Below are positions 1 through 64,000 of a stretch of 64,000 nucleotides of DNA, piece by piece. Origin of the DNA: an uncultured bacterium (GTDB lineage: Bacteria > Patescibacteriota > Minisyncoccia > Phycocordibacterales > UBA9973); assembly GCA_937903035.1 (NCBI GenBank), contig CALCZP010000003.1, positions 1,156 to 65,155 on the forward strand, written 5' to 3'. Numbering within the stretch: position 1 is the stretch's first letter; the number at the start of each line of letters is the position of its first letter. The translations under genes were made by a program, and so were the position numbers. Under the pieces are notes generated by a model. It was given only the letters and a program-made list of their open reading frames with translations, did not search any database and had not been told where the DNA came from.

Positions 1-489
1 AAGTTCTGATGGCTTAACCACCGTCCAAGTCATTGAACCTAAAATACCTGTACCCGAAAGCGTTGTACCGTTGAATGTTGTGGCACGAGTACGCCGCGTA
101 TTACCAGCAACTGAAATATTGTCAGTTGACCAGTTTGCCGTAGATGGGAAATAGCTACCAGCAACGGCGGTACTAGCAGTTGCGATAGTATTGTCATAAT
201 CAACCCAAAAGTCAGCAGCAGTCGTTCCTCCTGAATTGATATACATTGTTGTCGTAAATGCTTCTCCGACATAGTAGTAATTGTAATTTGCAGCATTCCC
301 CGTTCCCCCATCTCCAGTATTATCACCTCCAGTAACAAGGCCAGTACGAAATTCGTACCAGTCTGCACCACTTGGAGCACCAGCAAGAAGTGTTGTGGTA
401 CCAAAAAGAATTACTCCAATAACAACAAACACACCTACAACCATTCGTAATGCTTTTATGGAAAAGAGTTGCCGTAAGTTGTGTAACAT
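1..489 (-). CDS. Partial CDS (3' end off window): secreted or membrane-anchored Gly/Thr/Asn-rich protein; N-terminus MLHNLRQLFSIKALRMVVGVFVVIGVILFG...
   Basis: I translated the minus strand by hand from an ATG at 489-487 with no stop down to position 1, using the same reading frame as the next gene. It is absent from the ORF track because no stop lies inside the window. Hydrophobic N-terminal anchor. Confidence 0.5.
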   Translation of the reverse strand, partial: MLHNLRQLFSIKALRMVVGVFVVIGVILFGTTTLLAGAPSGADWYEFRTGLVTGGDNTGDGGTGNAANYNYYYVGEAFTTTMYINSGGTTAADFWVDYDNTIATASTAVAGSYFPSTANWSTDNISVAGNTRRTRATTFNGTTLSGTGILGSMTWTVVKPSEL

Positions 490-490
490 G

Positions 491-1258
491 TTAATCACCG
501 GTTTCATTGAGATGTTGGACTACGATACTAATATCATTTGCATTCACGGTCGTGTCTTGGTTAATGTTGCCTCGGTATGCATTCCCCGTAGCATCATTCA
601 CATTGAGACTTCCGATAACAATTGAAATATCATTTGCATTAACAGTGTTATCACCAAACACTCCAGGTGTTGGCGAAGGATTCACATCTCCACCAATAAT
701 GCGTCCCGTTCCATACGTTGATGAGTTATTAGATTGGGTAAAGTTAAGAGTAGTCTCCCCTGAGGTGAATGCAATGTTCGAAAGTTTCTTTCGGAGATGT
801 TGGCTAGTCTTTACATATACATCGTAGTTTCCTGGTGTTATAGCAGACAAATCAATCGGTGTAAGATAGGTACCATCCTCGCTCGTTCGGAGCGTACTAC
901 TTGTATCTTGGGGTATACGAATTGAAGATCCACCACCAGTAGGTGTAAATGTTAAGTAAAATTCACTGTCGTAGTTAGGATTTGGAGGTGTTGCACGCGT
1001 ATCATACGGAATCAACCATTGAATAAGCGCAGTAAGTCCTGTATCACCACCCCAAAACATGCCATGGTCATAGATGTAGTTCGTACTACTTGATCGTCCT
1101 GCACCGGGCGCTCCAACTTCGGCGTTGAACTGATAGTTACTCGATGCACCATTGAGCACTGTACTTGCACCTGTTTCTTGCTTGGAGACCGTGTCAGCAA
1201 AGAGTGCCGTCGGCACTGAAAGCGCGAGCAAATACACAAGCAACGGCATACGTTTCAT
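491..1258 (-). CDS. Secreted protein with C-terminal tandem dockerin-like Ca-binding repeats
   Basis: Signal peptide MKRMPLLVYLLALSVPTALFA. Two repeats (DNTVNANDISIVIGSL / DTTVNANDISIVVQHL) resemble the dockerin segment VN-x-x-D-[IL]-x-[IL]-[LV]. Confidence 0.6.
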   Translation of the reverse strand: MKRMPLLVYLLALSVPTALFADTVSKQETGASTVLNGASSNYQFNAEVGAPGAGRSSSTNYIYDHGMFWGGDTGLTALIQWLIPYDTRATPPNPNYDSEFYLTFTPTGGGSSIRIPQDTSSTLRTSEDGTYLTPIDLSAITPGNYDVYVKTSQHLRKKLSNIAFTSGETTLNFTQSNNSSTYGTGRIIGGDVNPSPTPGVFGDNTVNANDISIVIGSLNVNDATGNAYRGNINQDTTVNANDISIVVQHLNETGD

Positions 1259-1294
1259 TGTGCAAAGTATATCACGAGAAGTTCAAACAATGCG

Positions 1295-1687
1295 TTACTT
1301 TGTCGAAGCGTACTGTGCAATCGCAGTCGCAACCTTACCTTCATCCGTCAATGACTCATAGAAAACGATATCATCCTTGCGAATCCTCATTTCATCAGTC
1401 GGTGCATGGATTTCATTGCCAAGTTTTACAAGATCGAGGTTGCCACCCTGTGTTGAGAGCTGGTCAATCCCTGTTGTTGATGACGTCCCAGGGCGAAGGT
1501 AGTAAATATCCTTGAGTTTCGCATATCCACCAATCCCCCACGTCAGCTTGCCAAAATACACCTGGCCATTCGATAGAAATACTGCTTTGTATCCATTGTA
1601 CGGATAGAGTCTTCCCGGAAGACCGAGAGTAATAAACAATAGTACGACGATACCGACACCTGCGAGAATTTTATGCGTGAATTTCAT
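1295..1687 (-). CDS. Hypothetical membrane-anchored protein (130 aa)
   Basis: ORF with an N-terminal TM helix (ILAGVGIVVLLFITLGL). No recognisable family. Confidence 0.45.
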   Translation of the reverse strand: MKFTHKILAGVGIVVLLFITLGLPGRLYPYNGYKAVFLSNGQVYFGKLTWGIGGYAKLKDIYYLRPGTSSTTGIDQLSTQGGNLDLVKLGNEIHAPTDEMRIRKDDIVFYESLTDEGKVATAIAQYASTK

Positions 1688-1705
1688 ACAAGCTAGTGTA
1701 CCACA

Positions 1706-3499
1706 CTAGCGAATCTCAAAAGATGCATTTTTTTGGACGTTTTCAACAAGTGTTGCAAATGTTTTCTCTACTTCCTCATTCGTGAGTGTCTTGTCCATTG
1801 ATTGAAACACGAGTCGATATGCCACACTCGTGCGTCCGTCTTTGATAAAGGTATCAAGCAGTGTTGGTGGTCTAACACAGTGCTCTGCTGCAAATATACC
1901 AAGCACTTGCTCAAGGTTTTTTTGGTCATCAGAAGCTTTAAGCCATACCGCAATGTCACGTGTGATAAATGGATAGAGTGACCACGGCTTGAATGTGCCA
2001 GCAACTGCAAAGCTGTTCGCAACCGGAGCATGCACCTCAATACTGTGATCAGCGACAAACTGCTCAAGTGATATCTCCTGAATAACACCCCCATCAACAG
2101 TTGCAACATGGAGTATTTCTTGTGGTTCGGCGATGTCTTTTTTCACTGAAAAAACAGTACCGATCTCAAAAAGTTTGATACTCTGTACACCAAGAAGTGC
2201 TGCGTTTGTTTTGTTGAGATCGTAGCTTTCTTTGAGTCCATCAGAGAGATTGGTGCGCAGCGCTGACTTACCTTTCGGACCACGAGCAACTTCGATATCC
2301 CCTTTTGGACGAAACGCATAGGTGAGGACTTCAGAAAATCCCTGTGCAGTGAGATATGCTTTGACTGCACGAATAGCAGCAAATGTTGGATGTGATTCAA
2401 CTGCTGGGGTAAATGGTAATGTCTTTGCCTCAATCGTATCGTAGCCAGTCACACGACCAATCTCCTCTGCGATGTCATGCGCACCAGTGATATCTTGGCG
2501 GTAGTATGGGATGGTAAGTGTAAAATTCTCACCATCTTGGATGTACTCGTAGTTGTATGCGTCAAATACTTTGGCAATATGCGATGCACCGATCGCTAAA
2601 CCGAGGCGTGAAGTGATATCGTTTGTAGTAAATGACAGTGTGCGAGAAGTTTCTGGTGCTGGATAGATATCTTTCACACCAACAACTTCACCTCCAGCAA
2701 TATCCTTGATGAGCGCAACAAGCTGTCCTGCTGCGGGAGCTACAACTTCTGGTGAGAGATTATTTTCAAATCGCTTTGCAGCATCGGTCACAAGATTCAA
2801 TCCTCGCGCGGTCTTGCGTGTTGATGCAGGATCAAAGTTTGCAATTTCAAGAACAATACTCGTCGTATCCTTGGACACTTCTGCGCTCTTGCCACCCTTC
2901 ACACCTGCTATCGCAAGTGCACCGAGATAATCCCCAATGACAATGTTGTCTGACTTGAGCATTTTTTCTTCATCAGAGAGTGTGATGATTTTTTCACTAT
3001 CTTTTGCGGAGCGAACAATAATACCACCGTCAATCTTTGCTCGATCAAATGCGTGCGTAGGCTGCCCGCTATCAAGGAGGACAAAGTTTGTCGCATCGAC
3101 GACATTGTTAATACTGCGCTGTCCTACTGACTCGAGCCTCTCTTTGAGCCATGCCGGTGACGGACCAACTTTTACCCCGTCAATCTGAATGGCAATATAG
3201 CGACGACATACCTCAGTCTTAAGTTCAACTGGAAGTGCGAGCTCTATCGTTGGAAGTTCGTATGATGTTTTTTTGAGTGTGAGATTGAGTAGTCCTGTGA
3301 TCTCGCGCGCAACGCCTATGTGTGAGAGACAGTCTCCTGCACGATCAGGCAATACCTTGATATCCATGACAGTATCGTCGCCATGTGTTTCAACGTCCTC
3401 CACTTCAAATGCATGAAAAATAATTTGCTGCACAAGCTCCTCCAATACAGGAAGCTTTTCTTCGATATGTGTTTGGAGCCAGTTATAGGAAATTTTCAT
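1706..3499 (-). CDS. pheT: Phenylalanine--tRNA ligase beta subunit
   Basis: 597 aa with PheT-like B3/B4, B5 and catalytic-like regions. Lies immediately downstream of pheS on the same strand. Confidence 0.9.
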   Translation of the reverse strand: MKISYNWLQTHIEEKLPVLEELVQQIIFHAFEVEDVETHGDDTVMDIKVLPDRAGDCLSHIGVAREITGLLNLTLKKTSYELPTIELALPVELKTEVCRRYIAIQIDGVKVGPSPAWLKERLESVGQRSINNVVDATNFVLLDSGQPTHAFDRAKIDGGIIVRSAKDSEKIITLSDEEKMLKSDNIVIGDYLGALAIAGVKGGKSAEVSKDTTSIVLEIANFDPASTRKTARGLNLVTDAAKRFENNLSPEVVAPAAGQLVALIKDIAGGEVVGVKDIYPAPETSRTLSFTTNDITSRLGLAIGASHIAKVFDAYNYEYIQDGENFTLTIPYYRQDITGAHDIAEEIGRVTGYDTIEAKTLPFTPAVESHPTFAAIRAVKAYLTAQGFSEVLTYAFRPKGDIEVARGPKGKSALRTNLSDGLKESYDLNKTNAALLGVQSIKLFEIGTVFSVKKDIAEPQEILHVATVDGGVIQEISLEQFVADHSIEVHAPVANSFAVAGTFKPWSLYPFITRDIAVWLKASDDQKNLEQVLGIFAAEHCVRPPTLLDTFIKDGRTSVAYRLVFQSMDKTLTNEEVEKTFATLVENVQKNASFEIR

Positions 3500-3514
3500 C
3501 TATATACCTCTTTA

Positions 3515-4210
3515 TTAAAATTGATTGAACCGGAGATCACCTTGATATGCAAGACGTACATCACTCATACCAAATCTGATCATCATGAGACGATCAAGTC
3601 CCATACCAAATGCAAAGCCGGTGAGCTTCGCATCGTAGCCGACTGATGCAAAGACATTCGGATGCACCATACCTGCACCGCAGACTTCCAGCCATTTTTC
3701 TACGCCATCTTTGACGACTTTTACATCGACTTCAAATCCAGGCTCAACGAATGGAAAGAAGCTTGGACGAAGTCTGATCTCGGTCTCTGCACCAAAAAGC
3801 TCCTTAAAGGATCCAAGCAGTGTTCCCTTGAGATGCTCAACGGTGATTCCCTGGCCGACTACCAACCCTTCGATCTGATGAAATTGCATTTCGTGCGTGG
3901 CATCTGTTGCTTCGTTGCGAAACACTTTGCCGGGAGCAATGATTGCAAACGGCGCTTTGTGCGTTTCCATATAGCGGATCTGCACCGGACTCGTATGTGT
4001 GCGCATCACCTTGCCAGGCATACCCTTGATCCAAAAGGTGTCTTGCATATCGCGTGCCGGATGATCCTTGGGTACGTTGAGTGCATCAAAGTTATGCCAT
4101 TCATCCTCAAGCTCAGGCCCCATTGCGACACTGAACCCTTGCGCAGCAAAAATACGGACGATTTCGTCAGTGACAAGAGTTAACGGGTGTAGTGAGCCAG
4201 TATGTTCCAT
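3515..4210 (-). CDS. pheS: Phenylalanine--tRNA ligase alpha subunit (short form, 231 aa, lacks the N-terminal coiled-coil extension)
   Basis: Class II aaRS core motifs (FRNEATDATHEMQFHQIEGL..., GFAFGMGLDRLMM). Start overlaps the stop of the upstream gene by 1 nt. Confidence 0.9.
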   Translation of the reverse strand: MEHTGSLHPLTLVTDEIVRIFAAQGFSVAMGPELEDEWHNFDALNVPKDHPARDMQDTFWIKGMPGKVMRTHTSPVQIRYMETHKAPFAIIAPGKVFRNEATDATHEMQFHQIEGLVVGQGITVEHLKGTLLGSFKELFGAETEIRLRPSFFPFVEPGFEVDVKVVKDGVEKWLEVCGAGMVHPNVFASVGYDAKLTGFAFGMGLDRLMMIRFGMSDVRLAYQGDLRFNQF

Positions 4211-5166
4211 TATTTTTTGAATACGTTCTGTATCTTATACAAGAAACGCTTGATGAGCGAGCTACTCTTTGGATTTGGTGGACAGCCGTGCGGACAGTGC
4301 GTAAAGCCTTTGGCAGCAATTTGCTTTTGTTCACAATCACCACAGACAATGAACTGCCCATTGCAGCCACGATCACGACAGTCAACAATGCGCTCACTCG
4401 GTGCATCACATCCTGCACATCGTCCCACAATCACATGCTTTGGATCATCGGTATAGAAGCCCATCATGACGCGCCCATCAAAGACATAGAGCTTGCCCTC
4501 GAAGTCTTCGTTCGGATATTTCTCCATATAGGAGACGATACCACCATCAAGTTGATAGACGTCAGTGAAGCCTTGTGTGATGAGGTAGCCACTCGCCTTT
4601 TCACAACGCACCCCTCCAGTACAGACCGTGAGTACAGTTTTGTTTTTGAGATGCTTCAAGCCTTTGGTGATCTTGGGGAGATCGCGAAAGTTATTCATCG
4701 GCGGACAGATGGAGCCTGCAAACTTACCCACTGCATGTTCGTACGCATTTCGCATGTCAACAATATAGAACTCTTTTTTGTCAGCAATCCATTGGTGCAA
4801 ATCCTCTGGTGACAAATGAATCCCTGTAACTTCATTAGGATTCACATCACACACACCGAGATGTGCGGACACAATCTCATCACGCACCTTCACAGAGAGA
4901 CGAGGAAATGCGTCGCCAGTACCCTCACTTTTCTTGTAGTGAATATTGAGGAATCGCTCATCCTTTTCGAGTTCCTTGATGAACGTCTCAGTATTTTCAA
5001 CTGTTCCCTCAAGCGTAAAGTTGAGTCCTTCGGTACCTACGATGAGGCGTCCTTTGAGCTCAAGCTTTTGACAGAGCGCAAAAATATGGTCACGCACCAC
5101 CTGCGGATCACTTATGTGGACATATTTATAAAAGAGAAGGATTTGATACTTCATGACAGAGGTCAC
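4210..5166 (-). CDS. trhO: Rhodanese-domain UPF0176 protein (tRNA U34 hydroxylase TrhO/YceA-like) with Cys-rich C-terminal extension
   Basis: Rhodanese active-site region (TVCTGGVRCEKAS) and UPF0176 N-terminal domain. C-terminal CxxC...CxxC zinc-ribbon-like tail. Confidence 0.7.
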   Translation of the reverse strand: MTSVMKYQILLFYKYVHISDPQVVRDHIFALCQKLELKGRLIVGTEGLNFTLEGTVENTETFIKELEKDERFLNIHYKKSEGTGDAFPRLSVKVRDEIVSAHLGVCDVNPNEVTGIHLSPEDLHQWIADKKEFYIVDMRNAYEHAVGKFAGSICPPMNNFRDLPKITKGLKHLKNKTVLTVCTGGVRCEKASGYLITQGFTDVYQLDGGIVSYMEKYPNEDFEGKLYVFDGRVMMGFYTDDPKHVIVGRCAGCDAPSERIVDCRDRGCNGQFIVCGDCEQKQIAAKGFTHCPHGCPPNPKSSSLIKRFLYKIQNVFKK

Positions 5167-5197
5167 TATAGCGCCAACTGGCTAAAAAATGAAGGGG

Positions 5198-5686
5198 CTA
5201 ACTTTTTAATTCCCTCCGGTGTCTTTGATGAATTTGTACAACATCTCGAAGTGTTGCAACTAGTCGTCCCGCCGCAAATCCTGCAAACATCGCATAGCTC
5301 GTCCCCGATATAACAATCACATCATGAAACTCCGTATCAATGAAATGTTTGGTGACAAACCGAATACAAAGATATATACCCAGAAGCACTACCGCAGCAA
5401 GATCAACACGGCCAAGGGCCACAATTGCCTTTTCTTCATCCCATGATACTTGGGAAAAGAGTTTTGAAAGCACAAGAAGGCCAAGCAGAAATCCGCTACA
5501 CGCAAAGCCAAGCGGTACACCCCACCCGAGTCCACGAAAGAGGATATCAAAGATCGTGAGTGCTCCATAAACAAGTGTTACTAATACGAGAAAATATAGT
5601 CTAAGCCTCAGTTTGAGATGAAGCTTTCCTTTGCGATGAAGATTGCGCACTGTTTCAATATCGATATCAACCTCTGCATTTTCCAT
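5198..5686 (-). CDS. Hypothetical integral membrane protein (4 predicted TM)
   Basis: Hydrophobic segments; no family recognised. Confidence 0.4.
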   Translation of the reverse strand: MENAEVDIDIETVRNLHRKGKLHLKLRLRLYFLVLVTLVYGALTIFDILFRGLGWGVPLGFACSGFLLGLLVLSKLFSQVSWDEEKAIVALGRVDLAAVVLLGIYLCIRFVTKHFIDTEFHDVIVISGTSYAMFAGFAAGRLVATLRDVVQIHQRHRRELKS

Positions 5687-5713
5687 GGGCGAACTATACC
5701 GTCTTTGTCACGA

Positions 5714-7456
5714 CTACGCACGCTCACCTACCTGCTGACGCCACATCGCAAAGTAAAGCCCCTTTTGCGCTAGCAACTCCTCATGTGTTCCTGACTCGCT
5801 CATTGTACCCTTCTCAAGTACATAGATACGATCAGCATGCATGATCGTTGAGAGTCGATGCGCAATGAGTATTGTGATGCGCTCATTTGTTGCAGAGACT
5901 TCTTTGATTGTTTTACTGATTTCTTCTTCGGTCAGACTATCAAGCGCACTTGTCGCTTCATCAAATACGAGAATATTTGGATTGCGAAGGAGTGCTCGGG
6001 CGATTGAGATACGCTGTTTTTCACCACCTGAAACTTTAACCCCACCTTCTCCGATGACAGTATCTAGCTCTTGACCACCACGCTCAAGCAAATTTTGACA
6101 TTGTGCTTTTTGAAGTGCATCGAGACATTCCTCATCAGTTGCAGCAGGGTTCACAAATAACAAATTTTCACGAATCGTTCCAGAAAATAGCTGCGTATCC
6201 TGAGTCACAAACCCTATTTGTTTGCGAAGCTCATCCTTGTTTATATCATCGTACGGAATGTTGTTGTACAAGATGGTACCTTCTGTTGGCTCATAGAGAC
6301 CAACCAACAATTTCACCAAAGACGTCTTGCCAGACCCTGATGGACCAACAAATGCAATCGTTTCTCCCTGCTTAACGTTATAACTAATAGTAGTAAGTGC
6401 TTGTGTTTGTGCAGATGTATATCCAAACGACACCTCCTTGAATGCAAGCTCTGTCACCTCTCCTACGTGCTTTGGATTAGTCGCACGAGGCTCAGGTTTG
6501 GTATCCATAAGCGTCTGATAGTTTGCAAGTGATGCTTCTGCCTGACGATACGTCGCAATATAGCCCGCGATTTGGGTAAGTGGGAAAAACAAGTAGAACG
6601 AATAGATATTGAGAGAGAAATACTGCCCAAGGGTAATCGTGCGCGTAAAGATCATATAGAACAGGAAGAGGTAGATTGCTGCTCGAATAAAGTTTGTGAC
6701 TGTACCCTGAATAAAGTCTAATGTCCGCACATATTTAAGCTTCTTGAGTTCGAGTTTCAATATCTTTTCAGTTGTGGTATTGAGTCTAGCAACTTCTTGA
6801 CCTGTGAGCCCGAGAGATTTCACGAGCTCAATATTACGAAGTGACTCGGTCGTTGATCCAGCGAGCGCGGTCGTCTCTGCAACAATCAACATCTGCACTG
6901 TTTTGATTTTTTTTGAAAAGACGAGCGTGATCGTGCCAATAATGATCACCATCGCTCCATAGATTACAGGGATTGCCCAGTACACGGTTGCCGCATACAC
7001 CATTACGAAGACAAGAATAATCCCCGAGAGAAAGAGCACATTAATCGTATCTTGAATCAGTTTTTCAGTGTCTTGTCGAGCTTTCTGGAGCTTACCGAGT
7101 GTTTCCCCACTTCGCTCGTCTTCAAACAATGCATACGGGAGACCAAGTGAATGCTCAACACCAGCACTGTACATATCTGCCCCACTTCGCTGACTGACGC
7201 GATTGAGATAGTAGTCTTGGAAATTTTTTGCAACACGAGAAACAAATGCAGTTCCTATGAATACCAACAAAAGGCCGATTGTTCCTTGCAGAAATGCTGA
7301 GCGTGTGAGCACGTCATATCTGAGCGCATAGGTATCAATGATGCGCTGATAGATGAGTGGCTCGACGAGTGAGAACACTTGGTTGATGATGGCAAGTACC
7401 ACCACAAGAGTGCACATCTTCCAATATTTACGGAGATATTGTTGGAGAATTTGCAT
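5714..7456 (-). CDS. ABC transporter, fused permease/ATP-binding protein (MsbA/exporter type)
   Basis: Six-TM N-terminal domain. Walker A GPSGSGKTS, ABC signature VSGGEKQRISIARA, Walker B ILVFDEATSALD. Confidence 0.85.
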   Translation of the reverse strand: MQILQQYLRKYWKMCTLVVVLAIINQVFSLVEPLIYQRIIDTYALRYDVLTRSAFLQGTIGLLLVFIGTAFVSRVAKNFQDYYLNRVSQRSGADMYSAGVEHSLGLPYALFEDERSGETLGKLQKARQDTEKLIQDTINVLFLSGIILVFVMVYAATVYWAIPVIYGAMVIIIGTITLVFSKKIKTVQMLIVAETTALAGSTTESLRNIELVKSLGLTGQEVARLNTTTEKILKLELKKLKYVRTLDFIQGTVTNFIRAAIYLFLFYMIFTRTITLGQYFSLNIYSFYLFFPLTQIAGYIATYRQAEASLANYQTLMDTKPEPRATNPKHVGEVTELAFKEVSFGYTSAQTQALTTISYNVKQGETIAFVGPSGSGKTSLVKLLVGLYEPTEGTILYNNIPYDDINKDELRKQIGFVTQDTQLFSGTIRENLLFVNPAATDEECLDALQKAQCQNLLERGGQELDTVIGEGGVKVSGGEKQRISIARALLRNPNILVFDEATSALDSLTEEEISKTIKEVSATNERITILIAHRLSTIMHADRIYVLEKGTMSESGTHEELLAQKGLYFAMWRQQVGERA

Positions 7457-7459
7457 AGA

Positions 7460-7954
7460 CTACTGTGCAGGCATGTCCATACCACCCCAAAGATTCGCGG
7501 TCCCAAGTGCGGTATTGCCAGATGACTTGATATAGAGGAAGAGCTGCATCTTGTACGCCGCGAGCCATTTGAGAAGATTTTCAACAAGGTATCGTCCTTT
7601 TGACATTTCCCCCATCCCATAGATATTGATCACCTTGGCAAGCTCTTCATCAGTAAAGAGCTCCATAGTCGCCTTGAAATCTGCGAGCTGCTTGTCCATC
7701 ATGTCAGCAAAGTTTGAAAGTGTGGTTGGCTCAGTTGGTTGAGGCAGTGTCTTGTACGCGTCAGTCGTCCCCGCAAGAATAACCTTAGTTGCATTTACAA
7801 AGACTTCTGAGAGGTACTGCAATAGCTCGCTTGTCGTCCGCTGCCCGTCAGTAGGCTTGTAGCCCTCGGTGTCAGCGGGGATTTTGGTCGCCAAGTGCTT
7901 GATAATACGGAATTCGTTGCTGACTGAGTCAATAAGGTCTTGTTTGGTGTACAT
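7460..7954 (-). CDS. Hypothetical protein (164 aa), possibly a DinB-like helical bundle
   Basis: ORF co-directional with the ABC exporter. Weak resemblance only. Confidence 0.35.
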   Translation of the reverse strand: MYTKQDLIDSVSNEFRIIKHLATKIPADTEGYKPTDGQRTTSELLQYLSEVFVNATKVILAGTTDAYKTLPQPTEPTTLSNFADMMDKQLADFKATMELFTDEELAKVINIYGMGEMSKGRYLVENLLKWLAAYKMQLFLYIKSSGNTALGTANLWGGMDMPAQ

Positions 7955-8046
7955 ATATATGATGATTGGCTGCTAGTGCCGCAAGTATAGCTGATATGCT
8001 ACGATGACACCAAACATATTCTTTTCACCTCAAAAACATAAAAACT

Positions 8047-9111
8047 ATGGCAAAAGCATTGGTTAAGTTTAGTATCAAAGATGACTTCTTTGACGAACTT
8101 CGTTTAGAAGTGAAAAATTATTTCACTTCTAATAAAATCGCAATAACCGGAGATTATCGTTTACATCTAAAAACAGCGATATTACTAACGCTTGCAATTG
8201 CAACGTATACTCATTTGGTATTCTACACGCCACCACTATGGCCAGCATTGATTGAATGTATTTTTCTCGGCACCTTATTTGTATCAATCGGATTCAATGT
8301 GATGCATGATGCATCACATGGAAGTTATTCCTCCAAACCCTGGGTGAATGAACTTATGGTACTTACTGCTGAGATGATGGGTGCTAGTTCTTTTTTGTGG
8401 ATTAAAAAGCATGATGGTATTCATCATATTCTTACTAACACTGAACATGACGACGATCTTCAAGCGGGTAAGGTTATGCGAATGCATCCTAGTCAAAAAC
8501 GATTATGGATCCATCGATATCAACATATATATGCATGGTTTGCGTATATGTTGTTGTATCTCAATTGGATTTGGATCAATGATTTCAACAAATATATCTT
8601 TCGTAAAATACATACGACTGAAATAAAAGAAGTTAAAAGATCAGACCATATCAAATTTTTGTCAGGCAAAGTATTCCATGGAGTATTTATGATTTGGATT
8701 CCGTGGCATCGTCTTGGTTTCACTTCATGGCTCATTGGATATCTTTCCTTTGCATTTGCTCTCGGACTTATCATGAGTGTTGTGTTCCAACTTGCTCACG
8801 TAGTAGAAAAAAGTACTTTCCCTACTTCAGAAAATGGAAGAATTATCTCTCCTACATGGGCAAGAATACAAATTCTGGAAACATGCGATTTTAGTACGAA
8901 GAATAAAGTTCTAACTTGGCTCCTTGGAGGATTAAACTTTCAAGTAATTCATCATTTATTCAGAGATATTAGCCATGTTCATTATCCTGCAATACAGCCT
9001 ATAGTGAAAAGAAAGTGTGAGAAGTATCAAATACCTTACACTGAACTACCTATTCTCTTTGCGATAAAATCACATTTCCGAGTAATTAAAACACTCGGAC
9101 AAGAAGCCTGA
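8047..9111 (+). CDS. Membrane fatty-acid desaturase (front-end/sphingolipid-type His-box desaturase)
   Basis: Three histidine boxes (HDASHG; HDGIHHILTNTEHDDD; QVIHHLF) and four TM segments. The gene is very AT-rich. Confidence 0.8.
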   Translation: MAKALVKFSIKDDFFDELRLEVKNYFTSNKIAITGDYRLHLKTAILLTLAIATYTHLVFYTPPLWPALIECIFLGTLFVSIGFNVMHDASHGSYSSKPWVNELMVLTAEMMGASSFLWIKKHDGIHHILTNTEHDDDLQAGKVMRMHPSQKRLWIHRYQHIYAWFAYMLLYLNWIWINDFNKYIFRKIHTTEIKEVKRSDHIKFLSGKVFHGVFMIWIPWHRLGFTSWLIGYLSFAFALGLIMSVVFQLAHVVEKSTFPTSENGRIISPTWARIQILETCDFSTKNKVLTWLLGGLNFQVIHHLFRDISHVHYPAIQPIVKRKCEKYQIPYTELPILFAIKSHFRVIKTLGQEA

Positions 9112-9128
9112 AAAGGCTTCTTTTTTTA
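9103..9128 (+). terminator. Rho-independent terminator of the desaturase gene
   Basis: Hairpin gaagcc-tgaaaa-ggcttc followed by T7. Confidence 0.6.
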
Positions 9129-9164
9129 TATAAAACTGTAAGTACATCAAAATAATTTAGAGAG

Positions 9165-9695
9165 TTATTCTTTATTCTCCGCCCACTCATTAGCCAGTCG
9201 TGCAGTCTCTTGAAGAAACGTAAATTTCCCTGGACGGTATGATAAATAATCATCAGGATGCTCGATCTTCAATTTTTCTTTCAAAGCACTATATTGCCCT
9301 GCCCGTTCTGAATGAGTTCGAAGATAATCTCTCACATTGATGAACTGTTTAATCCGTGGAGCACCTGTTTCAAATACATGAATATTCTCAATCTTTTCAG
9401 TACCCACTATTTTCTCAAATAACACTGAGCGCTCATCTAAAACATTTTCTCTTAAAATATATCCGGTAGAAATCATCTCTTCTTTTACTCTCTCAAGACT
9501 CGTAATATTCTCAACTATTACCAAGACATCAATAAGAGGTTTTGCTTTCATACCCACAACTGAAGTACTCCCTACATGCTCAATAGACAACGCCATTGTT
9601 CCAAAAACTTCTTCAAGTACTTTTTTAATAGTATTAAATTTTGTAACCCAGTCGGGATTATAAGGCTCGATGGAGTAAGTTCTTTCAGAATTCAT
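9165..9695 (-). CDS. GrpB-family protein (UPF0157, nucleotidyltransferase-like)
   Basis: Motif EHVGSTSVVGMKAKPLIDVLVIVENI. The track ORF extends to 9788 across tRNA-His, so the start was trimmed to the internal ATG (MNSERTYSIEPYNPDWV). Confidence 0.65.
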   Translation of the reverse strand: MNSERTYSIEPYNPDWVTKFNTIKKVLEEVFGTMALSIEHVGSTSVVGMKAKPLIDVLVIVENITSLERVKEEMISTGYILRENVLDERSVLFEKIVGTEKIENIHVFETGAPRIKQFINVRDYLRTHSERAGQYSALKEKLKIEHPDDYLSYRPGKFTFLQETARLANEWAENKE

Positions 9696-9731
9696 ATTTT
9701 TACTATAACGAATCTTTATTCGTCTTGCTTG

Positions 9732-9803
9732 GGTGCCCAGAGGGAATTGAACCCTCGATGTCGGAACCACAACCCGAAGTTTTACCACTAAACTATGGGC
9801 ACC
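9732..9803 (-). tRNA. tRNA-His (anticodon GTG) with G-1
   Basis: Hand-folded cloverleaf: G-1 pairs with C73, acceptor GTGCCCA/TGGGCAC, anticodon loop TTGTGGT, T-arm GAGGG-TTCAATT-CCCTC. Confidence 0.85.
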
Positions 9804-9879
9804 ATGTGTGGATGCTGTCCGTTCATCGAGAGCTGACAGCGTTCTCGTTATACCAGAAAAGACTGATGAAATCTAGACC

Positions 9880-10296
9880 TTAGAGAAAGAGTGCAATCGC
9901 AAGGAGGAGTGTGGCAAATGCCGATCCGAGACACCAATGACACCAGTGCTTGATAACAAATGCCTGAAGACCTACTAGGTAGAGCGTAAACAACACCCCT
10001 GCCCCGGTAATACCTCTGATGAGATTATGTACCAGTGGCGTATCCATACACGGAAGGATGAGTAGTCCAGCATAGAGAAGTCCTATCACGATATAGTACC
10101 CAAGTCCCATCAATTCATTCGGGATACCAAGGGTTGTCGCATGCGTGCTATGAACCACATATTCGCAACCATTTCGAGGGCAGACGAGCTTGGTATTGGA
10201 CTTCTTTTTGCGGTAGATATGGCTTGCTACCCCCAAACCAATCACTGAGGCCAATAGGCCGAGATATATGTTCATGACAGAAAGTATATCATGCAC
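9880..10296 (-). CDS. Vitamin K epoxide reductase (VKOR) family membrane protein
   Basis: Four TM helices. Loop Cys pair (CPRNGC) and TM CxxC (CHWC) are characteristic of bacterial VKOR homologues. Confidence 0.65.
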   Translation of the reverse strand: MHDILSVMNIYLGLLASVIGLGVASHIYRKKKSNTKLVCPRNGCEYVVHSTHATTLGIPNELMGLGYYIVIGLLYAGLLILPCMDTPLVHNLIRGITGAGVLFTLYLVGLQAFVIKHWCHWCLGSAFATLLLAIALFL

Positions 10297-10386
10297 ATAT
10301 TGACTTTCCCCTCTTAATAAAGGATAGTTATGGTATTAGAAATAGAATGTTTCGATAATAATTTTAAATGTATGGAAGGAGGAGAA

Positions 10387-10920
10387 ATGAACTGGAAAGA
10401 AAAGCTTGAGTCAAAATCAGAAGATCTACTCGATCAATACAATGCACTCTGGAGTGAACTTACTGCTACAGAAGGAATTGCTGATGATAAGTATGAGCAA
10501 TGGAAAAAAGATATTGCTGCAATTAGCGCAGAGCGTGAAATGATCAGTACCGAGATCAAAGACAAGGAGGCTCTCCGTGTCGTATTGCTTGCAAAAAAAC
10601 ACCGTCTTCAAGCGGCAGCGCAATGGTCATGGGAAGATATGGAACATGATGCAAAAGGCGCTATCAATCCTGATGAATGGGCAGATCAGCGTACTAAAAT
10701 CCAGATGGAACTCGCGAAAACAATTGACGAACTCAAAGCAATTGAACAAGGGATCCCTCAGGTTGCATCAACTACTTCTCAAGAAGACATTGATACTCTC
10801 AAAGATGAGCTTGCATCAAATGCTGAGGGTGGTGCAAACTTCGAAGCCAATATTGTAAAAATGAACAAAGAACTCGGTATTGATACAAAAGATGCTGATG
10901 ATGTAGCAAAAGCTGCATAA
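10387..10920 (+). CDS. Hypothetical acidic coiled-coil protein
   Basis: Start placed at MNWKEKLE after the SD-like aaggaggagaa. The track ORF begins 57 nt earlier. Confidence 0.4.
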   Translation: MNWKEKLESKSEDLLDQYNALWSELTATEGIADDKYEQWKKDIAAISAEREMISTEIKDKEALRVVLLAKKHRLQAAAQWSWEDMEHDAKGAINPDEWADQRTKIQMELAKTIDELKAIEQGIPQVASTTSQEDIDTLKDELASNAEGGANFEANIVKMNKELGIDTKDADDVAKAA

Positions 10921-10962
10921 ACTACCCCCCTACTCAAAAAGAACCCTCTCACGAGGGTTCTT

Positions 10963-11940
10963 TTGTTTACAGAACAAAGTGCTACACTTGGATATATGGA
11001 ACATATAAAACAGAACCAGGAATCAATCGAAAATTCAGCATCTACTCCTCTGGAGACCATTCCGGAGATACAGCATATTCAGGCCACAGACAAAGAGAAT
11101 CCTGAGAAGCTCCTTAAAGAAATTCAGGATATGAGCCAACATATCAAGGAGACTGCTCAAAAACTTTCAAGCGCTCCTCATGAAGAACTATCAGCACCAG
11201 CAATACCGCTCTACGATGAGCAGCCAAAGTCATCTTCAAAGCCAGGGTTTTTTAGTGGGTTATTCAAAAAAGTAGCTCTAATTACCGGCCTTGGCCTTAC
11301 AACAATGAGTGCACAAGCAACCGAAAAAGACAGTACCATTGCAAAGACTGGCAAACCTACAACAACAGAAGTAAAAGGTTCTACAAAAGAGTCACTAAAG
11401 CAGATCAGCTTTAGTCGAGAAAACCAGAAAGCAGAGTCACTTACTCTCGTTGGAAAGCTCAACATACCAATGAATGACCCGGATATCGAAGTCGTTATCC
11501 TTGGACTTACCGGAGATGAGCATGCGACTAACAAGATAGACCAGATCAACGCTGCAATCAAAAAGCTTGGCTACACCCCTGCCTCAGCAGAGCTTGCTGA
11601 ACGTGCAATGGATGAACACGGGATGAACCTCGTCAAATCTATTTCATCAGTAATGGCTACTGGTGAGTATTATCGATCAAATGATGATACAAACCCTACC
11701 GAAACTATTTCGATCAAGAAAGACAGTACGGGCATCAACTCAGGTGAAGCACGCAAAGGAGGTAATACAACAGTTGCTATTGTTGCAAACATTGGAAATG
11801 GCGCAAAGTTTCAATCACGAGAAATTGGCAGTGATACTGCACTAGAGCAATTCAAATACACTGAGTATGGCTATCTCGCCTACCGACTCAAGTCTCCTAC
11901 CACTGCACAATACGCGGATGGTATTGCGAAAGTAAAATAG
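10963..11940 (+). CDS. Hypothetical protein with a central TM segment (325 aa)
   Basis: ORF followed by a strong terminator. One TM segment (GFFSGLFKKVALITGLGL). Confidence 0.45.
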   Translation: MFTEQSATLGYMEHIKQNQESIENSASTPLETIPEIQHIQATDKENPEKLLKEIQDMSQHIKETAQKLSSAPHEELSAPAIPLYDEQPKSSSKPGFFSGLFKKVALITGLGLTTMSAQATEKDSTIAKTGKPTTTEVKGSTKESLKQISFSRENQKAESLTLVGKLNIPMNDPDIEVVILGLTGDEHATNKIDQINAAIKKLGYTPASAELAERAMDEHGMNLVKSISSVMATGEYYRSNDDTNPTETISIKKDSTGINSGEARKGGNTTVAIVANIGNGAKFQSREIGSDTALEQFKYTEYGYLAYRLKSPTTAQYADGIAKVK

Positions 11941-11946
11941 TCAACC

Positions 11947-11975
11947 AAAAACCTCCCCAATCGGGGAGGTTTTTT
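11947..11975 (+). terminator. Rho-independent terminator
   Basis: aaacctcccc-aatc-ggggaggttt plus T-run. Confidence 0.7.
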
Positions 11976-11977
11976 AA

Positions 11978-13003
11978 TTAGACCATTTCAGTTTTATAGG
12001 TAGATACCAATGCATAGATAAACGAGACCACAAGCGGTCCGATGATGATACCAACTGGTCCCATAAATGCAATACCGCCGAGCACCGCAAACAGAACGAG
12101 GAGTGGGTGGATATCAATCGATCGCCCTACAATGAGCGGATTGAGGAAGTTATCAAGCATACCTACCAAAAGTGCTGACCAAAGGGCAAATCCGATTGCT
12201 GCTGCATCACGCCCTACTGCAGCCAAAAAGAGTACTGCGGGGACTGAGATAAGTGATGTACCAATGGTAGGGATGAGTGAGGCTACCCCAGCAACAACAC
12301 CCCAAAGCGCTGCATGTGGGATACCAAAGATATACATACCAAATCCCATCAAAAGCCCCTGGGCTACCGCGATCAATAGATAGCCTTTGATAATACCGTT
12401 TGCTGAGACACGGAGCTTCTGAATAATTTGATTGCTGGCATCATCAGAGAGTGGACTAATGTTTACGAGCATTGCCTTCCACTGCTTTCCATCTTTGAAG
12501 AGATAGAACATACACAGTGCGACCAAGAGCAATGAAAAGATAGTTGAGATGGTAGCCGTAAATATTGACCCTACCCCACTCGTGATCCGAGACACGAGAG
12601 CACTGATGTTTGAACTTACATCAATCGATGCCGGGAAAAATCGAGAGACTACATGGTTGACTGCAGTAGTTACTTTCCCTACACCGCCGTTCTCAGCAAT
12701 CCATTGTGTGAGGTTTTGTGATTGAGTAAATACTGCCGATCCAACTGCAAAGATTGGTACACACAAAATAAGGATAAAACATATTACCGTGAGCAATGCC
12801 GCAAGCCATGAGATATTGCGAGTCACCCGACGGAGAAACCATTTGTAGAGCGGTGTGAATACTGAGGCAAGTGCAAGTGAGAGTAATATCACCGTTGCAA
12901 ACGGCCAGAGCATCAGTACCAACAATACTGACGAAACGAGAAAGAGTGAGAAGAATACGTATTTTTTCATTGAGTTGTCATGCATAGATCGATTGTACCC
13001 CAA
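11978..13003 (-). CDS. AI-2E family transporter (PerM/YhhT-like, UPF0118)
   Basis: Eight-TM profile typical of the AI-2E family. The start may be the internal MKKYV at ~12970. Confidence 0.75.
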   Translation of the reverse strand: MGYNRSMHDNSMKKYVFFSLFLVSSVLLVLMLWPFATVILLSLALASVFTPLYKWFLRRVTRNISWLAALLTVICFILILCVPIFAVGSAVFTQSQNLTQWIAENGGVGKVTTAVNHVVSRFFPASIDVSSNISALVSRITSGVGSIFTATISTIFSLLLVALCMFYLFKDGKQWKAMLVNISPLSDDASNQIIQKLRVSANGIIKGYLLIAVAQGLLMGFGMYIFGIPHAALWGVVAGVASLIPTIGTSLISVPAVLFLAAVGRDAAAIGFALWSALLVGMLDNFLNPLIVGRSIDIHPLLVLFAVLGGIAFMGPVGIIIGPLVVSFIYALVSTYKTEMV

Positions 13004-13038
13004 AACAAAAAGCCGGCCTAGCCGACTATCTGTATCTG

Positions 13039-13122
13039 TGCGTGAGAGAGGACTTGAACCTCCAAGGGATTACTCCCGCTACCACCTCAAGGTAGTGCGT
13101 CTACCAGTTTCGCCACCCACGC
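13039..13122 (-). tRNA. tRNA-Leu (anticodon GAG), long variable arm
   Basis: Acceptor GCGTGGG/CTCACGC, anticodon stem-loop CTACC-TTGAGGT-GGTAG, 16-nt variable arm, T-loop TTCAAGT. Confidence 0.85.
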
Positions 13123-13202
13123 ATTCACTTCAATTGAAGTACTCCGTACTATACCAAAATACAGGCCAAGCGCAACACCGTCCTTGTGGGACGGTGTTTG
13201 TA

Positions 13203-13613
13203 TTACGCTTCAGTGTTTTCTACTGGAGCAACTTCGGTCTCTGTTTCTTCGACAGGAGCCTTGCCAGTGAGAATGCGCTTCATCTTACGACGGATTTCCT
13301 TTGCAGCCTTTTCTCGAACGTAGTAGAGCTTTGCACGTCGAGTCTTTGCCTTTTTAGTAACCTCGATCTTGTCCACGAGTGGAGAGTAGAGTGGAAATAC
13401 ACGTTCAACACCCACACCACTTGCGATCTTGCGAACCGTAAAGGTCGCTGATACACCAGTACCATGCTTGCGCGCGAGTACGAGACCTTCGAATGCCTGA
13501 AGACGGTATTTGCCCTTATCTTCGATTTTTGACCAGACGCGAACCGTGTCGCCTGATACAAAATCAAGCTTTTTTCGTGCTTCGACGTCTACTGGGCTGA
13601 ATGTTGTTGCCAT
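13203..13613 (-). CDS. rplS: 50S ribosomal protein L19 with C-terminal extension
   Basis: The L19 core ([44 protein letters not shown]) is recognisable. Confidence 0.9.
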
Positions 13614-13628
13614 AGAGCCCTTACTCTA

Positions 13629-14351
13629 TCACGCTCCTGTGTAGTTCGCAAGAGCCCGGCTGAAGTCCTCTGGATAGGGTGCTGTGACGGAAACCTGGGC
13701 TCCGTCGGGTGCTGTAAAGCTAATAGTTCTGGCATGGAGTGCAACCCGAGCAAAGCCAAGTGCCATTGGATGACTCTCGCCATAGAGCCTGTCCCCCACA
13801 ATTGGCCGCTGCAGGTATTTGAGATGCACCCTGATCTGATGGGTTCGTCCTGTTTTCGGAAATGCCTGTACCAATGAGAACTTCTCACCTTCTGTTTCAA
13901 ACTGGATAAGCGGCTTGACGAGTGTCACCGCATCTCGCATCTCACCGCGCGTGCCACGACCCGCATGCCATCGACGAAAGTCAGTCTTGTTGCGACCAAT
14001 CGGCACATCGACTGTCACCGCAAGATCTTTGAAGTGCCCCCAGACAAATGCGTGGTACTCCTTGTCGATATTGCGATCTTTGAACTGCTGCTTGAGGTAT
14101 TCAAATGAGTCTTGGGTCTTGGCAAGGACGAGTGCACCACTCGTCTCTTCATCGAGGCGATGCACAATACCTGGACGATCAATAGACTTCCCATCCACAA
14201 GCATCGGCTCACCCACTCCTTTCATTTCAGGATGAGTCTTAAGTATCCAGTCTACCAAACTCGGTTTGTTTCCCTTCCCATCAGCATGAACCATCAGCCC
14301 AGCAGGTTTGTTGATGATGAGCAGATCATCGTTTTCAAAAAGTATTTCCAT
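13629..14351 (-). CDS. RluA-family pseudouridine synthase
   Basis: Catalytic motif HRLDEETSGALVLAKT. Confidence 0.85.
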   Translation of the reverse strand: MEILFENDDLLIINKPAGLMVHADGKGNKPSLVDWILKTHPEMKGVGEPMLVDGKSIDRPGIVHRLDEETSGALVLAKTQDSFEYLKQQFKDRNIDKEYHAFVWGHFKDLAVTVDVPIGRNKTDFRRWHAGRGTRGEMRDAVTLVKPLIQFETEGEKFSLVQAFPKTGRTHQIRVHLKYLQRPIVGDRLYGESHPMALGFARVALHARTISFTAPDGAQVSVTAPYPEDFSRALANYTGA

Positions 14352-14374
14352 AAAAAGTAAACGACCCCTAATTA

Positions 14375-14587
14375 CTAATTAAGAGGTCGTTTTGGGAGGC
14401 TTCCGCCAACATAGAGTTTATCATCATCAATTTCGTATGAAGCAATAAAACCTTCTGGCACTTCGTTGATATAAAGAGTTAGACCACCAAGTGTGTTTTC
14501 GTCGATAACGATTTCAGCAAGATTGCTTTTTTTTGCTTCTTCATACTTTTTTTCGACAAGATCTGTAAATGCTGGATTTGTATGCAT
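14375..14587 (-). CDS. Hypothetical small protein (70 aa)
   Basis: ORF lying between rluA and the kinase on the same strand. Confidence 0.35.
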   Translation of the reverse strand: MHTNPAFTDLVEKKYEEAKKSNLAEIVIDENTLGGLTLYINEVPEGFIASYEIDDDKLYVGGSLPKRPLN

Positions 14588-14617
14588 AAAATAATTTGTT
14601 TTATTATTATATATAAT

Positions 14618-15319
14618 CTATTTTTTGTCAATAGAATGTCTCAATCCGGTCGGACGAAGTGCACTTTTGAGGCTTCGCACCATCTGAAGATCATCCTTGA
14701 AGACACCAGAAACTTGATCATACTTTCCTGTTTTTTGATTATAGACAGTTGCAAGTTGCTCATAGGTAAAATCACTTCCTGTCCCTTCAGTTGCAGTACC
14801 AAAGTCAATAATAACAGGCATGCCTTGATTATTAATCATGACATTTCGAACATGTAAGTCCCGATGATAGATACCTGCATTATGCATTTTTAGGATCTGG
14901 TCATCTAAATCATTTGCAAATATTTGATATGAAAAATTTTCTGGTAACTGAGATGGATCTTGAATTGCTTGTTCTACCGTACAGCCATCAACACGTTCCA
15001 TAATAAGAAAACTTCCTTTATCTGTATCAATAGAAATCAATGCAAGTGGAGTACGAACACCTGCCTCGCGAGCTTTTCCTTGGAATTTATTTTCTTCGTC
15101 AATACTATTACAAATGAGCTGCTGCTTCTCCTTGATGCGCTTTAGACAAACCTTACTAAACTGACCGCCTTCTATCGCAAAAACTTCTGCATTTCCTCCT
15201 TCGCCAATTGATTCAGCATGTATTTCAAGAGAATTAATACATTCAAGCAATGCTTCAGTTTCTTTTGTCTCAACAATCTTTCTTACTTTTCGCATTTCGA
15301 AAGGTTGAATGTGTTCCAT
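14618..15319 (-). CDS. Small eukaryotic-like protein kinase (RIO/Bud32/Kdo-kinase-like, 233 aa)
   Basis: Gly-rich loop IGEGGNAEVF, VAIK-like lysine (KVCLKRIK), catalytic loop HRDLHVRNVMI, and DFG (IDFGTA). Confidence 0.6.
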   Translation of the reverse strand: MEHIQPFEMRKVRKIVETKETEALLECINSLEIHAESIGEGGNAEVFAIEGGQFSKVCLKRIKEKQQLICNSIDEENKFQGKAREAGVRTPLALISIDTDKGSFLIMERVDGCTVEQAIQDPSQLPENFSYQIFANDLDDQILKMHNAGIYHRDLHVRNVMINNQGMPVIIDFGTATEGTGSDFTYEQLATVYNQKTGKYDQVSGVFKDDLQMVRSLKSALRPTGLRHSIDKK

Positions 15320-15325
15320 ATGTTG

Positions 15326-15398
15326 TGCGCCCTGAGGGATTCGAACCCCCGACCTTCGCTGTGTAAAAGCGCTGCTCTACCAACTGAGCTAAGAGCGC
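15326..15398 (-). tRNA. tRNA-Val (anticodon TAC)
   Basis: Acceptor GCGCTCT/AGGGCGC, D-arm GCTCAGTTGGTAGAGC, anticodon loop TTTACAC, T-arm GGGGG-TTCGAAT-CCCTC. Confidence 0.85.
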
Positions 15399-15481
15399 AT
15401 TGTGTGCGCTTCGTCAATATACTGAAAATCCTCCTGTTTTGCAAATCACTTTCACTACGCTACTATACGAGTGTACTGTTT

Positions 15482-15553
15482 GCCCCTGTAGTTAAATGGA
15501 TATAACTGCGGACTTCTAAGCCGTTATTGTAGGTTCGATTCCTACCGGGGGCA
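15482..15553 (+). tRNA. tRNA-Arg (anticodon TCT)
   Basis: Acceptor GCCCCTG/CGGGGGC, anticodon loop CTTCTAA, T-arm GTAGG-TTCGATT-CCTAC. Confidence 0.8.
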
Positions 15554-15555
15554 CC

Positions 15556-15831
15556 TTAGTTTTGATTTGAAACCGTACTAGTACGCTTTTGGATCGTACT
15601 TTCAATCGTATCAAGACGATCCTCTATCGCTTTAATGGTTGCACCATTGGTTTCAAGTGTTGGGACAGCTTGTGCATCGAGTTCTTGCACGGTCTGGGTA
15701 AAGAACCAGCTAAAATACAGAAGCTCAGCCGCGAGGACGAGAATAAAGCATGACAAAAAGTATGTCCAAAACCGATGCGGATTGAACTGTTGGTTTCTAT
15801 GATGACTTGTTTTGAATGCGTGATGAACCAT
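15556..15831 (-). CDS. Hypothetical single-TM protein, last gene of the pilMNO operon (PilP-like position)
   Basis: One TM helix followed by a coiled-coil tail. Immediately follows the PilO-like gene. Confidence 0.4.
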   Translation of the reverse strand: MVHHAFKTSHHRNQQFNPHRFWTYFLSCFILVLAAELLYFSWFFTQTVQELDAQAVPTLETNGATIKAIEDRLDTIESTIQKRTSTVSNQN

Positions 15832-15836
15832 AGATA

Positions 15837-16367
15837 TTAAAAGCTTATCACCTCAAACCCTCCAAGCACATCCCATGCTGGACCACCCTTTGCCTCTTTA
15901 TCCAAATACAATGAGAAGCTCGTAAAGCGCACTTGATACACCTGATGATTAATATCTGACAGAAATGCCTGGAGATTCACGAGTGACCCTTGTGCTGAAA
16001 ATGAAATCGTAAGCTTCTGTGGCCCCGTCTCAACGAGTGGAGTTTCGACCTGTGTGATAGCAAACGTAACACTTCGATTGAGTGCAAGGGTTTCAAGGGA
16101 TGAGAGAAGTGTTGGCAAGTTTTCAGTAGTCACCCGAGCGGCCTCAAGCATAGCTACCCTCTCTCCTGCACGCCCAAGTCTTTTGGTTTCGTCTTGAAAT
16201 ATCTTTTTATTCTGTTCGTATGATGCGAGCCGCTCCTTGATATCAATCACTTGCTGCTTTTTGTACTCCATACTGCGCGCAAATATCGCAAGCACCAATA
16301 TGAGCACTGCGAGCAAGAGCGCGGAGAGGATGACATACATGAGTTTTTTCTTATACAGAGATTCCAT
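15837..16367 (-). CDS. pilO: Type IV pilus assembly protein PilO-like
   Basis: N-terminal TM then coiled-coil and periplasmic domain. Sits in the PilO position after pilM-pilN. Confidence 0.5.
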   Translation of the reverse strand: MESLYKKKLMYVILSALLLAVLILVLAIFARSMEYKKQQVIDIKERLASYEQNKKIFQDETKRLGRAGERVAMLEAARVTTENLPTLLSSLETLALNRSVTFAITQVETPLVETGPQKLTISFSAQGSLVNLQAFLSDINHQVYQVRFTSFSLYLDKEAKGGPAWDVLGGFEVISF

Positions 16368-16368
16368 A

Positions 16369-16923
16369 TTATTTGGTGAATGTTACAGTTATGACAAATT
16401 GCACATCACGACTTTTGACCAAGTTCGACAAAGGACTATCGACATTTGTAATGCCCTTTGTCGAACGAAGCATTTCAACAAAACGCTGCACCCCTTCACG
16501 ACTCAGAGAAGTTCCCGTGATTTGCATGGTTGGTGTGTCACCTTGCTGCATTACAAATCCTGTAAGGGTAATACCTGTAGTCAGTACGCTTCGCACGAGC
16601 GCAACATATGTTGCAGGAGCCTGGACTACAGGTGTTGCAAACTTTTCAACTAAGACCGTTGTTCGAGCCTGGAGATTGCTGACATCAGAAGGACTCACTA
16701 CTGCCCCACTTGCACGAAACTGCTCTACCTGTTTTGTTGCAAGCTCATAGCGAGTATTAATACTCATCAGTGTCGGAATAAACAACAGCATTCCCGCAGC
16801 AATAAGTACTGCAAGCGATATCATTACCGCCATCAAAACCCTGAACATGCGAAGTCGGTCCACCAATTTCTTTTGATTGTATGGGAGAAGATTAATCATG
16901 GTAGTCAGCAAGTGCGAGTCCAA
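16369..16923 (-). CDS. pilN: Type IV pilus assembly protein PilN
   Basis: Canonical MINLLP start, single TM and periplasmic domain. Overlaps pilM. Confidence 0.65.
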   Translation of the reverse strand: MDSHLLTTMINLLPYNQKKLVDRLRMFRVLMAVMISLAVLIAAGMLLFIPTLMSINTRYELATKQVEQFRASGAVVSPSDVSNLQARTTVLVEKFATPVVQAPATYVALVRSVLTTGITLTGFVMQQGDTPTMQITGTSLSREGVQRFVEMLRSTKGITNVDSPLSNLVKSRDVQFVITVTFTK

Positions 16924-17965
16924 TAGCAGTCACATAACTCATTGCAGCTGCTCGAGGAAGCTCAGGGATTGCATGTTCAAATGACATGCAGTTAACCCAT
17001 GGATTTGCCTGAATAACAGTGAGCTTAAGCATCACACTGAGGTAGTCACAAATACCGTTGATATTACTATTCCCTCCGCAAAGATAGATTGTCTTGATAT
17101 TCGGCAATGCCCCATATTGATCTTTACGTTCGTGCCAATACACATAGCGACGATTGATTTCGTCTTTCAAAATTGAGATACCACCAATCAAACTTGAAAA
17201 TATATCTTTATGTTCGCCAATCGTCGAAAGACCGAACTCACGCATGAGACGACCTGCCTCTGGAGTATCAATAGCAAGCTCTTTTGCAAGTGAGTCGATC
17301 AATGTCTCACCGCCAAATTCAAGTGTTGAGGTGTAGACTGCTGTTCCATTGGTCACAATAGTAATACTGCTGCGATGTGCCCCAAAGTCTACAATCATCG
17401 CACTATCTGGATCTCCTGGTTTGAGCACTGCCCGTGCAATCGCCTGCCCATCAAGTTCAAACGATACTGGAATGAGTCCTGCATTATTGAAACATCCAAA
17501 GTAACTCTGTGCGACGACTTCAGACACTGCCATCACTTGTACAACGATCGTTGTCTCATTTTCAAATAGTACTTCATAATCAAATACAGTTTCGACTGCA
17601 CGCAGCGGAATATTTTCTTCGAGCACAAGCTCGATCGCACCTCTTAAGTCTTCTTTTGCTGCCACATCGAGCGGGAGTGTAAATGAATACACCTGACTTT
17701 CAGGGATTGATACGCGCACATAGCTGAGCTTGTATTTCTTGCGAACGTCGGTGAGAAAGTTTGTAAATGCGCGCTCGTTCACGACGCGACCACTTTGCAT
17801 GCAACCTTCAGGGATAGACATTTCAGCGAATGCTACAGGCATGAGTCCATGACGTCGCTCAGCGAGACGAACAAAACGCATCGTCGCATCAGAAAAATCC
17901 AACCCCACAGTTGGAGCTGCAATGAATGTTGGTGTTGGGAACAAGCGAGAGAGAAGCGGTGGCAC
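16892..17965 (-). CDS. pilM: Type IV pilus assembly protein PilM (actin-like ATPase fold)
   Basis: 357 aa with FtsA/PilM-like sequence throughout. Heads a pilM-N-O arrangement. Confidence 0.75.
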   Translation of the reverse strand: MPPLLSRLFPTPTFIAAPTVGLDFSDATMRFVRLAERRHGLMPVAFAEMSIPEGCMQSGRVVNERAFTNFLTDVRKKYKLSYVRVSIPESQVYSFTLPLDVAAKEDLRGAIELVLEENIPLRAVETVFDYEVLFENETTIVVQVMAVSEVVAQSYFGCFNNAGLIPVSFELDGQAIARAVLKPGDPDSAMIVDFGAHRSSITIVTNGTAVYTSTLEFGGETLIDSLAKELAIDTPEAGRLMREFGLSTIGEHKDIFSSLIGGISILKDEINRRYVYWHERKDQYGALPNIKTIYLCGGNSNINGICDYLSVMLKLTVIQANPWVNCMSFEHAIPELPRAAAMSYVTAIGLALADYHD

Positions 17966-17991
17966 GCGTATAGTATACGACAGCGCGCGTA

Positions 17992-18372
17992 CTATCGCAC
18001 GGTAGATCCGGGTGAAACAGTAGTATCAGGTACGAGAAACACCGGTGCACCATCACTACCATCGACTGCCATGAGCATGCCATTTGATTCAAGTCCGCGA
18101 ATTTTGCGCGGTGCAAGGTTTACAACATACAGGAGCTGTCTGCCGATGAGTTGCTCGGGCTGATACCACTCTCTGATACCAGAGAGAATCTGACGCGGTG
18201 TGTCCTCACCAAAGTCAATTTCACATCTGATGAGTTTGTCTGAGTCAGGCACTGCTTCTGCATGAAGCACGGTCCCGATCTTTGCAACGACCTTCTTGAA
18301 ATCATCAAGGGTGATGAAGGGATCAACCTTTGGTTCTTCTGTTTTTACTTCTTCAGGTTCAGTATGTTCCAT
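17992..18372 (-). CDS. tRNA-binding domain protein (CsaA/Trbp111/EMAP-like OB fold)
   Basis: C-terminal OB-fold motif LRCEIDFGEDTPRQILSGIREWYQPEQLIGRQLLYVVNLAPRKIRGLESNGMLMA, as in the MetRS C-terminal/CsaA family. Confidence 0.7.
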   Translation of the reverse strand: MEHTEPEEVKTEEPKVDPFITLDDFKKVVAKIGTVLHAEAVPDSDKLIRCEIDFGEDTPRQILSGIREWYQPEQLIGRQLLYVVNLAPRKIRGLESNGMLMAVDGSDGAPVFLVPDTTVSPGSTVR

Positions 18373-18400
18373 ACGTGCAGTCTAACAGAAGAACACAAAT

Positions 18401-18428
18401 AAAAAAGCCATCCAGGAAAAGGATGGCC
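18401..18428 (-). terminator. Terminator of ruvX (minus strand)
   Basis: On the minus strand: gccatcc-ttttcct-ggatggc followed by T6. Confidence 0.6.
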
Positions 18429-18562
18429 TAAAGCACTAAGAGCACACAAGTGAACCATTGCATAATGAAGGAACGACCGGAATGATACTTTACAGCATGT
18501 GCCCGGGTAAGCTGTGGAGCGGAACTAAGCGTGTTCTGTCTCTTCAGATTTCATACTTTACA

Positions 18563-18946
18563 CTATTTCTTCTGCCTATCAAGAAAGCGCTGGAGGATCA
18601 CCGCAGCTGCAGAGTCGTCCCTGTTCCCCGCTTTGGTCTGGTAGCGGTGTGCTTCAACACTTGAAAAGTCTTCCCTTTGGAAAAAGATCGGGAGCTCTGT
18701 CGCGACTGCAAGCTTTGCTTTGAATGCCTGCACCTTATTCGCGACAGTATTTGAGACTTCATTGCTCGCAATCGATTCGCCTATGATGATCGCACTGACT
18801 TTTTCTGCTGTTGCAATACCAATGATTTCTTCGATGAGTGTACTACCTGATTCGAGAATTGCCTTCGGGAATGCAAACGAGCCATCCTCATCAGAGATGG
18901 CGATACCGACGTGCTTGGTACCATAGTCGATGCCCATGTATTTCAT
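18563..18946 (-). CDS. ruvX: Putative pre-16S rRNA nuclease / Holliday-junction-resolvase-like YqgF
   Basis: MKYMGIDYGTKHVGIAISD N-terminus typical of YqgF/RuvX; 127 aa. Confidence 0.85.
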   Translation of the reverse strand: MKYMGIDYGTKHVGIAISDEDGSFAFPKAILESGSTLIEEIIGIATAEKVSAIIIGESIASNEVSNTVANKVQAFKAKLAVATELPIFFQREDFSSVEAHRYQTKAGNRDDSAAAVILQRFLDRQKK

Positions 18947-19026
18947 GTAGGCATCCTACCATGCGAGTATTGAAAATCCATGGCCTGCATGATAGAGTGC
19001 ATCTGCATCACCGAATGTGAACGCTT

Positions 19027-19116
19027 GGAGGCGTGGCAGAGTGGTCGATTGCACCTGTCTTGAAAACAGGAGTCCTCGTAAGGGGACCGTGAGTTCGAAT
19101 CTCACCGCCTCCGCCA
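19027..19116 (+). tRNA. tRNA-Ser (anticodon TGA), CCA encoded
   Basis: Acceptor GGAGGCG/CGCCTCC, anticodon stem-loop CCTGT-CTTGAAA-ACAGG, long variable arm, T-loop TTCGAAT, 3' GCCA. Confidence 0.9.
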
Positions 19117-19148
19117 TTAACAGGTAGCACGACATGCTATCTGAAATA

Positions 19149-19190
19149 GGTAAACAAAAAGAGCGGATATCCGCTCTTTTTGTTTACCTA
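19149..19190. terminator. Perfect 42-nt palindrome; bidirectional intrinsic terminator between tRNA-Ser and the minus-strand operon
   Basis: aggtaaacaaaaagagcggatat|atatccgctctttttgtttacct is a perfect inverted repeat with U-runs on both strands. It overlaps the stop of the DHH gene. Confidence 0.6.
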
Positions 19191-20111
19191 TTCAAGCTCC
19201 TGTTTTAGAAGTGGGACTATTTGCTTCCGCATAATTAGATTCGGTCTTTCTGCGACAGTACCCTCAAATTTAACATCGAGGACTTTCTCCAATAGACTCT
19301 TTGTAGCTTCATCTTCGGCGACAAAGAAGTTCCTACTATCTTCAAGCTCTATGGTGTTCTGGAAAATATAATCTAAGCTCATTTCACTTTTTATTTTATT
19401 GAGAACTTTCACGATATCTTGATCTCGTTCAGTTACCAGTTTTCTTGCGCCAATGATTTCGATTTGAGCAATACCGACTTTTTTGTCTCCCATTACAAAC
19501 CATGCAAAATCTCCCTCGATTCTTTCAGCTAGTTTTGCTCCTGAAAGATCAGATTTTGCTTCAAATAGTTCTTTCCAGAAAATGTCTGGCAACTGGGCTG
19601 TTTCATTTAAATACTCAGCAACCTTTCTATCTCGATCGGTGGTTACTCCACCTTTAAAGTTCAAGGTGTTTGAGATAACTGCTCCATAGAGCAATACTGC
19701 CGATTCTTTTGAAATAGGAGTATTTGTCTCCATAAACTTCTCAGCGATAAGACTTGCAGCAGCCCCGACAAGTTCTATTTGAACTTTTGCATTGGGAAAT
19801 TTATCAGCCTCGTGTATTTTTCTGTGATCAATGATCTCAATTACTTTCTCGGGTGCGATCTTACCCTCGATACCATTCAGATCGCTTGCATCAACGAGTA
19901 TCACTTCATCAAAGTCGTCTGCGTTTGGTATTGATTGAGGATATGCAAAATTATAACGATCGAGGATGTATTTAACTTCATCGTGAGGTTCTCCAATAAT
20001 TCCGACAACAGCATTCTTGCCGATCTTTTGTAAATATTCTGCATAGGCAATAGCACCAGCAACGCCGTCTAAGTCAGGATTTACATAGCAAGTGACAAGG
20101 ATAGGTTTCAT
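19188..20111 (-). CDS. DHH-family phosphoesterase, most like family II (Mn-dependent) inorganic pyrophosphatase
   Basis: N-terminus KPILVTCYVNPDLDGVAGAIAYAEYL matches the DHH motif region of PpaC/NrnA-type enzymes. 307 aa with a DHHA2-like C-terminus. Confidence 0.55.
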   Translation of the reverse strand: MKPILVTCYVNPDLDGVAGAIAYAEYLQKIGKNAVVGIIGEPHDEVKYILDRYNFAYPQSIPNADDFDEVILVDASDLNGIEGKIAPEKVIEIIDHRKIHEADKFPNAKVQIELVGAAASLIAEKFMETNTPISKESAVLLYGAVISNTLNFKGGVTTDRDRKVAEYLNETAQLPDIFWKELFEAKSDLSGAKLAERIEGDFAWFVMGDKKVGIAQIEIIGARKLVTERDQDIVKVLNKIKSEMSLDYIFQNTIELEDSRNFFVAEDEATKSLLEKVLDVKFEGTVAERPNLIMRKQIVPLLKQELE

Positions 20112-20115
20112 AAAC

Positions 20116-20805
20116 TTATTTGGTGGGTCGCTTAATTATTAAATCAATTTCAGGACTTTCAGATTTTAAATTAGCTATGACTTTCTCTACAACAGTTCCA
20201 ACTTCCATATAATCCTTAAGATCATCAGGATACTTTTCTTTATAAATATCTGTTTGCATACCACCAGGGAATATTCCGTAAACTTTGATATCCGTATCTT
20301 GAATTTCCTTGCGGATAGATTCAGTTAAACCTTTGATCGCAAACTTAGACGAAGCGTAGGCAGATATGCCTTGCTTACCATCAAGTCCAGCTGTTGAGTT
20401 TATATTTATAATTGCGCCGTTTCCTTGGCTTTTCATTTGGGTAAGAGCTACCTGGCATCCATAGAAATAACCAAAGAAATTTATATCAAACAAGTGATGT
20501 AATTTCTGAATATCAACTTCTTCTACCAAACTAGGAGCAATCTGAATTCCTGCATTATTTATCCAACAATCGATCTTTCCGTATTTCTTTACCGCGTAGT
20601 CAGATAAATTCTTAATATCCTCAAAAGAGGTTACGTCAGCAAGAAAATGATCAACAGCCAATTCTTGTGCTGTTGCTTCTAAATGTTCTATTTCATGACT
20701 GGAGATAATAACCCGAGCGTTTTCATTTTTAAATGCCTCAGCAAGTGCCTTGCCAAAACCCTGACTTCCGCCTGTTACTATAATTACCTTATCTTGAATC
20801 TTCAT
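20116..20805 (-). CDS. SDR-family short-chain dehydrogenase/reductase
   Basis: Rossmann motif IIVTGGSQGFGKALA and catalytic YxxxK (YASSKFAIK). Confidence 0.8.
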   Translation of the reverse strand: MKIQDKVIIVTGGSQGFGKALAEAFKNENARVIISSHEIEHLEATAQELAVDHFLADVTSFEDIKNLSDYAVKKYGKIDCWINNAGIQIAPSLVEEVDIQKLHHLFDINFFGYFYGCQVALTQMKSQGNGAIININSTAGLDGKQGISAYASSKFAIKGLTESIRKEIQDTDIKVYGIFPGGMQTDIYKEKYPDDLKDYMEVGTVVEKVIANLKSESPEIDLIIKRPTK

Positions 20806-20829
20806 AAGCCCATTTTATCATTTTTGAAC

Positions 20830-22149
20830 TTATTTCTCTAGACTGATCTTCTTCTGGCTCAACAATATCTTGCTCTTCAAACAACCGAGCATTTCTCGTT
20901 TTTCAAGATTCGATCCCTCTTTCAAAACGTACTTTGCATATCCTCGAATATCGATACTTGGAATATCAATCTTTTCCTTTGTTCCAAGGAGGAATTTTTG
21001 CAGTTTGGAGAATCGTTCAACATCAGCTTTTATTCTTTCCTTAACTTCGATCTCATTCAGATTGATTTTGTTGATCAGTTCCTCAAATTGTTTTAAGATT
21101 TCTTTCTCTTCGGTATAGCCACATTTGCAATCAGCACCTCGGGCTTTGGTGCATCCGTAATAGACATATCTTTGAACCGTTCCATTTTTATACTTCTTGA
21201 ATTTCTCATCGGCAGATATACCAGATCCGCAAAGTCCGCAGACCATCATCTTTGTGAAAGCGAATTCTTTGCCCTCGACTCGCAACACCTGACTTTTTAT
21301 TTGTTCTTGTACGAGGGTAAACAATTCTTTGGTGATAATCGGCTCGTGTTTTCCTGTATACCAGTTACCCGAACTGCGAGGATATTCAAATACGCCATAG
21401 TAGAAAGTGTTATCTAAAATTCTGTAGATATTCCCAAGGCTCAAATGTTTCTTTCCGTAAGCGCTTCTGAAGTTGAGATTGAATCTGAGCCAGTTGTATA
21501 TCTTTCTTCCGCTCCAATGCTCGTAGGCGACTTTCTCAAATATCTTCTTGATAGTCGGCGCCCGTTCTGGATCGATAAGCGTTTCGCATTTCCGATCTGT
21601 GCGTTTTTCTTTCATGTATCCAGTCGGAGCAGGACCAGGCCATAATCCCATCTCGACTCTGGTTCTCAAACCTCGCTTCACATTGATACTCTTATTGTCA
21701 TTTTCGAGCTTAGCTTGTGAACACAAAATCATCAAAAGGAATTTCTCGTTCGGTGAGTTTTTGAATTGCTGTCCATAGGTACGAATCTCCATAAGCAACT
21801 GTTGATCCATAAGATCGACGATTGAACCAAGGTCACCTGCGTTACGAGAAAGTCGATCAGGTGCCCAAGTTAGAATCCCATTAAACCGTCCTCGTCGTAC
21901 ATCCTCCAAGATTTCCTTATAGACAGGTCGTTGTCCTGATTCTTTTGCACTATGAGATTCTCTTCGTATCTCTACAACTTCCAAACCATCTCGTTCGGCA
22001 AGTTCAAGCATTTCCTTAATCTGAGAATCAATTGAAAGCACTTGTCGTTCTTCTGATTCGGTAGATTTTCGAGCATATAGTACATATTTTATTTTTTGTA
22101 CTGGTGCTATGACCTCCTTACCAATCCTGGCTGTGGTGTATGTTTCCAT
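20830..22149 (-). CDS. Large serine recombinase (resolvase/integrase family with recombinase and zinc-ribbon domains)
   Basis: N-terminal catalytic domain (YVLYARKSTESEERQVLSIDSQ...), central recombinase domain, Cys-rich zinc ribbon (CGLCGSG...CTKARGADCKCGY), coiled-coil tail. Confidence 0.8.
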   Translation of the reverse strand: METYTTARIGKEVIAPVQKIKYVLYARKSTESEERQVLSIDSQIKEMLELAERDGLEVVEIRRESHSAKESGQRPVYKEILEDVRRGRFNGILTWAPDRLSRNAGDLGSIVDLMDQQLLMEIRTYGQQFKNSPNEKFLLMILCSQAKLENDNKSINVKRGLRTRVEMGLWPGPAPTGYMKEKRTDRKCETLIDPERAPTIKKIFEKVAYEHWSGRKIYNWLRFNLNFRSAYGKKHLSLGNIYRILDNTFYYGVFEYPRSSGNWYTGKHEPIITKELFTLVQEQIKSQVLRVEGKEFAFTKMMVCGLCGSGISADEKFKKYKNGTVQRYVYYGCTKARGADCKCGYTEEKEILKQFEELINKINLNEIEVKERIKADVERFSKLQKFLLGTKEKIDIPSIDIRGYAKYVLKEGSNLEKREMLGCLKSKILLSQKKISLEK

Positions 22150-22178
22150 GTATTAATTAATGACAGACCAGTTGGTGG

Positions 22179-22192
22179 TGCATAGCTATGCA
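22179..22192. promoter_or_regulatory. Perfect 14-bp palindrome tgcatagctatgca between the recombinase and the ABC operon (candidate operator)
   Basis: Read directly from the sequence. Lies ~50 nt upstream of the predicted ABC-operon promoter. Confidence 0.35.
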
Positions 22193-22227
22193 GAACTAGA
22201 AATGCGTCGCATACTCGCAGGCTAGGC

Positions 22228-22256
22228 TTAGCAAAAAAATAAAATATGGTATAATT
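22228..22256 (+). promoter_or_regulatory. Sigma70-like promoter of the ABC transporter operon
   Basis: -35 ttagca, 17-nt spacer, extended -10 tggtataat. Lies ~40 nt upstream of the SBP start. Confidence 0.5.
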
Positions 22257-22293
22257 TGATCGTATAAAATTATTAGTTTAACTTAGAAAATAC

Positions 22294-23121
22294 ATGAACA
22301 AATACGGGAATTTAATTATAGGCGCATTGGCAATAGTTGCATTAATTGTTGGCTTTTCCGCACTAAGACAAAACAACAGTCAGTCGGTTGCGGACAAAGT
22401 AGTCGACCGTGGGGAAATTCGAATTGGGTACATTGTTTACCCACCACTTCTGTACAAAGACGAAGCAACAGGAAAATTGTCAGGTGTTTCCTATGATCTC
22501 GTAGAAGCGGCGGCAGCTAAGTTAAACCTCAAAACAAACTGGGTTGAAGAAGTAGGCTGGGGTTCTGCTATCGAAGGACTCAAAACCAAGCGCTATGATA
22601 TTCTCGGAACTCAAATGTGGCCAAACTCTGCGCGAGCGCGGGAAGCAGTATTTTCTATCGCACCATTCAATAGTGTTATTTATCCGTATGTAAAAGCGGG
22701 CGATACTCGATTTGAGGGTAACCTTGCAAAGTTAAACTCGAATCAGTACACGATCAGTGCTGTTGACGGAGAAATGGCAACATTTATTGCAGCACAAGAT
22801 TATCCAAACGCAAAAATGAATGCATTGCCACAACTTACTTCATACGCAGAGGTGTTGCTAAATATCGTAAATGGAAAAGCTGATATTGGTTTCATTGAAC
22901 CGTCTACTGCCAATGACTTCTTAAAAACAAATCCTGGGAAAATTGTTCGCGTTGGAACCACCCCTGTTCGCACATTTGGAAATAGCTTTGCATTTGCGCG
23001 TGGTCAGGAATCCATGGTTTCAATGTGGAATGTTGCGATCGGCGAACTTATCAACGATGGAACCGTAACGCGAACGCTAGAAAAATATGGCGTTGCTAGA
23101 GACTACACGTTGAACAAATAA
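22294..23121 (+). CDS. ABC transporter substrate-binding protein, family 3 (polar amino-acid type), membrane-anchored
   Basis: N-terminal anchor and SBP_bac_3-like fold. First gene of an SBP-permease-ATPase operon. Confidence 0.75.
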   Translation: MNKYGNLIIGALAIVALIVGFSALRQNNSQSVADKVVDRGEIRIGYIVYPPLLYKDEATGKLSGVSYDLVEAAAAKLNLKTNWVEEVGWGSAIEGLKTKRYDILGTQMWPNSARAREAVFSIAPFNSVIYPYVKAGDTRFEGNLAKLNSNQYTISAVDGEMATFIAAQDYPNAKMNALPQLTSYAEVLLNIVNGKADIGFIEPSTANDFLKTNPGKIVRVGTTPVRTFGNSFAFARGQESMVSMWNVAIGELINDGTVTRTLEKYGVARDYTLNK

Positions 23122-23129
23122 TAATCATT

Positions 23130-23783
23130 ATGTTTCAAGTTTTGATTCAATATCATCACTTGTTGCTACAAGGATTTCTGACAACCTTGAAACTTCTTGG
23201 ATGCATCATGCTTATCGGGGTTCCGTTTGGAACCCTTTTAGGCGTGATAGGAGGAAGATACAGTTTTGAGGTTGGAAAAGTGGTAAAAGTTGCTCGTTTT
23301 ATTACTAAAGTTATCCCTGTTCTTGTGCTCTTATTCTGGCTTCATTATCCCTTACAAGGCATGCTTGGTATCGTGATAGATCCATTCTGGACAACAATTT
23401 TTGCTCTCGGACTTATTAATATCATCGCAGTTGCTAATATTGTGACAAGCGAACTGGAACTACTCCCGAAATCATATCGTGAAGCAGGAATCACACTTGG
23501 TATGTCTAAAAATCAAATAGTGAAACATATCGAAATTCCATTGCTTGTAAGAAGGACTCTCCCTCAATTGTTACTTACTCAAGCCGCAATGCTCGAATAT
23601 ACTCTGTTTGCAAGTCTTATTTCAGTACCAGAATTATTTCGTACGGCGCAAACTATCAATGCGATGATTTATAAACCTGTAGAAATTTATTCGCTTCTCG
23701 TCTTGTTCTTCTTGATCATTCTTGCACCGCTCCATTTGCTTATTTCATGGTTGCAGAAAAGATATATCGCAGAATATGCTTAA
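23130..23783 (+). CDS. Amino-acid ABC transporter permease (HisM/GlnP family)
   Basis: Five TM helices and an EAA-like loop (MSKNQIVKHIEIPLLVRRTLPQL). Confidence 0.8.
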   Translation: MFQVLIQYHHLLLQGFLTTLKLLGCIMLIGVPFGTLLGVIGGRYSFEVGKVVKVARFITKVIPVLVLLFWLHYPLQGMLGIVIDPFWTTIFALGLINIIAVANIVTSELELLPKSYREAGITLGMSKNQIVKHIEIPLLVRRTLPQLLLTQAAMLEYTLFASLISVPELFRTAQTINAMIYKPVEIYSLLVLFFLIILAPLHLLISWLQKRYIAEYA

Positions 23784-24897
23784 AATTACTCACGCTACAA
23801 AAAAATATACTGATACCGTGGATATTCGTGGAATTAACGATGTATCTTTTTCTATTTCGAGCGGAGAAATTGTATGTGTATTAGGACAAAGCGGCTCAGG
23901 AAAAAGTACATTACTTCGGGTACTTGCAGAACTTGAAACACTAGATAAAGGCACAGTATCAGTAAATGGAAATGCTCTTGCAAGTTATGTATCCCAAGAT
24001 TATACTCTCTGGCCTCACTTAACGGTTTTGGAAAATCTTACGCTTGCACCAAAACTAAAATCAATTGGTAAAGAAAAAAATATTGCAGAGGAAGCCAAAA
24101 AGCTATTACACCGTTTCGGTTTGGAAGATTATGCAAATAACTATCCATCAGAATTGTCTGGCGGACAAAGGCAAAGAGTTGCGCTTTTGCGAGCAATAAT
24201 GATCAAGCCAAAAATACTTTTGCTCGACGAAATAACATCCGCTCTTGATCCAGAACTCACAAAAAGCGTACTCGATCTTATACGAGCTTTAGCAAAGGAC
24301 GGTTATACGATGATTATCGTCACACACCACATGTCCTTCGCTATGTCCGTAGCTGATCGGATAATCTTTCTCAAGAATGGCTCTATTTTACAAGACGAGA
24401 AAATGATCCAATTTTTCACAGCGCAATCTAATCCAGAAATTCAATCCTTCATCCTCGATATTGCAAAACGCGATGAGTCAATCGAAGTTTTCAAGGGTCT
24501 TGAGCAGTTCCAAGCATATCATCTGGGACTTATGAAAAGATTGCCAGAAAATTCTACAATCTATGTGGCTGGGGCTGTCGGGGATGCCTGGTATAGTCCA
24601 ATGGGTGAATTTTATAAACACTACGAAGATTTGAGAATCAAAAAGCATATTGCATGGAAAATGGTAACCTACGATCAAGGGGAAACTGATCGAAGATTAG
24701 TAAAAGATTTCCCAGAGCTTAATCAGTTCCGCAGTATGCCAAGAAATATTCAAAACCCTGCCAACTATAATGTTTTTGGAGATACCGTTATTACGCAGAT
24801 TTTCGAGAACGAGCCAACCATTATTCAAATAAAAAATCAGTCAATTGCGGATGCATACATGAGATTTTTTGAAGAATTATGGAATGCCGGAAAATAA
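23776..24897 (+). CDS. Amino-acid ABC transporter ATP-binding protein with a ~130-aa C-terminal extension of unknown function
   Basis: Walker A GQSGSGKST, signature LSGGQRQRVALLRA, Walker B LLLDEITSALD, H-loop. Start set at MLKITHATKKY, overlapping the permease stop by 8 nt. Confidence 0.85.
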   Translation: MLKITHATKKYTDTVDIRGINDVSFSISSGEIVCVLGQSGSGKSTLLRVLAELETLDKGTVSVNGNALASYVSQDYTLWPHLTVLENLTLAPKLKSIGKEKNIAEEAKKLLHRFGLEDYANNYPSELSGGQRQRVALLRAIMIKPKILLLDEITSALDPELTKSVLDLIRALAKDGYTMIIVTHHMSFAMSVADRIIFLKNGSILQDEKMIQFFTAQSNPEIQSFILDIAKRDESIEVFKGLEQFQAYHLGLMKRLPENSTIYVAGAVGDAWYSPMGEFYKHYEDLRIKKHIAWKMVTYDQGETDRRLVKDFPELNQFRSMPRNIQNPANYNVFGDTVITQIFENEPTIIQIKNQSIADAYMRFFEELWNAGK

Positions 24898-24920
24898 TTA
24901 TCAATTTAAATCCAAAAAAC

Positions 24921-25634
24921 ATGACAACAAATAACAATTTTTCAGATACTTTAGTCGAGGAATATGATCTTTTTGGAAAAGTGTTTCCTTTTCATGACGA
25001 CTTGCAAAATACGATTCCTGAATCATTGAAAGAACATTTTGCAGGTGAAACTAATGGGGGGGCTTCACTCAACTTTCTTGATATTGGAGCTGGATACGGT
25101 TTTACAACAAAATTAGTTGCAAAGGAATTTCCAAAGGCACATTTTATCCTTAATGAATACGATTCTGAACTTATCAGCCGAGCCGATGCTTACTTAAGTG
25201 ATTATAGTCATGAGAAAAAAGTTGGCGATATAGAAGAAATAATAAAAGCGATCCCAGATCAGTCGATTGATGGGGTTTATACCGCATGGGTTATACACAA
25301 TTTTCCTCCAAATAAACGCGAAGTGATCTATCGCGAAATTTCCCGCGTCTTAAAACCAGGAGGTGTATTTGTTGCATTAGAAAAAGTTGGAAATACTGGT
25401 GAGCAGAGATTGAAAGACCTTTCACAGTCAATCGTTGATTTGTATCCTTTTGTCACAAAGTACAACAGACCCGACTTGTTTATTGAATGGGTTAAGCACG
25501 ATCTAAGAGATGAAGATATGGATTTAGTCTTTACGGATGATGAAAACAAAAAACTCCTCGACGAGAATAATTTTGATTGGAAATACATCAAACATATTTT
25601 ATTGGAGAAAGTTGTCGTGGCTGTTAAAAACTAA
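24921..25634 (+). CDS. Class I SAM-dependent methyltransferase
   Basis: Motif I LDIGAGYGFTT and motif post-II VLKPGGVFV. AT-rich. Start trimmed to the internal ATG. Confidence 0.65.
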   Translation: MTTNNNFSDTLVEEYDLFGKVFPFHDDLQNTIPESLKEHFAGETNGGASLNFLDIGAGYGFTTKLVAKEFPKAHFILNEYDSELISRADAYLSDYSHEKKVGDIEEIIKAIPDQSIDGVYTAWVIHNFPPNKREVIYREISRVLKPGGVFVALEKVGNTGEQRLKDLSQSIVDLYPFVTKYNRPDLFIEWVKHDLRDEDMDLVFTDDENKKLLDENNFDWKYIKHILLEKVVVAVKN

Positions 25635-25639
25635 ATAAA

Positions 25640-25677
25640 AAAAGACCTCGTGATCTACGAGGTCTTTTTCTGTTTTA
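25640..25677 (+). terminator. Rho-independent terminator ending the ABC/methyltransferase operon
   Basis: gacctcgt-gatc-tacgaggtc followed by tttttctgtttt. Confidence 0.7.
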
Positions 25678-25785
25678 ACTTGTCTCAAAAATAGTTACAG
25701 TGCCTTGTAACAAAACACCTCAAGTACTGTCACTTTTGTCACTTTTTGGTACGCTCGAGACGCGTCGATTTTAAATCTGAAAAAA

Positions 25786-25794
25786 TGCTAAAAT
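25786..25794 (+). promoter_or_regulatory. Extended -10 element (TGcTAAAAT) upstream of mscL
   Basis: tgctaaaat lies ~50 nt before the mscL start. Confidence 0.4.
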
Positions 25795-25845
25795 AGCCTT
25801 ACAGGGCTTGTCGGGGTTTAGTTCTAACACGACGCTCTCCGCAAA

Positions 25846-26190
25846 ATGGATGAACTTCGAGCAAAAGCAAAAGAGCGTATGAAAGCCCGCGTTGGTGGAT
25901 TCGCCGACTTTATTCGTGAACAAGGTGTTATTGGACTTGCGATCGGTTTTATTCTTGGAGGAGCAGTATCCAAGACGGTCACTTCCCTCGTCGACAATAT
26001 TATCAACCCACTTGTCGGCATCATGCTTGGCAAGGTTGACCTCAAAGACAAGGTACTCACCGTAGATCACACTATTATTCACTACGGCGCATTCATCTCA
26101 AGTATTGTCGACTTCATCATTGTGGCAGCGGTCATCTACTTTGTATTCAAAGGACTTAGACTCGATCGTATCGATAAAAAGAACGTGTAG
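25846..26190 (+). CDS. mscL: Large-conductance mechanosensitive channel
   Basis: FADFIREQGVIGLAIGFILGGAVSKTVTSLVDNIINPLVG matches the MscL TM1/periplasmic-loop consensus. Confidence 0.85.
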   Translation: MDELRAKAKERMKARVGGFADFIREQGVIGLAIGFILGGAVSKTVTSLVDNIINPLVGIMLGKVDLKDKVLTVDHTIIHYGAFISSIVDFIIVAAVIYFVFKGLRLDRIDKKNV

Positions 26191-26209
26191 TCCATGGTAC
26201 ACTTTATCC

Positions 26210-26668
26210 ATGGAAAACATCTCGTGGACCACACTTGAATTTCAAGAAAAAGACCGCCATCCTGACTGGATCTGGTATGCAGGACTCATATTTGCTGTCG
26301 CTGCTACCCTCTCTTTTTTCTACAAGAACATTTTCTTTGGAATTTTCCTCGTTATTGCAGGTGTATGCACGGTTATGTTCGCCGGACACGCACCTAAAAA
26401 GCTGCTTGTAACCATTGCCGAGAAAGAAGTGACGGTAAACGAGGAGTCATTTGAATACCCACGGATAAAACAGTTTTGGATTGACGAAACCGGAAAACAA
26501 GATAAGCTGTTACTGCTCGTCAAAGGTTCCTTTGTGCCAGTGATCGGCCTTGATCTAGAGGGCGTCACCGCAGAGACCGTACGAGCAGCACTCATTGCCC
26601 GAGGTGTCGCAGAGGTCGCAATGCGCGAATCCTTTGGCATCAAGATTGCCGAACGCCTCGGCTTTTAA
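26210..26668 (+). CDS. Hypothetical 2-TM membrane protein
   Basis: Start trimmed to MENISWTTLEF, because the track ORF overlaps mscL. Confidence 0.4.
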   Translation: MENISWTTLEFQEKDRHPDWIWYAGLIFAVAATLSFFYKNIFFGIFLVIAGVCTVMFAGHAPKKLLVTIAEKEVTVNEESFEYPRIKQFWIDETGKQDKLLLLVKGSFVPVIGLDLEGVTAETVRAALIARGVAEVAMRESFGIKIAERLGF

Positions 26669-26673
26669 TACCC

Positions 26674-26745
26674 CCTCTCGTCGTTCAATGGATAGGACAC
26701 AACTTTGCGGAAGTTGTGATGTAGGTTCGATTCCTACCGAGAGGA
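26674..26745 (+). tRNA. tRNA with anticodon GCG (Arg-decoding), unusual C1:G72 and A73
   Basis: Cloverleaf CCTCTCG-TC-GTTC-AATGGATA-GGAC-A-CAACT-TTGCGGA-AGTTG-TGAT-GTAGG-TTCGATT-CCTAC-CGAGAGG-A. All stems perfect. Bacteria normally use ACG (inosine) for this box. Confidence 0.65.
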
Positions 26746-26752
26746 CAATAAG

Positions 26753-26783
26753 AAAAAACACTGATTTTATGTCAGTGTTTTTT
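26753..26783. terminator. Bidirectional hairpin terminator
   Basis: aaaaaacactga-ttttat-tcagtgtttttt. Confidence 0.55.
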
Positions 26784-26795
26784 CTTATATGACCC

Positions 26796-26822
26796 CCGAA
26801 GGTAGGAATCGAACCGTAGGCA
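26796..26822 (-). other. Inverted tRNA 3'-fragment (T-loop plus acceptor-like CGGGGG) resembling the 3' end of tRNA-Arg(TCT)
   Basis: Minus strand reads CCTACGGTTCGATTCCTACCTTCGGGGGTCA. It shares GGTTCGATTCCTAC(C) with both Arg tRNAs but has no complementary T-stem, so it is not a functional tRNA. Confidence 0.3.
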
Positions 26823-26909
26823 CACATATTTTTAAGGAGTGCGAGCGATTATAAAAATAGTGTGTTTCGAGCGGAAGTATGGAGCGAGAAACGATTCCCT
26901 ACCGAGAAA

Positions 26910-27176
26910 CTATTCCTTCACTCCCGCCCACTTCTTCAATTCATCATACGTCACTTCCCCACAGAGCCACTCTTTGTTCTCACTGCTGTAGAAAAACGGT
27001 ACACCGCCACATTCCCCACTACTATCGCACTCCTCCACAAATGCCATGTTTGCCTTGTCATGCCAGACTTCTTTGCGCTCAATATGCACCGACGGATACT
27101 CTTTCATGAGTTTGTCAGTTAGTTCTCGCATTCTCTGACAGTGCGGACATTCAAGACCATAGAATTCGTATAACAT
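26910..27176 (-). CDS. Glutaredoxin-like protein (NrdH/thioredoxin-fold, CPHC active site)
   Basis: MLYEFYGLECPHCQRMRELTDKLMKEY. The track ORF begins at an upstream TTG; the ATG at 27176-27174 fits the family better. Frame checked codon by codon. Confidence 0.6.
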   Translation of the reverse strand: MLYEFYGLECPHCQRMRELTDKLMKEYPSVHIERKEVWHDKANMAFVEECDSSGECGGVPFFYSSENKEWLCGEVTYDELKKWAGVKE

Positions 27177-27230
27177 GACCAAAGTATAGCAAATAAAAAA
27201 CAACCTCTTTCGAAGTTGTTTTTTGAATCT

Positions 27231-27491
27231 TTACTTTTCTTTCGCCATTCGAGAAAGACGAGCTTTCTTGCGGCTTGCGGTGTTCTTTTTGATGACACCT
27301 TTCTTTGCAGCCTTGTCGATTGCACTATAGGCAGCTGAGAGACTTTCTTTTGCAGTCTTCCATTCCTTTGCAAGTGCAAGTTTCTGCACCTTCTTGACGC
27401 CCTCCTTGAGGACTTTCTTGGTGCGGTCGTTTACCTCCTTTTTGCGGAGTGAGACGCGATGCGCTTTGTGAGCTGATTTGGTGATTGGCAT
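27231..27491 (-). CDS. rpsT: 30S ribosomal protein S20
   Basis: MPITKSAHKAHRVSLRKKEVNDRTK... is typical S20, 86 aa. Confidence 0.9.
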   Translation of the reverse strand: MPITKSAHKAHRVSLRKKEVNDRTKKVLKEGVKKVQKLALAKEWKTAKESLSAAYSAIDKAAKKGVIKKNTASRKKARLSRMAKEK

Positions 27492-27559
27492 AACGGCAAA
27501 ACTATAGCAGACGAAGCCTTAAATGGCAACCCGGAGTCCTTATTTGCTATGATACAAGC

Positions 27560-28105
27560 ATGATTGCTCGAATTACTGGTACTGTTGTTGAAATCCTTGA
27601 AAAAGGTGTTGTCGTTGAAACCGGCGGTATTGGCTACCTCATATATACCCCATCAGCCACACCTATCGGTTCAACTGCAACATTTCATACCCATCTAGTG
27701 ATTCGCGACGATGCACACGAACTCTTTGGATTTGAAACGCCAGAAGAAAAGTTACTCTTCTCTATTCTCATTAGTGTCTCAGGCGTTGGTCCAAAAACAG
27801 CACTTCAGATGCTCACCCTCTATCCTCTGAGTGAGCTCGTTGGTGCGATCCGCAATGGTGATGCCAAGACTATCTCTATGGTTCCCGGTATCGGCAAGAA
27901 AACTGCCGAGAAGGTCGTGATTGATCTCAAAGACAAACTCGGTGGATTTGCTGCAAGCGAGTCTGCTCCGCATAACGATCTCGTCGAAGCACTTATATCA
28001 CTGGGCTACAAAGATACCCAAATTCGTCCTGTGGTAGGATCAATCGATGCCAACCTTCCTATTGAAAAACAGATCACCCAAGCTCTCCAGTTAATTCAAA
28101 AATAA
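27560..28105 (+). CDS. ruvA: Holliday junction DNA helicase RuvA
   Basis: MIARITGTVVE... OB-fold N-terminus, HhH motifs (SGVGPKTALQML, PGIGKKTAEKVV), C-terminal domain III. Confidence 0.9.
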   Translation: MIARITGTVVEILEKGVVVETGGIGYLIYTPSATPIGSTATFHTHLVIRDDAHELFGFETPEEKLLFSILISVSGVGPKTALQMLTLYPLSELVGAIRNGDAKTISMVPGIGKKTAEKVVIDLKDKLGGFAASESAPHNDLVEALISLGYKDTQIRPVVGSIDANLPIEKQITQALQLIQK

Positions 28106-28139
28106 AAACTACCTCATCGATATGAAGTAGTTAAACTTA

Positions 28140-28400
28140 TTAGTATTGCAAACAGTATTGTACTGTTGTCACAAACCTGAAACAAACGATCTGTATTTTT
28201 TGCAATAGCGTTATTTTTACAGGATGCATGACCACGATCGGTGCCTCATTAGTAATTTCAGCAAACGAGATATCAATCCTAATCATACCATCGGAAGATT
28301 GTTCAAAACTGATAAGTTTTTGATTTTCTTCATGTTTCAAATAAGCAGCTACTGCTTTTCTAAGGAAATCAATTCCTACGGTTTTTGTACTATATTGCAT
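28140..28400 (-). CDS. Hypothetical small protein (86 aa)
   Basis: ORF only. Confidence 0.3.
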   Translation of the reverse strand: MQYSTKTVGIDFLRKAVAAYLKHEENQKLISFEQSSDGMIRIDISFAEITNEAPIVVMHPVKITLLQKIQIVCFRFVTTVQYCLQY

Positions 28401-28640
28401 AGGGTTAGTTTTTCATTATTTTGCACCATATACCACCACTGTCAAACTTTGGTATACTTTGTGTATTATGGGTGAATTAAAATGGTTTCTCTTGGCATTC
28501 TTCGGACTCTGGGCACTATGGGTACTTACTGGTGGACCGGCACGTATCGAGAACAGAAAACGTCCGTTTCTCGAGCAACCTTCTCCTATTGAAAGCGGCA
28601 AACCATACACCGTCCAAGAACTCAAGACCAAAAACAACCG

Positions 28641-29159
28641 CTAGCGACCAAGCATCCGAAAGAGTGCGATACCTCCGGCAACTGACACATTGAGCGACTC
28701 TTTCATACCATTCATCGGAATTTCAGCGACACTATCTACAAGCGAAAGAATTTCTAGGGATATACCTGCAACTTCATTTCCGAGGATAAATGCCACTTTC
28801 TCTCCTACTTCAATATCCTTATAATCAATTGATCGATCAGATTGCTCAATTGCAATTATTTGAAATCCCTGCACATGAAGGCTTGCAAGCAATGATTCTA
28901 TCGATTCGTACTGTTCCCAAGGTACCGACAGTTCTGCACCAAGTGCAGTTTTTATAACTTTCGTATTTGGTCTACCAAAACGATCAATGGGTGTCGATGT
29001 GATCCGAGAAAGATAGATTTTGGTAATACCCACAGCATCAGCGGTACGAAAGAGTGATCCCACGTTTTCAGCGCTTCGAATATCATGCAGTAGTAAAACA
29101 GCATTTGGAGCCTTTGCTTTCATATCAAAGCATGGTATAGTTTTTGACACATTTTGCAA
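28641..29159 (-). CDS. TrmH/SpoU-family RNA 2'-O-methyltransferase
   Basis: SPOUT motifs (LLLHDIRSAENVGSLFRTADAVG; ILGNEVAGIS; IPMNGMKESLNVSVAGGIALF). Confidence 0.8.
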   Translation of the reverse strand: MQNVSKTIPCFDMKAKAPNAVLLLHDIRSAENVGSLFRTADAVGITKIYLSRITSTPIDRFGRPNTKVIKTALGAELSVPWEQYESIESLLASLHVQGFQIIAIEQSDRSIDYKDIEVGEKVAFILGNEVAGISLEILSLVDSVAEIPMNGMKESLNVSVAGGIALFRMLGR

Positions 29160-29181
29160 ATCAAAGTGTGATGATCAATAT

Positions 29182-29254
29182 GCCCCTATAGCTCAGTCGG
29201 TAGAGCAGCTCCCTTTTAAGGAGACGGTCGTAGGTTCGAATCCTACTGGGGGCA
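29182..29254 (+). tRNA. tRNA-Lys (anticodon TTT)
   Basis: Acceptor GCCCCTA/TGGGGGC, D-arm GCTCAGTCGGTAGAGC, anticodon loop CTTTTAA, T-arm GTAGG-TTCGAAT-CCTAC. Confidence 0.9.
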
Positions 29255-29298
29255 CTAGCGAACCGAATCCTCCTTTTACTAAGTAAAAAAGCCGTCAC

Positions 29299-29964
29299 CT
29301 AGTGAGCACTAGTAATGAGCATCATACCTACCCCAAGGAGTATTCCTCCGACAAACAATACCGTATCTTTTTTGTTTGCATGTTTCGTACCGATGAAGTA
29401 GAACTCGGCAATCACAAAACTGTATGAAAAGAGTGTTGCAATATCTGCAACAAATTCATAGCGGTGCAAAAAGTCTGCACCAAAAAATCCAGCAACAATA
29501 CCTGTTGTAATACCAATGCATGCAGTACCAACTACCCATATCCATCCAACATTCACAACCGTAAGGGCAGTACTCAAAAATGATTGCCGAACGATTTCAT
29601 GAAGTATGATACTTCCTGCAAACAACATTCCTGCAATCACACCACCAATACGAAAAGTTTCGACGGCAGTAAATCCATCGATTGCAGGATGTGCAATGTT
29701 TGCAAAGATGAGCACTGCGACAGGGATGACATCGATCGCCGAATCCCCTACATGATGATGACTATGTCCGAAATGACGAGACGTCAAGTATGCCATAAGT
29801 ATCCCAAGTGCAATTGCGGCTACCGCAATACCAACATAGATGGTGGGCAATAGCTCCAAAAACACATGCACCAGAAATACTGCCACGAGACCTGCCATGA
29901 CAGTGCGATATTGTTCAATTCGATCAAAAAAGATATTACGCATACAATTGCAAGTTATTCGCAT
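29299..29964 (-). CDS. ZIP-family divalent metal (zinc) transporter-like membrane protein
   Basis: Multi-TM protein with His-rich segment SRHFGHSHHHVGDS and an HEI motif. Divergent from a Fur/Zur regulator. Start may be the internal M8. Confidence 0.55.
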   Translation of the reverse strand: MRITCNCMRNIFFDRIEQYRTVMAGLVAVFLVHVFLELLPTIYVGIAVAAIALGILMAYLTSRHFGHSHHHVGDSAIDVIPVAVLIFANIAHPAIDGFTAVETFRIGGVIAGMLFAGSIILHEIVRQSFLSTALTVVNVGWIWVVGTACIGITTGIVAGFFGADFLHRYEFVADIATLFSYSFVIAEFYFIGTKHANKKDTVLFVGGILLGVGMMLITSAH

Positions 29965-29982
29965 TTGAGTATACTTTTGTGT

Positions 29983-30414
29983 ATGAAGAAGTCAACACCA
30001 ATTGATCCCGAATCAGTACTTATCGAACATGGATTCAAGCGAACCCCGCTCAGACTTGCACTTCTAGAGCTTTTCTCTCAATCAACCAAACCCTTCACTG
30101 CTACTGACCTCATCAAAAAAACAAAAAAAGTTGGCACTGATACTGCAACACTGTATCGAGCACTCACCGCATTTCTCGAGGCTGGTATTATCCAAAGTCT
30201 TGCACTCCAGAAAGACAAGGTTTCATACCAACTCAAATCATCACATACACACCACATCGTATGTAACAAATGCGGTACGATCGAGACGGTACCCTTTTGC
30301 ATTAGAGATATTACAAAAAAAGCTGTACTTACCTCCAAACTTTTCAAAGTGATCAACGAGCATCGACTCGAGTTTTTTGGAACTTGCAGAAAATGTATCC
30401 GCGCGGTACGGTGA
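29983..30414 (+). CDS. Fur-family metalloregulator (Zur-like)
   Basis: Winged-helix N-terminus, metal site SSHTHHIVCNKCG...CxxC. Start trimmed to MKKSTPIDPE. Confidence 0.8.
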   Translation: MKKSTPIDPESVLIEHGFKRTPLRLALLELFSQSTKPFTATDLIKKTKKVGTDTATLYRALTAFLEAGIIQSLALQKDKVSYQLKSSHTHHIVCNKCGTIETVPFCIRDITKKAVLTSKLFKVINEHRLEFFGTCRKCIRAVR

Positions 30415-30418
30415 TACT

Positions 30419-30796
30419 ATGTCTATGAAAAAGAAACAAATCATTACGTTCGCTGTTATCATACTCGTTGTTGCGGGACTCATTTCATTACTCGTTGTAC
30501 AAGCAAAAAAGCCCGGCAAGTATGATACCTTTGCGCAGTGCATCTCAGACAGTGGTGCAAAGTTTTATGGCGCATGGTGGTGTCCTCACTGTCAGGCAAC
30601 AAAGGCAATGTTTGGCAAGTCTGCAAAACTCCTTCCGTATGTTGAATGCTCAACCCCTGATTCAAAACCAATCCAGCAATGTACCGACCTCGGTATCAAA
30701 GGATATCCAACATGGAAGTTCGCTGATGGCAGTGAACTAAGCGGTGAACGCACTATGACCGAACTCGCCGAGAAAACGAATTGTGCCATCCAATAA
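30419..30796 (+). CDS. Membrane-anchored thioredoxin-fold oxidoreductase (DsbA/VKOR-associated Trx-like, WCPHC active site)
   Basis: N-terminal TM anchor then FYGAWWCPHCQATKAMF. Start 4 nt after the zur stop. Confidence 0.7.
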   Translation: MSMKKKQIITFAVIILVVAGLISLLVVQAKKPGKYDTFAQCISDSGAKFYGAWWCPHCQATKAMFGKSAKLLPYVECSTPDSKPIQQCTDLGIKGYPTWKFADGSELSGERTMTELAEKTNCAIQ

Positions 30797-30797
30797 T

Positions 30798-31337
30798 ATG
30801 TCAGTCGAACTCTTCAACACACTTGCTGCCGTCAGTGTTATCGCGATCCAGATCGGTATCGTCGCACTGATTCTCGGCATGATTACCAAAGCTCCATTTG
30901 TACAGTGGATTGCTTGCTATGCACATATCATCCTTGGCGCACTTTTCATTGGTGGCTCGGTTGCAAGTTTTATCTACCAATACGGCTTCAGCTATGAGCC
31001 ATGTCTCCTCTGTTGGTACCAGCGCATTGCCATCATTCCGATTGCAATCCTCACTCTCACTGGCGACATCCGCAAGAGCTCACTCATGCGTAAACAGGTT
31101 CTCACGCTTGCGATCATCGGCTTTCTTGTCGCACTTTTTCACAACTATATCGACATCTTCCCGAGCGGCCTTGATGTGTGTGGTGCAGAAGGTGTGAGCT
31201 GTCTAAAGCGCTATGTGTATGAATTCGGCTATATCACCATTCCCATGATGTCGGCAACAATACTCCTTGCAGGCATACTCCTCTCCTTGATCACCAAGCG
31301 TTATCCACAGAACGACATTGTTACAACCACTAAGTAG
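30798..31337 (+). CDS. Disulfide bond formation protein B (DsbB/BdbC family)
   Basis: Four TM helices. First Cys pair CLLCWYQR in the TM1-TM2 loop, second pair CGAEGVSC. Start 1 nt after the Trx stop. Confidence 0.7.
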   Translation: MSVELFNTLAAVSVIAIQIGIVALILGMITKAPFVQWIACYAHIILGALFIGGSVASFIYQYGFSYEPCLLCWYQRIAIIPIAILTLTGDIRKSSLMRKQVLTLAIIGFLVALFHNYIDIFPSGLDVCGAEGVSCLKRYVYEFGYITIPMMSATILLAGILLSLITKRYPQNDIVTTTK

Positions 31338-31474
31338 GTCTATACTATAAGGAGTTGCTCTTTTGCATCCCAAACCTGTCAGTGCAGGATGCGCCAAAAC
31401 TCCCTGTTCCTCAATAGACGCTCTTTAAAAAGTACGCAACAAATAAAAACAAAAACTCATCGTTATATAGATAC

Positions 31475-31510
31475 AAAAAGCTCCCTTAACTAAGGAGCTT
31501 TTTCTTTTTT
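31475..31510. terminator. Bidirectional rho-independent terminator
   Basis: aaaaagctccctta-ac-taaggagcttttt with T-runs on both sides. Confidence 0.65.
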
Positions 31511-31519
31511 CTATTTCAG

Positions 31520-32137
31520 TTAGGAAAGCAGTACTTTTTCAAGTGCGAGTTCAAGTGGTACTCCCCCTTTCCATGCATCAGCATGCGCAGTGATGAGTCG
31601 CTCATACAATGCCTTGTATACACCCGTAGTATCTTTCAACATCATGTCACGAACTTTCCAGTAGATAATACCAAGCATCGCTTCGGCTGAGTGATGTTCT
31701 GCAATCGCATAATATTTCAACCATCGGCTTTTTTTATCAGAGGTAGTGATCATATTCGATACATCATTGAACATCGTCTCTTTTTTTGTAACTGATTCTT
31801 TTCCTCCAGTGTGTACTACCGCTCCAGTTTTTTTGAACAATGCCACCAGTGGTGATGAAAGAGTAATTTCTTCAAAAATAAATATTGTCGGACTTGCAAG
31901 AAGTTTTTTTACAAACGGAAGACCAACATCATCAGCATGAGAACTTACTACAAATCGTGTATGTATTACTGGTAGTGTCGGACTAAAAAGTGATGGGTAG
32001 AGATACTGTTCAAGTTCACTAAATGTCACATCGGTGTCATGGAGCACAATGACCTCATCGCTTCCCGATTGCTTGATTGCTTCTGCAATATAAGAAGATC
32101 GAACTGTTTTATTATCAGCAACTACAAGAATAATCAT
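31520..32137 (-). CDS. Hypothetical protein, possibly a minimal DNA polymerase III delta (HolA)-like protein
   Basis: 205 aa with weak pattern similarity to the HolA N-terminal region (…VIVLHDTDVTFSELEQYLY…RFVV). Uncertain. Confidence 0.3.
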   Translation of the reverse strand: MIILVVADNKTVRSSYIAEAIKQSGSDEVIVLHDTDVTFSELEQYLYPSLFSPTLPVIHTRFVVSSHADDVGLPFVKKLLASPTIFIFEEITLSSPLVALFKKTGAVVHTGGKESVTKKETMFNDVSNMITTSDKKSRWLKYYAIAEHHSAEAMLGIIYWKVRDMMLKDTTGVYKALYERLITAHADAWKGGVPLELALEKVLLS

Positions 32138-32598
32138 TAGAGTATTTTTTGTACGGATGATCGATATGTTTTGTATTCTCCATCTGCAGTAGTCGCAAGG
32201 ATCGACTCATACTTTTTGAAAAAAATATTTGAGACAAGGTACCCGATCAAGGTCGAAAGAAAAAGCATGAGCGAACCTGAGACCAGTGTGTAGCCCGCTA
32301 CAAGAATGAGGAGCCCAAGATGGGTTGGATTGCGCATATACCGATACGGACCAAAATGAAAGTATTTCTTTCCATACCCATGCGTTTGCTCGACATAACG
32401 AGATGTGTACTGTGCCCAGAAAATAAGTATTGGCCCAATAATGAAAAAAGTTATCGCAATATATAGTGCATAGGGAACATTCATTTCAAACCCAAGAAAA
32501 TAATCAGCAAACAATCCAAGCATACTACATACAAAGTGTACGAGATATGACTTCGCCAGCACAATATGGATAGATTCGTGTCGTTTCATAGCTTTCAT
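32137..32598 (-). CDS. Isoprenylcysteine carboxyl methyltransferase (ICMT/PEMT) family membrane methyltransferase
   Basis: Family motif GPYRYMRNPTHLG in a 4-5 TM protein. Confidence 0.65.
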   Translation of the reverse strand: MKAMKRHESIHIVLAKSYLVHFVCSMLGLFADYFLGFEMNVPYALYIAITFFIIGPILIFWAQYTSRYVEQTHGYGKKYFHFGPYRYMRNPTHLGLLILVAGYTLVSGSLMLFLSTLIGYLVSNIFFKKYESILATTADGEYKTYRSSVQKIL

Positions 32599-32607
32599 TG
32601 TATAGAT

Positions 32608-34962
32608 TTACTTGAGCTCATCAAGTCGTGCACCTTGTCCTACTGATACCTCAAGTGGAACCGGATCAACAGCTATGTCGATTGGTGTTCTGACAAAAAC
32701 GTCTTTCATTGCAGACTCAATGATCGCTCGTGCCTCATCCGCTACCGACGCATCAACCTCATAGACAAGCTCATCATGCACCTGAAGCACTAAGTGTACT
32801 TTGTCAATTAACCCCGCAGTTGCAAGATCTCTTTCGATCATCGGGATCGCGATCTTAATAATATCTGCCGCTGTTCCCTGAATTGGGGCATTACCCGCCA
32901 TACGTTCTGCAAATGCGCGAAGGAATGGTGCACTTGAGGTAATACCTGGAAAATAGCGACGTCGACCAAACAGTGTGGTTGTATATCCATGCTCTTTGGC
33001 ACCGGTTCGTACACTATCCATGTATGCGGCAATACTTGGAAATGCAGCAAAGTAGTCATTATAAAATATTGTTGCCTTTTCTTTCGTTGTACTGAGGTTT
33101 TTCTGAAGTGCTGATATACCCATACCGTAGATAATGCCAAAGTTGATCACCTTCGCTGCTCGTCGCATATCTTGAGTTACCTCAGAAGCTTCAACACCAA
33201 AGACTGATGATGCCACCGTCGTATGGATATCATCTCCGCGTTCAAATGTTGCGCGAAGTTTGCTGTCATTAGAGAGCATAGCAAGTACTCGAAGCTCTAT
33301 TTGTGAATAGTCACTTCCAATAAATACATGCCCGGGGGCAGCCATAAAGCCATGGCGAATCTCTTTTCCACCCTCCCCTTTTGCTGGAATATTTTGAAGA
33401 TTTGGATTGATTGATGAGAAACGTCCGGTTGTCGTCCCATGCTGGAGAAATGTTGCATGCACCCGGTCATGCTCATCTGCACAGCCAAGCAATGCTTCGA
33501 CATAGGTTGAGAGAAGCTTCTGTACTTCACGATGTTCGAGAATCATCGCAACTACTTCATGTTCTTCGCGAAGTGACTCGAGTGTTTCTGCGTTAGTCGT
33601 AAATGCACCACTAGCCTTTTTCTTTCCTTTTGGTTTAAGTTCAAGCTTTGTAAACAACAATTCAGAAAGTTGTTTTGGGGAATTGAGATTAATCGGACCA
33701 CTATTCACGGCATGTACCCTCTCTTCAATACCTTTCAATTGTAGCAACATTTTATCGCGAAGTGTTTCGAAATACGGTCGGTCGATCCTGATGCCACGCT
33801 TTTGCATCGTATCAATCACCGGCACCAGTGGTAGCTCAATGAGTCCAAAAACATCCCATAATCCGCGCTTTTTAAGCTCTGCCTCAATCGTCTCATACGC
33901 CTCTTTAAGCGTATGCTTGCGGGCACGAGTAAGAATAGCTTCGTATCCTGGTGCAGTGTCTTCTGAATAAAGCACCCACATCGCAATGGACGCCTTACGC
34001 AACAATTCAGGATCAATATCTTCCTCTGGTTTATCATCACTCACTGCAAAGAGTTTTTTGACGCGAGGAATCAAACTCCGGAATTCATATTCACCAAATA
34101 TTGCGAGAAGTTTTTCAGTATCAATATGATCTATATACGCAGCTGTTGGCATATCATAGACAATAGGCGCATCTCGTCTGATTGTTGCAAGCGTCTTTGA
34201 GAAAAATGCATCATCACGATGATCTCTCAAAATACCAATCATACGTTCAGAGATTCCTGCTGTTCGTACCCCTTCAGGATCGGTATCAAGTGCCTCATAG
34301 AGCCCTTCAATAGAACCCCATGTTGCAATAATAGTAGTTGCTGTCTTTTCGCCTATTCCAGGCACTCCTTTGATATTGTCGGATGGATCACCACGAAGCC
34401 CTTTGTAGTCGACGAGTTGGGATGGTTTGAATCCATAGCGTTCAACTACTCCTACTTCGTCATACAGCACCGTATCAGTCACTCCCTTTTTAAGGGTAAA
34501 GACTCTGATCTTGGTACCCTCAACAAGCTGAAGTGTATCCATATCCCCTGACGCAATCACGATATTGACTCCATCAACTGCACGATACTTCTCTACAAGT
34601 GTGCCTATTACGTCGTCAGCTTCAAATCCTTCTGCATCAAGACATGGAATACCAAACGCTTCAAATATGGTGCGAGAACGTATGAGCTGATCGCGCAGAT
34701 CATCATCAGTCTTTGCACGACCTGCCTTGTACGCATCATATGCTTGATGGCGAAACGTTGGTTTTGGCAAATCATATGCCGCAACAATCGCATCAGGTTT
34801 GAGCTCCTCAACAATACGAATGATCATTGATGCAAGACCGTAAAGCGCACCGGTCACCATACCATCACTCCGGGTGAAGCTCGGCAACGCATGATAGGCA
34901 CGATGGATAATCGCATGTGCGTCGAGAATGACGAGCGTTTTGGTGTTAGCTGTTTTTTTCAT
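32608..34962 (-). CDS. polA: DNA polymerase I (5'-3' exonuclease, degenerate 3'-5' exo, and polymerase domains)
   Basis: 5' nuclease N-terminus (LVILDAHAIIHRAYHALP), Pol A motifs (DYSQIELRVLA, motif B RRAAKVINFGIIYGM, motif C VHDELVYE). Start trimmed to MKKTANTKT. The track ORF is extended 234 nt and overlaps tsaE. Confidence 0.9.
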   Translation of the reverse strand: MKKTANTKTLVILDAHAIIHRAYHALPSFTRSDGMVTGALYGLASMIIRIVEELKPDAIVAAYDLPKPTFRHQAYDAYKAGRAKTDDDLRDQLIRSRTIFEAFGIPCLDAEGFEADDVIGTLVEKYRAVDGVNIVIASGDMDTLQLVEGTKIRVFTLKKGVTDTVLYDEVGVVERYGFKPSQLVDYKGLRGDPSDNIKGVPGIGEKTATTIIATWGSIEGLYEALDTDPEGVRTAGISERMIGILRDHRDDAFFSKTLATIRRDAPIVYDMPTAAYIDHIDTEKLLAIFGEYEFRSLIPRVKKLFAVSDDKPEEDIDPELLRKASIAMWVLYSEDTAPGYEAILTRARKHTLKEAYETIEAELKKRGLWDVFGLIELPLVPVIDTMQKRGIRIDRPYFETLRDKMLLQLKGIEERVHAVNSGPINLNSPKQLSELLFTKLELKPKGKKKASGAFTTNAETLESLREEHEVVAMILEHREVQKLLSTYVEALLGCADEHDRVHATFLQHGTTTGRFSSINPNLQNIPAKGEGGKEIRHGFMAAPGHVFIGSDYSQIELRVLAMLSNDSKLRATFERGDDIHTTVASSVFGVEASEVTQDMRRAAKVINFGIIYGMGISALQKNLSTTKEKATIFYNDYFAAFPSIAAYMDSVRTGAKEHGYTTTLFGRRRYFPGITSSAPFLRAFAERMAGNAPIQGTAADIIKIAIPMIERDLATAGLIDKVHLVLQVHDELVYEVDASVADEARAIIESAMKDVFVRTPIDIAVDPVPLEVSVGQGARLDELK

Positions 34963-35380
34963 AGGTAATTCGTCGTCCAGCTCCTTCATGACTGATATGA
35001 TACTGTGCGATATCATGCGGAAGTGCGTCCTTGATACGCTCTGGCCATTCAACAACAAGGACTGTCTTTGGTCGCGCAAGAAGTGATTCAAACCCAAGCG
35101 ATGCAAGCTCATCGAGCGATTCAATCCGATAGGCGTCCATATGCGCAAGCATATCAAATCCCGGATGATTCGCATCATAAAACTTCGCAATAACAAATGT
35201 TGGACTTACGACTGTCTCACTTATACCCATCAATCGGGCGATTTCCTGGGTAAGGGTGGTCTTCCCCGCTCCCAAATCCCCGGTGAGTCCGATGACTGTA
35301 GCGCCTTCTTTAGTCGCCAAATCTGAGACAATCATCTGTGCAATTCGAGAGATTTCTGTAGGATCGTAATACTCGTTCAT
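34946..35380 (-). CDS. tsaE: tRNA threonylcarbamoyladenosine biosynthesis ATPase TsaE
   Basis: Walker A LTGDLGAGKTT and the YjeE fold. 144 aa. Confidence 0.85.
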   Translation of the reverse strand: MNEYYDPTEISRIAQMIVSDLATKEGATVIGLTGDLGAGKTTLTQEIARLMGISETVVSPTFVIAKFYDANHPGFDMLAHMDAYRIESLDELASLGFESLLARPKTVLVVEWPERIKDALPHDIAQYHISHEGAGRRITYEKNS

Positions 35381-35396
35381 ACCCCCATACTAGCAC

Positions 35397-35427
35397 AAAG
35401 GCCGGCCCCATTGGGGCCGGCCTTTGA
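35397..35427. terminator. GC-rich palindromic hairpin between tsaE and the upstream surface-protein gene
   Basis: aaaggccggcccca-tt-ggggccggccttt is a perfect stem, but the U-run is weak. Confidence 0.4.
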
Positions 35428-35446
35428 TACGTAATTCTCCTAGCGT

Positions 35447-37408
35447 TTAGTACTTATTTTCTTCACGCTTTTTGTAGAACTGACGTGCTACAAGGATAAG
35501 CGCAAGGATCACAAGGATGAGGAGCAACCATTCGAGCAATGTATCAGGAAGGAATGAACCAAAACCAAATGCATTTGCAACAAGAAGGTTTGGGCAATCC
35601 TCAGAGATCGTGAGCAATGAGTACGCAATTGCATCTTCTTGTCCACGAGTAAGACTATTAGTGTAGACCACTGAAGCAGTTGTTACTGCAAGGTTTCCAC
35701 GGATTGCGTCACTATTCACGCGAGCATGAATGATGACTGTACCTGACTCACCTGGAGCTACTGTACCAAGATCAAGCGTGAGCGCACGATCCACTACTTC
35801 ATAATGTCCGAGAGAAGATGACAAGTAAGTAATCTCTTTTGGATGAGTGATTCGAAGTACTGTATCAGTAAGGCTCTGGTTTGAGATGTTACGATACGTC
35901 ACTGTATAGTCGATTGTTCCACCTACACACATACGTTCATATGATGTTTGAACTTTGAGTTCAAGCAATGATGCTTCACTCTTTGCTGTTACGGTATCTT
36001 TTACGGTAACAGTCTTGATGATCACATTAGGAGTAGTGGTTACAGTAGTCGAACGAGTAGTCTGAAATCGAACAATATCACCATAGGCGGTACCGTTTTG
36101 ATTTTGGACAGCTGCACGATAGTAGTACACAGCTCCAGGAGTGAGGCCTGAAACAGTGGCATTGTAGTAAGTAGTACCACCATTTGAAGGGATTGACTGA
36201 CTTTGTGTTCGTGAACCAAGGTTTCCATTTGTTCCCCATTCAAACCATGCGGTTGTAGAACCAGTAGTTGTATTAGGAACAGCAATACCATTGAGCTGTG
36301 CAGAGTATCCACCAAGGACACTTGCAACAGTCGTGATCGCCTGAGGTGCACTATTGGTTACCTTTGTACCAACATTGATCGTAATACTCTTTGAACGACT
36401 ACAATCATCAGCAGTGAGCGTATAGGTTGTTGTTGAAGACGGACTTACGCGCACACTACCATCTTCACTTTTGTTCAAGAAATCTTGATCGTTTGATTCA
36501 ATATCAACTGATCCAGTATTGGTTGTTTTCCACGTAAGGGTAACTGTATCTCCACGAGAGATTGAGGTATCACTTGCTGAAAATGAATCAATACTACATG
36601 AGCTACTCTTACCAACAGTAACCTTTTCGGTATCAGTGTCTCCAAGATGACCGTCAAAGTCATATGCACGAAGGGTATAGGTTGTAGTTGCATCAGGACT
36701 GATAGTTACACTTCCATCAGCATCTTCATCATTGAAGTCCTGATCGTTTGATTCAATATCAACATATTCACAACCAGTAGTTGTCCATCGAAGTTTTGTT
36801 GAGTCACCATCATCGATTGACGTATCATCAGCACTAAAGCTATTGATCACACAGTCATTATTATTTGATGATGAGCCACCCACACGGTACTGCACAACAA
36901 CACTTCCCTGACCCTCCCATCCAGGAGCTACGTCACCAATTGACTGACCGTAGTTGTCATAGATATTACTTGCACTAATCGTTTGACCTGAAGTGCTCTG
37001 GTTTGGGTACCAAATTGCACCAATAAGCTGAAGGCTTGCAGATGAACTAAGATTCACGGTTGCAGATCCTTTTGCAACGACATAGCCGTTTGCAAGAACG
37101 CCACCACGAATCGTATGAGTTGAAGATACATTCGTAATTTCAGCTTGGTTCAATCCAACTGCTACATTAGCAGCTGTATAGTCACTCGTATTGTGATAAT
37201 AAATGTGAACACCAATAGTGTCACCAGGATTTGCCGTTACTGACGACTTCCAACATCCATCAACGGGACCAGGGGTACAACCGCTTTTTGACACAAGGAT
37301 TGTCGCCATGTCTTTTGCATCATTATTGAATGACTGCGCGTGTGCAACGGACACGGACATGCCAAGACCGATCACGAGAGCAATCATTGAAAAGATAATT
37401 TTTTTCAT
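35447..37408 (-). CDS. Large cell-surface protein (653 aa): signal peptide, tandem Ig-like repeats, FN3-like region, C-terminal TM anchor
   Basis: Signal peptide MKKIIFSMIALVIGLGMSVSVAHA. Two ~75-aa internal repeats (…DTSIDDGDSTKLRWTTTGCEYVDIESNDQDF… / …DTSISRGDTVTLTWKTTNTGSVDIESNDQDF…). C-terminal LLEWLLLILVILALILVARQFYKKRE anchor. Confidence 0.6.
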   Translation of the reverse strand: MKKIIFSMIALVIGLGMSVSVAHAQSFNNDAKDMATILVSKSGCTPGPVDGCWKSSVTANPGDTIGVHIYYHNTSDYTAANVAVGLNQAEITNVSSTHTIRGGVLANGYVVAKGSATVNLSSSASLQLIGAIWYPNQSTSGQTISASNIYDNYGQSIGDVAPGWEGQGSVVVQYRVGGSSSNNNDCVINSFSADDTSIDDGDSTKLRWTTTGCEYVDIESNDQDFNDEDADGSVTISPDATTTYTLRAYDFDGHLGDTDTEKVTVGKSSSCSIDSFSASDTSISRGDTVTLTWKTTNTGSVDIESNDQDFLNKSEDGSVRVSPSSTTTYTLTADDCSRSKSITINVGTKVTNSAPQAITTVASVLGGYSAQLNGIAVPNTTTGSTTAWFEWGTNGNLGSRTQSQSIPSNGGTTYYNATVSGLTPGAVYYYRAAVQNQNGTAYGDIVRFQTTRSTTVTTTPNVIIKTVTVKDTVTAKSEASLLELKVQTSYERMCVGGTIDYTVTYRNISNQSLTDTVLRITHPKEITYLSSSLGHYEVVDRALTLDLGTVAPGESGTVIIHARVNSDAIRGNLAVTTASVVYTNSLTRGQEDAIAYSLLTISEDCPNLLVANAFGFGSFLPDTLLEWLLLILVILALILVARQFYKKREENKY

Positions 37409-37539
37409 ATAATACTTACTTTTTTCTCACTTTATAATAACTACCACGTTTCAGCTCCTTATCGTTCGACCGATACGGAACTAAAATATAGAAAGGATGA
37501 TGATATACATCACCCTTTGTATTTTTTGGAAAGATACTG

Positions 37540-38628
37540 TTACCACCCATTTGAACCAGGGCCTAAGCCACCACCAGTTGAGGTATAGCTAGTGCCTCCT
37601 GCGATAGGATTACCACCTTGAGAAGGACCGCCACTACGAATGATTGGTGTACCACTTTGAAATCCTTGGCCATAATATCCAGTAGATCTCCTGTTGCCAA
37701 AAACCAATTGAGTGCCAACATTCGCAATGAAACCTCCAACAGCGTTTGAAATAATGCCACCTGTTAGTGTCTCACCAAAAGTGTGATCAGTCTTCACGAC
37801 AATTTGCTGAGATCCAGCAGTACTTGCAGTAGTTCCTGAAGTAGCAACTTCTCTAATGTAGATATTACCGGCTGGTTGAACAGCAGAAGAAACAGTTGTT
37901 ACTCCTTTGTTTCCACAACATTGATTGGCATCTTCAACAGCTCTGAATGTTTGAAAATTCATCGCCATTAATGCTTGACCATCATAGAGTGCCAAGCGGT
38001 ACCCATTGATACCATTTTGTTCAATTGCCTTTCCAATACTGTACGGAACTTCTGGTGTCGTAGTGTTTAAGACAAGACTATTGTTGCCATTACTGGCAAG
38101 TGCAGTTGATCCAGTAGAAGTAGGTGCGGAAGTAGGCATAGAAGGAGGCGTGTAGACTGTTGTTGTTCCAGTACCAGTAGATGCAGGAGTAACAGCTCTA
38201 AATGCAGTAAGGTTTGCACATGAGAACGATAGCCAATAAATGCCTGTCGCTGTGTGATAGAAACCTTTCTCGCCATCATATGCATCACGCTTAAACCATT
38301 TAATATCACCACCACCGATGCCGTGCGTTTGCACCTTAACACCTGCAGGGAAATCCTTTACGGTAGAGTTTTGCATTGCAGCCTCAATTGAAGGTTCTTT
38401 CAATGTGTTTTTTACAAAGTTTTCAACCAAAACCAGATAGTCTTTTAACGGAATATTTGATTTAGCTTCAAATTTTGCAGCATTTTTGCCTGCCATAAAA
38501 CTTTCATAATCGTTACCAGTGAAGGCACCATAATGATCTTTTTGCAGAACACCTGTTTTTTGCTGACAGTAACTTTCCATATGTATGGCTAAAGCCATTA
38601 CAACAAGGAACATACATACTTTTTTCAT
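37540..38628 (-). CDS. Secreted Gly/Thr-rich hypothetical protein (362 aa)
   Basis: Signal peptide MKKVCMFLVVMALAIHMESYC and a low-complexity Gly-rich C-terminus. Confidence 0.45.
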   Translation of the reverse strand: MKKVCMFLVVMALAIHMESYCQQKTGVLQKDHYGAFTGNDYESFMAGKNAAKFEAKSNIPLKDYLVLVENFVKNTLKEPSIEAAMQNSTVKDFPAGVKVQTHGIGGGDIKWFKRDAYDGEKGFYHTATGIYWLSFSCANLTAFRAVTPASTGTGTTTVYTPPSMPTSAPTSTGSTALASNGNNSLVLNTTTPEVPYSIGKAIEQNGINGYRLALYDGQALMAMNFQTFRAVEDANQCCGNKGVTTVSSAVQPAGNIYIREVATSGTTASTAGSQQIVVKTDHTFGETLTGGIISNAVGGFIANVGTQLVFGNRRSTGYYGQGFQSGTPIIRSGGPSQGGNPIAGGTSYTSTGGGLGPGSNGW

Positions 38629-38779
38629 AATTATTGTTTTTAGTTTTTGAAAAATGTTGTTTTAGATTTGTATGTATCTTAGCATATATGACATCTTTTG
38701 TCAATGCCTTGCACATGCCTGTATTTTAGGGTCTGATTTACCCGCACAACCCACCGTTCTAGGGTATACTTGGTATACA

Positions 38780-40489
38780 ATGCTTCATTTTGATGAAAAT
38801 GCTCAAAACAAACGGGTCAATGATCTTCGTGATCGCGATGAGGAGAACTTGGTCGCAATGCTTGCACAAGATCGATACGGTATCCCCTACGCAGATCTCA
38901 GTTCAATGGCCATCGACAATGACGCCATCAGACTTCTCACCGAAAAAGATGCGCGAGAAATGGATGTTGGTCCGTACAAACTTATCGGAAAGCGACTCTC
39001 ACTCGCCGTACGCTCTCCTGTTGCAGATGGTGCAATCAAAGCTCGTGGCATGCTCGAGGGAATGGGCTATGAAGTCCAGTATGTAATGGCAAGTCGCAAG
39101 AGTATCGAAAAAGTTTGGAGTCGATACCAGGATCTCTCCTTTGCAACTACTAGTCGTGCCGGTGGACTTGATGTATCTGAAGACGTTCTCGAAAATCTCA
39201 GTAAAACCGTCAAAAACATCGACGATGCAATCCGTGAAATTGAATATGCTATAGCAGACACCTCTGCACACCACCTCTCGCGCATTCTCGAGATTATCCT
39301 TGGTGCAGGTATCGGTATTGGTGCCTCTGACGTACATATCGAGCCGATGCAAGATGAAGTTGAGCTTCGCTTTCGACTTGATGGCGTCCTTCGCGTTATT
39401 ACCAAGTTTGATCATCATACCTACAAACAAATCAATACCCGTATCAAACTTCTCTCGGGCCTCAAACTTACCATTGCGAGCAATCCCCAGGACGGGCGTT
39501 TTAGTGCATTTATGGGGAAAGACAGGGACCAGATCGAGATTAGCTTCCGAACTTCACTGATGCCTGGCGCCTATGGCGAAAGTATCGTGCTTCGTATCTT
39601 GAATCCAAAGTCTATCCGCGTTGAACTCGAAAGCATGGGTATCTCTTCACAAATGTATGAAATCTTTATGAAAGGTATTCATAAACCCAACGGTATGATC
39701 CTCCTCACCGGACCGACTGGAAGCGGTAAAACCACGAGTTTGTATGCCTTCTTGCAAAAAATCTATTCTCCTGAGCTCAAGATCATCACGATCGAAGACC
39801 CGATTGAATACCACCTCGCTGGTATCTCTCAGACACAAGTCGATCATAAAAAAGGTTACACGTTCCTTGAAGGACTTCGCAGTGCACTTCGTCAGGACCC
39901 TGATGTGGTAATGGTGGGAGAAATCCGCGACCCCGAGACTGCAAAGATTGCAGTCGAGTCTGCACTTACCGGTCACTTGGTGTTCTCAACACTCCACACT
40001 AACAATGCAGCCGGTGTGATTCCTCGCTTGATCGATCTTGATGTAAATCCGAACATTATGGTGTCTGCACTCACCCTCTCGATTGCACAACGTCTCGTGC
40101 GAAAACTTTGTAAAGAATGCAAGCACGAACGACCAGTGACTCCTGAAGAAAAAACATTGATCGAAAAACTCTGGGATGAAGCCATCACGAAAGGTAAAAA
40201 TATGGAGCAGTTTGGGGTGAAGCGCGATACACCAACTGTCTGGGAGGCAAAAGGTTGTGCTGCATGTGGCAACACCGGCTACAAAGGACGACTTGGTATT
40301 TTTGAAGTGATTCAAACCGATGAAGCGATCGAGAAAATCATTCCGACCAGTCCAAGCGAGCGCGACATCAAGACGATCGCTGACAAACAAGGCACACTCG
40401 ATATGCGCCAGGACGGGCTTGTGAAAATTCTCCAAGGCATCACTGACTTTGCCGAAGTTGAATCAGTCGTTGACTGGGCACAAAATTAA
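38780..40489 (+). CDS. pilB: Type IV pilus assembly / type II secretion ATPase (GspE/PilB family)
   Basis: GspE N-domain, Walker A LLTGPTGSGKTT, Asp box, Walker B, His box, tetracysteine motif (CKEC...CAAC). Start trimmed to MLHFDENAQ. Confidence 0.85.
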   Translation: MLHFDENAQNKRVNDLRDRDEENLVAMLAQDRYGIPYADLSSMAIDNDAIRLLTEKDAREMDVGPYKLIGKRLSLAVRSPVADGAIKARGMLEGMGYEVQYVMASRKSIEKVWSRYQDLSFATTSRAGGLDVSEDVLENLSKTVKNIDDAIREIEYAIADTSAHHLSRILEIILGAGIGIGASDVHIEPMQDEVELRFRLDGVLRVITKFDHHTYKQINTRIKLLSGLKLTIASNPQDGRFSAFMGKDRDQIEISFRTSLMPGAYGESIVLRILNPKSIRVELESMGISSQMYEIFMKGIHKPNGMILLTGPTGSGKTTSLYAFLQKIYSPELKIITIEDPIEYHLAGISQTQVDHKKGYTFLEGLRSALRQDPDVVMVGEIRDPETAKIAVESALTGHLVFSTLHTNNAAGVIPRLIDLDVNPNIMVSALTLSIAQRLVRKLCKECKHERPVTPEEKTLIEKLWDEAITKGKNMEQFGVKRDTPTVWEAKGCAACGNTGYKGRLGIFEVIQTDEAIEKIIPTSPSERDIKTIADKQGTLDMRQDGLVKILQGITDFAEVESVVDWAQN

Positions 40490-40494
40490 CAACA

Positions 40495-40522
40495 AAACCC
40501 TCTCAGGATTGAGAGGGTTTTG
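40495..40522 (+). terminator. Rho-independent terminator of pilB
   Basis: aaaaccctctc-aggatt-gagagggtttt. Confidence 0.7.
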
Positions 40523-40555
40523 TGAAGAATCAAAAAAGCATTAATCTCTAAACAG

Positions 40556-40582
40556 TCCGTATACGGACAAGGCCGTATACGT
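40556..40582. promoter_or_regulatory. Two copies of the palindromic motif CCGTATACGG in a 250-nt non-coding region upstream of ruvB (candidate operator or structured RNA)
   Basis: gtccgtatacggac is a perfect 14-bp palindrome, followed 4 nt later by ggccgtatacg. Confidence 0.35.
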
Positions 40583-40740
40583 AAAGAATAGTTGTAGGAT
40601 AGCACCAGTCGAAACCAGAACGTCCTTCGCGTAAGCTTAGAACCGGTGGCTGACTGCTTAGAGATTGATGCCTTCTTAACGAAGAGTGATAGAATGTCGG
40701 TGTAGCGATTTCTAGAGACAATATAGCATATCCTAAAATA

Positions 40741-41718
40741 ATGTCAAGTACTCCCACCCCACCACCAAAAGACGAGCAATTTAGCGACACTATCCTACGT
40801 CCTTCATCATTTGATGAGTATGTTGGCCAAGACCACATCAAAAAAAATCTCTGGGTACTCATTGGTGCTGCACAAGCACGGGGACAGACACCAGAACATG
40901 TTCTTTTTTATGGTCCACCAGGACTCGGCAAGACCACACTCGCTCATGTCATCGCCAAAGAAGTCGGTGCAAACCTTCGCATCACGTCCGGTCCCTCAAT
41001 TGAGCGAGTTGGCGACCTTGCAGCAATCCTCACCAACCTGCAGCCGGGTGATATGTTGTTTATCGACGAGATTCATCGTCTCAACAAATCCATCGAGGAG
41101 ATTCTCTACCCTGTTATGGAGACGGGTAAACTCGACATTATGATCGGCAAAGGTCCTTCAGCACGCACTGTCCAACTTGATCTTCCCCCATTCACCCTTG
41201 TGGGTGCAACTACTCGCTATGGCATGCTCTCAGCTCCCCTTCGTTCACGTTTCTCTGGTGGTGCATTTCGTTTAGAGTTTTATCAACCCGAAGAAATTGC
41301 CACCATCCTTGATCGTTCTGCAAAGATTCTTAATATTGAACTTCCTGCCGAGATGCTCGCATCTATTGCTGGGCGCAGTCGACAGACGCCACGCATCGCC
41401 AACTACCTCCTTCGTCGAGTACGGGACTATGCACAGATGCACAAGCTCGATATCGACCATGCGACAGTTTCCAAAGCATTTTCCATGCTCGGCCTCGATG
41501 ACAACGGCCTCTCATCGAACGATATCGCTATCATGAAAGCACTCCGTGATAAATTTAGCGGTGGTCCTGCTGGTATTAAAAACCTTGCAGCGGCGACTGG
41601 TGAAGATGAAGGAACGATTGAAGATGTAGTTGAGCCATACCTCATTCAACTCGGACTGATTGAGCGCACCCCTCGTGGTCGAGTACTCACTGACAAAGGT
41701 CGTGACTATCTCTCGTAA
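40741..41718 (+). CDS. ruvB: Holliday junction branch-migration helicase RuvB
   Basis: AAA+ Walker A GPPGLGKTT, Walker B LFIDEIHRL, sensor motifs, winged-helix C-terminus. Confidence 0.95.
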   Translation: MSSTPTPPPKDEQFSDTILRPSSFDEYVGQDHIKKNLWVLIGAAQARGQTPEHVLFYGPPGLGKTTLAHVIAKEVGANLRITSGPSIERVGDLAAILTNLQPGDMLFIDEIHRLNKSIEEILYPVMETGKLDIMIGKGPSARTVQLDLPPFTLVGATTRYGMLSAPLRSRFSGGAFRLEFYQPEEIATILDRSAKILNIELPAEMLASIAGRSRQTPRIANYLLRRVRDYAQMHKLDIDHATVSKAFSMLGLDDNGLSSNDIAIMKALRDKFSGGPAGIKNLAAATGEDEGTIEDVVEPYLIQLGLIERTPRGRVLTDKGRDYLS

Positions 41719-41719
41719 T

Positions 41720-42205
41720 ATGTCGACACTCCTTGCGATTGATCCTGGGTATGACCGGTGCGGCGTGGCACTCATCGATACAACAACGATACCTAGTCTA
41801 ATAAAGTCATGGTGCATCATCACCAATAAAAAAGACCCTCACAGTGTGCGCATTGCACAGATTTTTACAGAGCTTCAATTATCAATAGCTGAGTACCAAC
41901 CTGAAGCAATCGCATTAGAAACATTATTCTTTTCAGTAAACAAGAAAAGTGTCATGGCAGTTGCTGAAGCACGTGGGGTGATTAGCCTGATTGCAGGACT
42001 TCATACCATCCCCCTCATTGAGCTCTCACCGCAAGAAGTAAAGCTTGGTATGACAGGTACCGGCAATGCCGACAAAAAAATGGTTGAAAAAATGGTCGAG
42101 CTTACACTCAAGATTGATACAAAGAGCAAACTTGATGATGAAATCGACGCAATTGCGCTCGGTATGGCAGCAGCTGGGACACTCCGTCTTAAAAAAATGT
42201 CCTAA
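41720..42205 (+). CDS. ruvC: Crossover junction endodeoxyribonuclease RuvC
   Basis: N-terminus LAIDPGYDRCGVAL with the catalytic Asp, and RNase H-like fold. Start 1 nt after the ruvB stop. Confidence 0.85.
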   Translation: MSTLLAIDPGYDRCGVALIDTTTIPSLIKSWCIITNKKDPHSVRIAQIFTELQLSIAEYQPEAIALETLFFSVNKKSVMAVAEARGVISLIAGLHTIPLIELSPQEVKLGMTGTGNADKKMVEKMVELTLKIDTKSKLDDEIDAIALGMAAAGTLRLKKMS

Positions 42206-42281
42206 TACTCTTGCAAAGGAAAAGAGTATTTGATACAACTTATTGCATTAGAAAATTAGTAATAATAGTAACACCACCCCC

Positions 42282-42518
42282 ATGGATGATGAGACACCGG
42301 AAATCGTAGCAGAAGAAGAATTAGTAGAAGCAGGACTACACGCCGTCGAAGAGGGTGAAGAAGAAGTCTCCGAAATCGACCCTATCATTGATACCGATGA
42401 CCTTCTCGGTGAGAAAAAAAAGATTAGTGATGATACTGAGGAAGAAGAAGATCCTGAGTTAAGTGATGAAAAAGAAGTCGAAGATTATATGTTCGACGCA
42501 CTCTACGGAGATCGATAA
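42282..42518 (+). CDS. Hypothetical highly acidic small protein (78 aa, ~45% Asp/Glu)
   Basis: ORF with its own terminator. Acidic low-complexity sequence. Confidence 0.4.
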   Translation: MDDETPEIVAEEELVEAGLHAVEEGEEEVSEIDPIIDTDDLLGEKKKISDDTEEEEDPELSDEKEVEDYMFDALYGDR

Positions 42519-42520
42519 TG

Positions 42521-42549
42521 AAAAAACCCGCCACCGTGCGGGTTTTTTT
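42521..42549 (+). terminator. Rho-independent terminator
   Basis: aaaaaacccgc-caccgt-gcgggttttttt. Confidence 0.7.
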
Positions 42550-42614
42550 CTTGAGATTTTTTTGAAAGTACTTTTCTATACTAGAAGAAAATTGTTCACC
42601 ATAAACCACCTCAT

Positions 42615-43157
42615 ATGAAAAAGTATCTATTCTTTGTATGTAGTATTGCTTTCTTCTCATGCAGAAAAACACTTGTAGTAAAAGAATCATTTGATGAAAA
42701 CGGTACTGGTTGGCCGTATTACATCGTACGACATCCGATTGAGACACTCACTAACTCACTTGTCGGTGAATTCACGTTTGATGCAAAAATGTACGCAGCA
42801 ATTGGTCAGTCTATCGATGGAAATCATGGGGTTGATACCGTATATTTTGTAACTGCTCCTGTCCCACTTTCTCCTGCTCAAGCAGATGAACACTTTGATA
42901 AACGAGGATTCAAACTTGCTGGTGTCGGATATCTCCTTGGGGCAGCTCGCGAATATGCTGACTTGTTTAAACGACAGTATCGATTTCTCGCAGCAGGTAG
43001 TACGGGAAACCTCTCTACTTTTTATGGTGGTACTTCAACAGTAATCAAAAATGTTATGCTCTACACTGCAATCAATGGCCCTCCAACATTGTGGTGTCTG
43101 ACGAGTAATGCTGCACCTAATACGCAAACTGAGTACGCATGTTTTAGAAAACGATAA
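42615..43157 (+). CDS. Putative secreted lipoprotein, hypothetical
   Basis: Signal peptide with lipobox-like IAFFSC. Confidence 0.45.
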   Translation: MKKYLFFVCSIAFFSCRKTLVVKESFDENGTGWPYYIVRHPIETLTNSLVGEFTFDAKMYAAIGQSIDGNHGVDTVYFVTAPVPLSPAQADEHFDKRGFKLAGVGYLLGAAREYADLFKRQYRFLAAGSTGNLSTFYGGTSTVIKNVMLYTAINGPPTLWCLTSNAAPNTQTEYACFRKR

Positions 43158-43177
43158 CCGCCCTCGGGCGGTTTTTT
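43156..43177. terminator. Hairpin terminator between convergent genes
   Basis: aaccgccc-tcg-ggcggtt followed by T6. Confidence 0.55.
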
Positions 43178-43180
43178 GTT

Positions 43181-43564
43181 TTACTTTTTTTCTTCAAAAT
43201 CTAGACTCGCAGAATTAATACAGTATCGCTTCCCTGTTGTTTCTCTCGGACCATCATTAAATACATGCCCAAGATGTGCACCACAATTGGCACAGACTGC
43301 CTCGATACGACTCATACCATGCGTCGTATCCTCAATATACTTGATTGCATCGGCTTTGACTGGCTGGTCATAGGATGGCCATCCGGTACCTGAGTCGAAC
43401 TTGGTCTTTGCATCAAAAAGCGCTGCGCCACAGACCTTACACCGATACATACCATCAGCATGGTTATCCCAATACTTGTTGCGAAATGGTGCTTCAGTAC
43501 CCTTCTCTTGGGTTACGTAGCGTTCTTCATCACTGAGTGTTTTTAGCTTTTCTTCCTTGTTCAT
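43181..43564 (-). CDS. msrB: Peptide methionine sulfoxide reductase MsrB
   Basis: SelR motifs: zinc-binding CxxC pairs ([18 protein letters not shown]) and catalytic RYCINS. Confidence 0.9.
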
Positions 43565-43688
43565 AGTATGGAGTATACGCTTGAAATAATTAAAAGTATT
43601 CCTCTAAAACCACAAAAATATTCTGCTGAATATTTTCTCCGTCCGTCGCCAGTCGCTCCTACCGAGGGTTTTTTCGCAATACCTTTAA

Positions 43689-44126
43689 TTATTTCGTCGC
43701 AAGTTTCTCTCGCTTCTCAGTACATTTTTCACAGCCACATCCTTTTGGCTTGATATGTTCGTTCCAATATTCCTTGCCATAGTCATAGAAAAGCTCTTCT
43801 CCTTCTTTGATATTGCGCTTCGCGTAGATAAAGACGCGCCCTTTGATGATGTCGACTTCACAGTTTGGACGACATGAGTGGTTTACATAGCGGGCAGTAT
43901 TTTTGCGGGTCGTACCATCGATATGACGAGTTTTGGTGGTCTGAAAGAGGTATCGCCCACCACGTCGATTTGCTTCATCCTCATCAATCACATCCCCGAT
44001 GTACTCAATAATACAGTCACCCTTTTTCATTGGTACCTTTGCAAAAAGTCCAAGACCGTTTACCCCTCGTTTAACAGCAAGCTCTTTTGGATATGTATAA
44101 ATAGGTGTTGATTTTGATACTGCCAT
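43689..44126 (-). CDS. SET-domain protein (putative protein-lysine methyltransferase)
   Basis: SET motifs GLGLFAKVPMKKGDCIIEYIG, NHSCRPNCEV, ELFYDYG; post-SET Cys cluster CGCEKC. Confidence 0.75.
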   Translation of the reverse strand: MAVSKSTPIYTYPKELAVKRGVNGLGLFAKVPMKKGDCIIEYIGDVIDEDEANRRGGRYLFQTTKTRHIDGTTRKNTARYVNHSCRPNCEVDIIKGRVFIYAKRNIKEGEELFYDYGKEYWNEHIKPKGCGCEKCTEKREKLATK

Positions 44127-44141
44127 AGTCGAGAGAGTATA

Positions 44142-44999
44142 TCATGCTTGCCATTTAGCATAGATACCTGTTGAAAGAATACGACCGCTGTTATTTTGCG
44201 CAATCCCAACATCACCATAAGAAATTGATCCATGGGGTAATGCCTCAGCGAGTATTTCACCAAATGTCCGTGCTGAGTACCCCGCAGCGTAGCCATTCAG
44301 TATCACAAGCTTTGCGTGTGGTGCTACAAGCTTTGGAAGTAAACTAACAAGCTCTGCGAGTGATTCTTCAATCTTCCATACTTCTCCTTTTGGACCACGA
44401 CCAAACGCTGGTGGATCCATCACAATGATATCGAATGTCTCCCCTCGTGTCACCAAACGCTTTGCGTATTTAAGCGCATCTTCACAAACCAGACGAATAC
44501 TATCTGCGGGGAGTTGTGAAAGCATCATATTCTCTTTCACTGTACTAATCGTTTGTTTTGAGGCATCAATATGCGTCACCTTTGCACCCGCTTGTGCAGC
44601 AACAATACTTGCAGCACCTGTATAACCAAACAAATTGAGCATTGTTAAACCCTGATTTTTATGCACAAGACTTGCTACTTCTTCCCATTGCGCTGCATGT
44701 TCAGGGAAAATACCGATATGCTTGAAATTGCCAAGTGCGATATGGAGCTTCATTTCAGTATATGAGAGTTCCCATGATTCAGGAGCTCCCTTGGTTATAC
44801 TCCACTTCTCTTTCTTATCGGTCCATGAAAATTGTGCCTGTGCATTATTCCAAAGATCAGGAGTTGATTTTGACCAAATTGCTTGTGGGTCAGGGCGATC
44901 AAGTATCATTGTTCCAAACCGTTCAAGTTTGCGATTATTTCCTGTATCGAGGAGTTCATAATCACCCCATGCTTTTGTAACAATATCGATTCGTTTCAT
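44142..44999 (-). CDS. Class I SAM-dependent rRNA methyltransferase (RlmI/RlmK-like catalytic domain)
   Basis: SAM motif NLFGYTGAASIVAAQAGAKVTHIDAS and the DPPAF catalytic motif (FDIIVMDPPAFGRG). Confidence 0.7.
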   Translation of the reverse strand: MKRIDIVTKAWGDYELLDTGNNRKLERFGTMILDRPDPQAIWSKSTPDLWNNAQAQFSWTDKKEKWSITKGAPESWELSYTEMKLHIALGNFKHIGIFPEHAAQWEEVASLVHKNQGLTMLNLFGYTGAASIVAAQAGAKVTHIDASKQTISTVKENMMLSQLPADSIRLVCEDALKYAKRLVTRGETFDIIVMDPPAFGRGPKGEVWKIEESLAELVSLLPKLVAPHAKLVILNGYAAGYSARTFGEILAEALPHGSISYGDVGIAQNNSGRILSTGIYAKWQA

Positions 45000-45008
45000 A
45001 TACTGAGA

Positions 45009-45923
45009 CTACTTCTTTTTTGAAAAAATCGTGTGAAATGCACCTGAAAGTGTCGGATGAGTAAATGTGAACCCTTTATCAATCAATCGACGAGGTTGTA
45101 CTTGCTGACTTTTAGTAAGTTCATCGAATAACTCTCCAAATAACCGCTTTGCAATAAATGGTGGCACAACACCAAGAACCTTTCGATGTACTGATTTGCC
45201 AAGCATTTGCATAAACATATGATGATGAATACGATCAGGCGCACAAGCGTTCACAACACCTTGCAGTGTCGTTGTTTCAAGTGCAAAAAGATATACTGCA
45301 ACAATATCATCTTCATGAATCCATGACATCCAAAAATCTTTTTTTGATAGCCGGAGGAGAAAGCCAAACTTTACTGTTTTCATCAATGAAGCAAGCATCC
45401 CACCTTGACCAATCACTGGTGCAGTACGGATAAGGACAGTGCGAACACCCGCAGATTCTGCCTTGATCGCTTCTTGTTCCCACAATGCAACAACATCTGA
45501 AAGAAAACCAGTACCCTTACTTCCCTGTTCATCAACAACTAATTCTCCTGTATCGCCATAGTATCCAATCGCTGATGCATTGATAAATGTAGTTGGGCGA
45601 CTTTGTGCAGCAACCAATGCCTCAACAAGTGTTTGAGTTGATCGAATACGACTCTCTTTGATGATGTTTTTATAGCTTGATGTCCATTTTTGCGAAATCG
45701 GTGCACCTATTAGATTGATAACAGCATCAGTCTTCTCAAGTACATTATATGGAAGGGCTTGCATTGAAAGATCACATTGAATAAAAAACAAGTTCTTGTC
45801 AGTAAAGCGGGGTGAACGAATATCAATAACAATAACCGTATACCCTTTGGCAATAAGCACCTTGGTGAGACTGGTTCCAATAAATCCTGATCCGCCAGCT
45901 AGTACAATAGTCATAAATGTCAT
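45009..45923 (-). CDS. NAD-dependent epimerase/dehydratase family protein (YfcH/TIGR01777-like with DUF1731-type C-terminus)
   Basis: Rossmann motif IVLAGGSGFIGTSL. ~300 aa, atypical SDR. Confidence 0.7.
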   Translation of the reverse strand: MTFMTIVLAGGSGFIGTSLTKVLIAKGYTVIVIDIRSPRFTDKNLFFIQCDLSMQALPYNVLEKTDAVINLIGAPISQKWTSSYKNIIKESRIRSTQTLVEALVAAQSRPTTFINASAIGYYGDTGELVVDEQGSKGTGFLSDVVALWEQEAIKAESAGVRTVLIRTAPVIGQGGMLASLMKTVKFGFLLRLSKKDFWMSWIHEDDIVAVYLFALETTTLQGVVNACAPDRIHHHMFMQMLGKSVHRKVLGVVPPFIAKRLFGELFDELTKSQQVQPRRLIDKGFTFTHPTLSGAFHTIFSKKK

Positions 45924-46161
45924 TCTACCACGGAGGTTTCCTTATATACTGCCATGCAACAAAAAACCATTCTCGTCATCTTTTACAAATTACCTAGATA
46001 GAGGTAGGATGCCGTCATATGGAAACGGTCGAAAAAATCCTTCTAAGTATTGGTAACTTTATCTTTTTTATCTTTTTAACCCTTCTTTTCTTACCTTCTT
46101 TTTTGATCGTAACCTATCTTGAAGGGGTATGGAAAAAGAAGCTTGGAGAGGTATTTGGACT

Positions 46162-47379
46162 CTAAGAAATCTTAATGAAGCGACTTTTACCTATCTTATA
46201 GGTTGAAAAATGAGGAATTTGTCGTGACTGTAGATCTGTCATTTTCTCTTTGGTCTCAAAATTCATAACCGCACCAGCTGCAATAAGTCTTCGCAATTCA
46301 CTTTTTGACCCAACGAACCCTTCTTCAAGGAGAATAGTTTCAAATGTTCGCCCATTTGCAGTAATAGTCTGTATATCCTGATCAACTTCTTTTTGTTGGA
46401 ATGTTGCAATAAATGATGCTTCAGCCCGAGATGCTAATACCTCACCATGAATCGATCGAGTAACTTCGTACGCGAGTCGCATTTTAATATCACGAGGATT
46501 GATACCTTTTTTTAATTCATCACTAATTGTTTCAATTTGTGACATTGTGTAGTCAGTACAAAGTTCAAATCCAGGAATGATCAATCCATCAGTCCAACTC
46601 ATGATCTTGCCATAGATATCCTGTGGTGTATCAATCATACTGATCATATTTCCTGTAGTCTTACCCATTTTTGCACCTGTTGAGTCTTCAAGGAGTTTTG
46701 TTGTAATAACGAATTTATCCTTATTTTTCAATTGTTTTAGAAGTGTTCGTCCGGTTAACATATTGAAAAGTTGGTCGTTACCACCGACTTCACCATCAAC
46801 ATCCATCATGACTGAGTCATACCCTTGCATGAGTGGGTACATAAATTCATGAATATAAATTGGCTTATCTTCAGCGATACGGCGTGCAAACATATCGCGC
46901 TTGAGCATCTGATCCACTGTCATATGTGATGCAAGATTAAGCACCTCAGCAAACTTCATTTTGCCAAGCCATTTATTATTGAATTTAACCACCGCAGCAT
47001 TCGTTCCTGAAAAGCGAATAAACTTACTTGCTTGTTTTTTGTAGAGTTTTAAATTTGTTTTAATCTCTTTCTCAGTAAGAGGCTTACGAGCAGAAAGTTT
47101 ATCTGGATCACCAATACGTGCAGTGAAATCTCCAATCAAGAAAATAATCTTGTGTCCAAGGTCTTGAAAATGTCTGAGCTTGCGAAGTTGGATTGCATGA
47201 CCAATATGGAGGGTTGGAGCAGTTGGGTCAAAACCTGCATAAATACTCAACTTCTTTCCTGAGAGCAACAATGACTCCAAAAAACCCTTACTTGGCAAAA
47301 TATCTGCGACTCCTTTTGAAAGGAGTAGTTCGATGCGCTCATGTTTTTCCATATTGGCTGATTGTAGCATTTTTTCCAT
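46162..47379 (-). CDS. tyrS: Tyrosine--tRNA ligase with C-terminal S4 domain
   Basis: HIGH (TLHIGHAI) and KMSKS-type (KMGKTTGN) motifs, Tyr-binding residues, S4-like C-terminus. Confidence 0.9.
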   Translation of the reverse strand: MEKMLQSANMEKHERIELLLSKGVADILPSKGFLESLLLSGKKLSIYAGFDPTAPTLHIGHAIQLRKLRHFQDLGHKIIFLIGDFTARIGDPDKLSARKPLTEKEIKTNLKLYKKQASKFIRFSGTNAAVVKFNNKWLGKMKFAEVLNLASHMTVDQMLKRDMFARRIAEDKPIYIHEFMYPLMQGYDSVMMDVDGEVGGNDQLFNMLTGRTLLKQLKNKDKFVITTKLLEDSTGAKMGKTTGNMISMIDTPQDIYGKIMSWTDGLIIPGFELCTDYTMSQIETISDELKKGINPRDIKMRLAYEVTRSIHGEVLASRAEASFIATFQQKEVDQDIQTITANGRTFETILLEEGFVGSKSELRRLIAAGAVMNFETKEKMTDLQSRQIPHFSTYKIGKSRFIKIS

Positions 47380-47399
47380 TATTTTCTTATGATGTACCT

Positions 47400-49865
47400 A
47401 TGCCTAAAACTCACTGGTTCTCATTGAAAAAAATAGCTCTTATTGGTGTCGCAGTCGTTCTCTTTTTCATCGGCGCAGGGCTCATCTGGGCAAGTACCAT
47501 CAAACTCCCCGATATCTCAACCTTTGAAGCGCGCAAGATCGCCAATTCATCTAAAATTACTGATCGAACCGGTGAAGTGGTTCTCTATGATATTCATCAA
47601 TCAGTACGTCGTACTGAAATTCCACTCGATCAAATGGGAGATAATATCAAAAATGCAGTCATTGCAGTTGAAGATGCACACTTCTATGAACACAAAGGTA
47701 TCCGTCCAACCTCAATCATTCGAGTAATCTTTGTAAATCTCTTTAAGGGAAGCTTTGAACAAGGAGGATCCACTATCACGCAGCAAATTATTAAAAATAC
47801 ACTTTTGAATACTGATAAAACTATCATCCGAAAAGCAAAGGAGTGGATCCTTGCAGTGAAACTTGAGCGCTATTTTACTAAGGATCAAATCCTGCAAATC
47901 TATCTCAATGACGCACCATTTGGAAGCACCATCTATGGTGTTGAAGAAGCATCAAAAGCGTTCTTTAATAAAAGTGCAAAAGATCTCACTATTGCTGAAT
48001 CAGCATATCTTGCAGCAATGCTTCCAGCACCGAGCTACTACTCCCCTCTCGGTTCACACAAAGACAAACTTGATGCACGCAAGAATCTTGTGCTCAAGAA
48101 AATGAATCAGTACGAGTATATTACCGACGAAGAACTCACCTCAGCAACAAAAACAGTAGTTGTTTTTAATCCTGCAGCATCAAATAGTATCAAGGCACCA
48201 CATTTTGTATTTTATATTTTAGATTATCTCCAGAAGAAATATGGTGAGGATGTAATGGAAACAGGTGGCTATACTATTAAAACAACACTTGATTATGAGC
48301 TCCAACAAAAAGGAGAAGAAATTGTTAAAACAAAAGCACTAGAAAACGAAAAGAAATTTCGTGCATCAAACTCAAGTTTAGTAGCAATAGATCCAACAAC
48401 AGGACAAATACTCACCATGGTTGGGTCACGCGACTATTTTGATAAAACAATTGATGGTGCCTACAATATTGCAACTGCACAACGTCAACCAGGCTCATCA
48501 TTTAAACCTTTTATTTATGCCACTGCATTTGGTAAGGGGTATACACCTGAAACAGTTCTCTTTGATGTACCAACTGAGTTCTCTACCACATGTAGTAATA
48601 ATCCTGATACTTGTTATCACCCAGGCAACTTTGATGATAAATTTAAAGGGCCAATAAGTCTTCGAAGTGCACTTGCTGAATCACGAAACGTACCAGCAGT
48701 GAAACTTCTCTATCTTGTAGGTATTGACGATGCTGTTGATACAGCTCATAAACTTGGTATTACAACACTTACTGATCCAAAAGAATTTGGCCTCTCACTT
48801 GTGCTCGGAGGTGGTGAAGTTACTCTTCTTGATATGACTGGTGCATATGGTGGATTTGCAAATAGTGGGATCAAAAATCCTACAACAGGCATTCTTGAAA
48901 TACGAGATATGAAAGGAACTATTATTGAACAATATGAACAAAATCCTTTTGAAGCAATACAAAAGAATGAAGCATTAACCCTTAATGATGTTCTAAGTGA
49001 TGCAAATGCTCGTATCCCAACATTTGGAAGTCAAATTACTATACCTGGCGTTGCAGTAAAAACTGGTACTACTAACGATGATCGTGACGCATGGATTGTT
49101 GGCTACACTCCTACCCTTTCAGTTGGTGTATGGAGTGGTAATAATAATAATGCAAAGACTACTAGTGGTGGCGCAGCAATTTCAGGTCCTATTTGGAAAG
49201 CTTTTATGGAAGAAGCGCTCAAGAAAATTCCTGCAACACCGTTTGAGAAACCAATTCCAAATCCTGAATATGACAAACTTAAGCCAGTACTTCGTGGACA
49301 ATGGATGGGTAATCGAAGTGTCTGGATCGACAAAGTTACCGGACTTCTCGCAACCAAAGACACACCTCCTGAAGCTCGTATAGAAAAAGTTATTACTGAT
49401 GTCCAAGATATTCTCTATTGGATAAATAAAAAAGATCCAACTGGACCGGTACCATCAAACCCTGCGAGTGATCCACAATTTTATTTATGGAATACTCCTG
49501 TGCAGAAATGGTGGGAAGCAAATAAAGGTAAATACGGTATTACCACTGAAAATGATCTCCCAACCTCTTATGAAACAATTCATTCATCAAATACAAGTAC
49601 ATTATCAATTAAGGGATTAAAAGATGACATGAAAACAACTGATACAGCAACAGTAATGGTTTCAATAAGTGGACAGTACCCTCTCACTTCAGTCGACCTC
49701 TTTATGAATGAGAACTATCTCACTACCCTCTCTGCTCCGTTTCGATTTGTATTCACTCCAAAAGAATATGGATATCTACCAGGTAATTACACCTTTAAAG
49801 CCATAGGAACAAACTCTGTATACTCAAAAACAACAGCAACAAGCTCTATTACACTTACCCAATAG
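47400..49865 (+). CDS. Class A penicillin-binding protein (glycosyltransferase + transpeptidase, PBP1A-type) with C-terminal extension
   Basis: GT51 motifs (EDAHFYEHKGI, RQ...GGSTITQQ), transpeptidase SxxK (SSFKP), SxN, KTGT. Start trimmed to MPKTHWF; the track ORF is extended 207 nt into tyrS. Confidence 0.9.
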   Translation: MPKTHWFSLKKIALIGVAVVLFFIGAGLIWASTIKLPDISTFEARKIANSSKITDRTGEVVLYDIHQSVRRTEIPLDQMGDNIKNAVIAVEDAHFYEHKGIRPTSIIRVIFVNLFKGSFEQGGSTITQQIIKNTLLNTDKTIIRKAKEWILAVKLERYFTKDQILQIYLNDAPFGSTIYGVEEASKAFFNKSAKDLTIAESAYLAAMLPAPSYYSPLGSHKDKLDARKNLVLKKMNQYEYITDEELTSATKTVVVFNPAASNSIKAPHFVFYILDYLQKKYGEDVMETGGYTIKTTLDYELQQKGEEIVKTKALENEKKFRASNSSLVAIDPTTGQILTMVGSRDYFDKTIDGAYNIATAQRQPGSSFKPFIYATAFGKGYTPETVLFDVPTEFSTTCSNNPDTCYHPGNFDDKFKGPISLRSALAESRNVPAVKLLYLVGIDDAVDTAHKLGITTLTDPKEFGLSLVLGGGEVTLLDMTGAYGGFANSGIKNPTTGILEIRDMKGTIIEQYEQNPFEAIQKNEALTLNDVLSDANARIPTFGSQITIPGVAVKTGTTNDDRDAWIVGYTPTLSVGVWSGNNNNAKTTSGGAAISGPIWKAFMEEALKKIPATPFEKPIPNPEYDKLKPVLRGQWMGNRSVWIDKVTGLLATKDTPPEARIEKVITDVQDILYWINKKDPTGPVPSNPASDPQFYLWNTPVQKWWEANKGKYGITTENDLPTSYETIHSSNTSTLSIKGLKDDMKTTDTATVMVSISGQYPLTSVDLFMNENYLTTLSAPFRFVFTPKEYGYLPGNYTFKAIGTNSVYSKTTATSSITLTQ

Positions 49866-50106
49866 AGTGTATTGAGGAATCGAATGCCTGAACTTTCTTC
49901 AATAAAACATCTTGATTAAGTTTAAGCGCCATCTTTACTGTCGAAGGAATACGAAGTGAGAGCTTCCCCTTAGTAATACTAATTTGTGTTGGAGTGATAG
50001 TGATATGGAGTACTTCACTACAAATAGCTGCAAGTGTTTCAGTGTACGTAGTTTGCTTGTCGATGTTTTTCTTGAGATCGGCAAGAATAGACTGAAAGAG
50101 TGACAT
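49855..50106 (-). CDS. Small hypothetical protein after dnaN (83 aa; YaaA/S4-like position)
   Basis: ORF only; assignment based on conserved position downstream of dnaN. Confidence 0.35.
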   Translation of the reverse strand: MSLFQSILADLKKNIDKQTTYTETLAAICSEVLHITITPTQISITKGKLSLRIPSTVKMALKLNQDVLLKKVQAFDSSIHSIG

Positions 50107-50107
50107 A

Positions 50108-51205
50108 TTAACGGTTTGTTGGCATGATCAAATATAGGAAGGAGGTATCCTGTACACTTCGTACTACAATAGGCTTATTTGGCGCTGTAAATGATATTGA
50201 GACACTATCGCCAGAGAGTGCTTGAAAGACATCGAGAAAGTACTTTAGATTGAAACTAACCTCAATCCCCTCACCTTCAACAACGGCATCAATTGATGAA
50301 ACCGATGAACCGACATCATTATTCTTTGAATCAATTGTAATTCTCTTATTAACAGGAGAAACAGAAAAAAGTACTTGGAAAAATTTGTCAGCAAAAATAG
50401 TTGAGAGGCGAAGTGTTGAAATAAGCTCTTGTTTCATAAGTACCACCTTAGTTGTTTCAGTTTTTGGAATAATAAGTTGATACTGTGGAAAGGCCCCATC
50501 AATCAGTCGAGTAGTAAAGTAAATACCATTTCCCGAAAGTGATAACTGGTTTCGAGTAAATGTTAATTGAAGATTCTCTGGTGCATTATCAAGTACTTTT
50601 AATATATCAGCAATATTTTTATATGGAATCAATATTTTTGGAATATCAGGAATATTCTTAACCTTTAATTTCTTTTCAGCGAGACGGAATGAGTCGGTTG
50701 CGACAAAACAGAGGTTAGTATCTTCACTATAAATAAAAATACTTGCAATCTCAGGCTTAATCTCAGTGATAGCAGCAGAAAAGTACACCGAACGAATACC
50801 TTCTTGAAATACCGTACTTTTAATTTCAAAACTTTCACCTTCAACAGTAGGAAGTGTTGGGAAGTCATCATGGTTAAGACATTTAAGTACAGTCTTTGAT
50901 TGTAGGGTCGCAATAGTGAGATTATCTGCTTCAAGTGTAAGTGAGAGCTCTAGATTATCCTTTAAATTTCCACAAACATTTGATAGTAAGTCCCCTTTTA
51001 CAAGTACAATACCTTCTTCTTCAATCGTTGCAGGGATATCTATCTCAATTCCAACATTGAGATTAGTAGCTCTGATCTTGAGAGATTTTCCTGAAGCATT
51101 AATAAGGAGTCCATGAAGTGATGGGAGAGTGAGATTCTTGCCAGTCATACGCTCTGCAAGGGATACTGCTTGTTTTATTTTTTCTACGGTACATCGAGCT
51201 TTCAT
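50108..51205 (-). CDS. dnaN: DNA polymerase III beta sliding clamp
   Basis: 365 aa with a three-domain beta-clamp pattern. Immediately downstream of dnaA. Confidence 0.9.
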   Translation of the reverse strand: MKARCTVEKIKQAVSLAERMTGKNLTLPSLHGLLINASGKSLKIRATNLNVGIEIDIPATIEEEGIVLVKGDLLSNVCGNLKDNLELSLTLEADNLTIATLQSKTVLKCLNHDDFPTLPTVEGESFEIKSTVFQEGIRSVYFSAAITEIKPEIASIFIYSEDTNLCFVATDSFRLAEKKLKVKNIPDIPKILIPYKNIADILKVLDNAPENLQLTFTRNQLSLSGNGIYFTTRLIDGAFPQYQLIIPKTETTKVVLMKQELISTLRLSTIFADKFFQVLFSVSPVNKRITIDSKNNDVGSSVSSIDAVVEGEGIEVSFNLKYFLDVFQALSGDSVSISFTAPNKPIVVRSVQDTSFLYLIMPTNR

Positions 51206-51401
51206 AGTAGTGTTTTATTTTTTATTAATTGATTGAGTAGTTAGTATGTGTTGTGGATTGGGGAAAAGATGATTGTACGTTTTTAAATAAGGATTTTTTA
51301 AATATGAGCACTGTGTGCGAATTGGTGATATATCCTCCCTTTTTCTTATACCTAGTATTTTTCCGCAAGTTATTCATCGTGGTATTAGGATGTTTTCCAC
51401 A
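51206..51401. promoter_or_regulatory. dnaA-dnaN intergenic region with DnaA-box-like motifs and an AT-rich tract (candidate oriC/DUE)
   Basis: ttttccaca (51394-51402) and tgtggattg (51253-51261) match TTWTNCACA. AT-rich run tttttaaataaggattttttaaatat. Confidence 0.45.
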
Positions 51402-52763
51402 TCATTTAAACAATATGCGGATATCCTCAATCTCTTTCATTAGACTCGGGTTATGTACTAACTCACTTTTAATTTTTTCATACGAATGAATGACTGTACT
51501 ATGATCTTTACCACCAAGTTTTGAACCGATTGATGGGTATGACTCATTGAAATCCTCTCGAAGGACGAACATAATGACTTGTCGTGCTCGAACAATTTCT
51601 TTACGCCGTGTTTTCTCATAAATAGTACGTTCATCAAGATTGTAATACCCTGATACAAGTTTCACTACTGTATCAAAAGACACCATTTTCTTTGGTTTAA
51701 CACTATTTTTAATAAGTAATTTAATCTCACTGAGTGCAACAGGTTTTTGACGCATTTCAGAATGCATTGCAATAACATTGAGTATTCCTTCAAGTTCACG
51801 GATACTTCCGGTTGCAACTGAAGAGATATATTGGAGAACCTCATTATCAAGTGGATATGGAAGTGTTGCAGCCTTTTCTCGAATAATAGCAAGACGTGAC
51901 TCCATATCTGGTTCTTGAATATCAATAGTCATACCTGCATTAAATCGTGTTTTAAGACGATCTTCGAGACCGAGGATGTGGTTTGGATGTTTATCAGATG
52001 AAAAGATAATATTCTTCCCTTGCTCATAGAGCGTATTAAAGAGGTGAAATAGTTCGTTCTGAGTACCATCTTTTCCTGAGATAAATTGGATATCATCAAT
52101 GATTAATACGTCTATTTTTCGAAACTTCTCACGGAATGACTGCTGACGATTGTTTTGTACTGAAGTCACAAACTCATTCATAAACTTTTCAAGTGAGGTA
52201 TAGAGTACATGCTTTTCAGGGAATGCTTTTTTAATCTCATTACCAATAGCTTGGATAAGGTGAGTCTTCCCTAAACCACTCTCACCATAGATAAAGAGTG
52301 GATTGTAGGCACTCTGAGGACGTTTTACCACTGCCTGGGAGGCTGCGTATGCAAGCTCGTTGAATGAGCCAACAATAAAACGATCAAAGGTGTATCGAGG
52401 GTTAAGGTTATCATCTCTATTAATATAGAGATCTTGCATTGGAAGTTGTGTTTTCTCTGTAAAAAGTGAATCGGTTGTTGTAGTTGTTGTAGGAGGAGTA
52501 AAGCGGCTGATAACAAATTCAACCCCTCGAATATTGTCGATATGGTTTACTAATGTCTTTAAAATAACTTTTTGGTATTTGGTTACCATCCATTCTCGTA
52601 CAAATTCGTTTGGTACTCCTATGTAAATAATACCCTCCTCTTCTTTAGTGATAGTGGTGTTCTTAAACCAGGTACTGAAATTACCTTTTGTGACTTCCTG
52701 TTCTATTTCTCCTAGGCAAGTGTTCCAGAGTGTGGAGAGGTCGTAGTGCATGGTATCTATCAT
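51402..52763 (-). CDS. dnaA: Chromosomal replication initiator protein DnaA
   Basis: AAA+ Walker A GESGLGKTHL, Walker B VLIIDDIQF, sensor/arginine finger, C-terminal HTH (…ARQVIMFVLRE…). Start trimmed to MIDTMHYD; the track ORF is extended across rpmH. Confidence 0.9.
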   Translation of the reverse strand: MIDTMHYDLSTLWNTCLGEIEQEVTKGNFSTWFKNTTITKEEEGIIYIGVPNEFVREWMVTKYQKVILKTLVNHIDNIRGVEFVISRFTPPTTTTTTDSLFTEKTQLPMQDLYINRDDNLNPRYTFDRFIVGSFNELAYAASQAVVKRPQSAYNPLFIYGESGLGKTHLIQAIGNEIKKAFPEKHVLYTSLEKFMNEFVTSVQNNRQQSFREKFRKIDVLIIDDIQFISGKDGTQNELFHLFNTLYEQGKNIIFSSDKHPNHILGLEDRLKTRFNAGMTIDIQEPDMESRLAIIREKAATLPYPLDNEVLQYISSVATGSIRELEGILNVIAMHSEMRQKPVALSEIKLLIKNSVKPKKMVSFDTVVKLVSGYYNLDERTIYEKTRRKEIVRARQVIMFVLREDFNESYPSIGSKLGGKDHSTVIHSYEKIKSELVHNPSLMKEIEDIRILFK

Positions 52764-52876
52764 ACCGAGTATTGGGTAGCTATCAAAATTGTGTATATCA
52801 TGTGGATAGTGTTGATTATAGCAATATATATCAGGCTTGATTAAATAAACCTTTTTGTGTATAGTGAGCGAGTTAT
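52764..52876. promoter_or_regulatory. rpmH-dnaA divergent intergenic region with three DnaA-box-like motifs (dnaA promoter/autoregulation, possible oriC part)
   Basis: tgtggatag (52801-52809, reverse complement CTATCCACA), gtgtatata (~52791) and tgtgtatag (~52858). Confidence 0.45.
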
Positions 52877-53011
52877 ATGTCTCAAACATACCAACCTAAA
52901 AAACGAAAGCGCGCAACTACTCATGGATTTCTCGTCCGTAGCGCTAGTGCGACTGGTCAGAAAGTCCTTCAGGCACGTCGCCGTAAGGGACGCGCTAAAA
53001 TCGCTGTCTAG
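52877..53011 (+). CDS. rpmH: 50S ribosomal protein L34
   Basis: Hand translation gives [44 protein letters not shown]. It is absent from the ORF track because it is shorter than 60 aa. Confidence 0.85.
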
Positions 53012-53013
53012 CT

Positions 53014-53337
53014 ATGTTGCCGTCAACTGAACGGCTTACTCGCCTCGAGTTTCCTCTTGTACTTACTAATCCGTCTCTTAAAACGGTCTATAATGCGCTT
53101 GGTACCCTTAAATATACCACTACACTACCTTTGAAATGTGCTGTAATTACAAGCTCAAAACACGAAAAACGCGCTGTTATACGCAATAAACTTCGCCGAC
53201 GCATCTATACACAAATGGTTGGTTTTCCAGGGTCTGCTGTTTTGTATGTTTCAAAACAAAGTTATGGTATGGAATATCAACAAATAGAGCAGCTTTGGCA
53301 TGAATTACTCTCAAAAATTCAAAAAAATACCAAATAA
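53014..53337 (+). CDS. rnpA: Ribonuclease P protein component
   Basis: RNR motif RNKLRRRI, 107 aa, directly after rpmH. Confidence 0.85.
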   Translation: MLPSTERLTRLEFPLVLTNPSLKTVYNALGTLKYTTTLPLKCAVITSSKHEKRAVIRNKLRRRIYTQMVGFPGSAVLYVSKQSYGMEYQQIEQLWHELLSKIQKNTK

Positions 53338-53566
53338 TATAGCTATTTTAGCTATTAAGGTATATCGAGGACTACTCTCGCCTTCAGTCGGATTGTTGCG
53401 ATTTTTACCTCTATATCCGACTAATACCTGTATTTTTCATCCAACATGTTCTCAGTATGCCATTATGGCCTATACAAAATACGGGTTTTTTGACGCAACC
53501 CATAAAACAATAGGTCGTATTGGTCGTTGTCATCCTAGAAATACACCTTCTGTTGACTATCCTTAA
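53300..53566 (+). CDS. yidD: Membrane protein insertion efficiency factor YidD
   Basis: YRGLLSP…CIFHPTCSQYA motif. The 5' end overlaps rnpA, so the true start is probably downstream of 53300. Confidence 0.7.
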   Translation: MNYSQKFKKIPNNIAILAIKVYRGLLSPSVGLLRFLPLYPTNTCIFHPTCSQYAIMAYTKYGFFDATHKTIGRIGRCHPRNTPSVDYP

Positions 53567-53595
53567 GGTAGGTTTTAGACTACACTACCCTTTAT

Positions 53596-54300
53596 ATGCA
53601 AACATTGTGGACCAACTTCATTTACGACCCTATTTATAACGCCCTTATTTTTATTGCACAGAACTTAACCTGGCAAGACGTTGGTGTGGCGGTTATCGTC
53701 CTTACTATCCTTATTCGGCTCATATTGATGCCCCTTTCTAAGAAAAGTATTGCTGGACAGTATAAAATGAAGCTTTTAGAGCCAAAGCTTGCTGCTATCA
53801 AGGCAAAAGGTCTTTCAAAAGAAGAAGAAGCAAAAGAAACCTTTGCACTTTATAAGACTGAGAAAATTAACCCGTTTTCAGGATGTCTTTATCTCTTAAT
53901 CCAACTTCCAATTCTTTTTGCCCTCTACTTCACGTTTATGCGTGGTGTGATTCAGCCGGAGCACTTGTACTCATTCCTTTCAACTGAAGGTCTCCATAAT
54001 ACACTATTTGGACTTATTGATATCACTAAGCCATTTCTACCACTCGCTATCCTTGCGGGTATTAGTCAGGGTGTACAGGCATATTTTGCACCAAAACCGT
54101 CGATTCCAACTGATGGAAAAGGATTTCAGGCACAATTTGCGCAGAGTCTTTCACTCCAGACTAAATATATCCTCCCAATTATCATTATCCTTATCGCTAG
54201 TCGTCTTGCCGCCGCTGTCGCGCTCTATTGGACCATTACCAATATCTTTTCTATTGTTCAGGAATACTATCTCCGAAAACGTTTTGCCGTTAGTTCTTAA
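53596..54300 (+). CDS. yidC: Membrane protein insertase YidC (short Oxa1-type, 234 aa)
   Basis: Five-TM Oxa1 core with a charged first loop (KLLEPKLAAIKAKG) and the conserved YWTITNIFSI C-terminal region. Confidence 0.8.
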   Translation: MQTLWTNFIYDPIYNALIFIAQNLTWQDVGVAVIVLTILIRLILMPLSKKSIAGQYKMKLLEPKLAAIKAKGLSKEEEAKETFALYKTEKINPFSGCLYLLIQLPILFALYFTFMRGVIQPEHLYSFLSTEGLHNTLFGLIDITKPFLPLAILAGISQGVQAYFAPKPSIPTDGKGFQAQFAQSLSLQTKYILPIIIILIASRLAAAVALYWTITNIFSIVQEYYLRKRFAVSS

Positions 54301-55545
54301 TTAAAACGAGAGCTGCCATAACAGGCCAGTTGGCTTGTCGATAAAAAAGACGATATCTTGGTTCTCATCTACCTGAAGATTAGTTGCATCAGGTGCTCGC
54401 TCTGTACCATCTGAAAGAATCGTGTAGGTATTACTTGTTGTATAGATACGATAGAACTTATCTTTAAAGCTAACAAGTCCGCTATACCACATGTCAGGGT
54501 AGCTTCCGGGTGCCATTTCCCCATTTCCTGCACAGATGAGATCCTCATTTTTAAGCCAAGTACATTTTTCAGGGAGTAGTGCAATATTTAGATTGTTTGA
54601 TACCCCTGTTTTCGTATTTAAAAGCCGAGTAATAAAGCCAGTACTTGTGCTTTGTGAGTATAAAATATAGGTCCCACTTGGACTTACTGATGTGGTAAGA
54701 CCTTTAATATTCCCAAGTACGCGAACAAGTCTTCGATCAGTTGTATCTATTTTATAGAGAAAACCATCTGCAATAGCTGCTGCTTTGGTTTGGAGCCAAA
54801 CTGTTTTTGGTGTTGATTGAATAATTATCCATTCATGAAACGGTGTTCGAAGGAGCTCTTTTCTACCTGTATTTTGACTAGTTGCGCTCAAAATACTAGC
54901 GTTTTGAGTATCACTTGTGAGATATGTAATCTGTTTTTGGTCGGCATAAACTGAAAGGTTGGTGATTTTTTCAGGAAGATATATCCCCTGTTTTTGCGTT
55001 CTAGTACCATCTTGGTTTTCAGGTGGAATCGGAACACTATATGTTGCGATTGTGCGCTGGTCATCACGAAGAAAACGAAGGATTGCAGTATTGTTTGTAT
55101 CCGCAAAGTGTCCTTCATAAACGTTAGGAATATAGATATTACTGATCTGAAGCGGTGTTGTACTGTTTCGGATCTCATACACATAGCCATTCCCTCGAGC
55201 AATATAGCGAATAACACGATCAACCACTGTTTCTGTTGTTGGTTTTTTCTTGGGATCCTCTGAAGGGATCGTCTTTGATAGGGTTTGAGTAAATGCAGAA
55301 AAACCCGCAACAGGGCTTTGGCTAAGCTGTTTGAACTTTAGTGATGTATTCTGACCTGTTTGAACGCCAGTACTACCATCATTGATAATGAGATCGCTTC
55401 CGGGTGCTACCAATGCATCACTAGGAAAGAATGTTGTTGCACCTGGAGGTTGTTCAGTACTAGTTGGTTGTTTTTTACTGTACCAATACAAAATTCCTGT
55501 GCTAACCAATAGAATTATTACTATCACAATAAGTACTTTTCGCAT
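54301..55545 (-). CDS. Hypothetical membrane-anchored extracellular protein (414 aa), first gene after the origin block in the T4SS-like cluster
   Basis: N-terminal TM, Thr/Ser-rich sequence, possibly a beta-propeller-like domain. Confidence 0.4.
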   Translation of the reverse strand: MRKVLIVIVIILLVSTGILYWYSKKQPTSTEQPPGATTFFPSDALVAPGSDLIINDGSTGVQTGQNTSLKFKQLSQSPVAGFSAFTQTLSKTIPSEDPKKKPTTETVVDRVIRYIARGNGYVYEIRNSTTPLQISNIYIPNVYEGHFADTNNTAILRFLRDDQRTIATYSVPIPPENQDGTRTQKQGIYLPEKITNLSVYADQKQITYLTSDTQNASILSATSQNTGRKELLRTPFHEWIIIQSTPKTVWLQTKAAAIADGFLYKIDTTDRRLVRVLGNIKGLTTSVSPSGTYILYSQSTSTGFITRLLNTKTGVSNNLNIALLPEKCTWLKNEDLICAGNGEMAPGSYPDMWYSGLVSFKDKFYRIYTTSNTYTILSDGTERAPDATNLQVDENQDIVFFIDKPTGLLWQLSF

Positions 55546-55570
55546 ACAAGTATTGTACTATATGTAGAAT

Positions 55571-57271
55571 TTATATTCTTCGAATGTATAAAGAATATTT
55601 CTTCTGAATACGAGTATTTGCCCATTTAACAATAGGGTTTTCTCCTACAGAAGGGTTTGGGGATGAACGGACATCCATAAGGGTTCCATCTCCTATATAG
55701 ATGAGTACATGCCCCCCTGATGTATAAGGTTTAGCACCACCCGCTTGCCATCCTATTAAATCGCCAACCTTAACCTCAATACCATTTATAAGATATTTAC
55801 CGTTTTTATTTTCGACAGTTATTATTTTTTCTGTTCCATTAAAAATATCACCAGTAAATGCTTCTGTTTTTGGTGTTATTCCCGCACATGAAAGTACTGT
55901 ATTTACATATGAACTACAATCAAGATTGATTACGGTAGATGAATATGCGGTTCCTCGTGCATCTTGTGAATAAGATACTCTACCCTTAAAACTCTGTGCA
56001 ATAGTAGGTATTGTACCAGCGCCAATATTTTTTGCGGGACAAATAATTCCTGCTGGGAATTTAATACTTTTAAAATCATATCCAGTTCCACCTTTTCCTG
56101 ACCCCACTGATCCTGATTTTGGTGGTATATCCCCTCCTTCTTCAAAATCTACCCCCACCGCCACCTTATTCAAGCTAATACTATTCTCTACAAGCTTCGG
56201 ATTGATGGTATTTAATATCAGATAGGCAGACAATGCCAACGCAAGCCCTCCTAATGCCTCAAAGAAGCCACTCTTGGCACTTGCCTTCAAAAACGGTATA
56301 TCAGTCACAATATACTGATATCCCTCATAGACGAGACGAAGCACCAACAATACTGCCGCCAAACTCACCAACAGTTTGAACATATAGTTCAGAAAGTCAT
56401 TAATGTCACAGATCTCCCCTCCCTTTCCCTTCTGAGATCGTTGTTCTTCACACAGGTCAGGATCCAAAAGTACTGAGAGTCCTGGAAATGGTGCAAGGAG
56501 ACGGTATGAGCGGGAGTCGAAGTCGGATTGAACAGAAGCTGCGTCTGTTGCAACTTTTCCTTTGTCAGAAGTGAGTATGCCAACATCAGTAACCATCTGC
56601 TTCCCTGTTGGAGAAGTGAGAAGTATTTTATAGTAGTACTTCACTTCGGTACCAAGGTCATTCAATGACCAATAGAGAGATCCGTCTGCGGCAACACCTT
56701 CAGTACTTCCTGAGATATCTGTTTTTGATTTAAAGAGCTTAGTACTACCCGAAGCATTCATTACTCCATCAGGAAGTGGTACGGTATCTAGATATAATGT
56801 CGCGGTGAATTTCTTGAAATCAGGGTGAATTGTTGTATTAATTTTACTACTAACAATTAGTGGAGTGCCTTTGGTTATTGTTGCAGGATCTGCTGCAAGG
56901 AATGTTTCTTGTGGAGTAACGATATAAAAGTCTTTCCCTTGGGCGTCACGTGCGGCAAGTCCAACAAAATAGCGTTTATCGGTCGGTATAGTGGTAACTA
57001 CTTGTGAGGCAGTTGCACCAGGCTTCAAATTGTTAATAGCGACAGTACTACTGCCTGAAACTTTAGTGTCCTGATTTAGTATTGTTGTCGTTGAAGGCGT
57101 AAAAACAAGATAGAATAACTTGTTTTTGTCAGTTGTCGGTAGGGTATATGTTACTAAAAGGCCACCTTGTTGTAATTGAGATGTAAGTGTATATCCATTA
57201 CCAGCGTGCACTAGATTGATCGGAATAACTACAAGGAGAAAGCCAAGAAGTGCAATAAAGCCCTTTTTCAT
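55571..57271 (-). CDS. T4SS-associated cell-wall hydrolase-like protein: signal peptide, extracellular domain, shared 2-TM module, C-terminal NlpC/P60-CHAP-like domain
   Basis: The C-terminus has a Cys...His pattern (DCSSYVNTVLSCAGI … GGHVLIYIGDG) like CHAP/NlpC-P60. The central 124 aa are identical to the paralogue. Confidence 0.55.
   Translation of the reverse strand: MKKGFIALLGFLLVVIPINLVHAGNGYTLTSQLQQGGLLVTYTLPTTDKNKLFYLVFTPSTTTILNQDTKVSGSSTVAINNLKPGATASQVVTTIPTDKRYFVGLAARDAQGKDFYIVTPQETFLAADPATITKGTPLIVSSKINTTIHPDFKKFTATLYLDTVPLPDGVMNASGSTKLFKSKTDISGSTEGVAADGSLYWSLNDLGTEVKYYYKILLTSPTGKQMVTDVGILTSDKGKVATDAASVQSDFDSRSYRLLAPFPGLSVLLDPDLCEEQRSQKGKGGEICDINDFLNYMFKLLVSLAAVLLVLRLVYEGYQYIVTDIPFLKASAKSGFFEALGGLALALSAYLILNTINPKLVENSISLNKVAVGVDFEEGGDIPPKSGSVGSGKGGTGYDFKSIKFPAGIICPAKNIGAGTIPTIAQSFKGRVSYSQDARGTAYSSTVINLDCSSYVNTVLSCAGITPKTEAFTGDIFNGTEKIITVENKNGKYLINGIEVKVGDLIGWQAGGAKPYTSGGHVLIYIGDGTLMDVRSSPNPSVGENPIVKWANTRIQKKYSLYIRRI
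56152..56525. repeat. Copy 1 of a perfect ~373-bp direct repeat
   Basis: Identical nucleotide run to 58080-58453 by direct comparison of the sequence lines. It encodes DFDSRSYRLLAPFPGLSVLL…KLVENSISLNKVAVG. Confidence 0.85.
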
Positions 57272-57291
57272 TCTTCAAGTGTACCACGGTA

Positions 57292-58854
57292 TTATTTATA
57301 CCTTCGTTCTGCCTCATCACGTGAAGAAATAATAGTCCCTGTTTTACATTGGTTATATACCCATACTTTCATGGCAATATCTTTTCGAAGTGAAGTACTG
57401 CATCCAAGTCCTGCAAAGTTATTAAAAATTTGGGCAGGTGTCCCACCATTACACGTTTTAACCGCTGCTTGAAAACGAGTGACACTCATCTGAATATTTT
57501 TTTCAGGATCATAGTAGATATTGATTGCATCAGCGACTGTTTTTGCACCAGCCTTAATTAGGTCATCATTGTTTTCTACAGGATCAAGAAGGATTGTTGT
57601 AGGGCTTGCTCGTTTTGGATATAAAACACCATTTTCTTTTGTTGCTGCGAGATAGGTTGTTTCATTGTTGTAAGGTGCAGGAAATACTGTTACCTGCGAA
57701 AGTCCAAACCCTTTTGAAAAGCGCCAGTCATAGTCTTTGTAAATATCGGTACTTGATCGAGGGCACTGGTTAAGAACTTTTTTATCACCATAGAGTGCCG
57801 TTGAGCCAGTAAATTTTTCACCATTAAACTTGATTCCTGATTGTACAAAAATACGACGTGACTTAATACTTGAAAGACTAGTTACATTTTCATCACATGA
57901 AATATTTTTTGCATCCCAGTCTGATTCAACAGTGTTTGAAGCAATCAAGTAACAAGGGTCAAGACCTGCTTTTGTAGCAAGTGTTTTGGTTAGTGTAATG
58001 TACTCCTGTTTTGTTTTTGATGGCTTACCAGTGATTTTAGTGAACTGTGCATCACTAATTGATCCACGGTACTCCTCAATCCCCACCGCCACCTTATTCA
58101 AGCTAATACTATTCTCTACAAGCTTCGGATTGATGGTATTTAATATCAGATAGGCAGACAATGCCAACGCAAGCCCTCCTAATGCCTCAAAGAAGCCACT
58201 CTTGGCACTTGCCTTCAAAAACGGTATATCAGTCACAATATACTGATATCCCTCATAGACGAGACGAAGCACCAACAATACTGCCGCCAAACTCACCAAC
58301 AGTTTGAACATATAGTTCAGAAAGTCATTAATGTCACAGATCTCCCCTCCCTTTCCCTTCTGAGATCGTTGTTCTTCACACAGGTCAGGATCCAAAAGTA
58401 CTGAGAGTCCTGGAAATGGTGCAAGGAGACGGTATGAGCGGGAGTCGAAGTCTTGTTGAGTTGCAGGTATTGCACTTGCGCCTGCGGCGCTGGTTGTTGT
58501 TGTGTTATATACTTTTGATTCTTCGGTTGTTTTCCCGTCTGATACTTTTTGTTTGAAATAGTATGTTGTGCTCGGGGTAAGATCGGTGAATGTCCATCCA
58601 TAGGTACCATCATTCCCTATTGCTTTTGTCGGAGGAATATCAGTTTTGATAACTGTTTTAAAATCTGCAACATTACTTAGATAGCCTTTAATACTAAATG
58701 TTTTGAATGTTGGATGTTTTACGGTATCTATCTTTCCTGCAACAGAAAAAGTACTACCACTAATCTGTGTTACGAGGTCTTGTTCAACAAGTGCCGCATG
58801 AGCAATCGAGTATGGAATTGCTAAAAAAAAGAGTGCAATAACTAAACGCTTCAT
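57292..58854 (-). CDS. T4SS-associated protein: signal peptide, FN3-like extracellular domain, shared 2-TM module, C-terminal lysozyme/lytic-transglycosylase-like domain
   Basis: Same central module as the NlpC/P60 paralogue. The C-terminal domain is rich in conserved-looking acidic and aromatic residues (…LIASNTVESDWDAK…GLSQVT…). Start may be M1 (58887) or M12 (58854). Confidence 0.5.
   Translation of the reverse strand: MKRLVIALFFLAIPYSIAHAALVEQDLVTQISGSTFSVAGKIDTVKHPTFKTFSIKGYLSNVADFKTVIKTDIPPTKAIGNDGTYGWTFTDLTPSTTYYFKQKVSDGKTTEESKVYNTTTTSAAGASAIPATQQDFDSRSYRLLAPFPGLSVLLDPDLCEEQRSQKGKGGEICDINDFLNYMFKLLVSLAAVLLVLRLVYEGYQYIVTDIPFLKASAKSGFFEALGGLALALSAYLILNTINPKLVENSISLNKVAVGIEEYRGSISDAQFTKITGKPSKTKQEYITLTKTLATKAGLDPCYLIASNTVESDWDAKNISCDENVTSLSSIKSRRIFVQSGIKFNGEKFTGSTALYGDKKVLNQCPRSSTDIYKDYDWRFSKGFGLSQVTVFPAPYNNETTYLAATKENGVLYPKRASPTTILLDPVENNDDLIKAGAKTVADAINIYYDPEKNIQMSVTRFQAAVKTCNGGTPAQIFNNFAGLGCSTSLRKDIAMKVWVYNQCKTGTIISSRDEAERRYK
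58080..58453. repeat. Copy 2 of the perfect ~373-bp direct repeat
   Basis: Identical to 56152-56525. Confidence 0.85.
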
Positions 58855-58855
58855 A

Positions 58856-59806
58856 CTAGTTGAACAAAATAGTAAACAGTCGCTCAATATGCTGCAAGCT
58901 ATATGCTACTGTGCTGATTGCGAGATTGACTCTACTCTCCCCTCCTTCATCAGGACGTGAAAGACGAAGTTCGTTTACACGTGGATCTCCTGCGATTGCA
59001 GTATCTCCAGCGCTCATTTCTATATTGAGACTATCCATAATTGATCCAAGAAATGAAAAGAAAAAAGGTTCAAAGTGGAGGATAAGCCCTGCCTGGTTTG
59101 TTGTAATAGATTGAGTACTCCCAATCGCATAGTTGATAAATCCGTCATTATTTTGATACGCAACCAATGATGGAGAGACCGGGGTTATGGTTACTGCATT
59201 TGTGCCGACAAATGAGCCTGATTCAAGGGTTAGTTCAACTGTATCACTCGTCGCTAGTGCACCATTTTGAAATACAAAGCTTGATTTGTTATACCCTGAG
59301 CTATCTTGCTGTATTTCGTCGTTGTGAGACCATTTAAAAACATTATTTTTAGGAGCAGTTGCTGCAGGAATACCTACTACTCGGATAAGGGCTCCATCTG
59401 CAGGAAGTGCTTTTCCTTTATAAAAAGGTGGTGTGTATGAGTCAGCTGCCTCCCACAAGAGATCAACACTTGCAGGTCTCAGTGTTATTGAGGCAGTTGC
59501 GGGGATAATTGTTCCTGAGGTTGTTGCGATAATAATACCTGTCTGACCTGCCTTTGGTGCAGTTACAACAATTTCGGTTTTGCCCGTACCCGAAGTAATC
59601 AAGGCACCATTGTATTTCCACGTAATAACTGTCTGATTTAAATCAAGGCTAAAACTCTGAGCCTTCAAAAAGACTTGCTGGCCAGGGGCAGGATTTCCTG
59701 GAGTAGCAGTAATTGCCATGTCTGCTGACTGCGCAACGACTGTTCGTGGTATGAGTACATATACAGATAGTACGATAGCTGCCACAATGGCTCGATACAT
59801 GTCCAA
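58856..59806 (-). CDS. Secreted hypothetical protein (316 aa) in the T4SS-like cluster
   Basis: Signal peptide MDMYRAIVAAIVLSVYVLIPRTVVAQS. Confidence 0.45.
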   Translation of the reverse strand: MDMYRAIVAAIVLSVYVLIPRTVVAQSADMAITATPGNPAPGQQVFLKAQSFSLDLNQTVITWKYNGALITSGTGKTEIVVTAPKAGQTGIIIATTSGTIIPATASITLRPASVDLLWEAADSYTPPFYKGKALPADGALIRVVGIPAATAPKNNVFKWSHNDEIQQDSSGYNKSSFVFQNGALATSDTVELTLESGSFVGTNAVTITPVSPSLVAYQNNDGFINYAIGSTQSITTNQAGLILHFEPFFFSFLGSIMDSLNIEMSAGDTAIAGDPRVNELRLSRPDEGGESRVNLAISTVAYSLQHIERLFTILFN

Positions 59807-59822
59807 AGTATAGCACTTTTAC

Positions 59823-61637
59823 TTAGTGTTGCTCACGAAACTCCTGCTTTGCACGCTGAATCGAAATCACCTGGGAAGGATCTGATGTAATAATTTGGTC
59901 TTCGGTATATGAGGCAATGATTTTAAGTGCGACATGTTTGAGACCAGCAAAGAATATCCCCTCCCCAACACCTGACTCGAGCAAGAGATATTTTTCTTCA
60001 TCGGTAAGGTTGAATGTCTTTTGGAGGACATCTACCGTTGACGGTGATTGCTTGAGGAGTAGTTGAATGGATGAGTTGGTCACAATCGGTACGCCATACG
60101 GACTCTTCATAAAGTCACCTACGTCTTGGGTGATCGTACAGAGTCCGAGGTAATATTTACGCCCACGTTTTGCAATCGAGTACAAAAATGATGCTGTGTC
60201 ATCTGATTTCATCATCCACCACGCCTCATCAACTACAAGGAGGCGCTTTTTGAGTTGTTTACGGACAGCATTCCAAATAAAGTGTGTCACGATGTACATC
60301 GCTGCTGGTTTGAGATCGTCCTCCATGTCTCGTACCGAAAAGACCACAAATTTTTTGTTAATGTCGACGTTGGTTGGCTGGTTGATGAATGTTGCCCATG
60401 AGCCGTGGGTATATTTGGTGAGACGAGCAAGGATAGACTCTGTGCCCTCCATACCTGAGAGTACCATTTCAAAGTCCGAGAGGAGTGGTGGCTCAATACT
60501 GCGAAAGTCTGACTCCGCAGTGATATCTTTGAGACTATATGTTTCGGTGATCGCACGGTCAATAATAGAGTCTTCCTCAGGAGATAGCCCCCCAAGCATA
60601 ATACGCATGAGTCCGACGATATTGATGATATTGCTTCTGAGGACATCTGATGGAGACTCATCTTCCCGAGGGATTGGTAGGTCAAATGGGTTGATATGGT
60701 GATCTGATGAGAGTGAAATGTTAAAGTATCGCCCACCAATCGCTTCGGCGAGATATTCGTATTCACGTTCAGGGTCGATCACGATCACATCAGTATCAAA
60801 CATGAGGGTTCGCACAATTTCAAGTTTGGTTGCGTATGACTTACCTGCACCGGATTTGGCAAAGATAATTGAGTTATAGTTTTCAAGGGAAAATCGATCG
60901 AAAATCACGAGTGATGAGTTGTGGCGATTCACACCATAGAGAATCCCCGTCTCACTCGTAAGGTCAAATGAAACGAATGGAAACATACTCGAGATTGGCT
61001 CCGAGTTCATCTTTTGAGTCACATTGAGCATATCAGTACCAATCGGTGTCACCGTCTTGAAACCGTCTTCTTGTTGAAAGAGTGTTGGCTTGATATAGAT
61101 CATTTTGGATTCAAGCATGCTCTTGATCTCGCTCTCACTTCGAAACAGATCGGTTTCGTTATCAGCATAAATGGTGATATAGAAACCAATGTTAAACATC
61201 TTTTCTTGTGCTTGAGTTAGGTTGTCACGAAGCTCTTCGAGGTCTTGGTATGCGGTATCAAGCATTGGGTCCCTGACGAGACCTTTTTGTTGACGGACAA
61301 TAATCTGACTTTCAACCTCGGCAATTTTCTTTTGAAAATGTTTAAGGAGCTCTGCTGTTTCGATCGGATTTACGTAGATTGCAATATCAAAGACTTTGTC
61401 GAGGTTGATGATCGGAGTGAGCCAGTTGTCAGTGAGAAAACGCGGGTATGAGATGACAAAAAAGGTACGGACAAGTTTGTCCCCAATACGCATTGCTTTT
61501 GGGGTGATCTCAATCGCTGATGGTGCGATTTTGTCGGAGAGCTCCATTGTTGCCCATTCATGAATATCAGCTGTTGAAATAGGCAGGAGTTTACTTCCAT
61601 TTGTTGGTTCTTGTTTTGCTGAGCCGAATATCGACAT
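59823..61637 (-). CDS. VirB4/TrbE-family type IV secretion ATPase, C-terminal part (ATPase domain)
   Basis: Walker A FAKSGAGKSYATK, Walker B LLVVDEAWWMM, and the VirB4 C-terminal region. Confidence 0.8.
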   Translation of the reverse strand: MSIFGSAKQEPTNGSKLLPISTADIHEWATMELSDKIAPSAIEITPKAMRIGDKLVRTFFVISYPRFLTDNWLTPIINLDKVFDIAIYVNPIETAELLKHFQKKIAEVESQIIVRQQKGLVRDPMLDTAYQDLEELRDNLTQAQEKMFNIGFYITIYADNETDLFRSESEIKSMLESKMIYIKPTLFQQEDGFKTVTPIGTDMLNVTQKMNSEPISSMFPFVSFDLTSETGILYGVNRHNSSLVIFDRFSLENYNSIIFAKSGAGKSYATKLEIVRTLMFDTDVIVIDPEREYEYLAEAIGGRYFNISLSSDHHINPFDLPIPREDESPSDVLRSNIINIVGLMRIMLGGLSPEEDSIIDRAITETYSLKDITAESDFRSIEPPLLSDFEMVLSGMEGTESILARLTKYTHGSWATFINQPTNVDINKKFVVFSVRDMEDDLKPAAMYIVTHFIWNAVRKQLKKRLLVVDEAWWMMKSDDTASFLYSIAKRGRKYYLGLCTITQDVGDFMKSPYGVPIVTNSSIQLLLKQSPSTVDVLQKTFNLTDEEKYLLLESGVGEGIFFAGLKHVALKIIASYTEDQIITSDPSQVISIQRAKQEFREQH

Positions 61638-61685
61638 TGGTAGCTATAGTATAGCAGTATATTACTGCAAGTGGATGGAGTATGA

Positions 61686-62327
61686 CTATGAACCGTTTGC
61701 TTGAGTCGTTGTTTCTCCAGGATTGTATGTCTTGTAGAGTAGTTCGATAACTTCTTGTGTTCCGAGTTGTGCCACGCGAAGACCAAGTCTGGTGAGTCCT
61801 TGTTCTACAACACTCATACGCTGTTCAATTTGTGTTCGTTCTTCTTCAAAGTTTTTAATATCATCTCCTATGGTGTCTTTACCTTTGTTTAAAAACGAAA
61901 GTATTTTTGATACCCCTCCCCCTTTTTGGTTGAGTACTGGTGGAATATATGGGATGACTACAAAGAAATTTTTGCGCATGATGTTGACGTTGTCAGTAAA
62001 TGAGCGGATGAACTCAATGTATTCCCGTGTTTGTACTTGGAGGAGTTGTTCTTGTTGTTCCTTGAGTCTGTTTTCAAGAGTGACGAGGTATGGTCTCACA
62101 TCATAGCGTCGTGATTGGATCACTATTTCGATTGGAAAGTCGAGTGTATTGAGAAAGCTTTGGAACTGCACCAATGTTGCTCGCTGTTCATCATATGACT
62201 TAAGCGAGAGATTGATCGAGGACACGAGTACTACAGATGCAAGTGTCCCATCTTTCAAGACCACGATACCATCGCGTACTTCTTGGACAGGGACAAATTG
62301 TTGGGCTGGAGTACCGATGATTGCCAT
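61686..62327 (-). CDS. VirB4/TrbE N-terminal domain encoded as a separate ORF
   Basis: IVVLKDGTLASVVLVSSINLSLKSYDEQRATLVQFQSFLNTL parallels the VirB4 N-terminus. Same frame as the downstream ATPase ORF, separated by 48 nt containing three stops. Confidence 0.55.
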   Translation of the reverse strand: MAIIGTPAQQFVPVQEVRDGIVVLKDGTLASVVLVSSINLSLKSYDEQRATLVQFQSFLNTLDFPIEIVIQSRRYDVRPYLVTLENRLKEQQEQLLQVQTREYIEFIRSFTDNVNIMRKNFFVVIPYIPPVLNQKGGGVSKILSFLNKGKDTIGDDIKNFEEERTQIEQRMSVVEQGLTRLGLRVAQLGTQEVIELLYKTYNPGETTTQANGS

Positions 62328-62336
62328 ACTGTAGAT

Positions 62337-62753
62337 TTAGTTAGTCGGATTTTGAACGTCGAGGCTCCATGAGAGGGTTTTGAGTTTACTCTCAGAAAGT
62401 GTAGCACGATTTGTAGGAGCAGCCGGGATAGATTTCTTTGTTTCAACTTTTTGTTGTGATCGCCAGAGGTAGAGTCGTGAGCGCAGATAGTATTTGATGA
62501 ATGATTCAACTGTATATATAAAGGGCTTTTCGTTGTACTTGAAAAAAGCGAGCGCAAGTGCAAAGCCTGCAAATGCTGGGACAAGTACGATTGCGACAAA
62601 TGCGGGGAGAAACTTCATCGACAGATAGGCAAATCCTGCTCCCCCGGCAAGGTATGCGAACTGTTTGAAGGTGAGTGGTCCAAAGACCTTGTCTTCGATA
62701 TCAATAAATTGTGGAACCTTAAACTGCATAGGTATAGTATAGCGTGAACGCAT
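62337..62753 (-). CDS. VirB3/PrgI-like small two-TM T4SS membrane protein
   Basis: 138 aa with two adjacent TM helices (FAYLAGGAGFAYLSMKFLPAFVAIVLVPAFAGFALALAFF), immediately upstream of virB4. Confidence 0.5.
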   Translation of the reverse strand: MRSRYTIPMQFKVPQFIDIEDKVFGPLTFKQFAYLAGGAGFAYLSMKFLPAFVAIVLVPAFAGFALALAFFKYNEKPFIYTVESFIKYYLRSRLYLWRSQQKVETKKSIPAAPTNRATLSESKLKTLSWSLDVQNPTN

Positions 62754-62785
62754 ACAAAAAGCGCCTCAGTGGGAGGCGCTTTTTG

Positions 62786-63307
62786 TTAGAGATCGATTGG
62801 TTCGCGGTAGAGATCTGCTGATGCAGGAGGTGTAGTGCTTGTCGGAGTTTTATTGAGACTCACATCGCGCTTCATCGGAGGTGCAATCACTGCTGATTGG
62901 GTGAAGCGGCTCCCCATTGTTTCAAGTGCTGTCTGAGAAATGGTTTGCGTAGATTCAAGTTCTGCTTTTTTGAGCTCTTCTTCTGTCGGGCTAAAAAAGG
63001 TGCTGATCTCTGCTGCACGACTCAGGATTTCGACATTGATAGCATAGAGGATATTGACTGCAAGCTTCTCGTCTACTCCCTGTGCTTTCCATTCTTCCGC
63101 AATATCTTCTACGGTTTTGAGTCCCAGTACCAGCATTTTTGCGGCATGCTCTACCATTGTTTTCTGAGTATCAGAAAGGTTGAGTGCCTTTGCTATGGCA
63201 TTTATGAGGACAGTGAAGCTCTTGCTCGACATGAAGTGGAGCACCTCAGGTGGTGTTGTTGCAAATGCTTCTTCGATCGGGTCTATTGTAGTGGTATCAG
63301 TATCCAT
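62786..63307 (-). CDS. Hypothetical acidic protein (173 aa) in the T4SS-like cluster
   Basis: ORF only. Confidence 0.35.
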   Translation of the reverse strand: MDTDTTTIDPIEEAFATTPPEVLHFMSSKSFTVLINAIAKALNLSDTQKTMVEHAAKMLVLGLKTVEDIAEEWKAQGVDEKLAVNILYAINVEILSRAAEISTFFSPTEEELKKAELESTQTISQTALETMGSRFTQSAVIAPPMKRDVSLNKTPTSTTPPASADLYREPIDL

Positions 63308-63309
63308 GG

Positions 63310-63954
63310 TTATTTTTTGGGTTCTGCTGGCTTCTCATCTCCCCCTTCTTTCTTTTTCTTACTTTCTTCGTCATTATTATACTTTTCAAGCTTTTCTTTT
63401 TGAATGTCACGCTCTTTGATTGCTTCTCGCAGTTCTTTGATTGAAGCTCGTCGTTCTTCGTTGGCAACTCGAGCGGTAATTTTATCAGCATCAGATGATG
63501 ATGGATTTTTGATGATAGCCTCATCCTTCTCGATCTCTGTCTCCAGCTTCGCGACATTTGTTGCAACCGCGCGCTTGAGGTCATGTTGTGGATCATCAAT
63601 CTTGATGTTGTCTGCATCAAGGTGTTCATTACCAGGTATACTCTTGATTGCTTCTTTAAGCGTATTCTCGTACATATCAATCTTTGCCTGTATCTTTGCA
63701 GCGGTCGTACCGGTTTGTTTTTGCGCCGCCTTGATAGTGGCATCGGCTGCTTTGAGATGAATGTTACCGATCTGATCAATAGCTCCACCTGCAAGATCGA
63801 TACCAACTGCTGTACTAATAGTGCCTACCAATCCTGGAGCAACTACGCCTAGCGTGCCAGCCAAAGTCCCTATTGCTGTTCCTAGTGGGGCACGCTCACC
63901 CTCTGTCATCCATAGTGAGTTTGCCTTGAGATTCTCAGCATATTCAGCACGCAT
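63310..63954 (-). CDS. Hypothetical coiled-coil, Lys/Glu-rich protein (may extend beyond the window)
   Basis: ORF with a long coiled-coil and KE-rich tail. An upstream start beyond position 64000 cannot be excluded. Confidence 0.35.
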   Translation of the reverse strand: MRAEYAENLKANSLWMTEGERAPLGTAIGTLAGTLGVVAPGLVGTISTAVGIDLAGGAIDQIGNIHLKAADATIKAAQKQTGTTAAKIQAKIDMYENTLKEAIKSIPGNEHLDADNIKIDDPQHDLKRAVATNVAKLETEIEKDEAIIKNPSSSDADKITARVANEERRASIKELREAIKERDIQKEKLEKYNNDEESKKKKEGGDEKPAEPKK

Positions 63955-64000
63955 TGCAGCTTCAAATGCTTTCTTATTTTTGATAGGACCGTATTGTGCA

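Follow-up and report, generated by a model that had tools for sequence, protein, structure and literature searches.

The usual picture of bacteria of the CPR, or Patescibacteria, is that of lipid auxotrophs that often live anaerobically and take their membrane lipids from hosts. Fatty-acid synthesis is reported to be lacking in Patescibacteria, and host lipids are thought to be recycled (PMC12455944, PMC9938205). Bacteroidota are reported to donate genes to them often by horizontal transfer (PMC12455944). The Des protein of Bacillus subtilis is a Delta5 acyl-lipid desaturase that acts on the chains of existing membrane lipids and uses O2 together with ferredoxin or flavodoxin (PMC9825965). Li et al. 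found that Delta5 phospholipid desaturases cluster near the methyl-end family and recorded many uncharacterised desaturase-like proteins in prokaryotes (PMC5037126). A third histidine box of the form QxxHH is the motif given for front-end desaturases (PMC12405942). Our search for literature pairing a desaturase with Patescibacteria or Parcubacteria found nothing on the topic.

Here we describe a desaturase locus of a Candidatus Paceibacterota (CPR) bacterium; the whole stretch of DNA that was analysed, 64 kb in length, is referred to as the window. Judged from its conservation in related genomes, the desaturase did not arrive in a recent island and is a rare, predicted lipid-editing gene in a lipid scavenger. 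We think it likely that the desaturase is a long-resident, O2-dependent editor of acyl chains and that the neighbouring GrpB gene is a later, single-gene gain beside tRNA-His.

Organization of the locus

The membrane di-iron fatty-acid desaturase (354 aa, PF00487) is encoded on the plus strand at 8047–9111 and is followed by an intrinsic terminator at 9101–9130, found on the same strand by a terminator scan. Three-way alignment delimits a lineage-specific segment of about 600 bp (9131–9730) that carries, on the minus strand, the gene of a 176-aa GrpB/UPF0157 family protein (9165–9695, PF04229). Beyond it, all on the minus strand, are tRNA-His(GTG) at 9731–9802 (ARAGORN; Rfam RF00005, 63.4 bits), a conserved element upstream of the tRNA that is its likely promoter (9834–9861, from an alignment of six loci), and a VKOR-family membrane thiol oxidoreductase (9880–10296; PF07884, E 8.4e-20). 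Pfam, ARAGORN and Rfam place the desaturase, GrpB, tRNA-His and VKOR where an earlier, sequence-only reading of this DNA had put them.

A family-less protein of 164 aa is encoded on the minus strand at 7460–7954, divergent from the desaturase, and Pfam and NCBIfam searches with it gave no match. Together with an ABC transporter (5714–7456) it forms a two-gene module, the position of which differs between relatives. Among the related loci, which carry L numbers, the 164-aa protein has orthologues in L006 (85% identity) and in L103/L104 (53%), and its gene is missing from the L007/L105 loci. VKOR, DsbB, a thioredoxin-like protein and MsrB are all encoded in the window, a predicted set that agrees with life in the presence of oxygen.

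Conservation and origin of the desaturase

Syntenic orthologues of the desaturase were found in six further lineages, set as in the window in the neighbourhood formed by pheST-rhodanese and tRNA-His-VKOR. The closer ones have 73–83% identity (79% in L006, 73% in the L007/L088-L091 group), and the deeper ones have 46–51% (46–48% in L103, L104 and L105). From gene content and similarity we infer that L103-L105 are CPR as well. In L006 and in the L007/L088-L091 group the desaturase adjoins tRNA-His and GrpB is absent. In L103, L104 and L105 it adjoins the rhodanese gene or lies one to three genes from tRNA-His-VKOR. The linkage of tRNA-His and VKOR is itself kept in L006, L007, L100-L102 and L104; in L105 it is kept too, but a single gene separates the two. 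The identity matrix of the desaturase splits the window, L006 and L007 from L103 and L105, and those of PheT, PheS and rhodanese do likewise. Its dN/dS is about 0.09, with neighbours at 0.03–0.11, and by this estimate the desaturase is under purifying selection.

Because it is conserved at its place or in its neighbourhood in L006, L007, L088-L091 and L103-L105, we put the desaturase outside any recent island. It would have been resident between the pheST-rhodanese and tRNA-His-VKOR blocks before lineages with about 43% PheT identity split. The sequence-only reading had placed the AT-rich gene at an integration hotspot, and a recent acquisition there is contradicted by its being kept in place or in its neighbourhood, with locus-like GC, across relatives.

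Two observations hint at exchange within the group. The dS between the L006 and L007 desaturases is 0.41, compared with 1.2–1.9 for PheT, rhodanese and AI-2E, and L103 and L104 have an ABC transporter that is 96% identical but desaturases that are only 57% identical. Recent exchange was weighed as a reading of the first of these signs, but L19 and PheS have similarly low dS, and for this reason the low desaturase value is kept here as a mere remark. At about 25 other Paceibacteria loci of similar PheT distance, no desaturase lies within 10 kb of pheST. This patchy distribution may reflect loss or transfer within the CPR. L021 and L029, from Paceibacteria at a greater distance, were considered as empty-site comparators, but their pheST-rhodanese synteny runs into a helicase and not into tRNA-His/VKOR, and they are therefore uninformative on the tRNA-His site.

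A further question is where the gene came from in the first place. An ancestor of the Paceibacteria may have acquired it in an ancient inter-phylum transfer from a Bacteroidota-like donor, maybe its host and possibly at tRNA-His, with inheritance ever since; we rate the chance of this at slightly less than even. Such a transfer is compatible with the long residence that we favour and differs from it on the ultimate origin only. All named close homologues outside the CPR are from Bacteroidota (Ferruginibacter, Chitinophagaceae, Bacteroidia and Pontibacter, 44–49% identity), and one Bacteroidota homologue adjoins SusC/SusD. Only about 13 clusters are of the CPR type, whereas thousands score E <= 1e-60, the desaturase is adjacent to or near tRNA-His in several lineages, and Bacteroidota are the reported frequent donors mentioned above (PMC12455944). 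However, in an outgroup-rooted NJ tree, the root of which is on a long branch, the Bacteroidota-type clade (84% bootstrap) excludes the CPR-type sequences. These form two basal groups and are not nested in the Bacteroidota clade, so the tree fixes neither donor nor direction. The donor lineage that the sequence-only reading had envisaged can thus be given as far as the nearest relatives outside the CPR, which are Bacteroidota at about 45% identity; Bacteroidota as a recent donor were rejected, since the CPR-type sequences fall outside their clade. A viral vector was also considered and rejected, IMG/VR having only four relatives of the desaturase, the best at 39% identity.

Sequence type and predicted fold of the desaturase

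The desaturase ORF matches PF00487 (FA_desaturase) with an E-value of 6.7e-34 and 118.2 bits (cut-off 29.7), and residues 64–334 span profile positions 2–252 of 253. The three histidine boxes noticed before were confirmed as HDASH (87–91), HDGIHH (122–127) and QVIHH (299–303). In an alignment of 67 homologues, H87/D88/H91, H122/H126/H127 and Q299/H302/H303 are invariant, as are H156, H201, H251, H310, H312 and H343, and at least 90% of the sequences also have H160; none of the invariant His and Gln residues has been lost in the protein of the window. The terminator has a 9-bp stem and a T-run, with the stop codon in its loop, and its sequence is also conserved in L006 and L007. The predicted gene is intact.

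By its third box, which has the QxxHH motif (PMC12405942), the protein is of a front-end or Delta6-like sequence type. The Pfam scan gave no Cyt-b5 domain and the HPGG motif occurs nowhere in the window, and we therefore use the label front-end-like sequence type and do not assign the protein to the eukaryotic fusion family. The sequence-only reading had set an acyl-lipid, Des-type enzyme against a sphingolipid Delta4 one; the Pfam scan reported no Lipid_DES N-terminal domain (sphingolipid Delta4, DEGS type). No narrower name came from sequence searches of NCBIfam and the PDB, the latter returning no match.

The AF2 model (pLDDT 94.3, pTM 0.91) has long helices at residues 37–60, 64–90, 154–185 and 198–251 and agrees with the helical membrane fold expected for the His-box di-iron superfamily. 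In a Foldseek search against the PDB, two chains from the Orf2971/Ycf2-FtsHi motor complexes, 8xks_K and 8xqw_M, ranked first (TM 0.65); we regard them as desaturase-like subunits. The alkane monooxygenase AlkB came next. Could the protein then be some other His-box di-iron enzyme, for instance a hydroxylase or ketolase, or a modifier of sphingoid bases or other lipids? Apart from the alkane monooxygenases among the nearest solved folds, it is in favour of this that His boxes predict neither regiospecificity nor chemistry, that none of the close homologues identified is experimentally characterised and that prokaryotes have many uncharacterised desaturase-like proteins (Li et al., PMC5037126). 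We nevertheless regard it as unlikely, as FA_desaturase is the best and sole Pfam family and is matched over the whole domain, the third box carries the front-end motif, the Lipid_DES domain was not reported, and the homologues are annotated in their sources as acyl-CoA or linoleoyl-CoA desaturases, which is annotation only.

GrpB and the 3' flank of tRNA-His

The GrpB ORF matches PF04229 (E 2.5e-38, 132.2 bits, cut-off 25.5), with residues 8–164 spanning profile positions 3–156 of 159, and it also matches PDB entry 2NRK, 'hypothetical protein GrpB' (E 5e-20). A longer, GTG-started ORF reaches 9788 and overlaps tRNA-His. Public assemblies call the 176-aa, ATG-started form, which starts 35 nt past the 3' end of tRNA-His and is co-oriented with it. 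The nearest homologues have 45–61% identity, the named ones being from Patescibacteria. In L098, GrpB begins 5 nt after tRNA-Glu, and its neighbours change at every related locus examined. A role as a defence-system gene was considered and rejected, GrpB having no PADLOC match. The segment at 9131–9730 stands where relatives have a 120–165 bp spacer from terminator to tRNA-His, and homology to L006/L007 stops right after the desaturase terminator. As aligned, GrpB is a lineage-specific insertion directly 3' of tRNA-His, and it would have been gained later as a single gene in this slot.

The tRNA-His is identical in nine loci except for two variable positions (Y and R in the search pattern), and conservation among six loci ends exactly at its 3' end. 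The slot beyond this end contains GrpB in the window, a Zn-ribbon gene in L105, a methyltransferase in L100 and, in L101, a 548-aa large serine recombinase that overlaps the 3' end of the tRNA; in L006/L007 the slot is empty. From these comparisons the 3' flank of tRNA-His is a recombination hotspot of the wider lineage, as the sequence-only reading had held for this site, with conservation stopping at the tRNA end and variable content in the slot. The hotspot probably serves elements of large serine recombinases. At tRNA-Ser the window carries a 6.7-kb island that includes a large serine recombinase, and the only serine recombinase of the window is encoded at 20830–22149. A kinase-like gene is the first gene downstream of tRNA-Val in the same genomes.

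Att sites and an integrase were looked for at the GrpB insertion, and none were found. The best repeat of the tRNA-His 3' end is of 9 nt (p ~0.07) at 8042–8051, with nothing above chance in 9100–9720, and a search of 7955–8046 for the partial tRNA-His repeat suggested there gave none. In L007, a 10-nt AAATGGGTGC repeat lies 105 nt from tRNA-His (p ~0.02), which is weak, and L006 has a degenerate tandem unit too weak to interpret. Upstream of the tRNA, an extended -10-like TGGTATAAC is located at 9847–9855 on the minus strand, and all six of the aligned loci keep the core GTTATACCAGAA, L100 with a single mismatch. The element at 9834–9861 is likely the promoter of tRNA-His. GrpB would be placed for read-through from it and could be transcribed in this way.

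According to the sequence-only reading, the desaturase and GrpB stand out as an AT-rich pair, and the two genes could on this basis form one recent island aimed at the 3' end of tRNA-His. The AT-richness was borne out in total GC and is weaker in GC3. The GC content of 8047–9695 is 35.4%, while the window has 42.1 +/- 3.1% and the flanks of the pair 45.2%/42.5%. This is the lowest in the window and is matched only by dnaA/dnaN, core genes that are as AT-rich as the pair; 1.4% of equal-sized windows have GC as low, all in the dnaN-dnaA region. The pair also abuts the 3' end of tRNA-His, and in one relative this tRNA is flanked by a serine recombinase gene. However, the GC3 of the pair is no outlier: it is 0.29 for the desaturase and 0.288 for GrpB, against a window mean of 0.386 (SD 0.085, z = -1.1), and 10 of 65 ORFs are at or below this level. 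In relatives, the desaturase orthologues are within 1–5 GC points of their own loci (40.2% vs 41.2% in L103, 40.6% vs 41.7% in L104), and in L006/L007 their GC3 is 0.43–0.46. In L006, L007 and L088-L091 the desaturase occupies this site without GrpB, L103-L105 have it in the same neighbourhood, and its dN/dS and divergence are like those of core genes. The pair has no tRNA-derived direct repeat, and no integrase or recombinase gene lies within 7460–9802. The GrpB segment alone explains the difference between the window and its relatives. A common recent island is therefore very improbable. What survives of the island is GrpB, a lineage-specific insertion absent at tRNA-His from L006, L007 and L088-L091; the desaturase, present in those same relatives, conserved, congruent with its neighbours and under purifying selection, drops out of it.

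An assembly or binning error that fused a piece of Bacteroidota DNA to a CPR contig can be dismissed, even with the closest named desaturase homologues in Bacteroidota, since the identical gene with identical CPR flanks is found in eight contigs (ENA and Logan; several independent samples and assemblers; one of 405 kb), orthologues elsewhere share the synteny, and identity to Bacteroidota is only about 45%.

Proposed function and significance

Returning to the long-resident acyl-chain editor, the lineage is reported to be one without fatty-acid synthesis that recycles the lipids of other bacteria, and therefore the enzyme would desaturate acquired acyl chains; it probably acts on scavenged chains using O2. 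As an O2-dependent membrane di-iron desaturase it would put double bonds into these chains, and the cell could in this way tune its membrane fluidity. Electrons would come from a soluble donor encoded elsewhere; motifs of ferredoxin, flavodoxin, rubredoxin and cytochrome b5 were searched for in the 64 kb window and none was found. Substrate, regiospecificity, electron donor and physiological role are what we infer for the desaturase, as is the delivery agent for GrpB. A broader proposal, that a long-kept, O2-dependent desaturase edits scavenged acyl chains while tRNA 3' slots take up single accessory genes delivered by large serine recombinases and expressed by read-through from the tRNA promoter, is put forward tentatively, and we hold it to be doubtful as a whole.

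The surprise at finding a lipid desaturase in such an organism was justified, with about 13 CPR-type clusters found among 5.8 billion proteins. If our reading is true, some Paceibacteria are active remodellers of the lipids that they scavenge and live in the presence of oxygen, and the desaturase provides a concrete enzyme for testing lipid remodelling in the CPR. By the comparison of loci, gene gain in this lineage is at tRNA 3' flanks and not at the desaturase. A caution that should be useful for other CPR genomes is that local AT-richness beside a tRNA is poor ground for calling islands.

Comparison with known systems

In tRNA islands of serine recombinases, variable cargo likewise starts exactly at the 3' end of the tRNA, and a homologous recombinase is present at the tRNA-His flank in L101. 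Unlike such islands, the tRNA-His site of the window has no recombinase and no att repeat, and only GrpB is lineage-specific. GrpB has a full-length PF04229 match in common with the GrpB/UPF0157 family and resembles 2NRK in sequence. In 6N39 the GrpB-family part is the C-terminal domain of a mycobacterial dephospho-CoA kinase, whereas GrpB of the window stands alone and lacks a CoaE domain.

For the desaturase, the likeness to Des of B. subtilis is a functional analogy only; Des belongs to another sequence cluster, and the surroundings of the gene in the window showed no regulator of the DesK/DesR type. With front-end desaturases it shares HxxxH, HxxxHH and QxxHH, including the Gln that opens the third box, although the eukaryotic front-end enzymes have a fused cytochrome b5 and the protein of the window does not. 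It lies outside the sampled Bacteroidota clade, and its host is a member of the CPR, reported to be without fatty-acid synthesis; with the uncharacterised Bacteroidota 'acyl-CoA / linoleoyl-CoA desaturases', however, it shares the full PF00487 domain, a length of about 355 aa and the invariant residues, at 44–49% identity.

Gene organization and base composition

All four features on which the sequence-only reading rested were confirmed where it had placed them: the desaturase (8047-9111, plus strand, 354 aa; PF00487 FA_desaturase, E 6.7e-34), the GrpB-family protein (9165-9695, minus strand, 176 aa; PF04229 GrpB, E 2.5e-38), tRNA-His(GTG) (9731-9802, minus strand) and the VKOR homologue (9880-10296, minus strand). 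The desaturase gene has a terminator at 9101-9130, a hairpin and T-run with the stop codon within the loop. In the mechanical ORF list GrpB reaches a GTG at 9788, inside tRNA-His; public assemblies call the 176-aa product from the ATG at 9695, and with this start GrpB begins 35 nt beyond the 3' end of tRNA-His, with which it is co-oriented.

The desaturase and GrpB genes had been described as AT-rich, which holds for total GC and only weakly for GC3. The GC content of 8047-9695 is 35.4% (42.1% for the whole window) and that of its flanks 45.2% and 42.5%, so the local contrast is real. GC this low occurs in only 1.4% of same-sized windows, all of them over dnaN-dnaA. The AT signal at synonymous sites is weak: GC3 is 0.29 for the desaturase and 0.288 for GrpB (z = -1.1) against a mean of 0.386 (SD 0.085) over 65 ORFs, 10 of which are equal or lower. 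The low GC is partly due to codon positions 1 and 2 of a membrane protein rich in Ile, Phe, Lys and Asn.

Conservation of the desaturase locus

The desaturase had also been read, together with GrpB, as a tRNA-linked island. In two close relatives, L006 and L007, a desaturase (79% and 73% identical, respectively) occupies the same site and stops 122-165 nt short of the tRNA-His 3' end; VKOR follows on the other side of the tRNA, and GrpB is absent. The L007 arrangement is repeated in four other relatives (L088-L091) and two further NCBI assemblies. Orthologues of 46-48% identity were found in the same neighbourhood on metagenomic contigs of three deeper relatives. In L103 the desaturase stands between PheT-PheS-rhodanese and a Zn-ribbon gene, an ABC transporter and p164 (a 164-aa protein of unknown family); in L104 a 164-aa gene precedes desaturase-formyltransferase, followed by ABC-p164-tRNA-His-VKOR; and in L105 (GCA_013565555.1) it lies between PheT-PheS-rhodanese-GATase-166-aa gene and Zn-ribbon gene-tRNA-His-CobAT-VKOR.

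Composition in the relatives is typical, with desaturase GC close to that of the locus in L103 (40.2 vs 41.2%) and L104 (40.6 vs 41.7%) and ordinary GC3 in L006 and L007 (0.43-0.46). Desaturase identity separates the window, L006 and L007 from L103 and L105, and the same split is seen in PheT, PheS and rhodanese (between-group identities of 46-50% for the desaturase, 42-45% for PheT, 74-79% for PheS and 70-72% for rhodanese). The desaturase dN/dS is 0.09 for the window against L006 or L007, and that of neighbouring genes 0.03-0.11. No integrase is encoded between 7460 and 9802, and the search for a partial tRNA-His repeat, which had been proposed for 7955-8046, was negative there and within 9100-9720. 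Conserved position with typical composition in the relatives, the finding that the sequence-only reading had itself named as refuting, together with core-like divergence and the lack of integrase or tRNA repeat, refutes a recent island for the desaturase. A smaller version of the proposal, limited to GrpB and the tRNA flank, is upheld.

The distribution of the desaturase among Paceibacteria is patchy, L103 and L104 share an ABC transporter of 96% identity and desaturases of only 57%, and several flanking genes exceed the desaturase in dS between L006 and L007, so the group has probably seen some exchange. The same mismatch suggests that the ABC exporter/p164 module (window 5714-7954; L103 9752-11993; L104 4730-6971) moves or is exchanged. 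The module lies left of the desaturase in the window and L006, right of it in L103 and L104, and is absent from L007 and L105.

The tRNA-His 3' flank

In a three-way alignment of the window, L006 and L007, homology extends through the desaturase terminator and resumes exactly at tRNA-His; about 600 bp with GrpB (9131-9730) stand where the relatives have a short spacer. Used as a query against metagenomes, the tRNA-His sequence returned three further loci with the same tRNA beside VKOR homologues of 31-45% identity. The six aligned loci share the tRNA and a conserved element upstream of it, and their similarity ends at the tRNA 3' end. Situated about 45 nt ahead of tRNA-His, this element (9834-9861, minus strand) includes an extended -10-like TGGTATAAC on the same strand as the tRNA. 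Its core is kept in six of six loci, even where VKOR identity is down to 31-45%; the element is likely the tRNA promoter.

The content of the slot itself varies by locus. GrpB fills it in the window, L006 and L007 have it empty, L105 has a CHC2 Zn-ribbon gene there, and L100 a class I methyltransferase that begins 16 nt past the tRNA. In L101 it is taken by a large serine recombinase of 548 aa (Resolvase, Recombinase and Zn_ribbon_recom), which overlaps the 3' end of the tRNA at its C-terminus. The view of this flank as a hotspot is thereby borne out. The closest GrpB homologues are 45-61% identical, the named ones being from Patescibacteria, and the genes around them were different at each locus examined; in one (L098) GrpB starts 5 nt after tRNA-Glu. 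Given these homologues, neighbours and the slot variability, GrpB is a CPR-internal accessory gene gained in the window lineage at a tRNA-flank hotspot, by a mode of arrival that we infer.

The terminator-to-tRNA-His spacers of L006 (11085-11230) and L007 (6391-6512) hold two and one units, respectively, starting ATGGGTGCAC, which echo the tRNA-His 3' end (AAATGGGTGC; 10 nt, p ~0.02). Earlier integration or excision may have left them as scars, but the signal is too weak to call. In L102 a 1.1-kb contig ends in a perfect long palindrome (1050-1140) that takes in the tRNA-His 3' end and is probably an assembly artefact.

Other variable sites

The genuine tRNA-linked island of the window is a 6.7-kb insertion relative to L006 (19132-25845, GC 38.6%) directly 3' of tRNA-Ser(tga) (19027-19116). 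It encodes a DHH/DHHA2 phosphoesterase (19188-20111), an SDR (20116-20805) and an SBP_bac_3 protein. Its large serine recombinase (20830-22149) shares 36% identity with the one at tRNA-His of L101, and an ABC ATPase and a methyltransferase resemble PADLOC 'mad3' (E 6e-35) and 'mad2', respectively; no att repeat was found. A second variable slot, of one gene, adjoins the 3' end of tRNA-Val(tac): the co-oriented genes immediately after this tRNA are non-homologous across three close relatives (window 14352-15324; L006 14909-15793; L091 8339-9037). The window gene (14618-15319, minus strand) is protein-kinase-like and of low GC (37%), with PADLOC PD-T4-6 similarity (E 8e-19). A TraG/VirB4-like P-loop ATPase (59823-61637) and an NlpC/P60-Amidase_5 hydrolase (55571-57271), along with several proteins that are small or secreted and of unknown family, give the region 55571-63954 the look of a conjugation or type-IV-secretion-like cluster.

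Host and origin of the desaturase

Eight contigs of up to 405 kb, drawn from several samples, carry the identical desaturase with identical flanks. A PheT scan over one genome per GTDB species gave one close relative, "Candidatus Paceibacterota bacterium UR_AS_metabat.84" (GCA_035905735.1; 82% identity), and the next matches (<=47%) were only Paceibacteria, Nomurabacteria and other Patescibacteria MAGs. The host is a CPR bacterium.

Outside its own small group, the named close homologues of the desaturase are all Bacteroidota "acyl-CoA desaturases" (44-49% identity), one of which adjoins SusC/SusD. A CPR-type profile search gave about 13 clusters at 533-636 bits and all others at <=482 bits. 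With giant-virus desaturases as the root of an NJ tree, bootstrap support was 100% for the window group, 79.5% for the group including the L103, L104 and L105 proteins and 84% for the Bacteroidota-type clade. The CPR-type groups branch basal to that clade instead of within it, which excludes a recent Bacteroidota donor. An ancient inter-phylum transfer is plausible, since the desaturase is rare in Patescibacteria and gene flow from Bacteroidota to Patescibacteria has been reported (PMC12455944).

Possible function and enzyme type

Reports on Patescibacteria describe a lack of fatty-acid synthesis and the recycling of lipids taken from other bacteria (PMC12455944, PMC9938205). The desaturase, intact, under selection and with its own terminator, would most plausibly introduce double bonds into acquired acyl chains, a step that would use O2 and a soluble two-electron donor, as in the general desaturase mechanism (PMC9825965). 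A search of the 64-kb window for ferredoxin, flavodoxin, rubredoxin and cytochrome b5 motifs found none. The window also encodes, besides VKOR (9880-10296), DsbB with an adjacent thioredoxin-like partner (30377-31337), MsrB (43181-43564) and a PEMT/ICMT-like membrane methyltransferase (32137-32598). VKOR and DsbB are both quinone-type disulfide-bond oxidoreductases; a genome of this type is expected to lack quinone synthesis. Together with the thioredoxin-like protein and MsrB, they are consistent with oxygen exposure, and the whole set, including the methyltransferase, is a toolkit for an oxidising environment.

Pfam detects no cytochrome b5 or Lipid_DES domain in the desaturase, NCBIfam gives no finer name, and a PDB sequence search found no match. 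Its AlphaFold model is confident (pLDDT 94.3), and the top solved-structure matches are two chains of Orf2971/Ycf2-FtsHi motor complexes, which we take to be desaturase-like subunits, and then AlkB. The His boxes HDASH (87-91), HDGIHH (122-127) and QVIHH (299-303) are present and invariant in 67 homologues, and further His residues conserved among these are retained. The Gln opening box 3 is a motif described for front-end desaturases (PMC12405942; classification framework in PMC5037126). The protein is a rare representative of a known kind of enzyme in an unexpected host group.

Follow-up and report, generated by a model that had tools for sequence, protein, structure and literature searches.

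The window, a stretch of 64,000 nucleotides of DNA, very probably carries an integrated genomic island at positions 19115–25842 (6,728 bp), a member of a large serine-recombinase element family of Paceibacteria (CPR). The host is a tiny-genome (CPR/Paceibacteria) bacterium, and the insertion point is the end of a tRNA-Ser gene. The initial annotation proposed an accessory island next to tRNA-Ser, and this agrees with our comparison, since the closest host relatives keep the neighbourhood without any island gene. The limits then given (19117–25700) are too narrow, as the right end reaches 25842, about 140 bp farther, and the recombinase gene, which had been placed at the head of the island, sits in its middle. 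The identical arrangement is found in eight contigs from independent samples, so an assembly artefact is excluded. In a composition scan, the GC content is 0.36–0.42 within the island and 0.45–0.47 in both flanks, which is weak evidence because values just as low occur elsewhere in the window.

Empty-site comparison and the two ends

The three closest host relatives are L095 (PilM 81% identical), the P0125 genome (70%), and L096 (66%). Their neighbourhoods are collinear with the window, and the order PEMT-DsbB-Trx-FUR-SpoU-RuvA-S20-152aa-MscL / tRNA-Ser-RuvX-tRNA_bind-PilMNO is kept in all of them. None of the seven island genes is present in the neighbourhoods compared. Conservation of the whole block in all close relatives had been named as the observation that would speak against an island; the opposite is seen. 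In L095, MscL lies 107 nt from tRNA-Ser(UGA), and the tRNA is identical to that of the window through ...CACCGCCTCCGC (...CCTCCGC) and divergent beyond. The state of the L095 site should be noted, since it is not pristine: an approximately 80-bp remnant that looks like a left end fused to a right end lies between the flanks, and the exact crossover cannot be fixed for this reason. In the window, the host gene mscL (25846–26190, plus strand; MscL in Pfam, 88% identical to L095 MscL) directly abuts the island on its outside.

The integration target, tRNA-Ser(UGA), occupies 19027–19116 on the plus strand (ARAGORN and Rfam, anticodon tga), and its 3′ end ...CTCCGC (19109–19114) forms the left junction. 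The element side of this junction (attL, 19115–19144, plus strand) reads CA-TTAACAGGTAGCACGACATGCTATCTG, with the core of the T motif, GCACGACATGC, at 19127–19137. From CCA on, the trailer differs by one base from that of L014, a host not related to this one, in which both the tRNA-Ser and the cargo are different. Motifs of this class are located 3′ of most recombinase-facing tRNAs and are absent from unlinked tRNAs, which have plain CCGC/AAA-type trailers. A perfect palindrome follows at 19145–19192 (−35 kcal/mol on both strands; z −10.7 and −9.9) and overlaps the stop codon of the DHH gene. The perfect palindrome described earlier is thus real, but it measures 48 nt rather than 42 nt and starts 28 nt, not 32 nt, after the tRNA. 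A homologous hairpin occupies the equivalent place in L010 and L014 despite different neighbouring cargo. The palindrome is probably a bidirectional terminator separating tRNA-Ser from island transcription.

The right end (attR side) is a block of approximately 170 bp at 25671–25842 on the plus strand. It contains the inverted repeat GTTACAG..TTGTAAC (25694–25711), TGTCACTTTTGTCACTTTTT (25728–25747), K1 CGCTCGAGACGCGTCG (25752–25767), the outward promoter-like TGCTAAAAT (25786–25794), CCTTACAGGGCTTG (25797–25810), and K2 with a mimic of the tRNA 3′ end, AGTTCTAACACGACG-CTCTCCGC (25820–25842). Conservation ends exactly after ...CACGAG-N5-CCGC (tRNA-like ...CTCCGC) in 24 aligned copies, beyond which the sequence is either A-rich and trailer-like or already the left end of a further element (L012, L026, and L043). 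Of the 93 loci searched with nhmmer (L001–L093), 43 contain the block upstream of the recombinase, in the same orientation. It is 95% identical to that of L133 over 115 nt, versus 78–81% for the genes, and gave no RNA-structure signal in the folding test.

The motif GCWCGASAYGC matches twice in the 64 kb, once at each island end (0.14 matches expected), within the two places proposed earlier for a search for att-like repeats, about 19117–19190 and 25640–25850. Both ends recur beside homologous recombinases in unrelated genomes. The end motifs common to both junctions are direct repeats, not the inverted half-sites expected of a serine recombinase dimer.

The recombinase and the cargo

The large serine recombinase (20830–22149, minus strand, 439 aa), presumed to be the integrase, contains the Pfam domains Resolvase (75.2 bits), Recombinase (52.8 bits), and Zn_ribbon_recom (31.0 bits), all above curated cut-offs. 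Judging from its match to the phrog_95 integrase in a profile search (E 9e-62), it is of the phage-integrase type and not a small resolvase or invertase, which answers the question of class raised previously. Among solved structures, SPbeta SprA/YokA comes closest (E 1.7e-14). The best NCBIfam match is CcrB at 123 bits; against a cut-off of 900, a Ccr orthologue is ruled out. Relatives are encoded in at least 569 species genomes. The window copy is 91% identical to the L010 copy, whereas PilM of the same two hosts is 22% identical. With a dN/dS of approximately 0.02 at dS ≥ 1, the recombinase is under extreme purifying selection. Even in the closest pairs of copies, synonymous changes have reached or nearly reached saturation, so no recent transfer is on record. 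The analysis identified no recombination directionality factor, and minimal islands have no common partner gene. The region upstream of the recombinase (22150–22236, minus strand), approximately 80% identical to L009, L010, and L014, is presumably promoter or regulatory DNA. Just past it, cargo-bearing and compact loci diverge at a common breakpoint (alignment A3).

The minus-strand run of recombinase, SDR, and DHH genes, with gaps of 24 and 4 nt, matches the arrangement reported before; the spacing suggests an operon. The short-chain dehydrogenase/reductase (SDR; 20116–20805, minus strand; adh_short, 178 bits) reaches no NCBIfam equivalog at cut-off. The DHH/DHHA2 protein (19188–20111, minus strand; Pfam) matches family II (Mn-dependent) inorganic pyrophosphatase, NCBIfam NF003877, over its full length (residues 2–306 of 308) at 190.9 bits, below the equivalog cut-off of 283. 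Neither these two proteins nor the binding protein, permease, and methyltransferase described below recur in other loci of the LSR search.

On the plus strand, TTAGCA-16-TGgTATAAT (22228–22255) matches the consensus at 10 of 12 positions, with an extended −10. It is the best promoter-like site of the region and the only one with TG on the plus strand near the binding protein start, so that the strong divergent promoter proposed earlier stands as a promoter-like sequence. A family-3 solute-binding protein of the amino-acid type follows (22294–23121; SBP_bac_3, 69 bits), with weak NCBIfam matches to cystine, Lys/Arg/Orn, and ectoine binders and PDB matches to amino-acid binders. The ABC permease is of the GlnP/HisM type (23130–23783; BPD_transp_1; GlnP 67.5 bits; HEQRo_perm_3TM 38 bits versus a cut-off of 42.2). 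The GlnQ-like ABC ATPase (23776–24897; ABC_tran 112 bits) matches GlnQ over residues 2–227 at 204 bits. Its C-terminal extension of approximately 140 aa has no Pfam or PDB match, and the architecture including this extension is conserved across CPR. The last gene encodes a class I SAM methyltransferase (24921–25634; Methyltransf_11 and Methyltransf_25). All four genes are on the plus strand, and the starts of the ATPase (ATG 23776, 373 aa) and methyltransferase (24921, 237 aa) are those of the gene caller, not of the longest ORFs. A terminator hairpin at 25639–25669 (−18 kcal/mol, z −8) closes the cassette, as had been predicted. The assignment as a complete polar amino-acid importer holds at the family level, with all three parts present, while the methyltransferase, called AT-rich before, is not notably more so than the remaining island.

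The methyltransferase is fused to the ATPase in P0260 and P0321, and the two genes are adjacent in L133, L134, and L136; these arrangements indicate that it is functionally tied to the transporter. In L133 and L134, the same cassette (81% identical in nucleotides, ATPase 96% in amino acids) lies between the recombinase and an intact TerL-TerS-MTase module, and in L135 and L136 it occurs without a recombinase. Together, the genes for the binding protein, permease, ATPase, and SAM methyltransferase make up a cassette that is a chromosomal module of CPR. It shares with the GlnHPQ, HisJQMP, and Art transporters the combination of a family-3 binding protein, GlnP/HisM-type permease, and GlnQ-type ATPase. 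It differs from them in that no equivalog cut-off is reached, the permease gene is single, and the ATPase has the C-terminal domain and is coupled, sometimes by fusion, to the methyltransferase.

The island family and known systems

Eighteen islands could be delimited, 2.6–18.7 kb in length with variable cargo, which includes CBASS, Thoeris (ThsB), R-M, S24 repressors, metal resistance (metal ATPases), and efflux parts. The cargo is wholly different even between recombinases 98% identical. The order of block, recombinase, motif, and tRNA is constant wherever these parts are found; the target is tRNA-Ser in close relatives and tRNA-Trp, -Gln, or -Glu in more distant ones. Tandem arrays exist (L100 is a tandem pair, not a circle), and some genomes carry two recombinase paralogues or tandem copies. 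Genes for a CI-like repressor, a ParB-fused DNA methyltransferase, and both terminase subunits are present in many relatives; about half of the loci have terminase genes. No capsid genes were present in the loci checked, nor capsid or tail genes in the islands examined, and exact-pattern scans of viral contigs gave no excised circle or attP junction. The window island has no repressor or terminase module. Compared with L133, which carries the same cassette plus the packaging module, it looks like a stripped derivative of such an element, and this copy may be immobile.

SCCmec and its relatives (CcrAB/CcrC) resemble the islands in several respects: the recombinase gene lies mid-element, flanked on each side by variable cargo; a conserved housekeeping gene is entered at its extreme 3′ end and kept intact; the junctions have short direct repeats; tandem composite arrays and recombinase-less mini-elements occur; and own transfer genes are lacking. 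CcrB as best NCBIfam match also belongs here. Unlike SCC, the island has one recombinase gene instead of a ccrA/ccrB pair, targets a tRNA 3′ end and not rlmH, and resides in a CPR bacterium, and many of its relatives carry terminase genes. With the large serine integrases of temperate phages (SPbeta SprA, Bxb1, phiC31, TP901-1, and A118), the recombinase shares the domain order of resolvase catalytic domain, recombinase domain, and zinc ribbon with a coiled-coil region, besides the phrog_95 and SprA/YokA matches and the adjoining terS and terL in relatives. However, the similarity to SprA is distant, 439 aa is at the short end of the class, virion genes and a directionality factor were not found as described above, and the family targets tRNA 3′ ends. 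Phage large serine integrases mostly target protein-coding genes.

The relatives, not the window copy, resemble PICIs (phage-inducible chromosomal islands) in their small size (10–19 kb), integrase with a CI/S24-type repressor, terS and terL without a virion module, and accessory defence cargo. The window island differs in having no repressor, terminase, or replication genes. Classical PICIs have tyrosine integrases and primase-replicase and capsid-redirection genes; none of the latter two kinds was detected here. Tyrosine-integrase tRNA islands (Islander/TIGER-type) are similar in the tRNA 3′-end target, the copy or mimic of this end on the element, presence/absence polymorphism, tandem accretion, and lower GC. 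The integrase here is a serine recombinase, and the junction repeat measures no more than about 6 bp (CTCCGC), as against tens of bp there. Contrary to those islands, the tRNA would not be rebuilt from element DNA, because the crossover is apparently at or after tRNA position 74.

Proposed mechanism and alternative explanations

The 439-aa recombinase would act as an integrase on attP, the joined ends of the element (…CTCTCCGC/CATTAACAGG…), and attB at the extreme 3′ end of tRNA-Ser(UGA) (...CTCCGC/AAA). The product would be an intact tRNA followed by the left end of the element, with the motif and the bidirectional terminator. The right-end block on the far side would close with a sequence imitating the T-arm and acceptor end of the tRNA (...GTTCTAACACGACGCTCTCCGC), and its promoter-like site would point outward to mscL, the host gene displaced by the insertion. 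Cargo hotspots would flank the recombinase, with the transporter-methyltransferase module on one side and the SDR and family II pyrophosphatase-like genes on the other.

The element may instead have arrived by integration and since become fixed, with the recombinase retained because it serves the host, for instance through regulated excision or by controlling tRNA-Ser and mscL on either side, and not for mobility. We regard this as rather unlikely, though it is the strongest of the alternatives. A dN/dS as low as that observed fits a housekeeping gene better than an integrase, the window copy is without the repressor, TerS, and TerL that L133 and about half of the family possess, a directionality factor is missing, and the occupied state is seen in eight samples and the empty state in none. 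However, neither end is damaged, and in the L133 comparison the ends are better conserved than the genes; the island is absent from the nearest host relative; closely similar recombinases in unrelated hosts occupy different tRNA genes; and tandem arrays exist.

It is improbable that the block is simply part of the chromosome, its recombinase being ancient and inherited vertically and the block having been deleted in L095, L096, and the P0125 genome. Such a history could account for the related island that the more distant relative L133 has beside MscL, in the same region of its chromosome, for synonymous sites at or near saturation, and for the remnant in L095, as if the island had been lost. 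A site-shaped scar is, however, the product expected of site-specific excision; moreover, the recombinase and ends are found at different tRNAs and in unrelated surroundings, in hosts with 22% PilM identity, and paralogues or tandem copies occur in some genomes. Equally improbable is an integron-like platform whose crossovers take place at T and K1, the inner motifs (core GCWCGAGAYG). Recombinase-less gene cassettes would then be inserted or exchanged in trans, and the tRNA-proximal part and the distal ~110 bp would serve as a landing pad resident in the host. Both the distal block and the 10 nt that separate the tRNA from T travel with the recombinase across unrelated hosts and are absent from native tRNA trailers, so they are element DNA and not a host landing pad. 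In L014, a single ART-PolyVal gene (2807–3627) lies exactly between T-type and K1-type sites, followed by the distal half of the block and with no recombinase inside, as cassette capture would have it, but only one such mini-cassette was seen. The L095 spacer resembles a fusion of T-left and K1-right with a promoter-like part, and completely different cargo beside recombinases 98% identical also fits capture; yet the cargo between block and recombinase starts at a breakpoint that is neither a T nor a K1 site.

We therefore favour an integrated island of the serine-recombinase family. Terminase genes without capsid genes in the relatives suggest transfer by helper-phage hijacking. Having lost the packaging module, the window copy may still excise but probably cannot package itself. 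No description of the family was found in the literature searched. Serine-recombinase islands of this apparently undescribed family apparently shuttle defence and accessory genes among CPR/Paceibacteria.

An island in the gap between tRNA-Ser and mscL

The island spans positions 19115–25842 of the window (6,728 bp), from the 3′ end of tRNA-Ser(tga) (19027–19116) to the host gene mscL; these limits follow from the conservation of its ends and from comparisons of tRNA trailers. On the minus strand, a 439-aa recombinase (20830–22149) is followed by two cargo genes, an SDR (20116–20805) and a family II pyrophosphatase-like DHH/DHHA2 protein (19188–20111), with intergenic gaps of 24 nt (SDR/recombinase) and 4 nt (DHH/SDR). 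The plus strand carries a family-3 binding protein, a permease, an ABC ATPase, and a SAM methyltransferase, in this order. The gene positions in the initial annotation match the sequence on both strands. The promoter that it placed before the transporter arm corresponds to the best promoter-like site (22228–22255), which is oriented toward the binding-protein gene, and the terminator closing the cassette corresponds to a strong hairpin at 25639–25669. The palindrome at the end of the minus-strand operon is perfectly symmetric, as described, but is 48 nt long (19145–19192) instead of 42 nt, and folds at approximately −35 kcal/mol on each strand (z approximately −10). Two Logan contigs of the same strain (L003 and L005) stop about 25 bp beyond the DHH stop, within this palindrome; these ends are probably assembler breaks rather than population heterogeneity. 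The same arrangement is found in eight contigs from independent samples and is therefore no assembly chimera. The source samples comprise ERZ650244 with its sister assemblies, SRR6231148, and SRR6231149. The GC content is 0.36–0.42 within the island and 0.45–0.47 in both flanks, and is equally low elsewhere in the window. Around positions 45000–56000 it is 0.35–0.40, equal to or below that of the island.

Host relatives were sought by a protein database search with the flanking PilM, which gave relatives at 88, 81, 70, and 66% identity. The gene context is readable for three of them (L095, the genome of protein P0125, and L096). A metagenome scan with PilM gave one short contig only (52% identity). 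On one side, all three readable relatives have PEMT-DsbB-thioredoxin-FUR-SpoU-RuvA-S20-152aa-MscL in this order, and on the opposite side tRNA-Ser(tga)-RuvX-tRNA_bind-PilM/N/O; none of the seven island genes is present in them despite the conserved flanks. In L095, the closest relative, the distance from the tRNA to the MscL start is 107 nt. Absence of the segment from close collinear relatives had been put forward as the decisive test, and the outcome favours an island; at the collinear site, a related island is present in L133, a locus that shares the transporter cassette. The tRNA-Ser/MscL gap is occupied by a 179-aa ORF without a family match in L096 (8405–8944) and by a 154-aa HNH-like ORF in the P0125 genome, and is a general insertion hotspot. 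The empty site of L095 (8738–8843) should also be noted. It is not pristine but contains a remnant of approximately 80 bp that looks like the left and right ends of the island fused together, with a promoter-like part in addition, and the remnant is bracketed by CCTCCGC repeats followed by a further left-end-like CATTAGCAGATAG.

With its own integrase and defined ends beside a tRNA gene, the element is a tRNA-associated integrative island. Such islands are a known kind, and the recombinase family behind this one is more interesting.

Ends of the island and a model for integration

The DNA shared between the window and distant loci is limited to the recombinase gene with approximately 90 bp upstream, a non-coding block of approximately 170 bp at the right end, and the tRNA trailer. 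A profile of the block matches 43 of the 93 loci L001–L093, upstream of the recombinase and in constant orientation. In compact loci, approximately 70 bp separate the block from the recombinase start. Where cargo is present, as in the window, it sits at a single shared breakpoint, between the block and the promoter region of the recombinase. Conservation among 24 aligned block copies with outer flanks extends through ...GGTTCTAACACGAG-N5-CCGC and not beyond. The sequence that follows is usually A-rich and resembles a native tRNA trailer. In three loci, L012, L026, and L043, the left end of a further element takes its place, a sign of tandem arrays.

On the tRNA side, the window matches L095 through the tRNA to ...CCTCCGC and diverges thereafter. 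From CCA to the end of the first hairpin arm, a single base distinguishes the window trailer from the trailer of another tRNA-Ser, in L014, whose host has no further DNA in common with the window. Most recombinase-facing tRNAs, which are of the Ser (five anticodon calls), Trp, Gln, and Glu types, are immediately followed by the motif ..TCGTG-mTAG-CACGAGA.. or ..ACAGGTAGCACGAC.., and unlinked tRNAs have plain CCGC|AAA-type trailers. A tRNA-Ser with the anticodon ACT (loop TTACTAA, by ARAGORN) is found at positions 3540–3627 of L014 and also in L010, L025, L043, L063, L093, and L111. The island-adjoining tRNA-Ser(act) usually neighbours a tRNA-Ser(gct). Such an anticodon (ACU) is unusual for bacteria.

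A search for att-like repeats at the flanks of the island had been proposed. Long direct repeats there are at chance level within the window, and the junctions share only approximately 6 bp, CTCCGC, at 19109–19114 and 25837–25842. Over its last 28 nt, the block agrees with the T-arm and acceptor of the tRNA at 16 of 28 positions when read by eye, including GTTC.AA and CTCCGC. In the account with the best support, the serine recombinase would integrate a circular element at the 3′ end of the tRNA, with a predicted attP junction of ...GTTCTAACACGACGCTCTCCGC|CATTAACAGGTAGCACGAC... and a predicted empty attB in tRNA-Ser of ...CACCGCCTCCGC|AAAATGGATGAAC.... The element would bring a tRNA-like arm, a terminator insulating the tRNA, and an outward promoter-like site, TGCTAAAAT (25786–25794), facing mscL. 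Catalysis, the crossover nucleotide, the promoter activity, and the current mobility of the island in the window are what we infer here. Neither a recombination directionality factor nor an excised form was found; a 101-aa ORF lies upstream of the recombinase in L133. Two exact patterns of the attP junction gave no match in IMG/VR viral contigs. L100 was considered as an excised circle and rejected, since its ends are 93% identical repeats with TerS at each, and hence it is a tandem pair.

The motif TA(A/G)CACGA(G/C) occurs in three copies in the same orientation, 11–19 nt inside the left junction, 10–18 nt inside the right junction, and approximately 85 nt inside the right end (T at the left end, K1 and K2 in the right-end block). 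Half-sites of serine recombinases are expected to be inverted around a 2-bp crossover, but these conserved end motifs lie in direct, not inverted, orientation. A crossover between T and K1 at their shared core, with the predicted product ...AACAGGTAGCACGA|GACGCGTCGATTTT..., fits a cassette model and is a minor rival to integration at the tRNA 3′ end. However, the sequence outside the motifs also accompanies the recombinase and ends precisely at ...CCGC, and a T x K1 crossover was rejected as the outer boundary for this reason. T, K1, and K2 may be accessory sites controlling directionality. If true, this role would represent a new organisation of the att sites of serine integrases.

The most conserved stretch of the block is GTGTCACTTTTGTCACTTTTT at 25728–25747, two GTCACTTTT repeats one helical turn apart with approximately 99% column identity across the 24 copies. 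The repeat pair may be an operator or a site for an accessory protein. A known RNA in the block was rejected; at gathering level, Rfam gave nothing but tRNAs, and at E up to 1 only noise, and the fold z values are −0.35 and −1.3. The absence of an Rfam match and of excess structure therefore points to a DNA-level site.

The recombinase and the cargo

The catalytic domain of the recombinase (PF00239, residues 23–168) scores 75.2 bits (cut-off 23.3), and the YARKSTESEERQ motif with the serine is seen in the translation. It is followed by matches to PF07508 (52.8 bits, cut-off 21.1) and to the zinc ribbon PF13408 (31.0 bits, cut-off 25.3). A C-terminal recombinase domain and a zinc ribbon form the DNA-binding part that distinguishes large serine recombinases from small resolvases and invertases. 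The profile classification proposed in the initial annotation clearly separates the two, the phage integrase family phrog_95 (E 9e-62) ranking far ahead of the invertase family phrog_125 (E 1.4e-21). These profiles place the enzyme among the large serine integrases. Of the solved structures, SprA of SPbeta is the closest to it. In NCBIfam the top match is CcrB (123 bits, cut-off 900), and the scores for CcrC (47.5, cut-off 900) and CcrA (44.8, cut-off 700) are likewise far below the cut-offs.

Homologues number in the thousands, and at least 569 species-representative genomes, almost all of them from Patescibacteria/Paceibacteria, encode relatives. The recombinase shares 98.4% protein and 86.8% DNA identity with that of L014 (dS 1.0, dN/dS 0.02) and approximately 90% protein identity with those of L009 and L010 (dS 2–3), while PilM of the window and of the L010 genome are 22% identical. 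This combination of high protein identity, high dS, and diverged PilM reflects strong purifying selection on a gene moved between distant hosts. Recent horizontal transfer was rejected as the cause of the approximately 90% cross-lineage identity, since the DNA is only 76–87% identical and synonymous sites are saturated or nearly so. Some genomes carry two paralogous recombinases (L015/L054, L024/L056, and L017/L065), approximately 64–70% identical to that of the window. The L015/L054 and L024/L056 pairs face tRNA-Ser and tRNA-Gln, and L017 faces tRNA-Ser; no tRNA was found at the L065 locus. The paralogues suggest subfamilies of differing target specificity.

The polar amino-acid importer (PAAT type) noted at the outset holds at the family level, as all three parts match Pfam above cut-offs (family-3 binding protein, GlnP/HisM-type permease, and GlnQ/HisP-type ATPase). 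In NCBIfam, GlnP, GlnQ, and binders of cystine, Arg, or ectoine score best; at the equivalog level all are far below cut-offs (e.g., GlnQ 204 vs 379, cystine-binding protein 49.5 vs 312). The C-terminal region of the ATPase, approximately 140 aa (24481–24897), matches nothing in Pfam or the PDB, even at E values up to 10. A search with the ATPase shows that the protein is widespread in CPR lineages in its full architecture, this region included. The ATPase is fused with the methyltransferase in P0260 (606 aa) and P0321 (621 aa), which suggests that the transporter and the methyltransferase may share a substrate. The cassette also occurs in ordinary chromosomal contexts (L135 and L136). From the other loci obtained by the recombinase search, the DHH, SDR, binding protein, permease, and methyltransferase genes are all absent.

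L133 and L134 carry this cassette (81% nucleotide identity, ATPase 96% at the protein level) between an 89% identical recombinase and an intact TerL-TerS-MTase module, and the block is 95% identical to that of the window. The downstream cargo differs, being a metallo-beta-lactamase-fold gene in L133 and the SDR and family II pyrophosphatase-like genes in the window. The host of L133 is more distant from the window host than L095 is (MscL identity 70 and 88%, respectively). Judging from the intact terminase module beside this cassette, the island of the window is best read as a stripped derivative that would have lost approximately 4 kb of packaging genes.

Terminase modules, related systems, and significance

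A module of a ParB-fused N6 methyltransferase, the small terminase subunit, and the large terminase subunit (phrog_38, E 7e-79) lies directly upstream of the recombinase in approximately 37 of 80 genome loci and in most viral-collection loci. The islands delimited at both ends (n = 18) span 2.6–18.7 kb. Their 136 cargo ORFs include CBASS cyclases and Cap15 effectors (four each), ThsB (four), S24 repressors (six), restriction-modification enzymes, P-type metal ATPases, HlyD efflux parts, and MarR regulators. Virion structural genes (capsid, portal, or tail) and lysis genes were found neither among these ORFs in the top families nor between TerL and the recombinase in L110, and a full prophage was rejected on these grounds; the island of the window has no virion structural or lysis genes by Pfam. 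The occurrence of terminase modules without structural genes therefore suggests a resemblance to phage-satellite-type islands and their stripped derivatives. In the island of L110 (3607–9661), a viral-collection contig, a diversity-generating retroelement (bAvd and reverse transcriptase) and a type III restriction-modification pair lie in the 8 kb between TerL and the recombinase. L014 also contains a recombinase-less mini-element (2807–3627) with tRNA-Ser(act), the left-end motif, one ART-PolyVal ADP-ribosyltransferase gene, K1, and a distal half-block, and its breakpoint coincides precisely with the K1 motif edge.

The closest architectural match of the island is the SCC elements, in which the serine recombinase is also located mid-element with cargo on both sides, the target is likewise the 3′ end of a conserved gene, and tandem arrays and recombinase-less minis occur. 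However, the island has no orthologue of ccrA/ccrB or ccrC (CcrB 123 vs 900), and its target is the tRNA-Ser 3′ end, not rlmH (orfX). As for PICI-like phage satellites, relatives of the island carry an S24 repressor, terS, and terL, but the copy in the window has no repressor, replication, packaging, or capsid-redirection genes.

Full-text literature searches on serine recombinases, islands, tRNAs, and prophages of CPR, Patescibacteria, or Parcubacteria gave no description of the family. Taken as a whole, our reading is tentative, with slightly less than an even chance of holding in every part: a lineage-wide family (at least 569 species genomes), undescribed in the literature searched, whose highly conserved large serine recombinase would target tRNA 3′ ends (Ser, Trp, Gln, and Glu) through an attP arm mimicking the T-arm and acceptor of the tRNA, ranging from 2.6-kb minimal units through stripped islands to capsid-less terS/terL satellites, with T, K1, and K2 as accessory sites, and perhaps a main means for Paceibacteria to acquire and pass on defence systems and accessory metabolism.

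CPR/Patescibacteria have tiny genomes and few described mobile elements, and had no genetic tools until recently. An insertion polymorphism with defined ends is direct evidence of accessory-gene gain in CPR cells, the function gained here being an amino-acid-type importer coupled to a methyltransferase. Elsewhere, the recombinase family marks the sites of defence islands in CPR (CBASS, Thoeris, restriction-modification, and a diversity-generating retroelement) and of metal resistance. The many terminase-bearing members, with no capsid genes in those checked, are possibly the first candidates for phage satellites in CPR bacteria. A highly conserved serine integrase with a predictable attB at conserved tRNA 3′ ends could serve as a DNA-insertion tool for CPR genomes, provided that its activity is confirmed.

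Follow-up and report, generated by a model that had tools for sequence, protein, structure and literature searches.

Introduction

Type IV secretion systems (T4SSs) of Patescibacteria have already been described (Wang et al. 2023, PMC10633639; Quinonero-Coronel et al. 2025, PMC12102498). Southlakia epibionticum requires the system, in which pilins are present and a relaxase is absent, for its epibiotic growth (PMC10633639), while a phylum-wide survey reported the proximity of the T4SS to dnaA, dnaN, rnpA, rpmH and ksgA (PMC12102498). T4SS pilins are also among the top-expressed genes of unknown function in Paceibacteria parasitising methanogens (PMC10936435).

We analysed a 64,000-nucleotide stretch of DNA (the window) whose host genome is a Ca. 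Nomurabacteria/Paceibacteria MAG. The gene cluster at its right-hand end is a T4SS typical of Patescibacteria, carried beside dnaA by nearly all ultra-small CPR/Patescibacteria; the system, the absence of a relaxase and the location close to dnaA all appeared in print in 2023-2025, so the core finding was already known. An earlier sequence-only reading had recognised the T4SS-like cluster as a whole, which was confirmed. Its interpretation stood in that the T4SS is of the Gram-positive or CPR kind and not a classical conjugative element, but was not supported in the form given as to a head-on placement or an unconventional composition, the genes being the standard patescibacterial set (PMC10633639, PMC12102498).

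Like SEML1_0006-0019 of S. epibionticum and the T4SSs of the survey, the cluster has a VirB4 adjoining TrsD-like and PrgI/VirB3 proteins, VirB2-like pilin modules in a monoderm cell, hydrolase genes 3' of virB4, a neighbourhood that lacks relaxase and coupling-protein genes, and a chromosomal location beside dnaA, dnaN, rnpA, rpmH and ksgA. However, whereas in Saccharimonadia the pilins are encoded by arrays of small genes of their own, the pilin module of this cluster and of the Paceibacteria relatives examined lies inside a 300-900-aa protein, with an FN3/Ig-like N-domain before it and a variable enzyme after it. With the MPF-FATA T4SSs of Firmicutes (pCF10 Prg/Pcf, the CTn2 CD1110 family, pGO1 Trs) the cluster shares a CD1110-type VirB4, PrgI, a TrsD-like protein as in pGO1, lytic transglycosylase (LT) and P60/CHAP wall hydrolases and the absence of an outer-membrane core. 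It differs from them in having no relaxase, T4CP or oriT context, in not lying on a mobile element, in that a VirB8-like protein was not found, and in the presence of a VirB2-like module, which Gram-positive T4SSs lack (PMC12857230).

The hydrolases resemble PrgK, TraG (pIP501) and CwlT (ICEBs1), which are likewise membrane-tethered extracellular enzymes encoded beside virB4 for cleavage of glycan strands and peptides. Each of those three is bifunctional, uniting LT and peptide-cutting activities, whereas here the two activities fall on two proteins, one enzyme type replaces another from species to species, and each enzyme follows an adhesin-like domain and a two-helix pilin-like hairpin that is identical in both proteins and serves as its anchor. 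A functional analogy may also be drawn with the bacteria-killing X-T4SS of Xanthomonadales (PMC6536674) and with polymorphic toxin systems (CDI, Rhs, T6SS Tae/Tge/Tle), in which a conserved delivery part is similarly combined with interchangeable peptidoglycan- or lipid-degrading heads; an identical stretch common to tandem cassettes is a further likeness. In contrast to these, our cluster lacks an XVIPCD signal and VirB7-11, no immunity gene accompanies the cassettes, which are followed by the gene of the conserved propeller, and its enzymes are tethered by TM helices instead of being injected as soluble effectors.

Results

Nine close-packed minus-strand genes occupy positions 54301-64000, convergent with rpmH-rnpA-yidD-yidC; from 54301 to the window edge only minus-strand genes occur, with spacers of 0-56 nt. 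The consecutive run had been noticed previously and counted as ten genes; of the nine, eight are complete and the ninth ORF (63310-64000) is open at the window edge. The convergent plus-strand genes are rpmH (52877-53011; L34 sequence read directly, Ribosomal_L34 on record for the source contig), rnpA (53014-53337; Pfam Ribonuclease_P), yidD (53300-53566; Pfam YidD) and yidC (53596-54300; Pfam 60KD_IMP). On the minus strand, dnaA (51402-52763; Pfam Bac_DnaA, DnaA_N and Bac_DnaA_C) corresponds to a 453-aa gene call on the source contig with its start at 52763, the longest ORF extending to 52889, and is followed by dnaN (50108-51205; Pfam DNA_pol3_beta). The chromosomal operon comprises 13 genes in about 17 kb; its 3' two-thirds form the cluster in the window, and the gene of a VirB6-like candidate and four further operon genes lie beyond the window and reach approximately 71603. 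The entire operon is visible in L084.

The body of the VirB4 ATPase (604 aa; 59823-61637, minus strand) carries Walker A (KSGAGKS) and Walker B (LLVVDEAW) motifs, read in the translation, and matched NCBIfam conju_CD1110 with an E value of 7.7e-115 (384.8 bits, cut-off 325), Pfam P-loop_TraG (1.2e-24) and, in the PDB, VirB4 4ag5 (E 6.8e-41) and TrwK (2.4e-7). Its nearest plasmid relatives are CD1110-type VirB4 proteins of Firmicutes/Actinobacteria, at 29-35% identity. A stand-alone, TrsD-like VirB4 N-terminal domain of 213 aa (61686-62327, minus strand) matched NCBIfam VirB4_plasma (E 4.2e-11, positions 106-233) and TrsD (3.1e-6), has PF26593 TraC-like on record and was detected in 80/80 relatives. 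The two ORFs are in the same frame with three stop codons between them and tile the single NCBIfam model conju_CD1110 (positions 2-118 and 174-732), in agreement with the earlier proposal of a VirB4 in two ORFs. The proposed VirB3/PrgI-like protein with two TM helices (62337-62753, minus strand; start called at 62729 on the source contig) was likewise borne out by Pfam PrgI (E 7.1e-11; 42.9 bits, cut-off 27).

The ORF that runs off the window (63310-64000, minus strand) encodes the C-terminal 230 aa of a 1260-aa polytopic protein, which on the source contig comprises a signal/TM segment, an ectodomain of about 340 aa, approximately 8 TM helices at 382-779 and a coiled-coil tail. It has no match in Pfam; its architecture suggests a VirB6-like candidate, contrary to the previous statement that no VirB6 was recognisable. 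We found nothing resembling VirB8, the 414-aa protein described below being a beta-propeller and the 316-aa protein having no solved relative. Relaxase and coupling protein (T4CP) are absent among the window ORFs, as had been stated, and so is an integrase; none of the three occurs in the next 9 kb past the window edge.

The last operon gene (54301-55545, minus strand) encodes a 414-aa protein with an N-terminal TM helix, a disordered linker and a beta-propeller ectodomain. It has no Pfam or NCBIfam match; its AlphaFold2 model (pLDDT 86.8, pTM 0.77) shows a helix at 2-24 and an all-beta region at 71-414, and Foldseek returned TolB, acylaminoacyl-peptidase and WD40 propellers (E ~1e-7). The protein was found in 67 relatives and is a conserved component. 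Directly 3' of virB4 lies the gene of a conserved, secreted beta-rich protein of 314/316 aa (58856-59806, minus strand), found in 77/80 relatives. Its sole Pfam trace is a weak Invasin_D3 match (E 0.019), so that it is Ig-like by weak matches only, and a 46-sequence profile retrieved no PDB relative. An acidic helical protein of 173 aa with no TM segments (62786-63307, minus strand) has no Pfam or NCBIfam family match and is fast-evolving, just 4 relatives being detectable by tblastn.

Two secreted minus-strand proteins combine a central module of the VirB2-like T4SS_pilin family with an enzyme domain. The 566-aa protein (55571-57271) has a signal peptide, a beta-rich N-ectodomain, the two-helix module (aa 250-373, 56153-56524) and a C-terminal NlpC/P60 domain (aa ~426-537), which confirmed the suspected NlpC/P60-type hydrolase with Pfam NLPC_P60 at 25.8 bits (cut-off 23) and Amidase_5 at 26 bits (cut-off 21). 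The 520-aa protein (ORF 531 aa; 57292-58854) has a signal peptide, an FN3-like N-ectodomain, the module and a C-terminal domain of lytic-transglycosylase fold; the AlphaFold2 model of the pilin-enzyme fusion consists of an FN3 domain, a helical hairpin and the LT fold. The pilin-like 2-TM module that had been proposed as common to both hydrolases is indeed shared to the letter, with 124 identical residues and 372 identical nucleotides (copy 1, 56153-56524; copy 2, 58081-58452; minus strand), and identity falls to about 30% in the flanks of the repeat. The tandem arrangement is present in three independent assemblies, and in two-copy genomes the module DNA is 100% identical in 5/5 cases. Pfam T4SS_pilin scored 18.8 bits for the 566-aa protein and 18.6 bits for the other, both under the cut-off of 26.6, and a profile search of the module matched no solved pilin structure.

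Among 68 positional homologues of the pilin-enzyme protein, T4SS_pilin matched 54 and TrbC 5. At least 120 aa follow the module in 174 of 179 single-module proteins, and most relatives have a single cassette. Attached to the pilin module are interchangeable cell-wall enzyme cassettes, which belong to no fewer than nine families. The C-terminal cassettes include P60, VanY, M15_4, YkuD, SLT, SLT_2, SLT_4, Amidase_2, 3D, GDSL lipase and M74, and they differ among the closest relatives, between species with VirB4 83-92% identical. These cassettes, the 100% DNA identity of duplicated modules and the invariant orientation towards dnaA are possibly new: the fusion, the duplicated-module identity and the fixed orientation are absent from PMC10633639 and PMC12102498, and literature searches gave no report of the fusion.

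Relatives of VirB4 occur in at least 598 species-level genomes, and the best 80 are all Patescibacteria MAGs (72-92% identical). Of 65 species-level relatives whose flanks are long enough, 63 share gene order and orientation; the order prgI-trsD-virB4-316-pilin/enzyme-414, then convergent yidC, was seen in 63/63 loci, and dnaA(-dnaN) lies beyond yidC in 57/57. The cluster is a vertically inherited core locus, in fixed order beside yidC-rnpA-rpmH and dnaA-dnaN, and no mobile element. In one sense, therefore, the ORFs are the ordinary conserved core genes that the sequence-only reading had set against its own proposal.

Discussion

A chromosomal patescibacterial T4SS operon is, as a whole, the explanation that we hold to be highly probable. 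VirB4 would dock on PrgI and the polytopic protein and power the pulling of hairpin modules out of the membrane and their incorporation into a short pilus or stalk. Because of the signal peptide and the two TM helices, the FN3-like N-domain and the enzyme C-domain are both predicted to be extracellular, so that the filament or its base would display adhesion domains together with cell-wall-cutting enzymes. The host envelope at the site of contact may be at least part of the target of the enzyme heads, as cassettes vary in close relatives and VanY, YkuD and GDSL lipase cannot punch holes; the heads would make way for macromolecules to be taken up or exchanged, and the secretion machine would probably not be used for conjugation. 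Against this explanation count the VirB6 label, given on architecture, the VirB8-like component that was not found, a coupling-protein gene that may lie elsewhere in the genome, and the T4SS_pilin scores under cut-off; as the module profile matched no solved pilin, the "pilin" may be just a membrane hairpin anchor.

These last points favour a different view, in which the hydrolases are ordinary VirB1-type enzymes comparable to PrgK, TraG (pIP501) and CwlT, hairpin-anchored and opening only the cell's own thin wall for T4SS assembly, the resemblance to pilins is structurally meaningless and the cassettes vary by neutral turnover. Gram-positive conjugation hydrolases with LT and P60 cut the donor's own wall. 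The window pairs an LT with an NlpC/P60 endopeptidase, the activities united in CwlT, TraG and PrgK, which makes a purely self-directed role plausible, and the organism makes peptidoglycan (PBP1a at 47193-49865). However, most relatives have one cassette, many cassettes are not wall-opening, a conserved self wall as the target does not easily account for their differences between species with such similar VirB4, and T4SS_pilin does match most homologues; we consider this view rather unlikely. Alternatively, the machine might import DNA or nucleotides, in functional likeness to Helicobacter ComB or archaeal Ced, and feed a nucleotide-auxotrophic cell, with the hydrolases needed only for access to host DNA. 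Import has been proposed (PMC12102498, PMC11665869) and agrees with the lack of a relaxase or coupling protein nearby and with weak NCBIfam similarity in the cluster to CedB (E 5.9e-8) and CedD (1e-4). The CedB match is nevertheless far weaker than those to conjugative VirB4, and the cluster genes examined contain no recognisable DNA-binding domain, so that we regard import as unlikely. It is hardly credible that the cluster is the decayed remnant of an integrative conjugative element after loss of relaxase, coupling protein and integrase: the VirB4 is closest to conjugative CD1110-type ATPases of Firmicutes and the window holds a large serine recombinase (20830-22149), but the latter is 32 kb away on the opposite side of dnaA, the GC content of the cluster is not distinct, VirB4 is more strongly constrained than DnaA (median identity among relatives 76.5% versus 57%), and the location and gene order are fixed in relatives. 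For this lineage such an element is effectively refuted.

The operon points towards dnaA, an orientation invariant in relatives; its earlier description as head-on is upheld to this extent, while the origin is inferred. The claim that the flanking core genes are co-oriented with replication and the cluster against it was not supported in that form: on the far flank ksgA and uvrD share the strand of the operon and the run continues upstream, so the cluster is no inverted island between co-oriented genes. The origin might instead lie upstream of the operon and not between rpmH and dnaA, which would leave the operon, ksgA, uvrD, dnaA, dnaN and most window genes co-oriented and only rpmH-yidC opposed. 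The minus strand carries about 70% of the genes to the left of dnaA, as it does the operon with its extension into ksgA and uvrD, GC skew on the operon coding strand is positive in 77% of relatives' loci, with the sign of the dnaA side, DnaA boxes are not enriched and the spacers flanking dnaA are short. We nonetheless consider an upstream origin rather unlikely. In this genome GC skew changes sign weakly near dnaA (ambiguously in relatives), being negative on the plus strand over 1-50 kb and neutral to positive from ~54 kb to past the window, as an origin near dnaA predicts; moreover, divergent rpmH and dnaA are the classical origin arrangement.

Genetic organization and components of the T4SS operon

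Immediately to the right of yidC, all the genes from position 54301 to the window edge are encoded on the minus strand, as described in the sequence-only reading of this DNA, except that nine genes were counted and not ten. They are separated by 0-56 nt. On the other side of the junction, gene calls and Pfam placed dnaN (50108-51205) and dnaA (51402-52763) on the minus strand, followed by rpmH (52877-53011), rnpA, yidD and yidC (ending at 54300), all on the plus strand. The last ORF (63310-64000) stays open at the window edge and the flank beyond it was read on the source contig (ENA ERZ650244, NODE_1, 405 kb), which is antiparallel to the window. The interrupted ORF encodes the C-terminal end of a 1260-aa protein, which has a signal/TM segment, an ectodomain of about 340 aa, about eight TM helices and, as its tail, a long coiled coil; its gene lies directly upstream in the operon and is conserved in 67-68 loci. 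Upstream of this gene, the same strand encodes proteins of 305, 773, 290 and 119 aa, and then ksgA and uvrD. The whole operon comprises 13 genes in about 17.3 kb (window-equivalent 54301 to about 71603).

Promoter and terminator scans returned counts at or below the shuffled expectation. The stop codons of yidC and of the gene encoding a 414-aa protein abut at 54300/54301 (0-nt spacer) and the scan found no terminator-like hairpin near this junction; transcripts converging here would overlap. Further to the left, a 1.3-kb stretch that seemed free of genes (45.9-47.2 kb) contains the tyrosyl-tRNA synthetase gene, masked by an over-long PBP ORF.

The 604-aa protein matched the NCBIfam profile conju_CD1110 with 384.8 bits (cut-off 325) over positions 174-732 of 752, the Pfam family P-loop_TraG with an E value of 1.2e-24 and the solved VirB4 domain (PDB 4ag5) at 6.8e-41, and its translation contains a Walker A (KSGAGKS) and a Walker B (LLVVDEAW) motif. 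On these matches the protein is assigned as the VirB4 ATPase. The 213-aa protein encoded upstream covered positions 2-118 of the same profile and matched a second VirB4 model (4.2e-11) and the NCBIfam TrsD model (3.1e-6), while a search against the PDB gave no match. A VirB4-family ATPase distributed over two ORFs, as earlier proposed, was thus recovered as two proteins matching separate parts of one profile. The two ORFs lie in the same frame, with TAG, TAA and TAG between them within 48 nt, and the split was observed in 80/80 relatives; these data rule out a recoding or frameshift joining the two ORFs and indicate that the split is natural. The 213-aa protein can then be regarded as a stand-alone VirB4 N-domain, named 'TrsD' in the T4SS literature. 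The gene directly upstream of it encodes the expected two-TM VirB3/PrgI-like protein (Pfam PrgI, 42.9 bits, cut-off 27).

The 1260-aa protein gave no family match in a Pfam search, and its designation as a VirB6-like candidate derives from its 'extended VirB6' architecture and not from a family assignment; the reported absence of a VirB6-type component should nonetheless be revised, as this polytopic candidate is cut by the window edge.

Downstream of virB4, four genes encode a 316-aa protein, two hydrolases and the 414-aa protein. The 316-aa protein is secreted and beta-rich, has no relatives with known function, and its family profile matched no PDB entry. The model of the 414-aa protein (pLDDT 86.8) showed a TM helix joined through a disordered linker to a beta-propeller; its candidacy as the missing VirB8 was rejected on the basis of this TM-anchored propeller. 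No VirB8-like (NTF2-like) bitopic protein was found among the 414-aa (propeller) and 316-aa (no solved relative) proteins.

Conservation of the operon and comparison with published systems

A scan of the genome collection showed that at least 598 species-level genomes encode a VirB4 relative, and the best 80 were used as loci for comparison. These 80 were all Patescibacteria MAGs (labelled Nomurabacteria, Paceibacteria and similar) with 72-92% identity to the window VirB4, whereas the best non-CPR relatives in the identity comparison, from Firmicutes and Actinobacteria, reached 29-35%. The order prgI, trsD, virB4, 316-like, pilin/enzyme, 414-like was followed by a convergent yidC in 63/63 loci and by dnaA-dnaN in 57/57, and position and gene order were the same in 63 of the 65 relatives with enough flank. 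Two relatives, L016 and L075, were the only ones with a full 10-kb downstream flank and neither yidC nor dnaA after the operon, and could give a picture of a relocated cluster.

Median identities to the window proteins over the 80 species were 76.5% for VirB4, 57% for DnaA, 55.5% for TrsD, 49% for DnaN, 48% for PBP1a, 46% for PrgI and YidC and 30-33% for the three extracellular proteins. The cytoplasmic motor is thus under stronger constraint than the replication initiator, and the surface parts are fast-evolving. The higher conservation of VirB4 with respect to DnaA supports the idea that far outside Saccharibacteria, too, cells cannot do without the machine.

A VirB1-like cell-wall hydrolase is encoded in the cluster. 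Neither a relaxase nor a VirD4-type coupling protein nor an integrase was present among the window ORFs or in the 9 kb that follow the window edge, extending past position 64000 the earlier observation that relaxase and coupling protein are lacking; features of a conjugative T4SS or ICE, including variable presence and an adjacent integrase, were not found. Taken together, the comparison describes the T4SS operon as a core, vertically inherited system and not an island. Elsewhere in the window, a large serine recombinase (20830-22149, minus strand; Resolvase, Recombinase and Zn_ribbon_recom domains) lies in a stretch of lower GC content (0.38-0.39) at 20-26 kb. It has no relation to the T4SS operon and may be the sign of an integrated element.

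Patescibacterial systems of this type have been described. In a Saccharibacterium, the T4SS cluster SEML1_0006-0019 was essential by Tn-seq and contained pilins, relaxase and coupling protein being absent (Wang et al. 2023, PMC10633639). A survey of 3,035 genomes found that the patescibacterial VirB4 proteins are monophyletic and fall within MPF-FATA, that TrsD, PrgI, VirB6 and VirB2-like proteins are widespread and that relaxases are nearly absent, and explicitly stated the proximity to dnaA, dnaN, rnpA, rpmH and ksgA (Quinonero-Coronel et al. 2025, PMC12102498). The present locus shares this gene arrangement, with a TrsD homologue and PrgI beside virB4, a candidate VirB2-like pilin nearby, no relaxase and a location near dnaA, rnpA, rpmH and ksgA. 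According to a 2025 review, no other T4SSs of monoderms are like these systems (PMC12857230); their role was termed 'completely unknown' (PMC11665869), and their substrate and mode of action are likewise open (PMC11665869, PMC12857230). The T4SS cluster was therefore correctly recognized in the sequence-only reading, but it is not new (PMC10633639, PMC12102498): the locus is a real and important system that adds nothing categorical to the published picture. Three comparative observations deserve the attention of specialists, namely the polymorphic enzyme heads on the pilin module, the identical duplicated modules and the invariant orientation. The fusion of the pilin within a long protein, the cassettes and the identical duplicated modules were not found in PMC10633639 or PMC12102498, and literature searches on the fusion were also negative.

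Secreted hydrolases sharing a pilin-like module

In both hydrolases, a signal peptide precedes a beta-sandwich N-domain, followed by the shared central module (56153-56524 and 58081-58452) and a C-terminal enzyme, in agreement with the two wall hydrolases and the common two-TM pilin-like segment suggested beforehand. The C-terminus of the 566-aa protein is an NlpC/P60 domain (25.8 bits, cut-off 23). The C-domain of the 531-aa protein gave no SLT or other direct match in Pfam, NCBIfam or PDB; full-length homologues with 38-41% identity carry Pfam SLT, and the alignment showed that the catalytic E-S and GLxQ motifs are retained. Its SLT assignment, corresponding to the lysozyme-like candidate, is drawn from these homologues and from the predicted fold.

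In the model, the module forms a helical hairpin with long helices at residues 175-207 and 211-241, preceded by a conserved Cys pair. The window proteins scored 18.8 and 18.6 bits with T4SS_pilin, under the Pfam cut-off of 26.6, and the family was matched by 54/68 positional homologues at E<1e-3 (best 9.2e-10) and TrbC/VirB2 by 5/68; the module profile matched no solved pilin in the PDB. With the signal peptide cleaved off and the two helices spanning the membrane, the two ectodomains are expected to lie outside the cell. Both ends facing outward is the topology of VirB2.

An exhaustive representative search returned 6,758 proteins with the module. Among 179 single-module proteins, 171 have at least 100 aa before it and 174 at least 120 aa after it, indicating that in this lineage the pilin module is part of a long protein and not a small free pilin. 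Four tandem modules occur in both P0297 (618 aa) and P0299 (612 aa) and two in P0302, all retrieved by the same search, and these proteins look like covalently concatenated pilin arrays; in P0297 and P0299, SLT-type motifs (ESGG, GLMQ/GVMQ) were read by eye in the C-terminal region after the modules.

The C-terminal domain behaves as a cassette whose type differs among the closest relatives. A census of 68 positional homologues and 86 further representatives detected NlpC/P60, VanY, Peptidase_M15_4, YkuD, SLT, SLT_2, SLT_4, Amidase_2, 3D, M74 and GDSL lipase. The window carries SLT and P60, L001 and L002 carry P60, L004 VanY, L005 SLT_4, L007 SLT and Amidase_2, and L011 SLT_2. In ten close relatives, nucleotide conservation peaks (0.82-0.84) at the module codons for ILNTINPKLV, just before the variable enzyme domain, and this stretch could serve as a homology arm when cassettes are exchanged.

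Two module genes were found in five genomes, i.e. the window, L007, L008, L012 and L018, where the duplicated modules are 100% identical at the DNA level over 372, 402, 820, 395 and 758 nt respectively, with the caveat that short-read assemblers may erase a few real differences. Outside these segments identity falls abruptly to random values, and between species the modules are only about 30-60% identical. The unique junction between the two window hydrolase genes was seen in three independent assemblies, demonstrating that the tandem arrangement is real; an assembly artefact is unlikely, considering also that four other genomes show the same pattern. We read the identical modules as the probable outcome of gene conversion between tandem copies, which may be favoured since both proteins must fit one machine.

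Orientation of the operon and possible working of the machine

The operon points toward yidC (63/63 loci) and dnaA (57/57) without exception. This part of the head-on orientation originally claimed is invariable, while its interpretation as head-on to replication is not solid in view of the skew and DnaA-box results. A DnaA-box scan gave 13 matches against 18.5 expected, with no enrichment. The plus-strand GC skew, negative at 1-50 kb, turns neutral to positive at about 54 kb and remains so past the window, which fits an origin near dnaA in this genome; the relatives show no sign change at dnaA. In 77% of the relatives' loci, the skew of the operon coding strand and that of the dnaA side have the same sign. 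About 70% of the genes left of dnaA, as well as ksgA and uvrD upstream, are on the operon's strand. With an origin upstream of the operon, everything but rpmH-yidC would be co-oriented; we consider this location less likely than not.

The set of parts, the topology argument, the pattern of conservation and the exchange of cassettes are shown by the analysis. As for the inferred working of the machine, VirB4 and its TrsD-like partner would sit on PrgI and on the polytopic 1260-aa protein, and VirB4 would drive the hairpin modules out of the membrane to build a short filament or stalk bearing adhesin-like and wall-active domains. A self-directed, VirB1-like role of the hydrolases is a serious rival. 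Gram-positive conjugation hydrolases use an LT+P60 pair, and the same pair occurs here; however, the enzyme type switches between close relatives and several cassettes are not hole-punchers, so that we favour the envelope of the host, where the cells are in contact, as the target of the cassettes. Along this line, we tentatively propose, as a reading with less than even chances, that the Paceibacteria T4SS 'pilin' is a polymorphic weapon or tool carrier. The conserved VirB2-like hairpin would become part of the secretion filament or of its base, displaying on the surface the adhesin-like domain and an exchangeable head (P60, SLT, VanY/M15, YkuD, amidase, GDSL lipase), each head being suited to the host envelope that the species encounters and thus acting as a host-range determinant. 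Where two heads are present, gene conversion would maintain identical hairpins, each of them compatible with the one machine, and the invariant transcription toward dnaA would be selected, for example for replication-relative timing or faster evolution of the surface parts.

The patescibacterial T4SS is essential for epibiotic life in the sole species tested so far, and the enzyme head on the pilin module, the one position that varies while the rest of the operon is rigid, is the obvious candidate for host specificity; expressing and assaying its catalytic domains is easy.

Finally, the window contains other surface genes. Type IV pilus genes occur within 40 kb of the T4SS, encoding PilM (16892-17965, minus strand, E 2.8e-28) and a PilB-like T2SSE ATPase (38672-40489, plus strand, E 1e-113); the type IV pilus is the other surface machine essential in Saccharibacteria. 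A 653-aa protein with a DUF11 repeat (35447-37408, minus strand, E 1.2e-7) is probably another surface protein.
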